This document shows positions 1 through 64,000 of a DNA stretch of 64,000 nt, one piece after another. Position numbers and translations under genes: made by a program. The DNA is from Stegostoma tigrinum. Its lineage: Eukaryota. Within the stretch, counting starts at the first letter, position 1. Every line of letters starts with the position of its first letter. Under the pieces are notes generated by a model. That model was not told the DNA's origin. It searched no databases and was given only the letters and a program-made list of their open reading frames with translations. The DNA lies in NCBI RefSeq assembly GCF_030684315.1, contig NC_081362.1, positions 43,861,744-43,925,743 of the forward strand, given 5' to 3'.

Positions 1-76
1 AAACTCCACACAGACAGTCGCCTGAGACTGGAATCGAACCCGGGTCCCTGGCGCTGTGAGGCCACTGTGCCACCCC
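1..76 (-). mobile_element. 5' tRNA-derived head of an HE1/V-SINE-type SINE (cut by the window edge)
   Basis: Reverse complement reads GGGTGGCACAGTGGCCTCACAGCGCCAGGGACCCGGGTTCGATTCC..., with an A-box-like start and B box GGTTCGATTCC. Same family as 33590-33890. Confidence 0.8.
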
Positions 77-1077
77 CTAAAATATATGTATCAAACCTGG
101 TTTGTCATCATCAAAACAAAGTTTAAAAAACATTTTAATTCTGCATCTTTATTGAGCATTTACCAATTAGTAATACCAGTAAGCACCTAAACTTTCTGGG
201 TCATGTTTATGCAGTCATGTTTATTTATTTGACTAAAATCACACTTCTTGAAAATAGTCATCGGATGAAAAATTAATCCTGGTAAACTAATTTCTTGCAA
301 TTTCCTGATGTCTTTTGCACATGTATTTGGGTATCCTAGCATTTGTAAATGATAACTTATTGTAAGTCAAACATTAATATACTGTTGAGTATCAATGCAA
401 GTCTGTTAGGAATAGATTGTTGGCAATAAGCTATAAAATGATAGTCGAGAGAAAATCACCATAAAGCAGTTGTTAGAAAAACAGCCAGGATGCAGCACCT
501 CTTTGTTCTCAACAGAAATTCTAATAAACACGGTTATTACAACAGATATATCACTTTAAATTTCTATTACATTTTTGTTTTTCTAATTTTAGTACATTCA
601 ATATATTTTGCACAAAGTATGATGCCATACATGCAGAATTTGTCAATTCTGCACCTTAGAACTGCAACAACATGGAATTAAGGCTTAATTATAAAAGAAA
701 GGTAAAATTAATCAAGGACAGATGCAGAAATAGCACATTAACTTTTCAAAGTAAGCCCCTCTAACCTCTCAAAATTGATTTATGGCAGTTTACAATACAG
801 TTGGACTGATAAGTCAACATCTTCAATTCCTTTGTGTATAAGGCACATAAATAAAGCTTACATGAAAAGTAACCACTTCTTTTAAATTACTAACTGTCCT
901 CCCACAAAATCTAGAATAAAGCCCAGCTGTCACTTTCAGCTGAGGAGAGGTTTCCGCAGCCAATCAGAGTCCTCTTTCTGAGCTCAGCAGCTAGGCCACA
1001 GCTCCCCCTAGCGATAAACACCACATGTTATTCTGCCATAAGCCCTGCATGTGATGGGCGCTAAGAGTCCTGGCGAT

Positions 1078-1492
1078 ATATAACACGGAAACAGACTCTA
1101 CGGTCCAACTCGTCCATGCCAACCAGATATCCTGTATAAATTAGTTGCATTTGCCAGCATTTGGCCCATATCCCTTCGAATCCTTCCTATTCATGTACCC
1201 ATCCCAATGTCTTTTAAATGTTGTAATTGTACCAGCATCCATGACTTCTGGCAACTCATTTCATGCATGCACCACTCCCTATGTGAAAACGTTGTCCCTT
1301 AGGTCCCTTTTATATCTTTCCTCTCTTACCTTAAACTTAATCCCTGGGGAAAAGACATTGCTTATTTACCCTTTCCATGTACCACATGATTTTATAAACC
1401 TCTATAATATCACCCCACAGCCCCCGACACTCCACGGAAAATAGCCTCAGCTTCTTCAGCCTCTCTCTGTAGCTCAAACCCTCCAACCCTGG
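1078..1492 (-). mobile_element. CR1-type LINE 3' fragment
   Basis: Antisense resembles the CR1 RT C-terminus and 3' UTR seen in the longer copies at 11225-11600 and 63500-63940. Confidence 0.7.
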
Positions 1493-2165
1493 ACTGCTCC
1501 AGGCTAACTTAATACCTACATTTTTTATATTTTTAAAGTTTAATCATGAGATATGTCTCAATAAAAACATATAATCAGAAAGAATTCTACTCACTATTAT
1601 AAGTTTACAAAATCAAACTAGACACTTTGTTGCTCCCTTGTTGAGATCTCCCCACAAAAGTTTCTCCAAGGTCACCTGTGAATTTTGCAGTGTTTATTTT
1701 TCTTAGAGAACCTGATGTCCAGAGGAACCTTAAATCAAACAACAGAGGCAGTAGATGTGAAGGTCACTGCTGGGTCAGACAGCAGTGTTGGTTTCTTTCT
1801 CCTTCATTTCCCACCATTTGTTCACTGCCGTTGTCTCCCTTCCTCCTTTGTAAAAGGGCCATTGTTTTGATCTTTTCTTCCTAAAGTTCCAAAACAATAC
1901 AACAGCTTATAAAACAGTAATTACTGCTCCTAGAATTCGAAGTCAGCTCTAACAGTCACAAATTTTTTAACTGTCCTCCATTTTGGATTACCCAGAATCA
2001 TTCTCAGCAAATAAAGTCAACAATTACATCTATAGGTGCAGAGATGGTGATTTGCATTTAACCCATGCCCGTCGATTGCAAAGCAACTCGCAGCCCTACG
2101 TCATCCTCCCTGTTTGTTTCAATTATTTCCACATTCAGGCAACACTAATAATCTTACTTATTGCA

Positions 2166-2355
2166 ACAAAAACCAAAAATTGCTGGAGAAACTCAGCATG
2201 TCTGGCCAGAACCTGACCAGAACTTCTGATGAAGGGTCATTGAACCTGAAACATCGACCCTGCTTTCTCTTCGCAGATGCTGCCGGACCTGATGAGTGTT
2301 TTTTCCCAGTAATTTCTCATTTTGTTTCAGGTATCCAGCAGTTCATTATCTTTTG
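2166..2355 (+). mobile_element. Short PLE-derived hammerhead element (family B) with a partial inverted arm
   Basis: CTGATGAAGGGTCATTGAACCTGAAACATC at 2226-2255, then the AGATGCTGCC tail. 2166-2206 is an inverted copy of that tail. Confidence 0.75.
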
Positions 2356-2625
2356 TTTAACACTGTTCATTGTCTGAATTACTCTACAGGGAGCCAGATC
2401 AGGAGTGCTTAGCACTAGCCAAGTGTTTTCTGCCCTGGTTAAAATGAGACTGCCTCACTTAGAAGTGGAGCTTTTTGAGGCTGGGGTAGGCACTGACAGT
2501 CCTGTAGGAAGTCATATTGACCTAAGAAGCATTGCTGTGGAGGTCAATGCTAGAAATTTAATCCCAAGAGCCTGGATGCCAGAAGAGGCTAAATGTCTTC
2601 ATGTGAGCTGCCAAGATTAGTGAGT

Positions 2626-2779
2626 GTATCTTCAGCAAGTTTTTCTAAATGGTATTGCTCTCCCAGAACTGCAGTTCTGAGGAAGTGTCACCAGACCCGA
2701 AATGTTAACTCTGTTTTCTCCTTCACAGATGCTGCCAGACCTGCTGAGATTTTCCAGCAACTTTGTTTTTGTTCTTGAT
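2626..2779 (+). repeat. Hammerhead element plus ~45 bp of flank; left arm of an inverted repeat
   Basis: CTGAGGAAGTGTCACCAGACCCGAAATGTT at 2677-2706. The segment matches the reverse complement of 3601-3747. Confidence 0.8.
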
Positions 2780-3228
2780 AAATATGGAACTCTGTAGTTA
2801 CAACATCAGCAGTCATACCCCTGGTGAATGCATCTCATACCTTGCATGTTCATTGCAGGGTTGTCAGTCTCACACCTACATTGCTCAGCTTTTCACCCAT
2901 GACAACCATGTCCCCCGGTAAAGAGGAGGTGGGAACTAGCTGAAGGAGGAATATCCCCATGGATGAAATTGAGCCACTCCTTACTGGGATGGCCATTGCT
3001 GAGGTTGTGTTTGGGGTGGAGTTGAAAGTCTCAGTTATAGTAATATCATCATGCTCTTCATCCTACATTCCCTTCTAATTTACAAGCTACTGGTGATATA
3101 AATTTGAATAATATGTACTAACTAGCAGAGCTGTTGATGCAGTGGAGGTTAAAAACTGATGTAAAGTTCTGAAGCACAACCTCAAGCCAAACATAGCCTC
3201 TCAAGACCATGACAAAGTAAAGAAAAAC

Positions 3229-3441
3229 TTGAGAAAGTTTTCTCCAACAAAAAGCAAGTGCAGTAGTGAAAATGTACTGTCAACCTTAAAGCCGGAGCAG
3301 AAAGTCTGGTTAAGGCACGGGAAGTCAGAAGCCTCAGTCATCGGACTAAAAGATCAAACAAGACTTTACATTGTCAGAAGGCCTAAAGGGAATTTCAGGA
3401 TGAAAAGAAAGGCATTGATCCTATTCCATGCAAAACTGTGA
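3229..3441 (+). pseudogene. Gypsy-type integrase C-terminal remnant
   Basis: LSTLKPEQKVWLR...RLYIVRRPKGNFRMKRKAL resembles the L.PG..VW...RSY.V....G..RRNR..L C-terminus of Gypsy pol proteins. Confidence 0.5.
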
Positions 3442-3597
3442 CTGGCTGTCAGAGGATATGCGTGGCTGTACTTGGACGAGATCAAATGGTGCACTTAGTG
3501 ATCCAAACATTCCAGGCACAACATCACACTATCAACCTGGCATTGAAATTGAACGAACCAAATCAAAACATGTCCAGTCAGAGTTCCATACTTATCA

Positions 3598-3747
3598 CAA
3601 ACAAAAATAAAGTTACTGGAAAAGCTCAGCAGGTCTGGCAACATCTGTGAAGGAGAAAACAGATTAAACGTTTCGGGTCCAGTGACACTTCCTCAGAACT
3701 GCTATTCTGGGAGAGCAAGGCCATTTAGAAAAACTTGTTGGTGATAC
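3598..3747 (-). repeat. Hammerhead element plus flank; right arm of the inverted repeat
   Basis: Reverse complement contains CTGAGGAAGTGTCACTGGACCCGAAACGTT and the same upstream flank as 2626-2676. Confidence 0.8.
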
Positions 3748-3749
3748 TT

Positions 3750-4925
3750 CTCGAGTATTTTGAGATACCTGCTATAGTTTTTCCATGGCCCCAAAGTCAA
3801 TAGCAATTTGGATGTCATTGCTACCTGGTAAATCATAACATTAGTTTCTCGGTCCCAACATACAGAAAATGGTCCACATTTTGCAGGATATTGTCATTGA
3901 TCTTAATCAAAGATGCAAGATATGTGATCAGTGGAAGGCTAATTTCCTCATTTGTTTCAAAGGATTTAACAATGATCTGAAGTTCTTTTACCAGCTAGCC
4001 ATTTCCTTGATAGGCACCCAAATAAGCATGGCTCTCAGAAGTTCTTGGATATTTTAGGGTGTGGGCCATAGATTATCTGGCACTGAAGAACACTCTGAAG
4101 AAATCAGGCACCTCTTTGGTGTTCATGAATTATTGGATCTTCTGTCCTCTACCCTTTATTTGTTCTTGGTACTTTTCACACTACTGGTTTTTTACACCAC
4201 TGTTACCTTCAACCACTTGTAGGATTGCCAATTTTCTTTTGAGATGTGACAAAATTTCCAGTCAATGAAAAGTTTATACTTATACCCAGTTTGTTCCTGC
4301 ACGTCTTGAGTATTTTCATGAAATAATTTCCTATAGAGGCCAAGGACTACTTCATAGGTGCTTGATATAGGAGGCTTTAGGTTAAACAGTCATTTTGGGC
4401 ATCCTGTAGCTACTGATAATTGGAAGTTAAGAGTTTGAGGCATTTATGATATTTTTAGGGCCTTCATTGTGAATTTTCTTATGGCATTACTCCTTTTGTC
4501 TCTGTTAGTGGAGATGTCACATGGGATAAGGCAGTCAACAACATTAGTTATAGCCATAGTATTATGTTGAAAATTACAATCTGGGGTATGCTGTGAAATC
4601 TTTTGACAATTGTCTCTATTTGCAATCAATGAAAAATATGTAATGTAGAGGCTCCAGCTGCAGAGGACAAAATGGCAGGCCCTCTTTTATGATAGTGCGT
4701 TCTGAGGAAGACACTTTGCCTGATGGGTGCGTATGGAGATTTTGCTGCACAATTGCCATGATTTTCTAGTTACCATTTTTTCATTCAAAAATCATGGACA
4801 GGGCACCTCTGGTGTGTCAATGGCTACACTGGTTAAGATAGGCTTCCAAATGGAATCATCATTTTGTGGAACTCTCCTTGAAAATGCAAAGAGTTTGCTT
4901 AACACCTTCTTCATTTTGCCCAAGT
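3750..4925 (-). mobile_element. Degenerate RTE-like LINE RT region
   Basis: Antisense fragments QLEPLHYIFFID (cf. PLY..FID), GCPK and IKINDNILQNVDHFLYVG (cf. LE.VD.F.YLG) resemble RTE-clade RT motifs; many stops and frameshifts. Confidence 0.5.
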
Positions 4926-4926
4926 A

Positions 4927-5179
4927 CCAAAGTGAGAATCCAAGATAATGAAATGTGAGGCTGGATGAACACAGCAGGCCCAGCAGCATTTCAGGAGCAC
5001 AAATGCTGACATTTCGGGTCTAAACCCTTCATCAGACCTGATGAAGGATCTAGGCCCAAAACGTCAGCTTTTGTGCTCCTGAGATGCTGCTGAGCCTGCT
5101 GTGTTCATCCAGCCTCACATTTCATTATCTTGGGTTCTCCAGCATCTGCAGTTCCCATTATCTAGCCAATGTGAGAATC
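4927..5179. mobile_element. Fold-back PLE hammerhead element (family A) with TSD
   Basis: Inverted arms meet at 5035-5038. Hammerhead cores at 5008-5035 (-) and 5038-5065 (+; GAAA>AAAA). Flanked by CCAA[A/T]GTGAGAATC at 4927-4940 and 5166-5179. Confidence 0.85.
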
Positions 5180-6439
5180 TAGCCATTGTGAGGGACAATC
5201 ATACCACATGCATCAAGACATTCACATTGCATCGACTTGTATATATAAATTCTTGAATATAGATATTTATTTGTGACCGCACTGGTGGTCTTACATCAAA
5301 AGCTAGCCACTGCCAAAATCTGACCCTCCTGCTTCTACAGTGATCAACTTGGTCCAATCATAAAAGACACCACCCTAACAAAATTAAGTAATTCACGAAT
5401 TAATCACAGATCACCAGCACAGTTAAGAATAGTTTGTGTTTTTTAAACTTAGTTTGTCACATCTCAAGAGAAAATTGTCAATCTTACAGATGGTTGAAGG
5501 TAGCAGTAATGTAAAAACCCATGATACGGACAACTAACAAAGGGTAGAGGGCAGAAGATCCAGAATTCATGAACACCAAAGTTGGCTGATTGTAAAAAAG
5601 AAGGGAATTGTTGTCATGGTTATGGATTATGTAATTGTTCTCTATGCTGTCTTTCAAGAGGCTTGTTAGAACTTTTTTGTATATGGTATTATTGAAAATA
5701 GAGAAATTTAACTTAAAGGTTGGTAAATGGACTAGAAACAGTAGGATAAATGGCTACTGTGCAGATTGGAGACGAGTCAAAAGTGGTACCCCCATGAATC
5801 AGTGCTTTGTGCACTTCTGCTCTTGATACTTGCAGATAAGTTGGTTTTAAGTATAGGGAACAAATTTTAGAATCTCTTGAGGTCACAGAAGTAGGAAGCT
5901 TTGAAATCACTGAGCAGAACTGTAAATGCTTTTACGAAGCCATCAAGAGGTCAATGAAACATTAAACTACATCTCATGTGAATAGCTGTGAGGCACTACA
6001 TTTTGAGAGGAAAAGCAGAGAGTGAAATACACAATGACAATATGCATTTAGATAGCACCATTATTGAGGGAAAATATTCCAAGCAATTGGCTGAACATAA
6101 TCAAATAAAAATAGATTCCAAGATAAATGATTAAAAAAATTGACCAAAGCCCTGGTCAAAGTGATGCATTTTAAGGAAAATTTTGAAGAATGAGAGAGTG
6201 CTGGACAGGTGGAGGTATTCAGCAGGGGACACTCAAGAATAGAATCAGGACTGATGAAGTTAAGCCTACCACCAATGGTAAAGAAATACACAAAATGCCA
6301 GAGACAGAAGAACAGAGAGTTCGGAGAAGGTAGAACTGATGAGGTTTTAGAATTCAATGACGTTACAAAGGTCAAGGGGGAAAAGGTTATAATTTTAAAA
6401 AGGATATAGAACGAAGGCATCAAAATATATTCAAAGAAA

Positions 6440-7560
6440 TGACAGCCTCTGACCTTCTTTTGTAGCTATAGTAAGGTTGATCCAGCTAAATTTCTGGTCA
6501 ATCCCAACTCCACTCCCTTCACCAGGATGTCGATGGTGTTGGATTCAATTGCAAATCAGTGGAACGTCACAGAGAAATAATTACATTCTTTCATGTTAGA
6601 GACTGTTATTGCCTGGTACTTAATTATGGGATGTGAATGCTGCTTTTCCAAGCCTGAACGTTATCCAGGTCTTGCTCTACACAGGCATGAACTTCTTCAG
6701 TATCTGAGAAGATGCAAACATCCCCACTTCTGAACATATAATGAAGAGAAGATCAATAATGAAGCAGTTGAAGATGACAGGGCCTGAAGCACCACACCAG
6801 AAAACTCTGACAGTTGTGTCCTGGCACTGAGCTCTTTGGCTTCAAACAATCACAAACATGATCCATTGGGCTGGGAACAACTTTGAACATTCCTCAAACA
6901 CTTCTAATGAAGGGTCACCAGACCCGAAATGTTAATTCTGTTTTCTCCTCCACAGATGCTGCCAGACCTGCTGAGCTTTTCCAGAAACTTTGTTTTTGTT
7001 CCTGATTTACAGCTTCCGCAGTTCTTTTGGTTTTTAACTTTGAACATTGGTTAGTCTTTCCCCTGATTCTTACTAACATCAATTCTACCATGGTTTCTTG
7101 ATGCAACAGTTAAACATTGTTTTGATAGGGAGAGCAAGCATTGGCCCTTTGCTCCTGAAGTTCAGCAATTTTTAGCCAGCTTTGGACAAAGGCTGTAATG
7201 AGGTCCCGATCTGAGAGGCAAAGCTGAGTTTCAGTAAGCAGATGACTGCTGAGCAAGCGTCTCTTGACCACATTGCCAATGATATTCATCACCTTGCTAA
7301 TTATTGAGAGTAGGCTGATGGAGCAGTGTTTGACTGGATTGGATTTACTCTGTCTCTTTTTTGTGGACAGGACACACCTGATAATTTTTCACATTCTCAA
7401 GTAAGTATCAGTATTGTGCCTGGATTGGGAAAGCTTGGTTGTTACAGTTAGTTCTGGAGCACAAGTCTTCAGTACTACAGTTGAGATGTTATCATAAATT
7501 CTGTATTTAATACCTTCAGCTCTTTCTTAATATCACATGGAACGAGTGGGTTGGCTAAGT
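6440..7560 (-). mobile_element. Degenerate non-LTR retrotransposon RT region
   Basis: Collinear similarity to 15600-16740 (shared cttcagta[t/c]ctga, aaacatc..c..ttctga, aaggctgtaatgaggtc). Interrupted by the 6879-7048 element. Confidence 0.6.
6879..7048 (+). mobile_element. Monomeric hammerhead element (family B) with 13-bp TSD
   Basis: CTAATGAAGGGTCACCAGACCCGAAATGTT (mutated core) plus tail. AACTTTGAACATT at 6879-6891 and 7036-7048. Confidence 0.8.
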
Positions 7561-7879
7561 CTGGTATTTGTGGACTGAATCTTACCAGAAATCAATGAAG
7601 TGTCATTTTCATTGAGTTTCTTTTGGGGATTCGTTCCTCAAGGCCTAACACAATTTCACATGCTGTTATCCCAAATTCAATTCATTGGCTAAGTACCATG
7701 ATCCTACAGCACAGTTCCCATCCAACGCTAGCTCAAATCTCTCAGTCATCACAGGTGGGCATAATCACGACTACCAGGATATTCTGGGATTTGTGGTGCC
7801 AGTGCCATCCTTAAAAGGATGGTGAGCATCAGGACAAGCACTGTCATCAGCAGCTCTCCCGTATGCTCATGATATTTGC

Positions 7880-8420
7880 CTTGGACAATGCAGATAAGAG
7901 GAAATTGGCACCCTACTTTGTGTAGAAGACCTGGAGGTCCTGGTGGATGGGATGCTGTAGAGGAGAATAGCAGAGGAGGCCACAACACCAGACCTTGCCA
8001 GCCAGGTTCAAGGTTGCCAGCCAAGTCAGTTCGGTTTCAGACATCCAGAGGAACACATAACTCTACCATAAGAAGGTCAATGACCTTGTCCTCTCCCCCA
8101 AGATAGTACCACAATTTTCTCTTTGCTCCTTCACACTCATTCAATCTGTACTACTACATCAACCTCCTACCAAGGCTCATGATCTACCACTTTCACTGTT
8201 ACATCCAACATCTTCTCTCATTCACGCTCACCTATCAAATCTCACGGATGGCCGGTGTGCGAGGTCTCTGCACATCCTACTCACTCACTCAGGACACCTC
8301 AACACCTTCCCCCTATCTGCATCAGCACTAGCAGTGTTGCCAACCACTTCCATTGCACTCAGTCCCTTCCTTTGTCTCATTTCAGGAGGAAAGGGCCCAC
8401 CACAGGGCAGAAAAAGCAAG
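7880..8420 (+). pseudogene. PIF/Harbinger Myb/SANT-like ORF remnant
   Basis: Fragments KLAPYF..DLEVLVDGM and KVASQVSSVSDIQRNT*LYHKKVNDL match the pattern of Harbinger Myb/SANT-like DNA-binding proteins. An acceptor-like tttcag|GAGGAAAGG lies at ~8385. Confidence 0.5.
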
Positions 8421-9899
8421 GTTAGTTGTAAGAGTACCTGAAATTCAGCTCCTCACGCTCTACAAGGAGATGACCCTGACCAGGACCATGTCCATATCCC
8501 TGACAGATATTGCATGAAGTCCCTGAATGACAGCTGTCCCTGGATTGGACTGAGGGCTATTCCCATTTAAGAATTGAAAGCTGCATATTAATGAGGTGAG
8601 TTTTGTTAGTCATGAGGTTATTATGGGTGGTAATTCCTGTCAATAAGCCTCTTGCCACTAATTAGCAAGAATCTCATCTCTACCTCCAGGATTTGTTTGG
8701 AAAGTTTGATTTTTGGGTCTTAACATGGAGAAGGGCCTTGGGTGACATTTTAGCTGATACTGCCCTTCATTTTTGTCATAGTCCACATTCTGCAGGGCCT
8801 GGGAAATTTCCAGTGTTTGACACTAGAAAACTCAGTAGGAGATTGAGATAAATCATCTACTCAGAACTTTTGACTGAAGTCATGCACAAATCATACATTT
8901 TTTTAAATATCAATATGTTGGAAGCTCCACCATCATTGAGGAAAGGGATGTTTGTAGAGCCTCCTCCTCCAGTTAGTTGTTTAATTGTCCTCCACCATTC
9001 ATGACTGGATGTAGCAGGATGATGCAGTAGCTGAGATATTGCTAATTTAAATTTGCGTGAAACAGAGACTCATTTACGCAGAGGTTAACAGACAAGTAGT
9101 ATATATGATGCTTGTAGCAATTACAAGATAAAAGTAACCATGACAATTACAGCAGCAACATGTAATTGGTAATTTAATTAGAGTCATTCAAATTAACTTA
9201 AAGTAATCAATATAACTATTTTTCCATGCTAAATAATTGATTCAATTCAATTACTTTTCAAGTAAGGTGCTCAGCATTCAGCATCCTTTTATCCCATTTC
9301 ATTTAAGGATCGGTAATTTTCAATGAAATCCTATTTACCATAAACTAAAATAATTGTTTGTTTAAACTGCATTTTTACATAAAGGAAAGCCAGTGATAAA
9401 AAGACTCATATTCTGACTCATGTCCACTTCTGAGTTGCAGAATGTAAACATGGTACTTCCAATGCTGGAAAAATAACTGTTAACACATTCATGATTGTAA
9501 TGTGTCAATTAATCAGAAATTCCAAGGTTGATGAGTTAGTAGCAGAGTTACAAATATTGATACATTACTCATTGATTTACACCACTTTTGTTTGCCTCGC
9601 ACAAATATCATCTAGTCCTTACACTCCTTAATGATAAGGACTTGCTGGATTTGAAAATTAATTGCCAAATAAAATTGCAACAGAAAGTTAGGGGTCATAA
9701 TTAATAAAATGTCCTTTTAATGCCAGGGTCATTGTTGATGCACTGGCACTCAAACTCTCTTGACCCACAAAGGCTACAATTTAAGCTATTCATTCACAAT
9801 CCTACAAACAGTAAATTTTTTTTCAAGTTGTGAAACAATTAAACTTTTACATTTAATATGCATTACTTTTTTCCTGTTTCTTGTCTTTCACTCTTTTAG

Positions 9900-9963
9900 A
9901 ACAGGTTTAAACCCTCACTGAAACCTACCAGCTGCCGGTGTCACAACATCAGCCACAGAGCAG
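9900..9963 (+). other. Candidate small spliced exon (host gene or lncRNA unknown)
   Basis: ~30-nt polypyrimidine tract ending TTTTAG (9899; alternative AACAG at 9904) and donor CAG|GTAAGG at 9963/9964, in non-repetitive AT-rich sequence. Confidence 0.35.
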
Positions 9964-10299
9964 GTAAGGACTACACTGCCAATACTTGTAAAGTTGACTG
10001 CAATGAACATTGATGCATCTAGCCTCTACTAGGAGGGAGCTGGGGACATATGCAATGTCTGCCAGATTTAGACTCGATTATCTTATTCCTTCTTACCAGA
10101 GATCAGCAGTGGAGCGGTCACTTAGCATTGCTAAGGTTGCAGGTTCTCAATGCTGTAATGCTCCAATGCTCCAATGACTGTTTACCCATTGCTTTGCATC
10201 ATATGTCAGCTCTGTCTTACCCCAGAGCGGGGTCATTTTCCCTTATTGTCCAGATACTGTATGACCATTTCCTGTAAGTCATAGAAGTCAATGTCTAGT

Positions 10300-10600
10300 A
10301 CAGAGTTTAGTACCAGAGGGTATGATCGCAGAGTAAAGGGTCAGCCAATTAAAACAGAGAGAAGGGGGGATTTCTTCACATAGAGGATAGAGCATCTGCA
10401 GAATTCTTTATCTTATAGGGCTGTCGAGGTTGGGTCATTAACTATATTCAAGACTGAACAGATTTTTAACCAGGAACTGAATCAAGGCTTATGGACAAAC
10501 ACAGAAAAATGGGACTGGAGATTTTTACATCAGCCATGATCTCATTTGAATTTCATCACAGACTTGATGTGTTAATAAGATATAAGACCATTATAGCTTA
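10300..10600 (+). mobile_element. CR1 LINE 3' end fragment
   Basis: Similar to the 3' end of the CR1 at 20500-20800 (TRGH/FFTQRV-coding region and cagccatgatc). Confidence 0.6.
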
Positions 10601-11038
10601 TGGTCTTATCCTGAGAGAATGCCTTGTTTTATGGCATTTAAGCATTCAAACCATCATGAAGCACAAAGGTGGCTCCAGGTCTACAAGGGTTACCCACTGA
10701 CACATAGCTGATGGCTCTAGTGGGCAGCATGAAGGGAATGAAAACTCTACTACCACACAAGGTAAGGGGGATAAAAAAAAAGGCTGTCTTGCTGAATTAA
10801 GGCACCTACTGGCATGCAGGGAGTGCTGCCTGATTTATTGTTCACGAGCTCCCCAGGCTTATGTCGTGGACTGTGGTGTGTTGGAAAAACACAGGAGGCA
10901 GATGCTTCAGAGGCCAAGAAAACCCTGACTTTATTGAAAAACAAGCAAATTGAATGTTTACAGGAAAAACAAGAAAATGAACATCAAACCAAACCATGAA
11001 TAACTGAGACCTCTCTGCCGATTCCCCCCCAACCCCCC

Positions 11039-11040
<2 letters not shown>

Positions 11041-11097
<57 letters not shown>
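11041..11097. repeat. (AC)28 microsatellite
   Basis: Perfect dinucleotide run, read directly. Confidence 0.99.
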
Positions 11098-11100
<3 letters not shown>

Positions 11101-11224
11101 AAACTTTGCAGCCAAGACTTGTTACAGTGGGTTTAATAGTTACAGTTGGTGGCTGTCAGGAAAGAGAGACAGACAGAGATAACCTCCTAACACAAAGTCC
11201 TATCCCACATCGCTTCCTTAGGGA

Positions 11225-13900
11225 TAGACCATAGAACAGTATGACACGGTAGAGGCCCTTCCACCCATGATGTTGTGCCAAAGTTTTATCCTAAACCTAA
11301 GGTCTATCTAACCTCCACCCCTACCTTATACTATCATCCATATGCCTATCTAATAGTCGCTTAAATGCCTCTAATGAGGCCTACTCCACTCGCCTCTCCA
11401 GCAATGCATTCCATGCCCCTACCACTGTCTGAGTAAAGAACCTACCTCTGATGTCTCCCCTATTTCTACTTCCACTCAGTTTAAAACTATTCCCCCTTTT
11501 AACAGCCACCTCCACCCTAGGAAAAAGTCTCTGGCTGTCCACTCTATCTATACTTCTGATTATTTTGTACACCTCATGTCACCTCTCATCCTTTGTCATT
11601 CTAAAGAGAAATGCCCTAGCTCTCTTAATCCTTCCTCCTAAGACCTTCCCTCCATTCCAGGCAACATGCTGGTAAATCTCCTCTGCACATTTTCCAACAC
11701 CTTCACATCTTTCCTATAATAAGGCAACCATAACTGAAAACAACACAGCCGAGCCAAGCTTTTGTATAGCTGGAGCATAACTTCGCAGCTCTTGAACTCA
11801 ATCCCTCTATTAATGACAGCTAACACACCATACACCTTCTTAACAACTCTACCCACCTGGGTGGTAGCTTTCAGGAAACTGTGAACATGAATCCCAAGAT
11901 CCCTCTGGTCGTCCACACTGCCAAGAATCTTTCTGTTAATCTTGTATTCTGCTTTCAAATTTGTCCTTCCAAAATGAATCACCTCACACTTTTCAGGGTT
12001 AAACTCCATCTGCCACTTCTCAGCCCGGCTCTGCATCCTACCAGTGTCCTTTTGTAACCTAGAACAGCCCTCCGCACTATCCACAACTCGACTCACCTGA
12101 GTGTTGTCTGTGAACTGACTAATAGATTCTTCCACTCCTTCATCCAAATCATTTACAAAAATCACAAATAGAAGAGAACCCAGAACAGATCCTTGAGGTA
12201 CACCACTCATAACTGAGCACCATGTTGAATATTTTCTGTCCACTACCACCCTTTGCCTTCTTAGGGACATTCAATTCTGAATCCTATCTGCTACATTTCC
12301 CCCTATCCCATGCCTCCTTACATTCTGCATGAGCCTACCATGGGGAACCTTTTCAACCACCTTACGTAAATCCATGTATACCACATCCACTGTTCTACCT
12401 TCTTCCACGTGTTTGTTCACGTCTTCAAAGAATTCAATAAGGTTTGTGAGGCATGATCTACCCCTCACAAATCCATACTGACTATCGCAAATCAAACTGT
12501 TCCTGTCCAAGTGGTCTTAAATCCTATTTCTTAGAGCCCTTTCCAATAATTTGCCCACCTCTGAAGTAAGACTAACTGGCTTGTAATTTCCAGGGTTATC
12601 CCTATTCCCTTTTTTGACCAAAGGAATAACATTTGCCTCTCTCCAATCTTCTGGCACTATACCTGTGGACAGTAAGGATGAAAAGATCATCGCCAAAGGC
12701 CCTGCGCTCTCTTCCCTCACTTCCCATAGAATCCTTGGATAAATCCCATCAGGCCTAGGGGACTTATCTATCTTCAAGTTCCTCAAAATTCTGACATCTT
12801 CCTTACTAACATCGAGCTCCTCCAGCCTACCAGACTGTTTCATACTGTCCTCCACTACAACTAGATCCCTCTCAGTTGTGAATACCAAAGAAAAGTATTC
12901 ATTAAGGACCTCTCCTATCTCTTTAAGCTCCATGCACAAATTCCCTTTACAATCCTTGATCGGCCCTACCCTTTCTCTGGTCATTCTCTTGTTCCTCACG
13001 CATGTGTAGAAAGCCTTGGAGTTTTCCTTGATCCTATCTGCCAAGGTATTCTCATGCCTCCTTACCGGTCTCCTAAACCCTTTATTCAGCTCCTTTCTGG
13101 CTAAGTTGTATCCCTCTAGAGCCTTTTCTGATCCTAAACCTTATGTAAGCATCCTTCTTCCTCTTAACCGGTCATTCGACCTCTCTTGAGAACCAAGGCT
13201 CCCTCACTCGATTACATCTTCCCTGCCTGCTAGGGACAAACATACGGAGCACACACAGTATGCATTCCTTAAACCATCTCCACATTTCTATAGTGCTCTT
13301 CCCTGACGGCATCTGTTCCCATTTTATGTTACCCAGTTCTTGCCTAATGGAATTGTAATTACCCTTCCCCTAATTAGAAATCTTACCCTGCTATATGTAG
13401 CTATCATTTTCCATGACTATTGTAAAAGTAACAGAGTTATGATCGCTACTGCCAAAATGCTGTCCTACCAGCAGGTCTAACACTTGGCCTGGTTCTTTGC
13501 CAAGCACCAAATTCAAAGTGGCCTCTCCTCATGTTGGTCTATCTACATACTATGTCAGGAATCCTTCCTGAACGCACTGGGCAAAATCTGCTCCATCTAA
13601 ACTATTACAACTAAAAAGTTTCCAATCAATATTTGGAAAGTTGAAGTCACCCATGACTACAACTCTGTGACTTCTGCACCTTTCCAGTATCTGCCTCCTA
13701 ATCTGCTCCTCCACTTCTCCGCAACTATTAGGGGGTTTGTAAAAAATCCGCACAAAGTGTCTCCTCCTTTTTTGTTCTTGACCTCAACCTAAACTGACTC
13801 TGTAGACATATCATTCTCAAACTGCCTTTCAGTAGTTGCTAGACTAGCCCTGACTAGCAATGTCACTCCCCCACCTCTTTTACCACCCTCCCTATAACCT
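11225..13900 (-). mobile_element. CR1-type LINE, ORF2 (part of endonuclease + RT), disrupted
   Basis: Successive minus-strand ORFs: YKPPNS..VVMGDFNFPNIDW (APE), KSPRPDGIYPRIL..PEDWREANVIPL..GNYKPVSLTS, QYGFVRGRSCLTNL, SGVPQGSVLG, FFTQTVVGAWNAL. Confidence 0.93.
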
Positions 13901-14956
13901 ACACCATTTGCTCCCAAACCCACCTTCCCCTATCTAAGACTAGCCACTGGGCTAGAAGGTCTCAATGACCATAGGCTTGCCCCTGGAGCGGAACATGATG
14001 TCAACTGACTCTTGTCCGTCATCTCTTGCTGTAGCAGGGTCTACGCGGAGGGCCACGAGTGTTGGTAACCATCAGTCTGGTGGTGTCTGCTGACACAGTT
14101 AGGTGCGTTGGACCTGACCAGTGAGTACCTTTGGTTTCTTAGTGGTCCTAGAGAGCAAGCCTTTGTCTTGCATGGTGGGGGAAGTTGCTGGTGTTGCCCC
14201 AATTGGTGTCTTATAGCTCCGGATGCTTTCAGTCATCTTAATATGTGGAGTAGTGGTACGTGGTTGGTTGATGGTGTTCAGTGGTTGTGAGGCCTGCTCT
14301 CGACGTGGAGGTTTTGCAGAGTCTTTGACTCAGAAGTGTTTGTGGGAACTTTTCTCTGGGTCAGTAAGTCCAACCGATCCCTTTACCCTTCCTCGCCGCT
14401 TTGGCTTAAGGGCTCCTTCACAAGTGGGGCCTGCTTCTTGTTCAGACTCTCGAATTCTCCTCACGGACCCCACCTCAGAGCACACGCCTGGTTTGAACCA
14501 GAGCACGTTGCTGGTAATGCAGTGCACAATGCTGGGATGGGGACCCCCAGTTATACCCAGCTGCACGTCCCCCTTATCTCCTGCCAAATCTGGGTTCAGC
14601 TGTCCAACCATTGTTCCTCCTCCTCTCAGGGCTGAATGAGCTTCCTGATCACTGGAGTAGGTGTGAATGGCTTTTCAATTAAGGAGAAAGGTTTCAATGG
14701 TTTGGAATGTCCAGTATTTTCCTTGGATGGGTATTCATTAAATTTTGAATAATACTGAGAATGCTCTTACATCCAGGTTTATTAGAAGAAATTCTATCAG
14801 GAGTTTAGAGTTTAACCAGTAGTGTTTTACATCAACAGTTCATTATTGTCTACCTGTAGCTAGACTCTCTTTACTGGAAATAGATAAAGATTCTTGATCA
14901 GTACAGAAACCTGGTCTGTATTTTCTATCAACCTGGGCCTAAAAGACTGATAAACT

Positions 14957-15120
14957 GGGGACAAAACCAGAAATTGCTGACAAAACTGAGCAGGTATAGC
15001 AGCATCTATGAAGGGAAAATAGAATTAATGTTTTGAGACCAATAATTCTTCATCAGAAGTCTTTGTCAGAATTTCTGTTTTTGTTTCAGATCTCCACAGT
15101 TCTTTGTTTTCAAAAAAATT
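14957..15120 (-). mobile_element. Degenerate family-B hammerhead fold-back element
   Basis: Inverted tail (acaaaaccagaaattgctg...gcagcatct), antisense CTGATGAAG at ~15048-15056, then a sense tail remnant. Confidence 0.6.
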
Positions 15121-15149
15121 GGGTTTCCTTGTGTACTTTTATAAAGTCT

Positions 15150-16740
15150 TTAAATTTTGTGATTACTCAGGGCATAATGGGGATTGGTTTGCAGCATGCT
15201 ACAACAATGAGATGTAACTACATCAGCTGGACAGCCATCTTGAACTGCTGCCATCCTTGGAGTGTAGGGAAATCTACAAGGACATTGTGGGTGAGGAGGG
15301 CGCTGGGTGTCCAAAATTTTGAACTAGCAACAGTGAATATAGTTTCAAGTCAAACTCAGAATGGTTTGTGGCTTGGCAAGAATCTTGCTGGGGCTGCCCT
15401 TCTCCTTTGAGGTGGTACAGGCTGTGTTTGGAAGGTGTTGGGTGAGTTGCTGTGCATCCTGTGGATAATACCCACTGCTGCTCCCACACATTGATTTAGA
15501 AAGGAGTGAATGTTGAAGATGGTGGTTGAGCTGCCAATCAGGTGGCTGCTTTGTCCTTGATTATGTGAAAGTTCTTCAGCATTGTTCGGACTGCGCCCAT
15601 CCAGTTAAGTGAAATGAGATGGAGTTTGTAACTTTTGATCTGTTCTTGTAGTCACAGAATTTAAATAGTTGGTCCGGTTCAGTTTCTAGTTAATGGAAAC
15701 TTCAAGATGTTGATAGTAAAGGTCTTAGTGATGGAAATGGCACTAAATGTCAAGGTGCAATGATTAGCTTCTCGTTAGTTGGAAATGGTCACTACATGAC
15801 ACTTGTGTGGACTGAATGATACCTGCCATTAGTCTGCCCAAGCCTGAATGTTATCCAAATCTTGATGCATATGGGCTGCTTCAGTACCTGAAGGTTGGCT
15901 TTAGCAATGGTGGAGGAAAAGAAAGGACAAGTTGCCAAGAAGGGCGCTAAGAAAGTGATGAAGAGGGCGCCGCGAAAGGCAGCAAGAAGAGGAGAAGGTC
16001 CAGGAAAGAAAGTTACTCCATCCACATCTACAAAGTGATGAAGCAGGTTCACCCCGACACTGGCATCTCCTCCAAGGCCATGAGCATCATGGACTCGTTC
16101 GTCAAAGATATCTTCGAGTGTATCACACGGCAGGCTTCCCACCTGGCCCATTACAACAAGCGCAGCACCATCAGCTCCCAGGAGATCCAGACCACCGTGC
16201 GGCTGCTGTTGCCCGGGAAACTGGCCAAGCACACCGTGTCGGAGGCACAAAGGCGGTGACCAAGTACACCAGATCCAAGTGAGACACCACATTTTACTAA
16301 ACAAAACACCTGTGGAATCATAGATGGTGCTGAACATTGTGTAACCATTGACAAACATCACTATTTCTGATCTTACAATTGAAGGAAGATCAATGATGAA
16401 GTAGTTATGGATGGTTGAAGCTAGGACTCTACCCAGAGCAAAGTCCTGTGGCTGAGATAATAGGCATCCGACAACGATAACCATCTTTGTTTGTACTAGA
16501 AATGATTCTAACCAGCAGAGAGATTTCCTCTGATGTCTACTGAATCTGATTTTGCTAGGACTGTTTGATACCACATTTGGTCAAATGCTGCCTTGACGTT
16601 AAGGGCAGTCACTTTCACCTCACCTCTGGATATCAGCTCTTTTACTCACGTTTGGCCCAGGGCTGTAATGAGGTCAGAAGCTGAGCAGGTATCAATACAC
16701 AGGTTATTGATAAACAAGTGCCACTTTGTAGTACCATAAT
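15150..16740 (-). mobile_element. Degenerate non-LTR retrotransposon RT region, interrupted by the H2B copy
   Basis: Antisense translation WLESFLVQTKMVIVV..PQ....GRVLASTI..FIIDLPSIVRSEIVMFVN matches the RT W..S.L/PQGSVLGP/MFADD region. Confidence 0.7.
15907..16282 (+). pseudogene. H2B: Histone H2B pseudogene (two frameshifts)
   Basis: [17 protein letters not shown]... / [39 protein letters not shown]...[27 protein letters not shown] / [11 protein letters not shown]. Apparent single-base losses near 15978 and 16244. Confidence 0.95.
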
Positions 16741-16745
16741 CAACA

Positions 16746-17490
16746 CCTGGATGTGAGTTTGCTCGCTGAGCTGAAAGGTTAGTTTTCAGACGTTTCGTCA
16801 CCATTCTAGGTAACTTCATCAGTGAGCCTCCGACAAAGCGCTGGTGTTATGTCCCGCTTTCTATTTATCTGGTTAGGTTTCCTTGGATGGGTGATGTCAT
16901 CTCCTGCGTTGGTAATGTCATTTCCTGTTCTTTTTCTCAGGGGATGGTAGATTGGCTCCAAATCAATGTGTTTGTTGATGGTGTTCCGGTTGGAATGCTA
17001 TGCTTCTAGGAATTCTCGTGCGTGTCTCTGTTTGGCTTGTCCTAGGATGGATGTGTTGTCCCAATCAAAGTGGTGCCCTTCCTCATCTGTATGTAAGGAT
17101 CCGAGTGATAGTGGGTCATGTCGTTTTGTGGCTAGTTGATGTTCATGTATCCTGGTGGCTAGCTTTCTGCCAGTTTGTCCAATGTAGTGTTTGTCACAGT
17201 TCTTGCAAGGTATTTTGTAGATGACGTTCGTTTTGTTTGTTGTCTGTATAGGGTCTTTTAAGTTCATTAGCTGCTGTTTTAGTGTGTTGGTGGGTTTGTG
17301 GGCTACCCTGATGCCAAGAGGTCTGAGTAGTCTGGCAGTCATTTCGGAAATGTCTTTGATGTAGGGGAGAGTGGTTATGGTTTCTGAGCCCATTTTGTCT
17401 CTTTGTTTGGGTTTATTGCTGAGGAATCGGCGGACTGTGTTCATAGGGTAACCATTCTTTTTGAATACACTGTATAGGTGATTAGGAAGG
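16746..17490 (-). mobile_element. Penelope-like element (Penelope/Poseidon-type) 3' part: GIY-YIG endonuclease plus terminal hammerhead
   Basis: ORF 16998-17498: NGYP, LPYIKDISE, NVIYKIPCKNCDKHYIGQTGRKLATRIHEH, REFLEA. Confidence 0.9.
16789..16822 (-). ncRNA. Minimal hammerhead ribozyme motif of the second PLE family
   Basis: Antisense CTGATGA-A-GTTACC-TAGAAT-GGTGAC-GAAAC-GTC; stem II GTTACC/GGTGAC; stem I TCA/TGA. Confidence 0.8.
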
Positions 17491-18585
17491 CAGGCCACAA
17501 GTCCTCCTGCCCTGGAATTAATCAGGGCAGAGGCAGGAGAAAGAGACAGAGTTCCAACTTCACAGTTTCATGTGTAATTAAATGTCTTCCAAGTCACTTC
17601 AGCAGAAAGTTCACTGAATATTGACTACCTCATCAGCTGCCCAGCCAACAGTGTGGTGAAACATTGGTTGGATGCTACAATTTGCTGCAATAACAGCCAC
17701 AACAAAACTTGAGAGATGCCATTCTCTTCAGTTGTAGAAGTTATCACTGTTAAACCTGATCCTGTACTTTCTAAACTACCAAATATTATTCTCTCCATGA
17801 ACATTTCAGGCCATGCGTCAACCTTTTCATAATAACAGGAACTGCATTCACTGGATTTGGAGTTTTTTGGCATCAACTGACAAGATCAGTTAGAAGGTGG
17901 AACTGAAGGTTGTCAGAACTAATCAACTGTATGTTGCTTCCACTGTATATTTAGCTGCATGCATAATTAAGGCAAAAGTCTTTTATGATTAGCTAATGGT
18001 TAAAGGAGTTCTTATAATTGTTTATTTTGAAATAAATTTTATGCAACGTATGAATAGCCATAATCAAACTTTTCAATGTTTTATTATTGCAAGATCCTTC
18101 TGAAATAAACACTGCTGGTACTTCCAGTGAAGGTTTATTTTTATTAACTACATTTTCTTGACATAAGTGAAGTGAACCAAATTGTAAATTTAAAAAAGTA
18201 ATCTATCATTTGTTTCATTTTGCTTCACTTCCAAAATTGGTAGTATTTGTGGCAGAACATGAGGTGGATTGAAATGGAAATAATTCTCTTTTAATTTTTC
18301 AAAACAAAAATCCTGAAGTGGGCGTTTCAAATTGACTATGACATATAATGTGGACTATTAGCCTGTTGGCAAATTGTAAACTCCCATTATGTTCTGCAAT
18401 ATGTAAATTGTTTTGAGTTGTTTCTGTACATGTGGTGGATGTTGTGTTGTTACTAAGCACTCATTAAACATACAGAAAAACTGGGTGGGAAGCAACTGAT
18501 AACTCTATTTATGTAATCTTATTCCTAGCAATCTACAACCAATCCCAAAGATCTGACTTCTCAGTTTTTTTTAATCATTACTTAC

Positions 18586-18783
18586 ATCAAAAATATGTCC
18601 AGGATAACAAAGTGTGAAGCTGGATGAACACAGCAGGCCAAGCAGCATCTCAGGAGCACAAAAGAACACAATTTTGTGCTCCTGAGATGCTGCTTGGCCT
18701 GCTGTGTTCATCCAGCCTCACACTTTGTTATCTTGGATTCTCCAGCATCTGCAGTTCGCATTATCTCTGATCAAAAATGTGTC
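18586..18783. mobile_element. Fold-back family-A element lacking the hammerhead core, with TSD
   Basis: Arms ...CAGGAGCACAAAA / TTTTGTGCTCCTG... TSD ATCAAAAAT[A/G]TGTC at 18586-18599 and 18770-18783. Confidence 0.85.
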
Positions 18784-18915
18784 AATTTCTTTTAAAATTA
18801 ACTCTGGTCTCAATCATTATCTGTGTTCTTTAAGCCCATTGCAAAAACAAATTTCTTCTATCTGCCCTCTTGAGTTCTTAGGCACTATTTCAAGTCAATA
18901 TATCAAATTAATATA

Positions 18916-20801
18916 TTGAGGTATGAAGGAAAACTGGCCAAAAATATAAAGGAGGATAGTAAAAGCTTTTTTAGGTATGTGAAAAGAAAAGAAATGGTTA
19001 AGACTGAAATTGGGCTCTTGAAGATAGAAATGGGTGAATTTATTATGGGGAACAAGGAAATGGCAGAAGAGTTGAATAGGTTCTTTGGATCTGTCTTCAC
19101 TAGGGAAGACACAAACAATCTCCCAGATATAATAGTGGCTGAAGGACAGAGGGTAATGGATGATCTGAAGGAAATTTATATTAGGCAGGAAATGGTGTTG
19201 GATAGATTGTTAGGTCTGAAGGCTGATAAGTCCCTGGGACCTGATGGTCTGCATCCCAGGGTACTTAAGGAGGTGGCTCTAGAAATCGTGGATGCATTGG
19301 TAATCATTTTCCAATGTTCTATAGATTCAGGACCAGTTCCTGCGGATTGGAGGGTGGCTAATGTTGTCCCGCTTTTCAAGAAAGGAGGGAGAGAGAAAAC
19401 AGGGAATTTTAGACCAGTTAGCCTGACGTCAGTGGTGGGAAAGATGCTGGAGTCAACTATAAAAGATGAAATTACGAATCATTTGGATAGCAGTAACAGG
19501 ATAGGTCAGAGTCAGCATGGATTTACGAAGGGGAAATCATTCTTGACTAATCTTCTGGAATTTTTTGAGGATGTATCTATGAAGTTGGACAAGGGAGAAC
19601 CAGTGGATGTAGTGTACCTGGACTTTCAGAAAGCCGTTGATAAAGTCCCACACGGGATATTGGTGAGCAAAATTAGGGCACATGGTATTGAGGGCAAAAT
19701 ACTGAGTTGGATTGAAAATTGGCTTGCTGACAGGAGCAAAGAGTAGTCATAAACGGGTCCCTTTCGGAATGGCAGGCAGTGACCAGTAGGGTACCACAAG
19801 GTTCGGTGCTGGGACCGCAGCTCTTTGAGATATATATTAATGATACAGACGAAAGCATTAAAAGTAATATTAGCAAATTTGCTGATGACACAAAGTTGGG
19901 TGGCAGGGTGAAATGTGAGGAGGATGTTATGAGAATACAGGGTGACTTGGACAGGCTAGGTGAGTGGATGGAAGCATGGCAGATGCAGTTTAATGTGGAT
20001 AAATGTGCGGTTATCCACTTTGGTGGCAAGAACAGGAAGGCAGATTACTATCTAAATGGAGTCAAGTTAGGTAAAGGGGAAGTTCAACGAGATCTAGGTG
20101 ATCTTGTACATCAGTCAATGAAAGCAAGCATGCAGGTACAGCAAGCAGTGAAGAAAGCAAATGGCATGCTGGCCTTCATAACAAGAGGAATTGAGTGTAG
20201 GAGCAAAGAGATCCTTCTGCAGCTGTACAGGGCCCTTGTGAGACCGCACTTGGAGTATTGTGTGCAGTTTTAGTCTCCAAATTTGAGGAAGGACATTCTT
20301 GCTATTGAGGGAGTGCAGCATAGATTCACGAGGTCAATTCCCGGAATGGCAGGACTATCATATGTTGAAAGATTGGAGCAACTGGGCTTGTATACACTTG
20401 AGTTTAGAAAGATGAGAGGGGATCTGATTTTGAGATGTATAAGATTTTTAAGGGATTGGACACTCTGGAGGCAGGAAGCACGTTTCCACTGAAGGGTGAG
20501 TCCAGAACCAGAGGACACAGTTTAAAAATAAGGGGTAGGCCATTTAGAACAGAGTTGAGGAAAAACTTCTTCACCCAGAGAGTGGTGGATATATGGAATG
20601 CTCTGCCCCAGAAGGCAGTGGAGGCCAAGTCTCTGGATACTTTCAAGAAAGAGATGGATAGAGCTCTTAAGGATAGTGGAATCAAGGGTTATGGGGATAA
20701 GGCAGGAACAGGATACTGATTGTAGATGATCAGCCATGATCATAATGCATGGTGGTGCTGGTTCCAAGGGCCGAATGGCCTACTTCAGCACCTATTGTCT
20801 A
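18916..20801 (+). mobile_element. CR1-type LINE, 5'-truncated ORF2 (RT) with few disruptions
   Basis: ORFs 18916-19746, 19779-20273, 20283-20492 and 20435-20719: GPDGLHPRVLKE, QHGFTKGKS.LTNL, VYLDFQKA, PQGSVLGP, SKFADDTKL, LVRPHLEYC, FFTQRVV. Confidence 0.95.
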
Positions 20802-21968
20802 TTACCCCCTGTCACTGTCTACATGATCAGCAGAAATACTATTTCTCTATACATTCTATCTTATCACTTCAGAATTTATTTCATTAATAATCCACTAATT
20901 CTTCTGTCAGGCTTTTACATTCCAGCTGGGTTAGTAGCAGTATCTCAAGTTCCTTGTGAGTAAAATCAGCAATGTCTAACATCACCAATATTTAGACAAA
21001 GAACAGATGATGACTGGTATGGATTAGGTGCTCAGACATGTACAAAATCATTGGCAAAAAAGGTAAGAATTTGAGGGACCAGAAAGTGGAAGTGTTTTTT
21101 GTCACAGTACAAAGTTGGCGTATGGAGGTTGTTGTAGGCAGAGAAATGTACATGGCAAAATTGATAATGTCAAGGGACTTGTAGTGGTAGAAAATGGGCG
21201 ATTTGATATGGAAGGTCAAATTGAGTGAGGACACAATATCTGTGAGATCAATTTGCAAGTCAACAGAAAATTTGAAGGATGTTGTAGAATCGTTGAGCCA
21301 CTGGAGACCTATGCTGATGGTCAAACATTGCAGCCCATTGGATCCAACTCTAGGAGACTCAATATTCATGGAAGCTGATGTCAAAATTTAAACAAAAGGA
21401 AGTCAGCATCTGTTCTATGAGGACTTAACCTTGGGGTCACAGCACAAGATGCTATCAGTGGAAGGATGGCAGTATACTGGTTGGGGCACAAGGCAACAGA
21501 GCTGAGAAATGGGTGGTGGTTCATGACAGACTTCAAGGAGATGATGTGGAGTACGAAGATGATGTGAATTACATGTGCAACATGATTGACTTCACTATGG
21601 GAACACAAATGGTAAGCTTTGTCATGAATTCTTGCCCAAAGGCCTTTAATGCTCAAAACAGAACAGGACCAAATGATAGTCAAGTATATCTAGGCCTAAT
21701 GGTGGGGGAAAAGGGAAAAGAATCCTAGGCCTGTTGATAATTGAAGAGAGTGAATCTGAAAATTGATTAAATGAGTCCAGAGCCTAGTTGTGTATGTCTG
21801 GGCTGTAATTCAAGAAGGTTTACATTTTATGACTTGCTGCCAAAGTCAATGTCTGGTAGGCAATTGAAGATTAGTGCCCAAGGTCTCTGTAATATGATCT
21901 GTGGCTTAGCTGTCTGTAGCCTGGAATCTGGAGCCAAACTGGCTGGCTAGAAGGGTCTACAACCTAGC

Positions 21969-22206
21969 CTATGAATTTAGCAAAACGTGGAGCTGGATGA
22001 ACACAACAGGCCAAGCAGCATCTTAGGAGCACAAAAGCTGACGTTTCGGACCTAGTCCCTCTTTCTGATGAAGGGTCTAGGCCCGAAACATCAGCTTTTG
22101 TGCTCCTAAGATGCTGCTTGGCCTGTTGTGTTCATCCAGCCCCACACTTTGTTATCTCGGATTCTTCAGCATCTGCAGTTCTCATTATCTCTATGAATTT
22201 AGCAAA
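21969..22206. mobile_element. Fold-back family-A hammerhead element with perfect 16-bp TSD
   Basis: CTATGAATTTAGCAAA at 21969-21984 and 22191-22206. Sense core CTGATGAAGGGTCTAGGCCCGAAACATC at 22065-22092; partial antisense core at 22040-22060. Confidence 0.9.
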
Positions 22207-22412
22207 TGGGGCGAGCTAATTGAAAGTGCTTGCTTGATGTCTGGTTCTGGTTATCTGAATCTTGGAATCTGCCTGTGCAGATTTGGAAGGGCAATCCTAT
22301 TCAGGCAGCAGTAAGACACTGTCTACAATGTTAGGGCAGTGCATAGAAACCTGGAGCTAGGATGAACTCCAATTTACTCTGAAATGGGTGATTTCAGACA
22401 GAGGGCAAGGAC

Positions 22413-22605
22413 AAGAATTACTTACAAAAACAGAAAATCTCAGCTTAACAGTTTTGAAGAAAGGTCACTGGACCCAAAATGCTAACTCTGCTTTCTCTCC
22501 ATAGATGCTGACAGACCTGCTGAGTTCTTTCAGCAATTTCTGTTTTTGTGTTCTTGATTTCCAGCATTTGCAGCCTTTTGTGTTCATTTTTAAAAGAATT
22601 ACTTA
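22413..22605 (+). mobile_element. Family-B hammerhead element (degenerate core) with 12-bp TSD
   Basis: AAGAATTACTTA at 22413-22424 and 22594-22605. TTGAAGAAAGGTCACTGGACCCAAAATG plus AGATGCTG tail. Confidence 0.75.
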
Positions 22606-23639
22606 GATTGTTGAACACAGAAACAGGACTTTCAGGACAGCCAGTGTTTATCCTATCCTTAAAACATCTCCCCTGTGTTTTTATCCAACTCCGCCAATAT
22701 ACCTTTTACTTCCTTTTCCCTCATATGTTTACCTACCTTACCCTAATATATATAAACTATTTGTGGTCATAAGTTCCACAATCTCTACACCTTCTGGGTA
22801 ATTAAGTTGTATGTAAATTCTCTGTTTGATTTCTTGGTTCTATCTAGTTTAGTGCTCTATCACTGAAAATAAATTGCTTTGAATATTGTCTTTCCTATTG
22901 AAAATAAACCTTCTCAAAACACTCATTAGGAAAAAAAAAGGCCAGAGAAAAATACCAGGAAGGTGGCCAAAAGAGTTCAGAAGTGCAATCTAAAGAGCCT
23001 CTGAAATGGAGGAAGGTAGGTAGAAAGGGAGAAAGATGTAGTTATGAAATTTAAGAGCTTAAGGCTAATGCAATACAAGGCACTGCAACTATTGATGACA
23101 GTGAAGGCATTTAAGATGTACAAAAGACCAGATTTTGAGGAATTCTTAGTGGGTTGTAGGGCTCAAGAAGGTTTCAGTGATAGGGAAGAATCTGGTTCTG
23201 TTATATTTGAAGAAGAGGTTAAGAATTGAAATGTTCATTCAACTCAATGTGTAGCTCTATAACAATTTTTCTTAAAATAATCAAAACTAATCTAATTGCT
23301 CCACAGTATTGCTAAATCCCTATATTATTGTCCATGTCAAATATTTATGCTAATTTCTCATTAAAGGATACCTGTAATAAAACATAACATATCCCAATAA
23401 CCCTTTGCAGGGAGTAAGGCATTATAGCCAGAAAACTCATAAAAAAGAGTTAAATGCTCGACCAAAACGCCTAGAAAACATCAAAAATCAAAAGCAAAAT
23501 GGTATGGATGTATTTCAGGAATTCTACTTTGGTGGTTGACATTTCAGGTACCATTTTTGACCGTGTTGTGTTAGATTCTTAATAAAAGGAAATGAGTTCT
23601 GTATAGCTCCTGAAATACCTAACCTATTTATACTTTCAT

Positions 23640-24772
23640 ACACAGGGAAATGCTGTGGATGTTGATTAGCAATGTGACAGGTTGACTAGCAAATTAGTCG
23701 GCAGCATGGATTAGAAATTGACTAAAAGATAGGAAATAAAGGGGTAGGTATAGATGGCCATTTCTCAAACTGGAGATGAGTTGAAAATGGTGTTCCTCAG
23801 GGATTGGTGTTCAGACCCTGGCTTTCTCTGATCTTCATAAACTTTTTGGAGATGGGTATTGAGGGCAAGATCTCTAAATTTGCAGATGATATTAAACTTA
23901 GGAGAGTAATGAATCATGAGGATGACGCTGATGGATTCAAAGGGACATTGACAAGTTGGCCAAATGGCCAGACACCTGACAGATGAACTTCAATTCAGAG
24001 AAATATGAGATGACGTATTTTGTAGAAGAAATTTGGAGAGACAATACAGATTCAATGGTACAACTACAAGTGAGTACAAGAGCAGAGGGACCTTCTGAGT
24101 GTGACCAGGCAAGTTGAAACAATTGTTAAGAAGATGAGTGGATCCTTGAGTTTACAAATAGAAACATAGAGTATAAAAGCAAACAAGTGTTGCTCCACCT
24201 CTACAGATCATTGATTCGACCATATTTAGAATAGTGTGTTCAATTCTGGGTAAATTGTTTAAGAAAGGATGTTAAAGCCCTGTAGAAAGTGCGAAAGAGA
24301 CTTACTAGAATAATACCTGAAATGAAGGATTTTAAGTATGAGGAATAACAAGAGAACTTGGGCTTGTTTTCTTTGAAGCGGAGAAGATGAAGAGGTGACC
24401 GTATTGAGATGCTGAAAATTCTGAACAACTTTGACAGGATAGAGAAGGATATTCTGTTTCACTACCTGGTTTGTCAGTAACTAGGGGATCACACATTCAA
24501 GGCTGCCAGCAAGAGAGCTAGAAGAGAAATGAGGATAAACTTCTTTATTCAGAGAGTTGTTAGGAATTGGAATGCATTGCCTGGGAATGGGATGGAGGCA
24601 GATTCCATTGGAGGTTTCAAAACAGAGTTGGATATAAATTTGAAAGTGATTAATTTAGAGAGCAATGGAGATAGGACAGAAGACTGGGACTGGCTGGTAG
24701 CTCTTTCAATGCCAGTACAGACACAATGGGTCAAAATACCTCCTTCTATACCATAAAATTCTATGATTCTAT
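23640..24772 (+). mobile_element. Older CR1-type LINE 3' part
   Basis: ISKFADDIKL, FFIQRVVRNWNALP and an attctatgattcta terminal repeat. Confidence 0.85.
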
Positions 24773-26142
24773 AAATTTCTACTCCTGAACACCCTCACAA
24801 CAGCAAGCGCCCTAAATCTCTGCTATCAAAAGGGCTGCATTTACAGTCAATGCCAAGACAGACCCTGTTATTTAGGTCAAACACCTACCCATTGCAAAAG
24901 AACGAGGATCCATAATGGGATATCTGGAAAAAATATATGAAGATGATCCTGATAATGCAGTGTTAAACAAACAAGAGCATATTACTCCATCAACAGATGT
25001 CAATCTTAATTTAAGGTTTTTCTCATTAAACTAAACAAGTTGAAGAATAAAGCTGTATAACTGAATCATTGTGGCAGGTTTCATTCTGTCATGAAATTTG
25101 CTGTTGAGTAAAGCAGATGGCTTGTTTTCCCTTTTACGTCTGTGGTGTGCATTGCTATTTTGGGTTTTCTTAGACCTAGCAACACCAAGGGTCATTGCTT
25201 GAAAATATTGTTAAGAATTTTGGTGGACCAAGTTCTGATTGTTAAAAATATATTAATCAGCTCACCACTATAGTTTGAATTACTTAAGGTATTTTAATGT
25301 TTTCCAGACTTCACAGCATATTGTCTTCATATCAACTGTCTATTGTTTTAAAGTTATAGAAACAAATGCTCATAGAAAATTGTTTGTGTTGAATGAGAAA
25401 ACATCAGCTTTTGTATTATTAAATCACTACATTAGCATTTCTTGATTTGCGTTACAAATTCAGGCCGTACGGTTCAATAATACAATATCTTCCAAGAGAT
25501 TGCAACAATCCTTTCCATGAATATGAATGCAGACAGAAAAGCTATTAAAAAGTAAGACCAAGTTTTTTTTTATGATGCAACTTTTCAACAATTACATTCA
25601 TTCTTTATATAACTACATGTTTCTCTGATTAAATCTTTAATTTCAAGTATAAGTTTAATGAAATACATATTATTGTTAAAATGCTCATACCAGTTCACTA
25701 AGAAAAAGAAAGTACTTTTTTTCATTTTCATGCTGAAGTTTGACCCAGATTTTGTAAGTGTAATACACTATAATTTATTCACTGTAAGAGAATGAGTATG
25801 TTATTAGTATGGTGAAACCAAGAGACTGAAATGAACTACTTGACCTAAATACATTTCGTTACAAAGCTTCTGATTAGTTAATCATAAGTGGTCTTTACAG
25901 GTCCTACCTGGAATCTTCAGCAGAGGCAAATGTGGTATTTTGCCAATGCTGACAATTTTATTTCCTTCTTTTTACTCAGCAGGATAGCCAGGAAAAGAGC
26001 TATCAAAACATTTAAATCATTGGATTTTAAACTAGATTTCTGACCTTCAAAATAATGGAAACTACAGTTTCTCTTTCTGAAATGTTTAAATCCTCTCCAT
26101 CGTTCTGGTCTTCTATCTTAAACGAGACAAAGTCCAAGATGC

Positions 26143-28482
26143 TCAACCTCAACCTCTCCACCCCTCTCACCCACTCCAACCTCTCCCCCGCAGAACGGGC
26201 AGCCCTCCGCTCCCTCCATTCCAACCCCAACCTCACGATCAAACCCGCAGACAAGGGTGGCGCAGTGGTAGTATGGCGCACTGACCTCTACATCGCTGAG
26301 GCCAGACACCAACTCTCCGACACCACCTCCTACCACCCCCTCGATCATGACCCCACACCCGAGCACCAAACCATCATCTCCAACACCATTCACGACCTCA
26401 TCACCTCAGGGGACCTCCCACCCACAGCCTCCAACCTCATTGTTCCCCAACCCCGCACGGCCCGTTTCTATCCCCTTCCCAAAATCCACAAACCTGCCTG
26501 CCCTGGTCGACCCATCGTCTCAGCCTGCTCCTGCCCCAACGAACTCATCTCCACCTATCTGGACTCCATTTTCTCCCCTTTGGTCCAGGAACTCCCTACC
26601 TACGTCCGTGACACCACCCACGCCCTCCACCTCCTCCAGGACTTCCAATTCCTGGCCCCCAACACCTCATATTCACCATGGACATCCAATCCCTATACAC
26701 CTGCATTCCGCATGCAGATGGCCTCAAGGCCCTCCACTTCTTCCTGTCCCACAGGCCCGACCAGTCCCCCTCCACTGACACTCTCATCCGCCTAGCTGAA
26801 CTCGTCCTCACCCTCAACAACTTCTCTTTTGACTCCTCCCACTTCCTACAGACTAAGGGGGTGGCCATGGGCACCCGCATGGGCCCCAGCTATGCCTGCC
26901 TCTTTGTAGGTTACGTGGAACAGTCCCTCTTCCGCACCTACACAGGCCCCAAACCCCACCTCTTCCTCCGTTACCTTGATGACTGTATCGGCGCCGCCTC
27001 TTGCTCCCCAGAGGAGCTCGAACAGTTCATCCACTTCACCAACACCTTCCACCCCAACCTTCAGTTCACCTGGGCCATCTCCAGCACATCCCTCACCTTC
27101 CTGGACCTCTCAGTCTCCATCTCAGGTAACCAGCTCGTAACTGATGTCCATTTCAAACCCACCGACTCCCACAGCTACCTAGAATACACCTCCTCCCACC
27201 CATACTCCTGCAAAAATTCCATCCCCTATTCCCAATTCCTCCGCCTCCGCCGCATCTGCTCCCACGATAAGACATTCCACTCCCGCACATCCCAGATGTC
27301 CAAGTTCTTTAAGGACCGCAACTTTCCCCCCACAGTGATCGAGAACACCCTTGACCGCGTCTCCCGTATTTCCCGCAACACATCCCTCACACCCCGCCCC
27401 CGCCACAACCGCCCTAAGAGGATCCCCCTTGTTCTCACACACCACCCTACCAACCTCCGGATACAACGCATCATCCTCCGACACTTCCGCCATTTACAAT
27501 CCGACCCCACCACCCAAGACATTTTTCCATCCCCACCCCTGTCTGCTTTCCGGAGAGACCACTCTCTCTGTGACTCCCTTGTTCGCTCCACACTGCCCTC
27601 CAACCCCACCACACCCGGCACCTTCCCCTGCAACCGCAGGAAATGCTACACTTGCCCCCACACCTCCTCCCTCACCCCTATCCCAGGCCCCAAGATGACA
27701 TTCCACATTAAGCAGAGGTTCACCTGCACATCTGCCAATGTGGTATACTGCATCCATTGTACCTGGTGCGCCTTCCTCTACATTGGGGAAACCAAGCAGA
27801 GGCTTGGAGACTGCTTTGCAGATCACCTCCGCTCAGTTTGCAACAAACAACTGCACCTCCCAGTCGCAAACCATTTCCACTCCCCCTCCCATTCTCTAGA
27901 TGACCTGTCCATCATGGGCCTCCTGCTCTGCCACAATGATGCCACCCGAAGGTTGCAGGAACAGCAACTCATATTCCGCCTGGGAACCCTGCAGCCTAAT
28001 GGTATCAATGTGGACTTCACCAGTTTCAAAATCTCCCCTTCCCCTACTGCATCCCAAAACCAGCCCAGTTCGTCCCCTCCCCCCACTGCACCACACAACC
28101 AGCCCAGCTCTTCCCCCCCCACCCACTGCATCCCAAAACCAGTCCAACCTGTCTCTGCCTCCCTAACCGGTTCTTCCTCTCACCCATCCCTTCCTCCCAC
28201 CCCAAGTCGCACCCCCATCTACCTACTAACCTCATCCCACCTCCTTGACCTGTCCGTCCTCCCTGGACTGACCTATCCCCTCCCTATCTCCCCACCTATA
28301 CTCTCTCCACCTACCTTCTTTACTCTCCCTCTTCAGTCCGCCTCCCCCTCTCCCTATTTATTCCAGTTCCCTCTCCCCATCCCCCTCTCTGATGAAGGGT
28401 CTAGGCCCGAAACGTCAGCTTTTGTGCTCCTGAGATGCTGCTTGGCCTGCTGTGTTCATCCAGCCTCACATTTTATTATCTT
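26143..28482 (+). mobile_element. Penelope-like element (Neptune-type linker), 5'-truncated, near-intact RT + GIY-YIG, 14-bp TSD
   Basis: TIKPADKGGAVVVW, PKIHK..CPGRPIVS, MDIQSLYT, QTKGVAMGTRMGPSYACLF, RYLDD, FLD, PCNRRKCYTC, NVVYCIHC..C..LYIGETK. One frameshift near 26652. TSD AAAGTCCAAGATGC at 26129-26142 and 28483-28496. Confidence 0.95.
28389..28416 (+). ncRNA. Minimal hammerhead ribozyme motif at the PLE 3' end
   Basis: CTGATGA-A-GGGTC-TA-GGCCC-GAAAC-GTC: intact catalytic core, palindromic ACGT at stem III, only ~2 bp of local stem I. Confidence 0.8.
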
Positions 28483-29009
28483 AAAGTCCAAGATGCAATT
28501 TGTTTTGCCAAGCAGCTTCCAGCAATTGGCTCCTGAGCATGTTGGCCGTTCTTCAGCAGTGAGCCCAGACAGTGAGTAATGGCAAGTTATTGACTATGTT
28601 GATCACATTTGGTAAAATGCATTGATCCAATTTTAGGACATACATGCATACGTACACAGTGTAATACTCAAGTCACTCGCTGCAATCAAAGTTAAAAACC
28701 TGTTTGATTTTCTGCACCCCAACACCATGATGATAAAAGCAACTAATTCTCATATGAGTACCCCAGTTTAGGACAAGCGACTCAGAAATAAATAGATTTC
28801 AAGGCTGGAATTGTCCCACATTGTGTAGTTCGTCTTCATTGCCCACAATGAGCCTCAGAAATGAGAGAATTGGAGAAGAAATGTTATAATTATACAGTTA
28901 ACTGTACCTATTGTTTTGCATTGAACATCTACCACAATTTATTTTATATGAATCCCTGAAAATAAACTTGCACATCATTGCTCTTTAATGGACAGCAGAC
29001 ACTTATCAG

Positions 29010-31740
29010 TCAGACAAGCAGGAGGCTGGAAGAACACAGCAAACCAGGCAGCATCTGGAGGAAAGAAGCAGTCAACATTTTAGTATTATTCTTCTTCAGG
29101 ACTGGATATGGGGGTAGGGGAAGCTGCAGATAAAGTTGGGGGGGGGGGGGGGGAAAGAGGGGGATAGTGAAATGGTGGTGATAGTTGGACACTGGTAGGA
29201 GGCACAACCTAGTTGGTTTCTGGAGGAATGACTCCACTTGGTAGCTGGAAGGGAGGGTCAGTAGGTGGAGTGGAAGGGAGAAGGTGGGGCTGGAAGGGGA
29301 GCCGGGAGGTGGGTCTTTTGAAATTGGAGAGCAAAGTGTTGAGTCTGTCTGGCTTTAGAGTGCCCAGGCAGAAGATAAAGGTGTTGTTTTCAAATTTGCC
29401 TTCTGAATCACTGCAACACTGCAGGAGGCCAAGGACAGACATATCAGAGAGGGGTTAGAGGGATAAAGTCAAAATGGGCAGTGGTAGGGAGGTTACACTG
29501 CCCATTATGGGCCAGGCAAAGATGCTTGGTAAAACAGTCACCTATTCCACATTTGGTCTCACCAACTTACAGAAGACCACATTGGGAGAACCAGATGCAG
29601 CGCACTATGTTAGAGGAGATGCAAGTGAAGCTGTCTCACTTGGAAGGGCAGTTAAGGGCCCTGAATGTAGGTGAGGGAGGTGGTGTGTGGACAGGTGTTA
29701 CATCTTTTAGGTTACAGGGGACAGTACCAGGCAGGTTGGATTAGTTGGTGGGGAGTGTGGTGCAAACTTAGGAGTGGTGAAGGGGATGGTCCTTATGGAA
29801 AGCAAAGAAGGGTGGGGGTGGAAGATGTTCTGGGTGGTGGGGTCTAATTGGAGTTGGTGGAAGTGTTTGAGGATGATGCATTGGATGTGGAGGCTGGTTG
29901 AATGGAAAATGAGGACAAGGGGGAACCCTACCTTTATGTTTGGAAGGGAGAGCAGGCTTAGAGCTATGAAGCTGGGAATGGAGGATGCACAGTGAAGGGC
30001 TGTCTGGATGTGAGAGAGTGGGGAAGAGAGCATTGTTTAAAAAGGCGGACATCTGAGCTGATGGGAGTGGAACATCTCCCTGTCAGAACAGATCCGATGG
30101 ACACAGGAATTGGGAAGATAGGATGGCGTTTTTGCAGGATACTGGGTGGGAGAATATGTAGTCTAGGTAGCTATGAGTGTCAGTGGGTTTATAGTAAATG
30201 TCAGTCCATAAACTGTCACCAGAAATGGAGAGGTCAAGAAAGGGGAGGGAGGTATCTGAGTTTGACCAAGTAGATTCGAGAGAGGGTGAGAGCTGTTAGC
30301 AAAGTTTATGAACTGTTCCAGTTCAGACCTTGTGTGGATGCAGTTCTGACACAGTCAATTAACTGCAGAAGATTTGGGGAACAGTCCCAGTGTATGTACT
30401 GAAGAGAGATTGTTCAACATAACTGACAAAGAGGAAGGCATAGCCAGGGCCCATGCGAGTGCCCATGGCAACTCCCTAGATTTGAAGAAGTTGGAAGAAT
30501 TGAGGGAAAATCCATTGAAGCTGACGACTAGTTTGGCAAGGCAGAGGATGATATTGGTAGGGAGGACTGGATGGGTCTGTTGGAGAGGAAAAAAACTAAG
30601 GGTCTGTAGACTGTCCTTGTTGGGTATGGACGTGTATAGGGATTGAAAGTCTATAGTAAAGATGAAGTGTTGTGGGCCTGGGAACTGAAGTTTCCACAGA
30701 GGTAGACGGCGTGGTTTGTAGATAGGGAGTGCACAGGCCAAATGGGAGAGGACAGAGTTGAAGCAGGAAGAGATGGGTTCAGTGGTGCAGGGGCATGCTG
30801 AGACAATGGGTAGGCCAGGGTAATGGGTTTGTGGATCTTAGGGAACAGGTAGAACCGGACACTGTGGGGCTGGGGGGCTAAGGCTGGAGGTGGTGGTGGA
30901 GGGGAGGTCACCAGACACAATGAGGTCATGGATAGTGTGGGAGATGGTAGCTTGATGGGCCATAGTGGGATTGTGATCAGGGAGAGGTAGAATGTGGTGA
31001 TGGAGAGTTTGCAATCAGCCTCTGTAATAAAGAGGTTCATCCTCCAGACTACCATTCTACCACCTTTGTCAGTGGGTTTGATAGTGAAATGGGGATTGGT
31101 GCATAGAGAGTATAGCACTGCATGTTCAGTGAGGGAGAAGTTGTAGTGGGTGATGGAGGTTGAAGAAAGAGGTGGTCAATGTCACATTGGCAGTTAGCAA
31201 TGAAGAGGCCCAAGGCAGGTAATAGGCCAGCAGGGGGTGTCCAAGAGGAGAAGGAAGATTTGAGGCAGGAGAAGGGGTCCCCAGGTGGTGGTTGGGAGTC
31301 TTTATTGAAGGTGGCATGGAGATAGAGGTGGCAGGAGAAGAGTTCCACATCATGACAGGCACAGAACTCATTGAGATGAGAGCAGAGAGGCACAAAGGTG
31401 AGCCCTTTACTGAGGGCAGACCATTTGGCCTCAGAGTTTAAAGTCACAGGGAACAGTGACTATGCAGCAAGGTTCAGGGATCAGATTTTGGGGAGTCTTG
31501 AAGTTGAAGAAAGAGACAGGGGGAGGGCAATAGCATGTGGTGGGTGCCAGATAGATGGGCTGTGGAGGGAGCTCAGTAGGTCTGAGAGGGAAAGGAGAGT
31601 TGGAGCATGGTGGGCTGGAGAATTAGATGCATGGAGGGGTGTGAGAGAGATGAGATAGAGACAAGTGAGGAGAGGTGGATGGTTAGGGTGTGAAGTGGGG
31701 GCAGACAGATAAGGAGGGAGAGGCATGCTGGCTAGCTGTG
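29010..31740 (-). mobile_element. Older, degenerate Penelope-like element
   Basis: Minus-strand fragments SALSKGLTFVP, FTIKPTDKGG, PKIHKP, IDFQSLYTSIP, PLVLIFH and LGTLKP, collinear with the 26143-28482 element. Confidence 0.88.
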
Positions 31741-31789
31741 AGTGGGCAGTGGGAATCCCATAGCTACCTAGACTAGCTGTGGGCTCATA

Positions 31790-32290
31790 ACGGCCAGCCT
31801 AACCTCCCGCTCACTGCCCATTTCAACCCCTCCAACATGTCTGTCCTCAGCCTCCTGCTGTGTCAGTGATTCAGAATGCAAATTTGAGGAACAACACCTT
31901 ACCTTCTGCCTGGGCATCCTACAGCTCAGACGACTCAACTTTGAGTTCCCTAATTTCAAACCGTCCATCCACTAGCTCCCCTTACAGCCCCAATTCCTTC
32001 CTTCTATTCCACATTCTGACCCTCCCTTCCAACTGCCAATCAGATTTATCCCTCTCATCGACCAACCACATTGTAGCTACCACCAGTGTCCACCTATCAT
32101 CACCATTCCACTAATTCCTCTGCCCGCCCCCTATCTGCAGCTCCTCCTAACTCCACATCCAGACTTGATGAAGGGTAATACCCGAAATGTTAACTTTTCC
32201 TTTTCTCCAGATGCTGCCGGGCTTTCTGTGTTTTTCCAGCCTCCTGTCTGTCTCCCTTGCATTCCAGTATCTGTTGTTTTTTTTGTCTTT
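31790..32290 (+). mobile_element. Inverted 3'-end copy of the PLE, abutting the 5' side of the 29010-31740 copy
   Basis: GIY-YIG C-terminal remnant, pyrimidine tract, TTGATGAAGGG...CCCGAAATGT at ~32166-32190 and AGATGCTGCC tail. Confidence 0.75.
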
Positions 32291-33589
32291 GACTTATTTT
32301 GGTCATTCTGCTTGGCATTTTTGACATTCCAAATTGAAAAATAATCAAAATAACTTTTTCCAAAAATACCTTGGCTTTTTTTAACATTAATTAATTGAGT
32401 TATTCACTGGAAAGCCATTCTCAATCTGTAAAATTCAATAAGCAGAACACACATGATAAAATGTACAGAGGCATCTTGGAATTATTACGTTTTTCCCAAT
32501 CAGCAGGCAAGAATACAATGCCCTCCGCTCAAACAACAAATGTAAGTAAGCCATCCAATACTAAAATATAAATATCGTACTATGCATTAACATGTATAGA
32601 GAAGGTTTAGACTCTAAATGAAGGAAGCGTGGAACTAATTTTCAAAATTTGACGTTTCCAGCACATTCCATTTAAATTGTCTGAATCTGGCCTGTTATAA
32701 ATTCCAACAGAAAATAATTGAGAATTGGATGAATTTTATTTCCTAGGAAAAGATGCAAATTGTATGACATTACCCTCTTCCTTTGCTGTTGAATAATTAT
32801 ACAAATAATTTGCTGATGTGTAAGTGCTGTTCTAGTGTCACATGACATAATAACCATTCCTATGTACCGGAAGTAACATTCAGAGGATGTTCTATTTCAC
32901 CATTGGAACTGAGATAAAAGAAATGTTCTGCCTATTGAGAGATCAGACAAACAATTGAATGTATCAGTTAATATGGGATTGTCCGCCACTTAGAACAAGG
33001 ACACCTTATTTATATAATGCTTTAGTTTGACAAACAGTGCACAGTCTAAGCAAAACAGTCCTTTACTTTCTAGAAAATTAAATTGCCCACACCAAGTACA
33101 CCACAAAATTCGGCTTTACAGATTTCCAAGCATTGGAGCAGTTCAAAAAGGCTGAAATCATTTTCATCTCTCTTTATCCTGCAACATTTTTACACATCTG
33201 AAATTCAGGACTAAACAGAAATATCATGGAATAATAAAACCAATTACAGAACTGATTTAAAAATGTCACAGAATGATATTTTCCCAGTATCTTGGAGCTG
33301 GAACAAGATATGACTCACTGATCAGTTTGTCCTCTAAAACTTTATTTTCACCAACGAGAGAATAATTTCCAGCCTTAACAGAATAGCATGTGTTACTTAA
33401 CATAAATATCACAAATTCTGTTAATAAATGAAAATGAGCTGGATTCAGTACACTGCATGAACTTTAAAAGCTAAGGGTCATCAATGAAATTAAGTTTTTC
33501 TAATCATGCTGGCGCTTACTTCAATAGATGGTCTTTTTTCAAGACTTTTTCATTTTGCTCCCATCTTCCTGCTGGCTTCCCTCACAGTG

Positions 33590-33890
33590 GATTAGATTCC
33601 CTACAGTGTGGAAACAGGTCCTTTGGCCCAACAAGTCCACACTGCCCCTTGCAGCATCCCACCCAGACCTATCCCCCTATAACCCACACACCCCTGAACA
33701 CTACGGGCAATTTAGCATGGCCAATCCACCTAACTTGCACATCTTTGGACTGTGGGAGGAAACCGGAGCACCCGGAGGAAACCTATGCAGAGATGGGGAG
33801 GATGTGCAAACTCTACATGGGCAGTTACCCAAGGCGAACCCGGGTCCCTGGCGTTGTGAGGCTGCAGTGCTGACCACTGAGCCGCTGTGC
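33590..33890 (-). mobile_element. Near full-length HE1/V-SINE-type tRNA-derived SINE
   Basis: Antisense: GCACAGCGGCTCAGTGGTCAGCACTGCAGCCTCACAACGCCAGGGACCCGGGTTCG, central GGTTTCCTCCGGGTGCTCCGGTTTCCTCCCACAGTCCAAAGATGTGC and a CR1-like 3' tail. Confidence 0.85.
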
Positions 33891-35542
33891 ATCTGGGGAC
33901 AGCAAACCATGCTCCCTTTTTCACAGCAGCCTGCTGCCATACTCTGTGATTTTAAAGGTCCAACATCACAGACAACCACTTTGTCAGCTTCTGAGAAAGG
34001 GTAAATGCATGAGGTAAGTGTGAGATTAGAATGCCAGCAAGATAAAATGCCAGGTTGGTGGGGGTAGTGTAGGTAGGGTGCCAGGGTAGATGTTGGAAAG
34101 AGGGCCACATAAGTGGTGAAGTTTTTAGGTTAGGTAGGGCTCAGTGAGAGATAGCAGATCTGACAGGGAGTGTCACAACCCAGGGAGACTCAAGGGGAGA
34201 ATGCAAAATGTAAACTACCATCCCCTAGATGGCGGACATATCAGGAGGAGCTCAACATCAGAAGACAGTCTTTGTCAGGTTCTCTTTGTAACTAGCAGTC
34301 CTTATCAGGTAGTTACCTTTGCTAGGTAGATGCTGATCCAGAAGTGAAGTAGAAAGATCCGGGAAGAACAGGGTACTGTCTTCTCAACTTTAACAAAACC
34401 AACAGAGTTTCGGCCAACAGGATGTACATCTTGTGTGACAAATTGTTCCTCAATTATTATAGTTGTATACTTCATTTGTCTAATCAAATAAGCCATCATA
34501 TTGAACCTGCTGTTTCTTATAAAACTTAATAAACTTTCTGAAAATTCTTTACAAATGGGCAACTACCTGTATTTAGGTAACGATAGTCACAAACTCCAAT
34601 ATCTAATACGATACACCACGCCTATATTGAGCCCTGCTTGTCATGTCCTCCCTCTTGCTACAGGCAGAAGGCTTCCCTGCTGTAGGAGTTCCAGACATTA
34701 GTGCATTTTTATAAAGCAATCATGCTCCAGGTCATGCACTGGCCATCCAGAGCTGCCCCTACAGGCCAAAATGGGATCAGTCAGAAGAGGGGCAGGATTT
34801 GTGAACCTCTGTTCAGCTCGCCATATTTATAGGTCCGTGCAATGTCCAAGATTCCACAATTTTCTGGGTCTTAATTTTTAATTGCATTTAACTTAAATCT
34901 TGCGTCATTTTTAAAACTTCCCTTTTTCTGTCTATTTACTGGTTAACTTAGCGTAGTTTCCTCTTCACTTCTTTTTCAATAATGTTCTGACTCTAATATA
35001 TTTTATAACCTAACTTTCTGTCAGACTTTGCTAATAAAGGATATAATTGAATAGAATTAATAAAGGAGCTCCAAGCTCATCTTCTTTATAATAAAATATG
35101 AAAATTAAACATTGCTAATCAGATACAAGAAGTTGAAGCTTTTTTACTTGCACTCATCAGGACCCAGATGCAAGAAAAAGATTTGAAAAATGGGACACCA
35201 ATTCAAACAGCATGAGAAGAAGTTGCTGGTTTGTTGGGTTAACACTGACATGGAGATGCAGCAAGTATAGTTAACTATCAATCTCAGTTTGCAGGCCAGG
35301 CAGATAGACTCTGAATGTATAGGGTGTTGTCATGGAAATACAGAAGAAATTGATAGCCTTCAAAAGCCCTCATTTTCTCCATGGAAAAGGTGCATTATAT
35401 GGATGAACTCAGGGATGAAACAATCAGGGACAAGTGCATTCATAAATGCAGCTTTTAGCATGTGCTAATGAATCCTACTCTGACCCTGACTGATCATTTT
35501 AAATTGTTTTCTGTTTTCTTTAATCCCATTATCAAAAGAAAG

Positions 35543-36280
35543 ATAGATAACAAGGTGTAGAGCTGGATGAACACAGCGGGCCAAGCAGCATCAGTGGAGC
35601 AGGAAGGCTGACGTTTCGGGCCTAGACCCTTCTTCAAAATTCTGGCTTTGCAGAACACCTCCGCTCGGTTTGCAATAAACAACTGCACCTCCCAGTCGTG
35701 AACCATTTTAACTCCCCCTCCCATTCCTTAGACGACAGGTCCATCATGGGCCTCCTGCAGTGCCACAATGATGCCGCCTGAAGGTTGCAGGAACAGCAAC
35801 TCATATTCCGCTTGGGAACCCTGCTGTCCAATGGTATCAATGTGGACGTCACAAGTTTCAAAATCTCCCCTTCCCCCACCGCATCCCAAAACCACTCCAG
35901 TTCGTCCCCTCCCCCCACTGCATCCCAAAACCAGTCCAGCTCGTCACCGCCTCCCTAACCTGTTCTTCCTCTCACCTATCCCCTCCTCCCACCTCAAGCC
36001 GCACCTCCATATCCCACCTACTAACTTCATCCCGTCTCCTTGACCTGTCCATCCTCCCCGAACTGACCTATCCCCTCCCCACCTCCCCTCTACACTCTCC
36101 GCTCCACTTATCTTCTCCTCTATCCATCTTCGGTCCACCTCCCCCTCTCTCCCTATTTATTTCAGAATTCTCTCCCCAACCCCCTCTCTGATGAAAGGTC
36201 TAGGCCCAAAATGTCAGCTTTTGTGCTCCTGAGATGCTGCTTGGCGTGCTGGGTTCATCCAGCTTCACACTTTGTTATCT
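35543..36280 (+). mobile_element. PLE 3' fragment with a short inverted 3' arm at its 5' side
   Basis: 35543-35638 is antisense tail plus hammerhead. 35645-36280 is sense GIY-YIG C-terminus, sub-repeats, hammerhead (~36188) and tail. Confidence 0.88.
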
Positions 36281-37411
36281 GTTATGCCATGCTACTTTAT
36301 GCTAATGCAAAGCCAAGTGGCTTATTGTGGTTGTCATCAGAAATCAGTCAAAGGGGGTGAACATTTTGCTATATGACACTGTACTATCTCAATCTCATAC
36401 ATACAGTGTGTGTCAGTGGTATACACCACAAACATACTACATGTTCTTCAACCAAGTGGACAAGTCTCAAGGTCAAAGGTCTTTAATCAGGTTGGGGTGG
36501 GTGACATTAGTCCGAGGTTCCTAATATAGTCAGTCAAGGGCAAAGTTTGATTGAAATCCAGGGCCTTGGGCCTGGTCAGCCATCTACTGGAGGTGGTCCG
36601 GGTAAGGTCTCCATCTCATTACGGTCTAGGAGTGGGCCACTGTTAGTTAAAAATTTGGAGGATCCACAGAACATGTGATAGTGAGGTGTTCGGAGAACAG
36701 TCTGGGGTCTGGATAGTCATCATTTGGGACTGCCCATGCAAAGTCCTGGGGGGGAGGCCGCAGTTAGTTCTTAGGGTGTGTGAAATGCAAGTCAAGAGGG
36801 GAGATGTTAATCAAGGTGTGGCAAGGAAGTGCGGAATTCAATGCTGGGGATTGGTGGCATCAAAATGAGATGCAGAATGGCCAAGCATGGCGGAGAAGGA
36901 GAATTTGGAAAATAATGGTGGGGAGATTGGTGCATCCACAAGTATGGAATGCTGCAGTCGGGGGGTTATTGGTTTTTCACCACCACTATGATCTCAATGG
37001 GGTGGGCTGGGGAGGTGTTGGTAGTGTATGTATTCAGGACTACAGTGAAGGAATGGAGCTCAAAGGATAAAGATAAGATCGGCGGTCATATGTCCAGGTG
37101 TTGGATTGAAACTTGGTGGACTTGTCGAGATTATCTACGAGGTAGAAAGGGAAACAGAGGTTCAGGATGAATGGGGGTGGGGTATTGGAGATGGGTTCTG
37201 GGGATGGCAGTCCCTGAAATACCAGGCTGAACCTGCAAATCAATGTGCCAGGAGTAACCGGCATTTCCTGCCATTTTCAGTTGACTTTTAAATGTGACTG
37301 CAATCATATTGAGAGTGAACAGGGTCAATTTTTGTTTCTTGTCCCAATATTTAGGCTCCTCTTGTGAACCTTGGAAGGTGGCAATTGCATTAATCATGCA
37401 CTTGCAGAGTA

Positions 37412-37535
37412 TAAAAGCAAAAATTGTGGATGTTGAAAATCTGAAATAGAGACAGAGAATTTCAGAGAAACTCAGCAGGTCTGCAGACAGAAATAGAGCT
37501 AATGTTTCAAGTCTGATATGACTCTTCTTCAGAAC
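37412..37535 (-). mobile_element. Degenerate family-B hammerhead monomer
   Basis: gagaaactcagcaggtctg...aatgtttcaagtctgatatgactcttcttcag (antisense CTGAAGAAG...GAAAC). Confidence 0.6.
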
Positions 37536-39639
37536 TGGTGCCCTTGCCTCATACAGCTGGAAGCCATCTGCAGTTATAGCATTGGGCTTGCAAAAGGCAT
37601 TCGGTGCCCAACAGTGTGGAGTGCAAATGTTGGCCGCAAGCAATCTGTACGATGCCATTAGATATTGCTGATTGAAGATAGTCATCTTGGTGAAGCAGAA
37701 AGTAATCACCAGTGACCTTAAATCAGGCATCTACAGGCCATGAAGCACAAAGTTACTGTCGACATCAAAGGCTACACAGGGGCATGTAACTGATTTCCTG
37801 TCACCCCGAACTGTAAGCATTCTCGACCATGCTGTTATGTGCAATGATCCCTTTCTTGAGTGATGTGGGGCTGAGAGGACGGGGATTCAGTACTCATGCA
37901 GCACTTATAATCTGCTACTATTTGTCGCATCATAACTTGAGCTGCATTCATTGATATAAGATCCAATGTCAAATCATTCCAAGGCCCTCATTGTCAGAAT
38001 GCTCCATGTCTCACTGTATGGAGGTGTGTGACAAGCCATCCTTTTTGTGAATGATGCAATTGCTCACACTACTAAGGCATTGTTCTGAGCCCTGAGAAGG
38101 AATGGTTTTGGTGGCTACCCCACCAAGTGCCTGGTGAAAGGCTATTCCAGCCTATCAACGTTTGACTGAATTCACAGCTGAGTGGTCAAATTTGATGCCA
38201 GTTCTAGTGATCCTGAATATCTTAGCAATGACGAGAATCATGGGGAGAGGTCAAAGCAGATCAGCGTCAGATAAGTGGATGCTGTGGTAGCAGTGTACTG
38301 AATTAATGAGGTGAATTTGGGAACATACTGTGAGAAAATTCACTAGGCCACATGGAAGTGCACTAAGCTGATTTCTGGTAAAACTCAGCTCATTGTTTTG
38401 GTCTCCAAAACAATTATTTTAAACTTGCGTCTGGAATTTGTTATATTAATATAAGATTTAAATTTGATCACATACTGATGTCTCGACAGACTTAATTTGA
38501 CTTCTTCATGTATTTTTTCTCTGGAACCTCAGAGGATTTGAATACAGTATTCAATGCTTCTGAATCTATTTTAATAAATTATGCTCAATAAGATTCATTT
38601 ATCACTTAAACTCATTGAGTTCAAACAAAACGTTACTGCAAATTAGCTAACTTTGTGGCTGAAATAAGTGTATTAGAAAATAATAAAACAACATTCAATC
38701 TACAGATAACATATCTCCCAGTTCTCTATACATATTATTTAGGGAGATATTGTATTACTTCAAATAAAGAGCAATTGTGGTGCATTATTTTCTGAGAGCC
38801 AGTTATATTTTTCAACACAGCAATCAATCCAAGTAAATTATATAACATTTCCTCAGCATCTCCACAATGTTAAATTTTAAATACATTTTTAAATTACTTG
38901 GTTACATTTTTGTTCCTTCTGTATAGTAGCAATTTAACCACAAGTGGCTCACATATTTAATAAAAAGATAAGACTTTGAATTTTAAACATGAGCATTATT
39001 TAAAATAGGTGGTGAATTATTTCTTTAGTTAACAAACATTATCCATCTATTTTGGATTTATATGTATATTTCTAAAGTTGAAGTGGCAATCCAAACCATG
39101 CATGAAAGTTCTGAAAATAGCATTCAGTAAAATTTGAGGTGGGATTACTTCCAGTTTTGGAAGGACAGACGCCAAAACAATGCAAGTAAGTTGTCTACAG
39201 ATTCTTGTCATTAGTCTCAGTTGCAAGACAATGGCTGAACAGGCTGTCATACTGAACTGATCTCACATTTTTGTTGCTTACTTCACTGTCCTTTTTTTAT
39301 TAGCATTTCACCAATGAACTAGAAAAATCGTTAGTAGATTTATAAGTTTAGTAATGTGATCAGTCAGAAGAAATCCATACTCAGTTCATACTTCTGTTAA
39401 AAATTCCATCATTTGGACCAAAAGAACATATTTATTCCTTTTCCACATGGTCAAGTTGACCATGCTCCCATGTTAAGTATCAAGATAATAATTTCCCTCA
39501 TCATCATGAAACTCTGGAGCATGGAAAGTATCCATTTGATCCAATATGCCTAAACTTGCTATGTGTGAGAGTTATCCGGTTTCTCTGATTCCAAATAATC
39601 TTAATTTTCTCTTTCAGCTCAATGCCAAGTGTGTACAGT

Positions 39640-41130
39640 CTATACAATTGAGAATAGTTGGCTGGCTTAGATTAGTTCCTGCTTTTTGTGCGCAGGAGGT
39701 ACTTGGGTAATTTTGCACATTTGTGGCTGCCTGCTGGTATTGTAATTGTATTGGAAGAGCTTGGCTTGGGATGCGGCAAGTTCTGAAGCATAAGTCTTCA
39801 ATACTATTGTCGGAAAGTTGTCAGAGCCCAGAGGTTTTGTAGTATCCAGTGTTTAGCAGTTTCTTAATATGTCAAGTGAATTGGCTTGGCTGAAGACTGG
39901 CATCTGCGTTGCTGGGACTGTCCGATGAGGCTGATCTGAATCAGCCACTTGGCACTTCTGGCTGAAGATTATTACAAATATTTCAACCTTAACTTTTTGC
40001 AGTGAAGTTCTGTGCTCCTCCATTATTGAAAATGAAATATTTGTGCTTATTCCTCCTCTAGTGAATTGGTTAATTCTCCACGAACTTTCACAAGTGGATA
40101 TGGCAGCACTGCAGAGCTCAGATCTGATCTGTTGGTTTTAGAGTTATTTAGCTCTGTCTATCAAAAGCTGTTAATGCTGCTTGACCTGCAAGTCATCCTA
40201 TTTGGTAGCTTTACCTGATTGACAGCTAATATTTAGGTATCCCTGATGCTGCTTCCAGCATGCCCTCCTAGTTTACCCACTGAAACAGGGTTCATCCCCT
40301 GATTTGATGATTATAGTTGAGTAGGGGATATTCAGGGTCATGAGGTTGCAGATTGTGCTGGAGTACAGTTCTGCTTCTGTTGATAGCTCTCAGCACCTCT
40401 TGGATGCCCAGACCTGAGTTGCTGGATTTTATTCAAATTCCATCCCATTTAGAACAATGATTGTGCCACACAACACAACAGAGAAATATTCTCAATACAA
40501 TGATGAAATTTCATCTCCTCAATGACTGTGTGGTGTCATTCTCACCAATAATATCATGAACTGATGCATCTGAATTAGGTAGATGGGTGAAGGTCAGGTC
40601 AAGTATATTTTCCCACTTGCCACCTCCCTCACCACCTGTTATAGACACAGTCTAGCAGTTATGTTCTTTAGGACCCAACCAGCTTGATCAGTAGTGATCC
40701 TGTTGAGCTACACTTCATCGTGGACATTCAAGTCCCAACTCAGAGTACATTCTGCGCCCTTGCCATCCTCAGTCCTTCCTCCAAGTGCTGTTCAACATGG
40801 AGGAACACTGATTCACCAGCAGAAGGGAGGATGGGGGACAGTACTTGGTCATTAATAGGAAGTTTCTTTGTTCCCCTTTAACTTGACGCCATGAGACTCC
40901 ACAAGGTTAGGGTTCAATGTTGAGGTCTCCTAGGGAATGCCCTGCTAACTGCATACTGCTGTCCTGCCAGTAGTTCAGGGATGGTGATGATGATTTTTGA
41001 GACATTGCCTGTGAGGTACAATTCTGTTGGTATTATTGTTGTCAGACTGTTGCTTGCCTAGTCTGCGAGAAAATTCTCCCAATTTTGACTCTAGCTCCCA
41101 GATGTTAGTAAAGAAGACTTTTATATGGAT
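39640..41130 (-). mobile_element. Degenerate non-LTR retrotransposon (endonuclease-to-RT linker region)
   Basis: Shares segments with 7400-7560 and 8930-9020 (cctcctc[c/t]agt..gttg.ttaatt). Antisense gggacttgaatgtccac resembles the APE GDFNVH motif. Confidence 0.6.
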
Positions 41131-41323
41131 GTCTGCCTCAGTTGGTCGGTGGATTTTTAAAAAAAAATAATCAACCAGTTTCATGAAATTTCTAGAAATT
41201 TTATTGAGTTTTACTTTAATTCAACCACCTGCTATGGTTCCCAAATATTATCTGGATTTCTGAATTGCTGTTCCAACGACAGTATCACCTTGTTGTTGCC
41301 ACCGGGTATTTGTGTTAGGGAAT

Positions 41324-42399
41324 TGATGATGGTACCAAGAATTTAAGAGGTGTATTTTATAATTCTTTTATGAAAAGAGGTTGAGACTGAGGTGAAGAGC
41401 AGTTTATTCCAAGCCAATAATGTAAACAACTTATGAGGCCTTGTTTGTTTTTAGAAGTTGGAACAATAGAAGCAGCATGAATGGGTGGTGTCAGGCTCCC
41501 ACAGAACCAGGATTTTAGTTCAGCTTTCAGTATTTGTTGGGGTTTTAAACCTGTCATGTATCTCTCCCGTCTACAGCAAAACACACTCCCTGCCAGAATT
41601 TCTCTTGATGTTCTTTCCTCCTGGACTGTAGAAACATTACAAGTGAGACAATCTAGTGAGTTTTGATAAGATTTGTAGCTCAGGTTGAGGTTCTGGATGT
41701 GAGTTTGCTCGCTGAGCTGGAAGATTAGTTTTCAGACGTTTCGTCACCATACTAGGTAACATCATCAGTGTGCCTCTGACGAAGCGCTGGTGTTATGTCC
41801 CGCTTTCTATTTATCTGGTTAGGTTTTCTTGGGTGGGTGATGTCATTTCCTGTGTTGGTGATGTCATTTCCTATTCTTTTTCTCAGGGGATGGTAGATTG
41901 GCTCCAAATCAATGTGTTTGTTGATGGAGTTCCGGTTGGAATGCCATGCTTCTAGGAATTCTCGTGCATGTCTCTGTTTGGCTTGTCCTAGGATGGATGT
42001 GTTGTCCCAATCAAAGTGGTGTCCTTCCTCATCTGTATGTAAGGATACGAGTGATAGTGGGTCATGTCGTTTTGTGAGACAATCTATTTTGCTGGATTTG
42101 CCCTTGCCAAGGGTGTTTTTATGTGATGTTACTATATTGGAACAGTTGCTGTTTAGTACTTAAATAATCTATTATTCTGTTCAGTTTTCCAAAGGAGTTA
42201 AAGTTAAACCAATTCTCTTCTCTTTCATTTATATTTAAAATGTAGAGCAAGAATAAAGAGTGTTTTTCTTAAAGCTAAACCGTACAGCCAGTCAAATTGC
42301 ATCCGGAACAAAGCACCTTATACTTGCCTTTAAATAAGAAAAAGTTAGGGTCTAGGCTATCTCCTTGACATTTTTGAAGGCTTGGTCCAGTCCATAACA
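41324..42399 (+). mobile_element. Probable solo LTR, interrupted by a PLE fragment
   Basis: Begins TG, ends ...CCATAACA, contains AATAAA. Collinear with the reverse complement of 56870-57505. Confidence 0.55.
41656..42073 (-). mobile_element. Penelope/Poseidon-type 3' fragment with hammerhead and 13-bp TSD
   Basis: Highly similar to 16746-17130. Hammerhead at 41735-41768 (-). TSD GTGAGACAATCTA at 41643-41655 and 42074-42086. Confidence 0.9.
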
Positions 42400-44580
42400 A
42401 ATCCCATATCCATATTCTGTAGCGTAATATCTCCATGTAAATCAAAATCTTCTTTATTGTTTCATTATTTCTGCCATACATGGGTTTTACAGTATTAGTC
42501 TGCATCAAGGCTTAGAATGTATCATTTTTTGTTTATATTTAAATGAGAAATTCTTAGTGTCTCTAGTGTTTTTTTTTCTTAAAGTGTATAATTTCTGTTA
42601 TCAAAATTGTGAATTTCCTTTGCACTTTCCATGACTTTGACATTCTTCCTAATTTACTTGCCAAACTCAGACAGAATATGCTAGTTTAAGTAAAAACAAA
42701 GTCATGAAATCTGGCAGCACCAGCGAAGACAGGAACAAGCGCAGCTAGACCTGAGTTTCTCTAGCATTTTTTGCGTTTGTTGCATTTTTAACCTTTTATT
42801 ACAATACTATTGTAATATTACAACATGCAAACTTCTACAAACTTTACATGTTATTTTCATTTCATTTTGTACTCCATGACCTTTTTCAAAATCATGTTTA
42901 CAACTGTGTCAATATTTTATTCTTCAGCTATGAAAGAATTGATTATCTAAACACTTGAATCACTTTCCTTGTAAAATTTGGCCACATTGTCAGAGTTCCT
43001 CTTTATATTTTTGCTCCTAAAGTGTGTCACATCACATTTTGCCAAGTTTAAATTTCATCCAGTATATACTTACCTAAATTTCTTAATCCACATACTTGTC
43101 TGTATTTTTCCTCAAATTGTGAGTTTCTTTTTCATTCTTTATACTGCTCCCTTCTTTTTAGCTCTCTCTGAAAGATTTTACATGGTGCTTACACACCCAA
43201 ATAAGAAAATTTATTTCTATTGAGAAACTTATATCTTAACTCTGACCTCTAGAGGAACACCACATCTCTTAAGTCCAAAAAAGATCCATTCTCCTGTTTT
43301 CTGTACTGTGGCAGTAATTTTCACACAGATACTGAAAAAAAACAAAAATAAAAATAATTATGCAAGTGGATCTCAGGTCATTCCTACTCAGGAAAATGAT
43401 TGTATTTACATATTTCAGTGGGCTGATACCCACTCACTGGAAAAAAAAGCTTTAAAACAAGGAATTAATGTTTTCTGCATGCATCCAAACTAGGATGCCA
43501 TAGGCTGCCCTTGGAGACCCATTACAACCCGGAAATTAGAATCAATTTTACTGGCAACAACTTGTAACAAAGTCCAGGGAGGGGGGAATGAAAATCTTAT
43601 GGATATTAGTAAGCACAGCTCAGATCAGGAGCTGCCACAGTTTTAATATGAAGGTAGAAGGAGAACTCTTCATCTGCCTTAACCCAAATTAGGGTGCACG
43701 TAAAATTTGTCTGATGGTCTCAGTTGCCTCCATTGAGCAATGGCCAATCTAGTTGCTGTAAAACAGAAAAGATGAACTGTACTTTGTTCAGAAGAAGAAC
43801 TGACTGATCATGAGGAATATCACACGCGAACCTTGATATCAACGCAGAACCATAATTTCAATATTGAGATCTGAGCTGATATTAGATGGCTTCAAATGCT
43901 TCAAATAATTTCCCACTGAATTTCGTACTAGTCCACAAATAAGTACAGATCAACATAATTTGCCTATGTTGCACTAGTTTTGTGACTGTAATCCAGATGC
44001 AGCATTATTAAATTTCTTTTCCTTTGATACATTTTCCTTTGTCTGAGGAGAGGTGATAAAAGAGTCCTTAGTTCATTACTACACATTATTAATCTCAAGT
44101 TAATACCAAATTATTATATAGATGTGATAATTAGATCTTCCTTCAAGCTATGTAAAATATATTTCATTTCCCACAACAATATATTTTTATACAGCACCTT
44201 TAATGTAATGAAACATCCACAAATGTTAAAATGTTTGTTAATCATAGCTTCACATCACTCAATCCTGACATTTTCACATTGCAATGTAAATCTGTTTTAA
44301 TGTGGACAATTTTGATCCAACAAAAATGTCTAGACCAATGTTAAGTAGTTCTGCTTGGGTGCTTCATGGCCCATATTGCAATCAGTATCAATGGATGTGA
44401 TCGCCACATTGTATTTTACTTGTCAGTTTCAATGCCACCAGCAATACACCTGTGGGAAAAAAAAACATCATGTTGTTTGGCATATAGCATCAACATGCAT
44501 ATTTAAGGAAGGTCACATTGTTATTGACATTATCAGTTTTAAGAACTTTAAGTTCAGAGTGAGAGAAGGCTATTACAAAG

Positions 44581-44960
44581 GATTTGCATTTATATAGCAC
44601 ATTATCATACTCTCGGGGCATAACCAAGCAATTTACATCCAGTAAAATTAGTTTCCAAGTGAAACCATGAATATTGCTAAAAAAGATAAACACCAGAGTT
44701 GATCTTTGCACAGCAAAATTCTACAAACAGCAAATGAAATGGATAAACAGTTAATTTGTCTTTGAATATGTTGGTTCAGTTTAGAATACCGACTAGGGAC
44801 ACCACGGAAATTGTGCACAATCATTCATATAGTGCTATGGGAGTTTTCATCTCACCTGAACATGAGCTCAATTTTCCCTCAACATGTCAACGTCATCTGA
44901 GACTGCATTTAAGAGCCATCTTGAGTGAAGCTTGAACCAACAGCCTACTAATTCAACGGC
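44581..44960 (-). mobile_element. Degenerate Deu-domain (SacSINE1-like) SINE
   Basis: ttgcatttatatagc tail, gcacagcaaaattctacaaacagcaa, gacacca, atagtgctatggga...cacctga and gcttgaacc (antisense B box), in the order recalled for shark DeuSINEs. Confidence 0.55.
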
Positions 44961-46723
44961 ACAAACACATTTTAAAATTGTGTTCTTAGGTTTAAAATGC
45001 CACTTTTGTACAACTTGCATTTATAATAAAGGAACATTTTCCCACAACAAATAATACAAAAATCATCTCTAGTATCTACATTAAGAAGATTCTTAAAAGT
45101 GCAAAATTTTGAGGTCATATATGTTGCTTGGAATGGAATCCATATGGAGTGGCATAGTTTATAAAAAAATCTTCAAAATATAAATCAACAGCGATGCTAA
45201 GACAGTCAAATTTAACACTGTAAACTGTACTGTTCTCTAAAAGGTCTATGAATGTAAAGCAACTCCTCAGATGTAAATTGTTGTAATTTTTTCTCAGTTA
45301 TAGTTGGTATAAATACAGGCCTATATTTTTGTAATGTGCTAAAAGAGACAGAAAATGATGCAGAAATGATCTATATGTTAAATGTGATCTAATTGCCGAG
45401 AAATACTGTCTAAAAAAGAATAGAGAAGAAAAACTAGTAAAAAAGACATATGAATTTTACAGTATTATTTGATGAACAGTGGAAAGGATAGCAATAGAAA
45501 TATATTGTGTCTATTGTAATAAAGTAAAAATAATGAAACTATCAAGAAAGAATTGAGATGTAACTGATATCAATTCCAGAAAATTAAACCCAATAAAGAA
45601 AGAGTAAACCAGTAATCAAAGCAGTCAATGGAATAAATAATAGAAGAGGGTAATGTAATTGTAAAGAGATATTGACATATATTTAAATGAAAAATATATG
45701 AAATTGTAATAGTAATAGTGACAGTCAGTGGGCAAACTGCAGAATTTGAAACTTCTGTACCTTGTATTACGTAAGTTTTTTTGTTCTTTGCATATCAGAA
45801 AATGTTTTCTAACTAATTCAATAATATTAATGGTATTGTGACTATCTATACTAGATGTTAGTATTTAGAAACATATCAGTTGGTCCTTCTTTGCTGCATA
45901 AAATAAAGGTTTGTTTGATTATTCAAGAACAATGGACAAATCTGCATTACATCCACGCAGACTCAACATCTGAAACATTTATTAGATTCGTAAACTACTG
46001 AGTAGGATCAAGACCAATATCAGAGGACACCACCAAATTTAAAAAGAGTAAAAGAGGTGAATTTGAAATTCAGTAAAGTATGGAAACATTAATATATGCA
46101 AAATTAACAGATTTAACTTTAATTCAGTGCTTATATTTTATTCAGGATCCGATTACAGAATGATGAGTAAACGTTCTTGAACCCAAAATCTATTAGCAAT
46201 CTCTTGCAGCACAAGTAGTAACTGGTAAAGCATCAGCTTGTTCAGTTGACCAAAGCCTCTGATGCTGCTTGGCATGCTGTGTTCATCCAGCTCTACACCT
46301 TGTAATCACAAGAATAATTGTGATATCATAACGTAGAATAAATCTTTGATAGAACATTACTTTGCACAAAGCAAATCTGGTGACTTCCAGTTTTGCTGCT
46401 GTTAAATTTTTGCGACCAACCAAAAGGCATAAGCAAATTCATCAGGATACATCACCAAATACCATGCAGAAACTAAGACAGAACAAGTGGAAATGCGTTG
46501 GAGTATGGAGGTTGCCTGATTTACAATGAGACAATCAGTGACGTTGTATACATTGTTTAGTAATTCAACTAAACTACATGTCCAAATAAATATAATCGGG
46601 AAAATTGATGATTTAAGTATTGTTGCTTATGAATTAATTTAAAAAACAAGAAAAATGTAGCTTCTAACCTGGTTTATTTTCGCACCAATTGATATTTCAA
46701 AGAAACTCCAGCTTCAACATTAT

Positions 46724-46985
46724 GGATAACACAGCGTGGAGCTGGAGGAACACAGCAGGCCAGGCAGCATCACAGGAGCAGGAAAGTTGACGTTTTGGAT
46801 CGGGACCCTTCTTCAGAAATGGGGAGGGGTAAGGGAGCTGGGAAATAACTAAAGAGGAGGGATGGGGCTGGGGAAGGTAGGTGGTATGGTGATAGGTGAG
46901 TGCAGGTAGGGAGTGGTGGGGATTGGTCAATGAGGTGGGAGGGGCGGATAGGTGGAAGAGAAGAAAAATAAAATGGCTGCAGTGA
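46724..46985 (-). mobile_element. PLE 3' end fragment with hammerhead-like motif
   Basis: Antisense tail, gacgttttggatcgggacccttcttcag and a purine-rich tract. Confidence 0.75.
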
Positions 46986-47920
46986 GGCAAAGACAGCATG
47001 TAGGAGAAGGAACATATCTTTAATGTACTCCTTTCCTCCAGCTGTCAGAACTCTCATAATATCAGATCCTCCTTACTTGTTAGTCCACCCACCCTCAGTT
47101 GAGGATCAGAATTCCTTCTGGATCAGATCAACACTGGCCCTTCACTCCAGAAACCCTGAAAATGATACTGGTCCTTCCATGTCCTACAACCAATTTTGGA
47201 ATACTTCTCACCTTGCTGGAAGCCTTGACCAGCAATCAGGCAGGCTTCTGGGCAGCTAATTATCTGGATCAGAAAAACACAATTAAAAATCCATAATAGC
47301 CTGAAGGACCACACACTTTGAGGCATACCAATTGTCCTAGCTCATCAACAAGACAGTGAGATGGAGGGACTGGCATTAATTATAGGAGAAAGCTGATGGT
47401 AATCATGGCGTGGGAAAAATAGGAGGAAAGTAGTGTTGATTGTCAGAGGTTTTGGCCAAGGTCATGGTGATGTCGGACAAGTAGGGCAAAGATAGCAGTA
47501 TTCAGTGGTGTGACAAATGGAAGGCAGGAGTTCCAGGGGATTATGGAGGCAAGAATTGAGGCAGGTTGATGTCTATATAATTTCATGTCAGTGGCAAGCA
47601 TGTTGAATTACTAACACCATACCACCCATGCCATTTTCAGGAAAGCCAGTTCAGTCACAGAATGGCTACATACAAGCAGTGGGTAGCTTGTGTAGGCAAG
47701 TCAAAGGCCAAAAATAATGATGAGAGGCTGAGTGGCATTTTCTAATTGGCCTTGGGGCACCCCATAGCACTGACAGCATTGACAGCTGTACGGAGGCAGC
47801 CTTCCTGTGGTAGACTGAAGGCCTAGTCCATGTCAAAGACTTTCAGTCTCTCACAGTCTACCTGGTTACAGCTATAGCTCTGAGTCACCAGGGGAAGGAG
47901 TCCTAACTTCAAATCAGAGG

Positions 47921-50900
47921 TGGAGATAATAGGAACAGCAGATGCTGGAGAATCCGAGATAACAAGGTGTGGAGCTGGATGAACACAGCAGGCCAAGCAG
48001 CATCTTAGGAGCAGGAAAGCTGACCATTCGGGCCTAGATCCTTCATCAGAAATGGGGGAAGGGAAGAGGGTTCTGAAATAAATAGGGAGAGAAGGGGAGG
48101 CAGATTGAAGCTGGATAGAGCAGAAGATAGGTGGAGAAGAGACAGACAAGTTAAAAAGGCGGGGATAGAGCCAATAAAAGTGAGTATAGGTGGGGAGGTA
48201 GGGGGGGATAGGTCAGTCCGGGGAGGACAGACAGGTCAAGGGGGGCAGGCTGAGGTTAGTAGTTGGGAAACTGGAGTGCAGCTTGAGGTGGGAGGAGGGG
48301 ATAGGTAAGAGGAAGAACAGGTTAGGGAGGCAGGGACGAGCTGAGCTGGTTTTGGGGTGCGGTGGGGGGAGGGGAGATTTTGAAGCTTATGAAATCCACA
48401 TTGATACCCTTGGGCTGCAAGGTTCCCAAGCAGAATATGAGTTGCTGTTCCTGCAAACTTCAGGTGGCATCGTTGTGGCACTGCAGGAAGCCCAGGATGG
48501 ACATGTCTTCTGAGGAATGGGAGGGGGAGTTGAAATGGTTTGTGACTGAGAGGTGCAGCTGTTTCAGCTGCAGAGGAGACAGCAACACTGAGTCCTGCTG
48601 AATCTTCACCATCCCCTCAGACCTCGTCCTTACTGAGCACAAACGGTCATTACTCAGTAAAGGGCTCACGTTTGTTCCCCTCCACCCACACATCAATGAA
48701 CACCAGTCACGTCTGGACATTGAACAATTTTTCCGCCACCTCCGCCTCCACGCTTATTTCTTTAACAATGAGCCTCCATTTACTCTCCATTTACTGAACA
48801 CTTCTCCCGTCTCCAATACAAGCCCTCCTCCTGGACACCACCCCAAGGCCTCCTACCCTCCCTTGACCTCTTCATCTCCAACTGCCGTCGAGACATCAAT
48901 CGCCACAAGCTCTCCACTCCTCCCATCCACTCCAATTTCTCCCCCGCAGAATGTGCAGCCGTCTGCTCCCTCTTTTCCAATCCCAACCTCACCATAAAGC
49001 CGTGGACAAGGGAGGTGCTGTTGTAATATGGCACACTGACCTCTACACCACTGAGGCCAGACACCAACTCTCCAACACCACCTCTTACCATCCCCTGGAT
49101 CATGACCCCACCCCCTAGCACCAAACCATCATCTCTCAAACCATCCACAACCTCATCACCTCAGGTGAACTCCCACCCACAGACTCCAACCTCATCATTC
49201 CCCAACCCCACACCACCCACTTCCATCTCCTTCCCAAAATCCACAAACCTTCCTGCCCTGGTCGACCCATTGTCTCAGCCTGTTCCTGCCCCACCGAACA
49301 CATCTCCACTTATCTGGACTCCATTTTCTCCCCCTTGGTCCAGGAACTCCCTACCTGGACTGGGGAGTGAAACCACTCACACCCTCCACCTCCTCCAGAA
49401 CTTCCAATTCCCTGACCCCCAACACATTATTTTTACGATAGACATCCAGTCCCCATACACCTGCATTCCGCATGCAGATGGCCTAAAGGTCCTCCGCTTC
49501 TTCCTGTTCCACAGGCCTGACCATCCCCCTCACCCACTTAGCTGAATTCATCCTTACCCTCAACAACTTCCCTTTCAATTCCTCCTACTTCCTACAGACA
49601 AAGGGGGTGGCCATGGGCACCCGTATGGGCCCAAGCTATGCCTGTCTCTTTGAAGGTTAAGAGGTACAATCCCTCTTCCATACCTACACTGGCCCTAAAC
49701 CCCACCTCTTCCTCCATTACATCCGTTACATTGATGACTGTTTCGACACCGCCTCATGCTCCCACGAGGAGCTCGAACAGTTCATCCACTTCACCAACAC
49801 ATTCCACTCCAACCTTATCTATAACATCTCCCTCACCTTCCTGGACCTCTCTGTCACGATCTCGGGCAACCACCTAGAAACCGATAAGCATTTCAAGCCC
49901 ACTGACTCCCACAGCTACCTAGAATACACCTTCTCCCACCCACCTTCTTGCAAAAATGCCACCTCCTATTCCTAATTCCTTCACCTCCACCGCATCTGCT
50001 CCCAGGATGAGGCATTCCATTCCCACACATCTCAGATGTCCTCGTTTTTCAACCAAAATAACGACCAAAAGAGAATCCCCCTCGCCCTCATCCTCACATA
50101 CGACCCCACCAACCTCCAGATTCAATGCATCATCCTCCGACACTTCCACCATCTGAAACCTGACCCCACCATGAAAGGCATTTTTCCCTCTCCACCCTTG
50201 TCTGCTTTCCGGAGGGACCACTCTCTCCATGACTCCTTTGCCTGCTCCACACTCCCCTCCAGCCCCACCACACCCAGCACTTTACCCTGCATCCCCCCTC
50301 ACCCCTATCCCAGGCCCCAAGAAGACTTTCCACATCAAGTAGATGTTCAACTGCACATCTGCTAATGTGGTACACTGCATCTGCTGTACCAGTTGTGGCC
50401 TCCTCTACATTGGGGAAACCAAGTGGAGGCTTGGGGACCACTTTGCAGCACACCTATGCTCAGTTCGCAATAAACAACTGCACCTCCCAGTTGCAAACCA
50501 TTTCAACTCCCCCTCCCATTCCTCAATGACATATCCATCCTGGGTCTCCTGCAGTGCCATAATGATGCCACCCAAAGGTTGCAGGAACAGCAGCTTATAC
50601 TCTGCTTGGGAACCCTGCAGCCCAATGGTATCAATGTGGATTTCACAAGCTTCAAAATCTCCCCTTTCCCCACCACATCCCAAAACCAGCCCAGTTCATC
50701 CCTGCCTCCATAAACTGTTCTTCCTCTCACCTATCCCCTCCTCCCACCTCAAGCCACACCCCCATTTCCTACCTACTCACCTCATCCCGCCCCCCTGTCC
50801 GGTCTGTCCTCCCTGGACTGACCTATCTCCTCCCTACCTCCCCACCTACACTCATCTTTACTGGCTCCATCCCCACGTCTTTAACTTGTCTGTCTTCTCC

Positions 50901-51046
50901 CCACCTATCTTCTCCTCTATCCATCTTCAATCCACCTCCCCCTCTCTCCCTATTTATTTCAGAACGCTCTTTCAGCTTTGGTCAGCTTTCCTGCTCCTAA
51001 GATGCTGCTTGGCTTGTTGTGTTCATCAAGCTCTACACCTCGTGTT
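47921..51046 (+). mobile_element. Penelope-like element: inverted 3' arm (47921-48570) plus sense body (48580-51046), one insertion
   Basis: Body is collinear with 26143-28482 (SKGLTFVP, PKIHKP, KGVAMG, YIDD, LYIGETK). TSD TTCAAAT[CA/TG]GAGG at 47908-47920 and 51047-51059. Confidence 0.9.
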
Positions 51047-51720
51047 TTCAAATTGGAGGCCTTGCCCCGAGCATCAAGGTAGGGTCTGAATGGAACTGCA
51101 CATGTAGTCCTGAAGCAGTTCATGTTTTTTTTGAAAGTTGGGCTGAGAAGAACGCTTTAACTTCTTGTATTTCAACTGTCACAACTTTATAATTAGAAAA
51201 CTATATATTTTTCAAACTAGAAGATCTCCCTTTAAGTGGGCATAAGGGATCAAAAAAAGATGGTTTTGGCAGTCATTTGACTGTCCATTGTTGATTGATT
51301 TCAGCCAGAAAGGCAGACGGGATACTATATTACATTAGTACCAATTACAAAGGAAGACATTTAGGATTTGTTTAACCCTGTAACAAAACAATGGGTTTTT
51401 CTTAATGTGTTAGATTTCAAAGCTTCTGGGGAAGAAGTACAGAAGACTCGAATGACCTGGCAGAGGATTCCAAGTTTGTTTTGTGAAGTAATGATTCATC
51501 CAAAGTTTACGTACCAACCATCTTAAATTTTGATCGAAATATTTTTGCACGTTATTGAATTTGTAATGTTATTTCTACAATAACTTCTACGTTCAGCAAT
51601 GTGAAGCCCAATGCAACTGTGAACAGGGCAGCTGGGTTGATTTAATCTTGCATAGAGGCTGTTCAATAGTCTCCTCAATGTTAGAAAACCTCCACAGACT
51701 AAGCTGGAGGTAGAACGAAC

Positions 51721-51977
51721 CCATAAGTGAAGATAATAAAATGTGAGGCTGGATGAACACAGCAGGCCAAGCAGCATCTCAGGAGCACAAAAGCTGACGT
51801 TTCGGGCCTGGACCCTTCATCAGAGAAGGGTCTCTGATGAAGGGTCCAGGCCCGAAACGTCAGCTTTTGTGCTCCTGAGATGCTGCTGGGCCTGCTGTGT
51901 TCATCCAGCCTCACATTTTATTATCTTGGATTCTCCAGCATCTGCAGTTCCTATTATCTCTGATACCATAAGTGAAG
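51721..51977. mobile_element. Near-perfect fold-back element with intact hammerhead cores on both strands
   Basis: Arms 51730-51826 and 51831-51927 (97 bp each, one mismatch), loop AGGG. Cores at 51796-51823 (-) and 51834-51861 (+). TSD CCATAAGTGAAG at 51721-51732 and 51966-51977. Confidence 0.95.
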
Positions 51978-52694
51978 GTCACCTTTTTACTGAGGTTGTC
52001 AATCGAACCGCTGACACCAATTATTGTTGAACCAATCAGATTTAAAGATTATATGCACATTGTCCTCCTGTGCCTCTAGATGGCCAACAGGCAAACAGTT
52101 TCCATTTTGCTTGCAGCCTTCCTGGGCAGTTCCTTTTTCAAAGGAACTTAATGACTGATCAAGGAATCCAACATTTGTCAGGAGGCATTTGCTGAAAGTC
52201 TGTTACACCCCCCAATTCTGCCAACTCCTACAACGCCCCTTCCTAACACTGTGGCCTGGCTCCCTCAGTGATCATAGGCCTCTCTCAGGGTACTTTACTG
52301 GCAACAGACACCACTGTCAATGGCATCACCTGTGATGCAGATCTGCAGGCCAATCAGCGGTCCACAGTTCTCAGTGGGTGGGATTTCCACCCCTGTGGTC
52401 CTGAATCCCAGAGGAGATGCAAAATTAGCTAGTTGAGTGTCTAAGATTCACTTGATCTGGTCAGACCTCCCCCTCATAAATTATGTGCGTTTTCCACCAG
52501 CTCTCCAGCCAATGTGTTGAATCTGCATCAATGGTGTTAAATTGATCCAGATCATTGATGTCATAAAAGATGCCGACAGCAGGTAACTTGTTCTGCTCGG
52601 ATTTCCCTTAAGTAGATATAATTTATTAATTTGACTTAACTGTTTCTACTTGAAAGGACATACATGAAAAATGAATATGACAGTCTTCTTTGCA

Positions 52695-53335
52695 AATACA
52701 GTTTTAGCATTCATTTTGAGAAAGCTAGAAGTAAACAGCAGAGATGTGTAGCTGAGGCTGTATGAGGCTCTGGTTAGACCATATTTGGAATATGGTAAGC
52801 AGTTTTAGGCCCCGTATCGAAGGAAGGATGTGCTGGCATTTGAGGAGGTACAGAGGAAGTTTACAAGAATGATCACAGGGATGAAGGACATGTCATATGA
52901 CGAGCAGTTGAGGACTCTGGGTTTGTACTCAATGGAGTTTAGAAGGATTGGGGGAAATCTGATAGATTGAAACTTACAGAATACTGAGAGGCCTGGTTAG
53001 AGTGGATGTGGAAAAGGTTATTCTGCTAGTAGGAGAGTCTAGAATCTGAGGGCACAGCCTCAGAGTGAAGGGATGACTGCTTAGAATTGAAGTGAGGAGG
53101 AATTTCTTCAGCCAGAGGGTGCTGAATCTGTGGAACTCATTGCCACAGACAACTGTGGAAGCTAAACTATTGACTGCATTTTAGACAAAGATAGATGCGT
53201 TCTTGATTAGTAGGGGGGTCAAAGGTTATAGGGAAAAGGTAGGAGAATGGGGCACAGGAATGTACCAGCCATGTGTAGGAGTGTCAATGGGCCAAATGAC
53301 CTAATTCTGTTCCTTTAGCATATGGTCTATGGTCA
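52695..53335 (+). mobile_element. CR1 LINE 3' fragment
   Basis: LYEALVRPYLEY, LGLYSMEFRR and RRNFFSQRVLNLWNSLP, with an atggtctatggtc terminus. Confidence 0.85.
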
Positions 53336-55499
53336 TACATTCTTTAAGAATGAAGCTGCACAATAAATAAAACTTCAGACCATAGAGGATCTTTCACTCG
53401 AGGGTTAAATCAGTATAAATCGGTTATGTGTTACTCCTAAGTTATGCAACTTTCAGGTATGTGCAACAAATTCTGTCATTCACCATTATGATCACTTCTT
53501 GTTTATTAAATATGTTATAGCTTGCAAATAATAATTATTTTGTGTGATTGTTACTTACTGTTAAACCTTGCATTGGACAAAGAAAGTCTTCTATATTGCA
53601 TTGTGTTTTTCAACACATTCCTTACAATGATCACTCCCAAGTGAGACATTTACCAGGATTACCAACATGCACTATCAATATGGTAAAGTGACAGCACAGG
53701 GTACTATTCAGATTAAGATACCAGAGAGTTTAAACACCTTGAGCTAAAGTATAAACCGTGAAATTTCTACAGTACATAGAACATACATGTCCTCTTTCAA
53801 TTAGAGTCAGTTAGGGAAATTATCTATGAAGGATATCATATGGATCCCCATGAGTATTATTAACTGAATTTCATTACAGTAGGTTCCACAAGACTGTCAT
53901 ATGCACTTCTTTTATGCGTCCTTTCAAGTAGAAACAGTTAAGTCAAATTAATGTAACTTGCTGAGCATGCATATAATAATTAGAGATGACAGAAATAGTA
54001 TGTTGAGATTGTGATTTTCATGTGCTCATAGCTGGTAAAGACCTTTTAAAATAAATAAGCTTTGAGATGACAAATGTATTAAACAGTAGAAACACTGAAC
54101 TCTTCAAAGTACTGTCCATTAAAGTATTCAATGTTATGATCAGTGTTTTGTGCTGACTTTTAAATCTTATTAGGGTGAGATGACTTCAGAAGATTGTTAC
54201 AGACTTGAACCTTTGTTGCCCATTCTACATAGGACAGGCAGGTCAAGTGACTTACTTCCAGATGTCCGGCGCCTCTTCTCTCCCACCATCTTGAATCTTA
54301 ACTAGCTCCTCTGAATAGACATCAAGAAAATTTTCTTGAATTTGGCAGGGGTTTCCTTTTAAATTGCAAATTGTGGTCCAATACTATTAATACTGAATAA
54401 CCGTAATAGTAATTGGTAGCCTGAGCAGACACGTTATTCCAAATTAATAGGTTAAAAATGGCATGACACCAGTAAATGGGAATCTTATTTTGCTTAGGTC
54501 CTAAACATTCACTGATGTTTGCAAAATATTTAAATTTACATCACCTCAAACTGTCAATTTCATGACATGGAATTTATCAGCCTTAAGGGATGAGCTGGAG
54601 AGGGGAATAGGGTGTGGACGAAGATGCTGAAGGAAGGTTGGGGAAGGGGTGCAAGGATTTCCAACCACCTGCCAGTGCAATGATACTCTCCCATTGGTGG
54701 TAGAGGAGAACAGCCCCGCCCTGCCTGATGGCTGCTGTTGAGAAACCTTCATGCAAACCTCTCAACAGGTTTGGGGCTGCCCTCTTAATCAGACACAAGA
54801 TACAGTTCCAGTCCCACTCCCAAATACTGCAAGCACAGCTCTGGTCATCACCAACCCCTACCCTCATTTGCCTAACTGGCACCAGCAAGCCCAGACCCTG
54901 AATGCAAATACAGCAGACTTCCACATGGCACCATCCCTGGTAAGTACAGTCTCATCAGTAGCCAGCATTCCCAAGATGGCTGTTTTCCCTCCAACTGGTC
55001 AGCTATTCTCAGAGGTGAGTTCCCATCCCTTAAGGGTACTGGAGTCCTAAAGGAAGCCAATTTGTTGCCGGACAGCCATTAATGTGGATGGGCCCTATGC
55101 TGGCCAAGGCAGGATTGCCATAGGTTTTTGGGTGCTCTCCTGCTGCTCAGTCAAAATTCCGGTTCATGTTTCTCTCAATAGCTATAACTTAACTACAAAT
55201 AAAAGTCTATTTAAAATGAGATTATTCTGAATTAACTGTCCTTGAGAGAAGCCAACATTTTTCTTAAATAACTGGAATAAATTTCTGCAAATCTCAAATG
55301 TCTCAAGAGTCTCTTTTATCAATTGTTTAGTTGGCCACAAGGGACAGCTACAACTGTGTTGTGCTTAGCTTGGTTAAAAATGTAACTTCTTTTAATGAAA
55401 ATTTAAGCTGAAACATGTTTATTAAAAGTAAAATAAATAAATCAACAAAAATCATTTGTTTAAAACATCTGTACATTTGAACATTGAAACAGAAGTCAC

Positions 55500-56200
55500 T
55501 ACTCAATTCCCCAAGTCCAGTTAGATCATGGTTGATCTCCACCACAAATCCCTTGGCTGACCTATCTTTGATCCATATCACTTCATACCTTTACCTAATA
55601 AAAATCAGTCAATCTCAGACTTGAAAATTTGATTTGAACTATGATATGCATTTTCTGGGTGGGAGAATTCCACCTTGCCACTCACCTTTGTTTAAAAGAG
55701 TCCTTCCTCATTTCACTCCTAGCCTTATTCAAACATGATTTAGCCTTCACAAATCTATGCTGATTTTCTTTGATCAGTTTATTCTTGTTCAAAGTATCAA
55801 TCATTCTGTCCCAAATAACAAGTTCCAATAACTTTTTGACAGTTGATATTAAACTGACAGGTCATCAGTTTCTGAGATTTTCCCTCTATCCTGTTTTAAA
55901 TAATGGGTCAATTGGTACCAGTTTTGCTGAAGATCCTATTTGAAAGCTACTTGATTAGTAAAGTTTTGGAAAATACCATGATTACATTACCAACTTCCTT
56001 ACCTGTTTCTTTCAATGCTCTAAGCAGGAGAGAATTGAGTCTTGGAGAGTTTTCATCATTAATCTTTTTCATATTTATTAAACAAAAACACCAGTTTTGA
56101 TTTATTTTTATATACCCTGGTGCTGATTGAACTTTACTCTCTTCATCTACTGCCAAAATAGGAAAATAATTCACTCGTTCCTTATAATCCATTCTAATCT
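55500..56200 (-). mobile_element. Highly degenerate CR1-like fragments
   Basis: Antisense aactgatgacctgtcagtttaatatc (NYRPVSL-like) and a cagcatagatttgtgaagg-like QHGF motif. Confidence 0.45.
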
Positions 56201-56278
56201 GTCCTGCATGTCTTTCATGAATTCATATTCTACCTGACCTCTTTTTGTATATTTTTAAAAATACTTACTGTCAGTTTT

Positions 56279-56440
56279 GAGATAGTAAGAACTACCAATG
56301 CTGGAGTCAGAGGTAACACAGTGTAGAGTTGGAGGAACACAACAAACCAGGCAGCATCAGAGCAGCAGGAAAGCTGACGTTTCAGGTCAGGACCTGAATT
56401 TCTGAATAAAGAAGCCAACCCGAAACGTCAGCTTTCCTGA
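56279..56440. mobile_element. Asymmetric family-A fold-back hammerhead remnant
   Basis: Antisense tail plus caggaaagctgacgtttc ... ccgaaacgtcagctttcctg. Confidence 0.7.
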
Positions 56441-56711
56441 CTTTTCTTTGAATTTGACCTTTTTTCTTCCGTAATTTGTTACTAAGGATAGCTAAATGAA
56501 CAAATGGATCTTCTGCCTTCAAGGTGACCAGTATGTATATTTAATGGCATCTCCTTCTAAACTGAAAGCACATAGAACGGAGGTCACATGGTTATGGCAA
56601 ATCACATTATCCTTATAAACAAATTTCTTCAAAAGTCTGTCTTTTCCACAAAAAAAATCAAAAAAATCTATCATTAACAGCTGCAGGTTATTTGCTACAA
56701 CTGGGCTTTGA

Positions 56712-56868
56712 AGAAAAATCAAAAGAACTGCGGATGCTGTAAATCAGGAACAAAAACAAAGTTGCTGGAAAAGCTCAGCAGGGCTGGCAGCATCTGTGGA
56801 GGAGAAAACGTTAACTCTGTTTCCTCCTCCACAGATGTTGCCAGACCTGCTGAGCTTTTCCAGCAGTT
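56712..56868. mobile_element. Family-B fold-back element without hammerhead core
   Basis: gctggaaaagctcagcagggctggcagcatctgtggaggag ... ctcctccacagatgttgccagacctgctgagcttttccagc, an inverted pair. Confidence 0.8.
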
Positions 56869-56869
56869 T

Positions 56870-57505
56870 AGGCCCCCTCAAAATATTTTAAGAAGGCAGC
56901 CTACATCCTAACTTTTTCTTATTTTAAAGGCAAATGTACAGGATTGTGTTGCAGATACAATTCAACTTGTCAAACTACTTGCCTTTAAGCAAAACACAAT
57001 TTGTTCAAACACTAAAGTTAAAATACAATAAAAGAAAGAAGAACTTAGAATAACTTACTGTATTGGAAAACCTGACAGAATATTAGATGCATTAACTATT
57101 ACTAATTAACTGTTCCACTTTAATATCATTCCATAAACACACTCTTTGGCAAAAAAAGAAAATTCTGAAATCAGATTTTCTCATATGCAACACCCACAGT
57201 AGGAAGAGAAACCCTAGCCTCTAGCTGCAATCAAGAGAGGGGAAAAATAACCTCTATTTCTTGAAAAGTCCAACAGCTTCTGCTGAATCTGAAGGCTACA
57301 AAAGCCTGGAATCCTGGTCTGTGAGAGTTAGCCACACCCACCAAGGCTGTTTCTGTTGTTCAAAGTTAAACAAAACTCCAATGCCTCAGAGATAATGCCC
57401 CACAAGCTGTTTACATTACTGAGACTGCTCAGTACTTCTTATTCAATTTCTCTCTTAAAGGAAACCAGGACAAAATATGCCTCTTAAAGCCAGAGCGCCA
57501 TCACA
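56870..57505 (-). mobile_element. Probable LTR, same family as 41324-42399
   Basis: Reverse complement starts TGTGATGG..TTTAAGAGG..TATTTT and shares aatgtaaaca, cacaga.ccaggatt and aaataagaaaaagttagg with 41324-42399. Confidence 0.55.
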
Positions 57506-57559
57506 ATTCGTACTTCATTCATTACCTGTAAACAATTCAGGTCTTTCAATGACCACTCA

Positions 57560-59850
57560 TGAATTGGTGTTTAATATTTATGTGGTGTCTGCTCAAACCT
57601 TAAATGATATTCTTTCTTCAGCTCCTGTGAGGTTGTATAATTTACCTACATGCAAACCTAAGTGGTTGTCCTTACTTCACAAGATTTGTTCCAAGTGACA
57701 ACTTACCAGCATCGTACTACAAAGTACCTACATTGTTGACATGATAGTACCTGAGCCCTGACAATGTTATCACCAACTGCTTGATATTAGTGAAAGCTGC
57801 TTCTTCTGTAACCTACTACCATTGTATTTCTTTTCCAACAAGCTTGAATAGTGGTCCACAATGTTTTGATAAATCAACCAAAACCTTTGTTAGGTAGCTC
57901 ACAAATCCACCAAATCATTATGATTTTTGGCCATTATAATCTCTGCGATAGCTTTCACTTTATCAAGATCAGGGTGAAGTCCTTTAATTATAAGTATCTA
58001 TCTACTTAACATCAGGCACCTTCAATTGCATTATTTTTCTTGTTAAGCCTCAAGTTCAACTGGCAAGCTGTCTCTAGCAGTCTCTCCAGATTCTGATTAT
58101 GTTCAGTGATGGCTTATTCCATCACATTTCCACATTCATATGCTAGTAAGTCATCCACTGCAGGAAGATCACTGACTGCCTCATACTGTTTGCATTGATG
58201 CTCTTCTGGAGCAATGGAAATGCCAAGTGGTGGCACAACCATCTGTATCTCCTGAATGGCATCCAGAATATAGTTAGAAAACAGATACTCTGACTTCAGT
58301 TATTGGTATTCATCCTTTGCATTTATGCAGGCAAGCTGCAGCAAAATATTTTCTATGGTTGGCATGTGATAACAAGGTCTCTTCAAAGAATTATTGAAAC
58401 CCATTGGATCCATAAATGCCTTCAGTTTTCTAAGTTGTTTCAATGTGAATATATTCTATTGGAGTTGTTACATTCTTGATTACCCCCTTCTTTTCTGACT
58501 GATCGATCTTATCTTTCATGTTGGATTTAAGGGCAGTTGGGATTCCCTCCGCAGATACTACGATAGTCTAACCCTCTCAGCGACGTTGAGATAATATTCA
58601 CCAGGATGACCTCCAAGACCTGAGTGAGTACCTTTGTAATTTATTCCGAATTTTTCGTCATTCAATGACTTAGCAACCTGCAAAATGCTGCTAATCTCTT
58701 TTGGCATATGCAGGGTTCCAGTACAAGTTGTAGATTTGTTTCAGCATACATGAATGGGACTTTACTTAATGTTTACTGAAACTGCAGATCTCCCTTCTTC
58801 CTATTGCATTGGGCTCTCAGCTTTATTTGTCTTCTTGGGATAAGTCTCATTCCATCTTACAGCCTCAGCTTTACCCCCAAGGGCTTCCTTTTCAGGACAC
58901 CATCTTGAACCACTTTGCACAGGTCTGTGAAGCTCAGAACATTGCTCCTACATTCACTCGATGCTCTGGTACAGCATCATTCTAGCTGTCCTTTATCACT
59001 TTTATAACTGATGGTACCAACCTGGTCTAGATTGAAGAGTCATTCATTAGAATCATTGTCAGTCAGCTTTCTAGTAATTAGCTTTCCAGGTTTACTTTTC
59101 TTTTTTCCAGCTCATTTTCTTTCACACGGTGTCCTCCCATGTTTACTTCCATTATATTGTACGTGTTCAGCTTGGATCATCTCTCAACATGGTGCAAAGC
59201 GTCATCAGTTCTCCCATTAATGCTCTCAAGCTAATGATTGACAATCTGAGAGCTTATTCACTTACAGATAGCTTTCTTGAGATTTCTGTTTTATCAGTAG
59301 ACATGCTGTCCGGTCAAGAGCTCTTATTCTTAAGACAATTCTATTGCTTATGCGATACTTTTCCAGTTGCCCAAACAGACAATATTCTGCTTGATGCCGT
59401 AATGCAGTTACATATCAATCAATATTCTTCCTCTCTTTCTGGCCTTTGATGTTATGCACAGACTATTCATGGATTGGAGAGTTACAATCGCTCTTCAATG
59501 CCTTCATTGTTTCTTCTAGTTTGGCTTTTCAGTTCCTAAGTGAGGCCCAGGTTCAAAAACAACCATGACACTAGTAACAGAGTTGCTACTTTTTCTTGTC
59601 CTTGCTTCCTGTTCAGCTCTGTGGTTCATTCATAATTTTGCCATAGAGATCAGAAGTCATCTCAATTCTATCTCATTAACTCCTTTCATCTCCACAGCAG
59701 GAGTCAATGATATTTCTAAGTTATCCTGATGCACCAAAGAGTGAGCAAAGTTGTATTGTGGAGTTCTAATTATTCCTTGCTGTTTTTTACAGTAGTTCAC
59801 CCTCTTACAGCCTCAAATCCCACATAATTTCAACTGTTCACTTCTGACAA
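57560..59850 (-). mobile_element. Degenerate Gypsy-type LTR retrotransposon internal region (gag-protease-RT)
   Basis: Antisense LTIFWMPFRRYRWL..LGISIAPEE and AVDDLLAY (RT). Gag-like KVATLL at ~59590. PBS-like TGTCAGAAGTG at 59839-59849. Confidence 0.75.
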
Positions 59851-60234
59851 TGTGGCTCCTATTCTCTGATTTGCAGCCTAAATGTGGCAAAAGACAATTT
59901 CACTGATAACTGACTTATTGATCCCATCACTGAGAAAGTTCATCAGGTCATGTTAAGAGCTGACTGGCGAGCTCCCAGGTCTACTGTAGGTCTCAACATT
60001 GGATTCCTAACAGAGGGCAGCAGTTTCTGAATCCTAAAGGCCATCCATCAAGGCTTAATCCTCAGGGGACCCAACAACAGGAAGATAACAGGTTTTCTTC
60101 TACTACTTGTGGGACAGGGGATGAAGAAACAAATGGGGTCAAGGTTGGGAGACACATGGGAAGGAGAGTGGCCTTTAGAGATCTCCTACTGGACCCTCAT
60201 CCATACCTTTCTCTGGCCGTAGATTGGAGACAAT

Positions 60235-60453
60235 GAAGGCTTATCCCAGATAATAAAATGTGAGGCTGGATGAACACAGCAGGCCAAGCAGCATCTCAGG
60301 AGCACAAAAGCTGACGTTTTGGGCCTACACCCTTCATCAGAGGGCTTGTGCTCCTGAGATGCTGCTGGGCCTGCTGTGTTCATCCAGCCTCACATTTTAT
60401 TATCTTGGATTCTCCAGCATCTGCAGTTCCCATTATCTCGAAGGCTTATCCCA
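60235..60453. mobile_element. Fold-back family-A element with one hammerhead arm, 14-bp TSD
   Basis: GAAGGCTTATCCCA at 60235-60248 and 60440-60453. Antisense core at 60313-60340 (GAAA mutated); sense core deleted. Confidence 0.9.
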
Positions 60454-61208
60454 ACCTGGTTTCCCAGTCAAGTAAACAGCCACTTTTATGATCTTTAGAA
60501 TATTAGTAAACAAGTTAAACAGGTTCTGGTTGGGGTCTGTCACAAAAACAAGAATTAAATGATCAATGGAAAGTTACAGAACTGTAATGGAATCTTACCA
60601 AATTTAAATGAACATGCCATCTCCAGCAGAGTTGATGTGTCCCAGCTCATGTAAAGACCATTGGCCCCTGATGGCCTGTCCTATGACAGTGCACTTCACA
60701 CACACATTCGTAATGGAACCCTGAGCACAGATGTAACCATAGAGGAGAGGCAAACAGATGGTATTCTGACCCTCTCCATGGCCTTCTTCCAGCACCTGTT
60801 GGTGGCCATATTGATCAGGCCTAGTGTCAGGCCCATGAGGTGTTCATCTGATTTGCCCATTCCCCTCTGCACATGTTGTCAAGAGATCAAGAGTGAGGGG
60901 TTAAAGTGCAATCAAACGTCTAGAAATAGTCAGTTGAGGAAACTTAAAAAGAACTGCAAATGACAAAACGCCCCTTGGTGATGTGGAACTTCATTCCCTG
61001 CCAGACAAAGCATTTGAGAACAAAACATTGAATGTTCTCAAGAAGGAACTGGAATGTAGTTCTTAGGGCTAAAGTGACCAAAATATACGCAGAGAAAGCA
61101 GGAACAAGGTTCCTGAGTTAGATAATGAACCATGATCATATTGAATGGAAACTCAAAGGGCTAAATCTATTGTCTACCTCATGTTATTATATTTATCTCT
61201 TTGAGGAT

Positions 61209-62675
61209 CGCCACCTTGTTGTGGTGGAGAGGCTTGTGTGTACCTAGAAAACTGAGAGCTAAACCATATGATGTGTAGCTCCTAGCAGGATTACCCATGA
61301 CATCAAGGTTAAGGGGGAGGTTCTATCAAAAGCACAATCCATGAAGATGTCAACTGCAGAGCAGGTGGGAGATGATAGCTGAACATAAATTAGAGCTTCA
61401 CAATGGTTGCAAGGGCAAAAATACCACAACAGAGAAGGGTCTGATGAAGGGTCTAGGTCCGAAACGTCAGCTTTTGTGCTCCTAAGATGCTGCTTGGCCT
61501 GCTTTTTTCATCTAGCTTGACGCTTTGTTATCTCAGATTCTCCAGCATCTGCAGTTCCCATTATCTCTGACCACAACAGAGAAGGGCTGCCAACCACCTT
61601 GGTCTCCATACCACTGCATTTTGACCCCTATCTGCCAAAGTCCATGTGGTGGCTGTATGTGCACCAGCCTCCTCACATTAAAAGATGTCACACACAGGCG
61701 CTCTCCCAAGAGGTACCTGTCCTACTTACATTCCAGCCACAAGTCCTATCACAATCAGCCAGCGGCAGAGAGGGCAGGACTGTGCTATCTGGAAGCCCAT
61801 AGTCACAAACTGACACATTAGATGGCGGGTGTCAGATACAATCATCTCATTCCTGGATGAGGCAGCTAGAGCATTTTGACAGCTGCACCCATGACTGAGT
61901 AGCCTTGTTTAAAAAGGTGCCCTAAAAATAGCCTGTCTCAAAGCTGGTTTACCGTATCCAGAGGGATCATCCACATGCGGCCAGAAACAAAGAATAATAA
62001 ACTTTGGAGCCTGGAAGCACCCTGATGGAGCCAGTAAACAGTGACCGACCTGAGGGAAGAACTTTGGTCAAGCCAGAAAACTGAAAAGATGCCAGATCGA
62101 CTGTGTTGCTCTTTCTGTAGCCCGCCTTGCAGATAAAGGGCAACTGAAGGAGGTGAAAGGTGATTACACCTTCTTCTGGAAAGGGACGGACACAGAGCCC
62201 CGGATTCATGGTGTTACATTCGCAATTAATAACCAGCTCATCAGTTGTATCTCTGCACTGTCTGTAGGGATCAACCACCAACTCATGACTATCTGCCTGA
62301 TTCTCACCAACAACATGATGGCTACAGTTGTGAGCACTTATGCCCCAACTCTTGACTCTGAGCAGGGAGCAAAGGAGAGTTTCTATGCAAACTTTTACAT
62401 ACTGTTGTTAAAAATCCCCAAGGAGGACAAATTATTCTTCTTGGAGACTTCAATGCCCGGGTTGGTTGGCCTTTGGAATAGCACCATTCAATGCTACATC
62501 AATTTCAATTGAGTCTTTCTTCTCACAAAATGCATTGAGCACAATCTCCCCATCACAAACACACTGTTCTGTCAAAAAAACAAATTCGAAGTGACTTGGA
62601 AGTACCCAGGCTCGAAATTATGGCACGCAATTGATCATGACATTGTTCACTCCAGGGATCGTCAGGATGCACATG
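61209..62675 (+). mobile_element. RTE-clade LINE 5' region and APE endonuclease remnant
   Basis: YTFFWKG..PRIHGVTFAI..GINHQLMT..TYAPTL..KESFY, LGDFNA, ITNTLF and TWKYPGSKLWHAIDH. 5' motif CGCCACCTTGTTGTGGTGGAGAGGCTTG resembles RTE 5' UTRs. Confidence 0.8.
61423..61586 (+). mobile_element. 130-bp monomeric hammerhead element with perfect 17-bp TSD
   Basis: ACCACAACAGAGAAGGG at 61423-61439 and 61570-61586. Insert starts 1 nt before CTGATGAAGGGTCTAGGTCCGAAACGTC (61441-61468). Confidence 0.92.
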
Positions 62676-63941
62676 TCAGGCTTGCCTTCATTGCTCAGCC
62701 CATTGAATATAGGAAATGGGAAAAGGACATTGGTGAGGCCTCTTCAGGAATACTATGCCCAGTTCTGGTCACCCAGTTTGTGGGAAGGGTATTATTAAGC
62801 TGGAGAGGGTTCAGAAGAGATTTGCCAGGATGTTGTTGGATATGGAAAGTAAGGAGGCATGGGATTCAGGGAAATTTGGTTGTCTGGATACAGAATTGGC
62901 TGTCCAATAGAAGACAGAGGGTGGCAGTGGATGGAAAGTATTCAGCCTGGAGCTCGGTGGCCAGTAGTGTTCTGCAAGGATCTGTTCTGGGACCTCTGTT
63001 CTTTGCAAATTTACTAAATGACTTGCATGAGGAAGTGGAAGTGTGGTTTAGTAAGTTTACTGGTGACACAAAGGTTGGTGGAGTTGTGGATAACGTGGAG
63101 GGCTGTTGTAGGTTACAATGGGATGTTGACAGGATGCAGAGCTGGGCAAAGAAGTGGCAAATGGAATCCAACCTTAAAAAGTACAAAGTGATTCATTTTG
63201 GGGGGTTGAATTTGAATGCAGAATACAAGATCAATGGCAGGATTCTTGGCAGTGTGGAGGAACAGAGAGATCTTGGGTCCACATCCAGAGATCAAACTTG
63301 ACAATGAAACTGATCGCATTGTTAAGAAGGCGTATGGTGTGTTGGCTTTCATTCACAAGGAGGTTGAGTTTAACAACCGCAAGGTTATGCGCAACTCAAG
63401 AACACCCTGGTTAGACCACACTTGGAATATTGTGTTCAGTTCTGGTTGCTTCATTATAGAGGGGGTGTGGAAGCTTTAGAGAGAGTTCTGATGCTGCTTG
63501 GACTGGAAGGCAGGTCTTACAGGGAAAGGTTGAGGGAGCTAGGGCTTTTTTCTTTGAAGTGAAGAAGGATGAGAGGTGGCTTGATCGGGGTGTACAAGAT
63601 GATGAGAGGTATAAATGAAATGGGTATCCAGAGACTTTTTCCTAGGATGGAAATGGCTATCATGAGGGGGCATAATTCTAAAATGATTGGAGGAAAGTAC
63701 AGGAGAGATGTCAGAGGTAGGTAATTTGCACAGCAAGTGGTGGGTGCATGGAATGCGTTGCCAGCAGTGGTTATAGAGTCAGATGCATTAGGGACATTTA
63801 AGTGACTCTCGGATAAGCACATGGATGATAGTAAAATGAAGAGTATGCAGGTTAGTTTGATCTTAGATACGGGAAATAGGTCGGCACAACATCGTGGGCT
63901 GAAGGGTCTGTACTGTGCTGTACTGTTCTATGTTGTATGTA
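62676..63941 (+). mobile_element. Two nested or adjacent CR1 fragments
   Basis: 62676-62848 is a late-RT segment (LAFI..YR, ERVQKRF). From ~62849 the sequence restarts earlier in RT (VRRHGIQG, QGSVLGP, KFTGDTKV) and runs to a tgttctatgtt tail. Confidence 0.85.
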
Positions 63942-64000
63942 CTGGCTTGGCAGATTTCGGGTAAATAGAGCTGGATGTTTCCTATTGTTCTGTATTGTAC

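Follow-up and report, generated by a model that had tools for sequence, protein, structure and literature searches.

The fold-back element at positions 51721–51977 of the 64-kb stretch of DNA analysed here (the window) is a dead-on-arrival, extremely 5′-truncated and 5′-inverted insertion of a Neptune-like Penelope retrotransposon. We put the probability that it is an inverted stub of a Penelope-like element (PLE), made anew at insertion, at about 0.9. The element is of an already known kind: head-to-head PLE ends and pairs of hammerheads on opposite strands have both been published. We refer to it as F4 and to its four closest relatives in the window as F1, F2, F3 and F5.

Anatomy of the fold-back element

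The two arms of F4 (51730–51826 and 51831–51927) are reverse complements with a single mismatch (51769/51888) and 4 nt between them, as a previous sequence-only reading had stated. They are surrounded by an exact 12-bp direct repeat, the target-site duplication (TSD; 51721–51732 and 51966–51977); within the window this 12-mer is confined to these two sites, and a flanking match of this kind has a chance probability of ~7e-5. Insertion of F4 as one unit, proposed in the same reading, is supported. With element position 1 set at window position 51831, the parts of F4 are:

51721–51732, unstranded: left TSD copy, 12 bp; its final 3 nt are shared with the beginning of the inverted arm (microhomology)
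51730–51826, minus strand: inverted arm, a 5′-truncated, tail-less PLE 3′ end (element positions 1–97); first templated base 51733 (position 94)
51796–51823, minus strand: hammerhead, minimal type-I motif, C3 to C17; nominal cut between 51796 and 51795
51827–51830, unstranded: head-to-head junction, with two possible readings
51831–51927, plus strand: forward arm, a 5′-truncated PLE 3′ end (positions 1–97), unlike the inverted arm only at 51888 (position 58)
51834–51861, plus strand: hammerhead, same sequence as on the minus strand; nominal cut between 51861 and 51862
51928–51965, plus strand: PLE tail, 38 nt, on one arm only
51966–51977, unstranded: right TSD copy, 12 bp

The structure is asymmetric: the plus-strand arm runs on into the 38-nt tail, a ‘tail’ in the sense defined in PMC8557442, PMC3846280 and PMC11167929, and the left TSD copy overlaps the minus-strand arm by 3 nt. 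The junction nucleotides 51827–51830 either extend the inverted arm by 4 nt, 3 of which match the long PLE copy described below, or belong to a re-copied 8-nt piece. On the former reading the inverted arm aligns over 101 nt with 28382–28482 (98%); on the latter, the 8 nt at 51825–51832 recur at 51839–51846. The forward arm is 97.9% identical to 28386–28482. The whole 257-nt span folds at –204.9 kcal/mol (plus strand) and –204.5 kcal/mol (minus strand) against shuffle means near –75 (z about –26), and none of 200 shuffles was as stable.

A variant common to both arms had been pointed out earlier. Both F4 arms indeed carry C at element position 17, where the copies at 22065, 28389 and 61441 have T, but the variant is not strictly private, as a diverged copy at 46817 also has C (one of the ten other rows covering the site).

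The parent is an ordinary Penelope-like element

Searching the window with the forward arm gave 26 alignments, one of them the self-match. The arm turned out to be the last 97 nt of a 2.3-kb PLE copy (98% identical), which supports the PLE origin suspected previously:

26143–28482, plus strand: long parent PLE copy, 5′-truncated, with the same 97-nt end and without a tail; exact 14-bp TSD at 26129–26142 / 28483–28496

The hairpin thus consists of an ordinary PLE terminal repeat, and the proposal of a distinct non-coding mini-element, or viroid-like rod, is not supported.

The coding region of the parent is split over two frames, 26031–26795 and 26612–28579 (RT and GIY-YIG). Against Pfam, the open reading frame (ORF) at 26612–28579 matched RVT_1 with an E-value of 1e-5 and 25.8 bits, below the cut-off of 29.6; the Pfam GIY-YIG model gave no match for this ORF, and its GIY-YIG motif region aligns with four homologues carrying PF01541. 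The first 515 residues of the ORF retrieved 727 proteins at E-values up to 1e-20 (8000 candidates scored). Its best protein matches come from Rhincodon typus (87%) and Stegostoma tigrinum (92%), both carpet sharks, which makes a member of this group the most likely source of the window. A nine-row alignment (the window ORF plus 8 of the 120 listed matches) contains the RT motifs, a CX4CxxC linker and a GIY-CxxC-YIG endonuclease with conserved histidines; C383, C386, H405 and H421 are invariant across the nine rows, and the linker finger of the window ORF reads C340-x4-C345-x2-C348.

According to PMC8557442, a CX2-5CxxC finger in the linker belongs to Neptune and Nematis and is absent in Penelope and Poseidon. 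By the definitions of that paper the motifs of the parent place it among the C-terminal EN+ PLEs, with Neptune and Nematis as the matching types. Neptune would be the likelier of the two, given the motif and the fact that vertebrate PLEs have been reported as Neptune or Poseidon.

Five fold-backs with five different junctions

A scan of the window for close inverted repeats returned eight pairs: five of the F4 family, two made of more diverged PLE ends, and one unrelated AT-rich palindrome. The four relatives of F4 are:

4934–5163, plus strand: F1, both arms span the hammerhead and both cores are mutated; 2-nt centre; 14-bp TSD with one mismatch
18598–18771, plus strand: F2, without hammerhead; arms start at positions 34 and 35; 14-bp TSD with one mismatch
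21978–22192, plus strand: F3, the tail arm alone spans the core, which has one change; inverted arm ending at position 11; TSD of 16 bp, exact
60243–60439, plus strand: F5, the inverted arm alone spans the core, which has one change; tail arm beginning at position 37; TSD of 14 bp, exact

The 5′ ends of the tail arm and the inverted arm, respectively, lie at positions 4 and 3 in F1, 35 and 34 in F2, –5 and 11 in F3, 1 and –3 in F4, and 37 and 2 in F5. The hammerhead is accordingly spanned by two arms in F1 and F4, by one in F3 and F5, and by none in F2. In the older fold-backs, complementarity between arms is down to 91–97%.

The junctions differ in all five fold-backs of the 64-kb window, with no recurrence, and so does the hammerhead content. 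By the criterion set out in the earlier reading, this indicates a new inversion at each insertion instead of a self-propagating hairpin family. The basis is five fold-backs in 64 kb; the F4 junction may recur elsewhere in the genome.

Apart from their junctions, the fold-backs share one plan. Five of the nine short-copy loci compared here have the fold-back form, and in each of the five one arm has a tail ending at positions 129–135, the other arm has no tail and its first templated base at positions 86–98, and a TSD of 12–16 bp bounds the insert. In every case the TSD end and the element agree where the inverted arm begins (runs of 7, 2, 3 and 3 nt; 5 of the last 6 nt in F5). Four tail-less copies outside the five fold-backs end at positions 95–97; inverted arms thus start where independent copies start.

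A near-identical 7-nt AT-rich motif precedes both the tail-less and the tail-bearing ends (positions 91–97 and 124–130, or 51921–51927 and 51954–51960), the two occurrences being 33 nt apart; it is a candidate signal for two RT start sites. The tail arm lies on the right (plus strand) in all five fold-backs, for which the chance is 1 in 16, and on the left in two older fold-backs. At 61423–61586 there is a solo stub with a tail and an exact 17-bp TSD, the last 6 nt of which repeat element positions 9–14 just before the insert; this suggests microhomology slippage at the 5′ junction.

Formation of the inverted stubs

Within the accepted inverted-stub picture, dual priming is the route towards which we lean. 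The GIY-YIG endonuclease would nick both target strands 12 bp apart. One target 3′ end would prime reverse transcription at a distal start site (the tail end, position ~135), and the other target end would anneal through the 3-nt microhomology at a proximal start site (~97). Both cDNAs would stop just upstream of the hammerhead and would then be joined, two template stretches from one source lineage probably having been copied. A PLE protein described in PMC11167929 nicks and extends both strands in vitro, starting from two RNA sites that bound the tail, and was modelled as a dimer.

The stub could instead have been made anew by self-priming, or snap-back: the tail-primed cDNA would fold at its 3′ end and copy itself, microhomology then linking the new strand to the other target end. 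Arkhipova et al. 2013 put forward a closely similar self-priming scheme, and PMC3846280 interprets palindromes at head-to-head junctions as signs of self-priming. Arm ends within 1–4 nt of each other in F1, F2 and F4, the longer tail arm of F3 with its junction microhomology, and the variants common to both arms in F1 (C89), F3 (T65) and F4 (C17) all speak for snap-back. Such arm-shared variants are simplest to explain if one arm was copied from the other; dual priming needs one source locus or later arm-to-arm conversion. We nevertheless find snap-back doubtful, slightly less so once the inverted-stub picture is accepted. In four of the five fold-backs the 5′ extent of the inverted arm exceeds that of the tail arm, by 1, 1, 4 and, in F5, 35 nt, and copying from a tail-primed cDNA cannot give a longer inverted arm. 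The arms of F4 and of F5 each differ at one site, in both cases the segregating position 58, where the tail arm has G and its partner T; elsewhere, each of the F1 arms has G and 11 rows have T. Because of these two observations, and because inverted-arm starts match those of independent tail-less copies, dual priming is favoured over snap-back; the extension of both strands in vitro (PMC11167929) also counts against the latter. The earlier suggestion of copying of one arm from the other, or of a single template for the two, stands only in part: C17 in both F4 arms agrees with it, but at position 58, which has both alleles among the other copies, the arms are unlike each other, and the F5 arms show the same split. 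Position 58 adjoins a G run, where repeated slippage could give the appearance of two templates, and post-insertion deletions in the centre of the palindrome could have altered the lengths of the arms. A fold-back ancestor common to F4 and F5 would likewise leave their T/G pattern, although the two are unlike in junction and at position 17.

A hairpin mini-element that is non-autonomous but propagates itself, akin to retrozymes or retroviroids, being transcribed and retrotransposed in folded-back form and having working ribozymes on both strands, would agree with the one-unit insertion with its TSD, the intact cores on both F4 strands, the similar outer ends of the five fold-backs, and the arm difference common to F4 and F5. 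We hold it to be very improbable, since all five junctions are unique, one or both cores are missing in three of the five, the other two-core fold-back (F1) has both cores mutated, and the F5 inverted arm lacks C17. F4 has no tandem or terminal redundancy, a single cut per strand gives no unit-length monomer, motifs on opposite strands make impossible the cis dimer that minimal hammerheads need, and both motifs are predicted to be buried. Equally slight is the probability of two independent insertions, or of a later inverted duplication of a solo stub at the DNA level. Here the arm difference at position 58 fits, as does the site at 35545–36280, where a short minus-strand arm abuts a 640-nt plus-strand copy, both tail-less and apparently of different subfamilies, and no TSD was found. 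Against this, one exact 12-bp TSD bounds both arms of F4, there is no inverted duplicate of the host flanks, and all five fold-backs repeat this architecture with TSDs. Perfect palindromes are a known class of artefact, and an origin of F4 in assembly or in chimeric reads has to be weighed for this reason. The TSD, the one-sided tail, the mismatch between the arms, and the older fold-backs with diverged arms make this the least probable of the readings.

Returning to dual priming, all five fold-backs pair a distal-start arm with a proximal-start arm, sometimes apparently from two templates. A more speculative extension, which we think unlikely as a whole, is that a dimeric PLE enzyme uses both target strands as primers on two templates, with a fixed division of labour, and that the 5′ ends in addition mark the RNA start and ribozyme cleavage in vivo.

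Positions of the 5′ ends

The 5′ ends of the copies gather just before the hammerhead, at positions –5 to 5. Eight of 14 short-arm ends fall into one 9-nt interval (P-value 0.00025 against a uniform null, which is crude, the two arms of a locus not being independent and four long copies having been left out), or seven of 14 with two ends re-mapped to –5 and –3. Counted per locus, the cluster holds 4–6 of nine, with P-values of 0.13–0.0007. Three further 5′ ends, from two loci, lie at positions 34–37, just past the nominal cut at 31/32.

These clusters could mark the RNA start and cleavage in vivo, something that RNA-seq had failed to show for the anole element. Just as well, they lie on either side of a 6-bp hairpin (positions 4–9 with 28–33), the preferred predicted fold of the monomer, and RT stalling could be their cause. 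A splice acceptor behind the cluster was also considered and is not supported, the nearest AG after a pyrimidine run being ~20 nt upstream of the cluster.

The hammerhead motif and its predicted folding

Each F4 strand had been described as carrying an intact hammerhead core. This is correct for the conserved nucleotides only: helix I has 2 bp, helix II 4–5 bp, and helix III is palindromic and loopless. The motif has the features of the minimal PLE hammerhead, as given by the descriptor in PMC4209133, namely the core nucleotides, the extra base at 9/10.1, G10.1-C11.1, and the palindromic 15.2/16.2. On the plus strand only, the junction adds four weak pairs to helix I after a mismatch. Across the family, helix I/II pairs are kept in 89.5% of 76 cells, and covariation is not above that of shuffles (277 of 500 as high). 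Eight of the 12 copies that span the core have core substitutions, both F1 arms included; the F4 core is intact because F4 is young, with two differences per arm from the long copy.

Scanning the whole window with Rfam at E-values up to 1 revealed no hammerhead family. The seven matches obtained at this threshold are all to microRNA-precursor models, below their gathering scores, and all lie on fold-backs; we read them as generic hairpin matches. The top sub-threshold microRNA-model matches fall on the fold-back at 56725–56865, one of two older ones (the other at 56279–56439) that derive from more diverged PLE ends.

The prediction that a near-perfect duplex of ~100 bp would sequester the ribozyme in any read-through transcript is borne out by the predicted fold. 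When either strand is modelled as a 457-nt transcript, the antisense arm is made ahead of the hammerhead, the core bases are unpaired with p ≤ 0.003, and opening them would cost 29 kcal/mol (secondary-structure model only). Since the two motifs lie on opposite strands, each transcript contains one motif and its antisense and never a same-sense pair, so no cis dimer can form; with one site per strand and no terminal redundancy, a unit-length RNA cannot be released. Two co-folded monomers gave an extended duplex and not the helix-III dimer, a weak indication given that ViennaRNA ignores tertiary contacts. For minimal hammerheads in vitro, no activity of monomers and weak activity of dimers were reported (PMC4209133), and the anole ribozyme required its protein (PMC11167929). 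The ‘ambisense double hammerhead’ of F4 follows passively from the presence of the hammerhead within the element's final 100 nt.

Comparison with known systems

Head-to-head is the most frequent arrangement of PLEs, with one TSD round the insert (PMC3846280). In the inverted-pLTR insertions of EN+ PLEs (PMC3846280; PMC8557442), an inverted 5′-truncated copy lies beside a direct copy, head to head, with a 30–40 nt tail at one end and a single TSD, and this is what we observed in all five fold-backs. F4 differs from those insertions in having no ORF and in that both partners are stubs of ~100 nt, which turns the entire insert into a near-perfect hairpin.

Schistosoma PLEs are known to carry minimal hammerheads in pairs, one per strand and ~100–700 bp apart (PMC4209133). 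The F4 cores are only 10 nt apart, and their helices are shorter than in Schistosoma (helix II 4–5 bp versus 7–8, helix I 2 bp versus 4–5); a 2-bp helix I is reported in the same paper for Drosophila virilis. The in vitro behaviour of Poseidon of Anolis (PAc; PMC11167929), with two RT start sites bounding the tail and nicking and extension of both strands, would explain an anatomy of one tailed and one tail-less arm. PAc belongs to another clade than the F4 parent, Poseidon having no linker Zn-finger, and the sections of PMC11167929 covered here do not report reconstitution of inverted products.

Like the non-LTR retrozymes (bioRxiv 10.64898/2026.07.22.740005), F4 is non-coding, PLE-derived, and equipped with a type-I hammerhead. 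Retrozymes are head-to-tail tandem units with hammerheads in consecutive units, whereas F4 is head-to-head with one motif per strand. F4 also resembles Avsunviroidae and the retroviroid CarSV (PMC12382478) in its length of ~250 nt, lack of coding capacity, hammerhead motifs on both strands, and strong self-pairing. Those are, however, circular RNAs that replicate by rolling circle with functional ribozymes in both polarities (PMC12382478). The second motif of F4 is simply the first one copied in inverted orientation, both are predicted to be fully paired, and there is no sign of a circle or a multimer; at the DNA level the element is a single unit with one site per strand and no terminal redundancy, which is not viroid-like.

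L1 twin priming produces a 5′ inversion by priming from the second nick, with microhomology at the TSD end, and its two primers copy different parts of one RNA. F4 is likewise inverted and has TSD microhomology, but here both primers would have copied the same 97 nt, which yields a palindrome. Our literature search, with most subscription journals outside its coverage, retrieved no description of short shark PLE fold-backs, and among articles on Penelope and twin priming, judged by titles and the beginnings of abstracts, nothing concerned PLE priming.

Implications for PLE integration

How tandem and inverted PLE structures form is stated as an open question in PMC8557442. The rival accounts are self-priming (PMC3846280) and priming at the nicks in both strands (PMC11167929); a genome-wide count of short shark fold-backs with clean TSDs can decide between them. 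A viroid-like element would have been striking; the sister copies in the window show F4 to be an ordinary inverted PLE insertion, which is useful mechanistically, as stubs of this type record PLE priming and RNA ends. If the density of five per 64 kb holds, a shark genome would be a very large sample for questions of priming and RNA ends and a dense source of perfect short duplex RNA.

Inverted Penelope copies reportedly yield siRNAs in Drosophila (PMC3681739), and heavy A-to-I editing of Penelope has been reported in a lizard (PMC5625713). By analogy, the F4 duplex of ~97 bp, if transcribed, is at most a plausible substrate for ADAR or Dicer, with silencing or editing as the outcome.

Surrounding repeats and gene context

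No host gene was recognised in the 150 of 153 non-repeat frames of at least 62 aa in the window that were scanned with Pfam; matches were limited to six of the 150 frames, two with retroelement domains and four weak and sub-threshold. A tRNA scan of the window returned none.

Close to F4, the segment 47923–51046 is a head-to-head composite of ~3.1 kb from the same PLE family, in which a tail-bearing minus-strand copy (47923–48564) is joined to a plus-strand copy that extends to ~51046. It has a possible 13-bp TSD with two mismatches (47908–47920 / 51047–51059) and seems to be a larger-scale form of F4. An older PLE composite at 29012–32253 has its body on the minus strand (67% to the long copy) and inverted terminal regions at 29012–29513 and 31782–32253; no TSD was found for it. 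Two further inverted pairs were noted, one tail-to-tail and made of an older PLE end (2626–2794 / 3579–3747), the other bracketing F1 (4102–4253 / 5453–5591).

A second PLE family is present on the minus strand at 16747–17567 and 41693–42159, with a GIY-YIG fragment (Pfam E-value 0.002) and a minimal hammerhead of its own at 16822 and 41768, whose helix II has 6 bp. LINE fragments with RT or endonuclease domains, presumably related to CR1/L2, which they resemble, lie at 11224–13783, 18874–20273 and 61967–63938.
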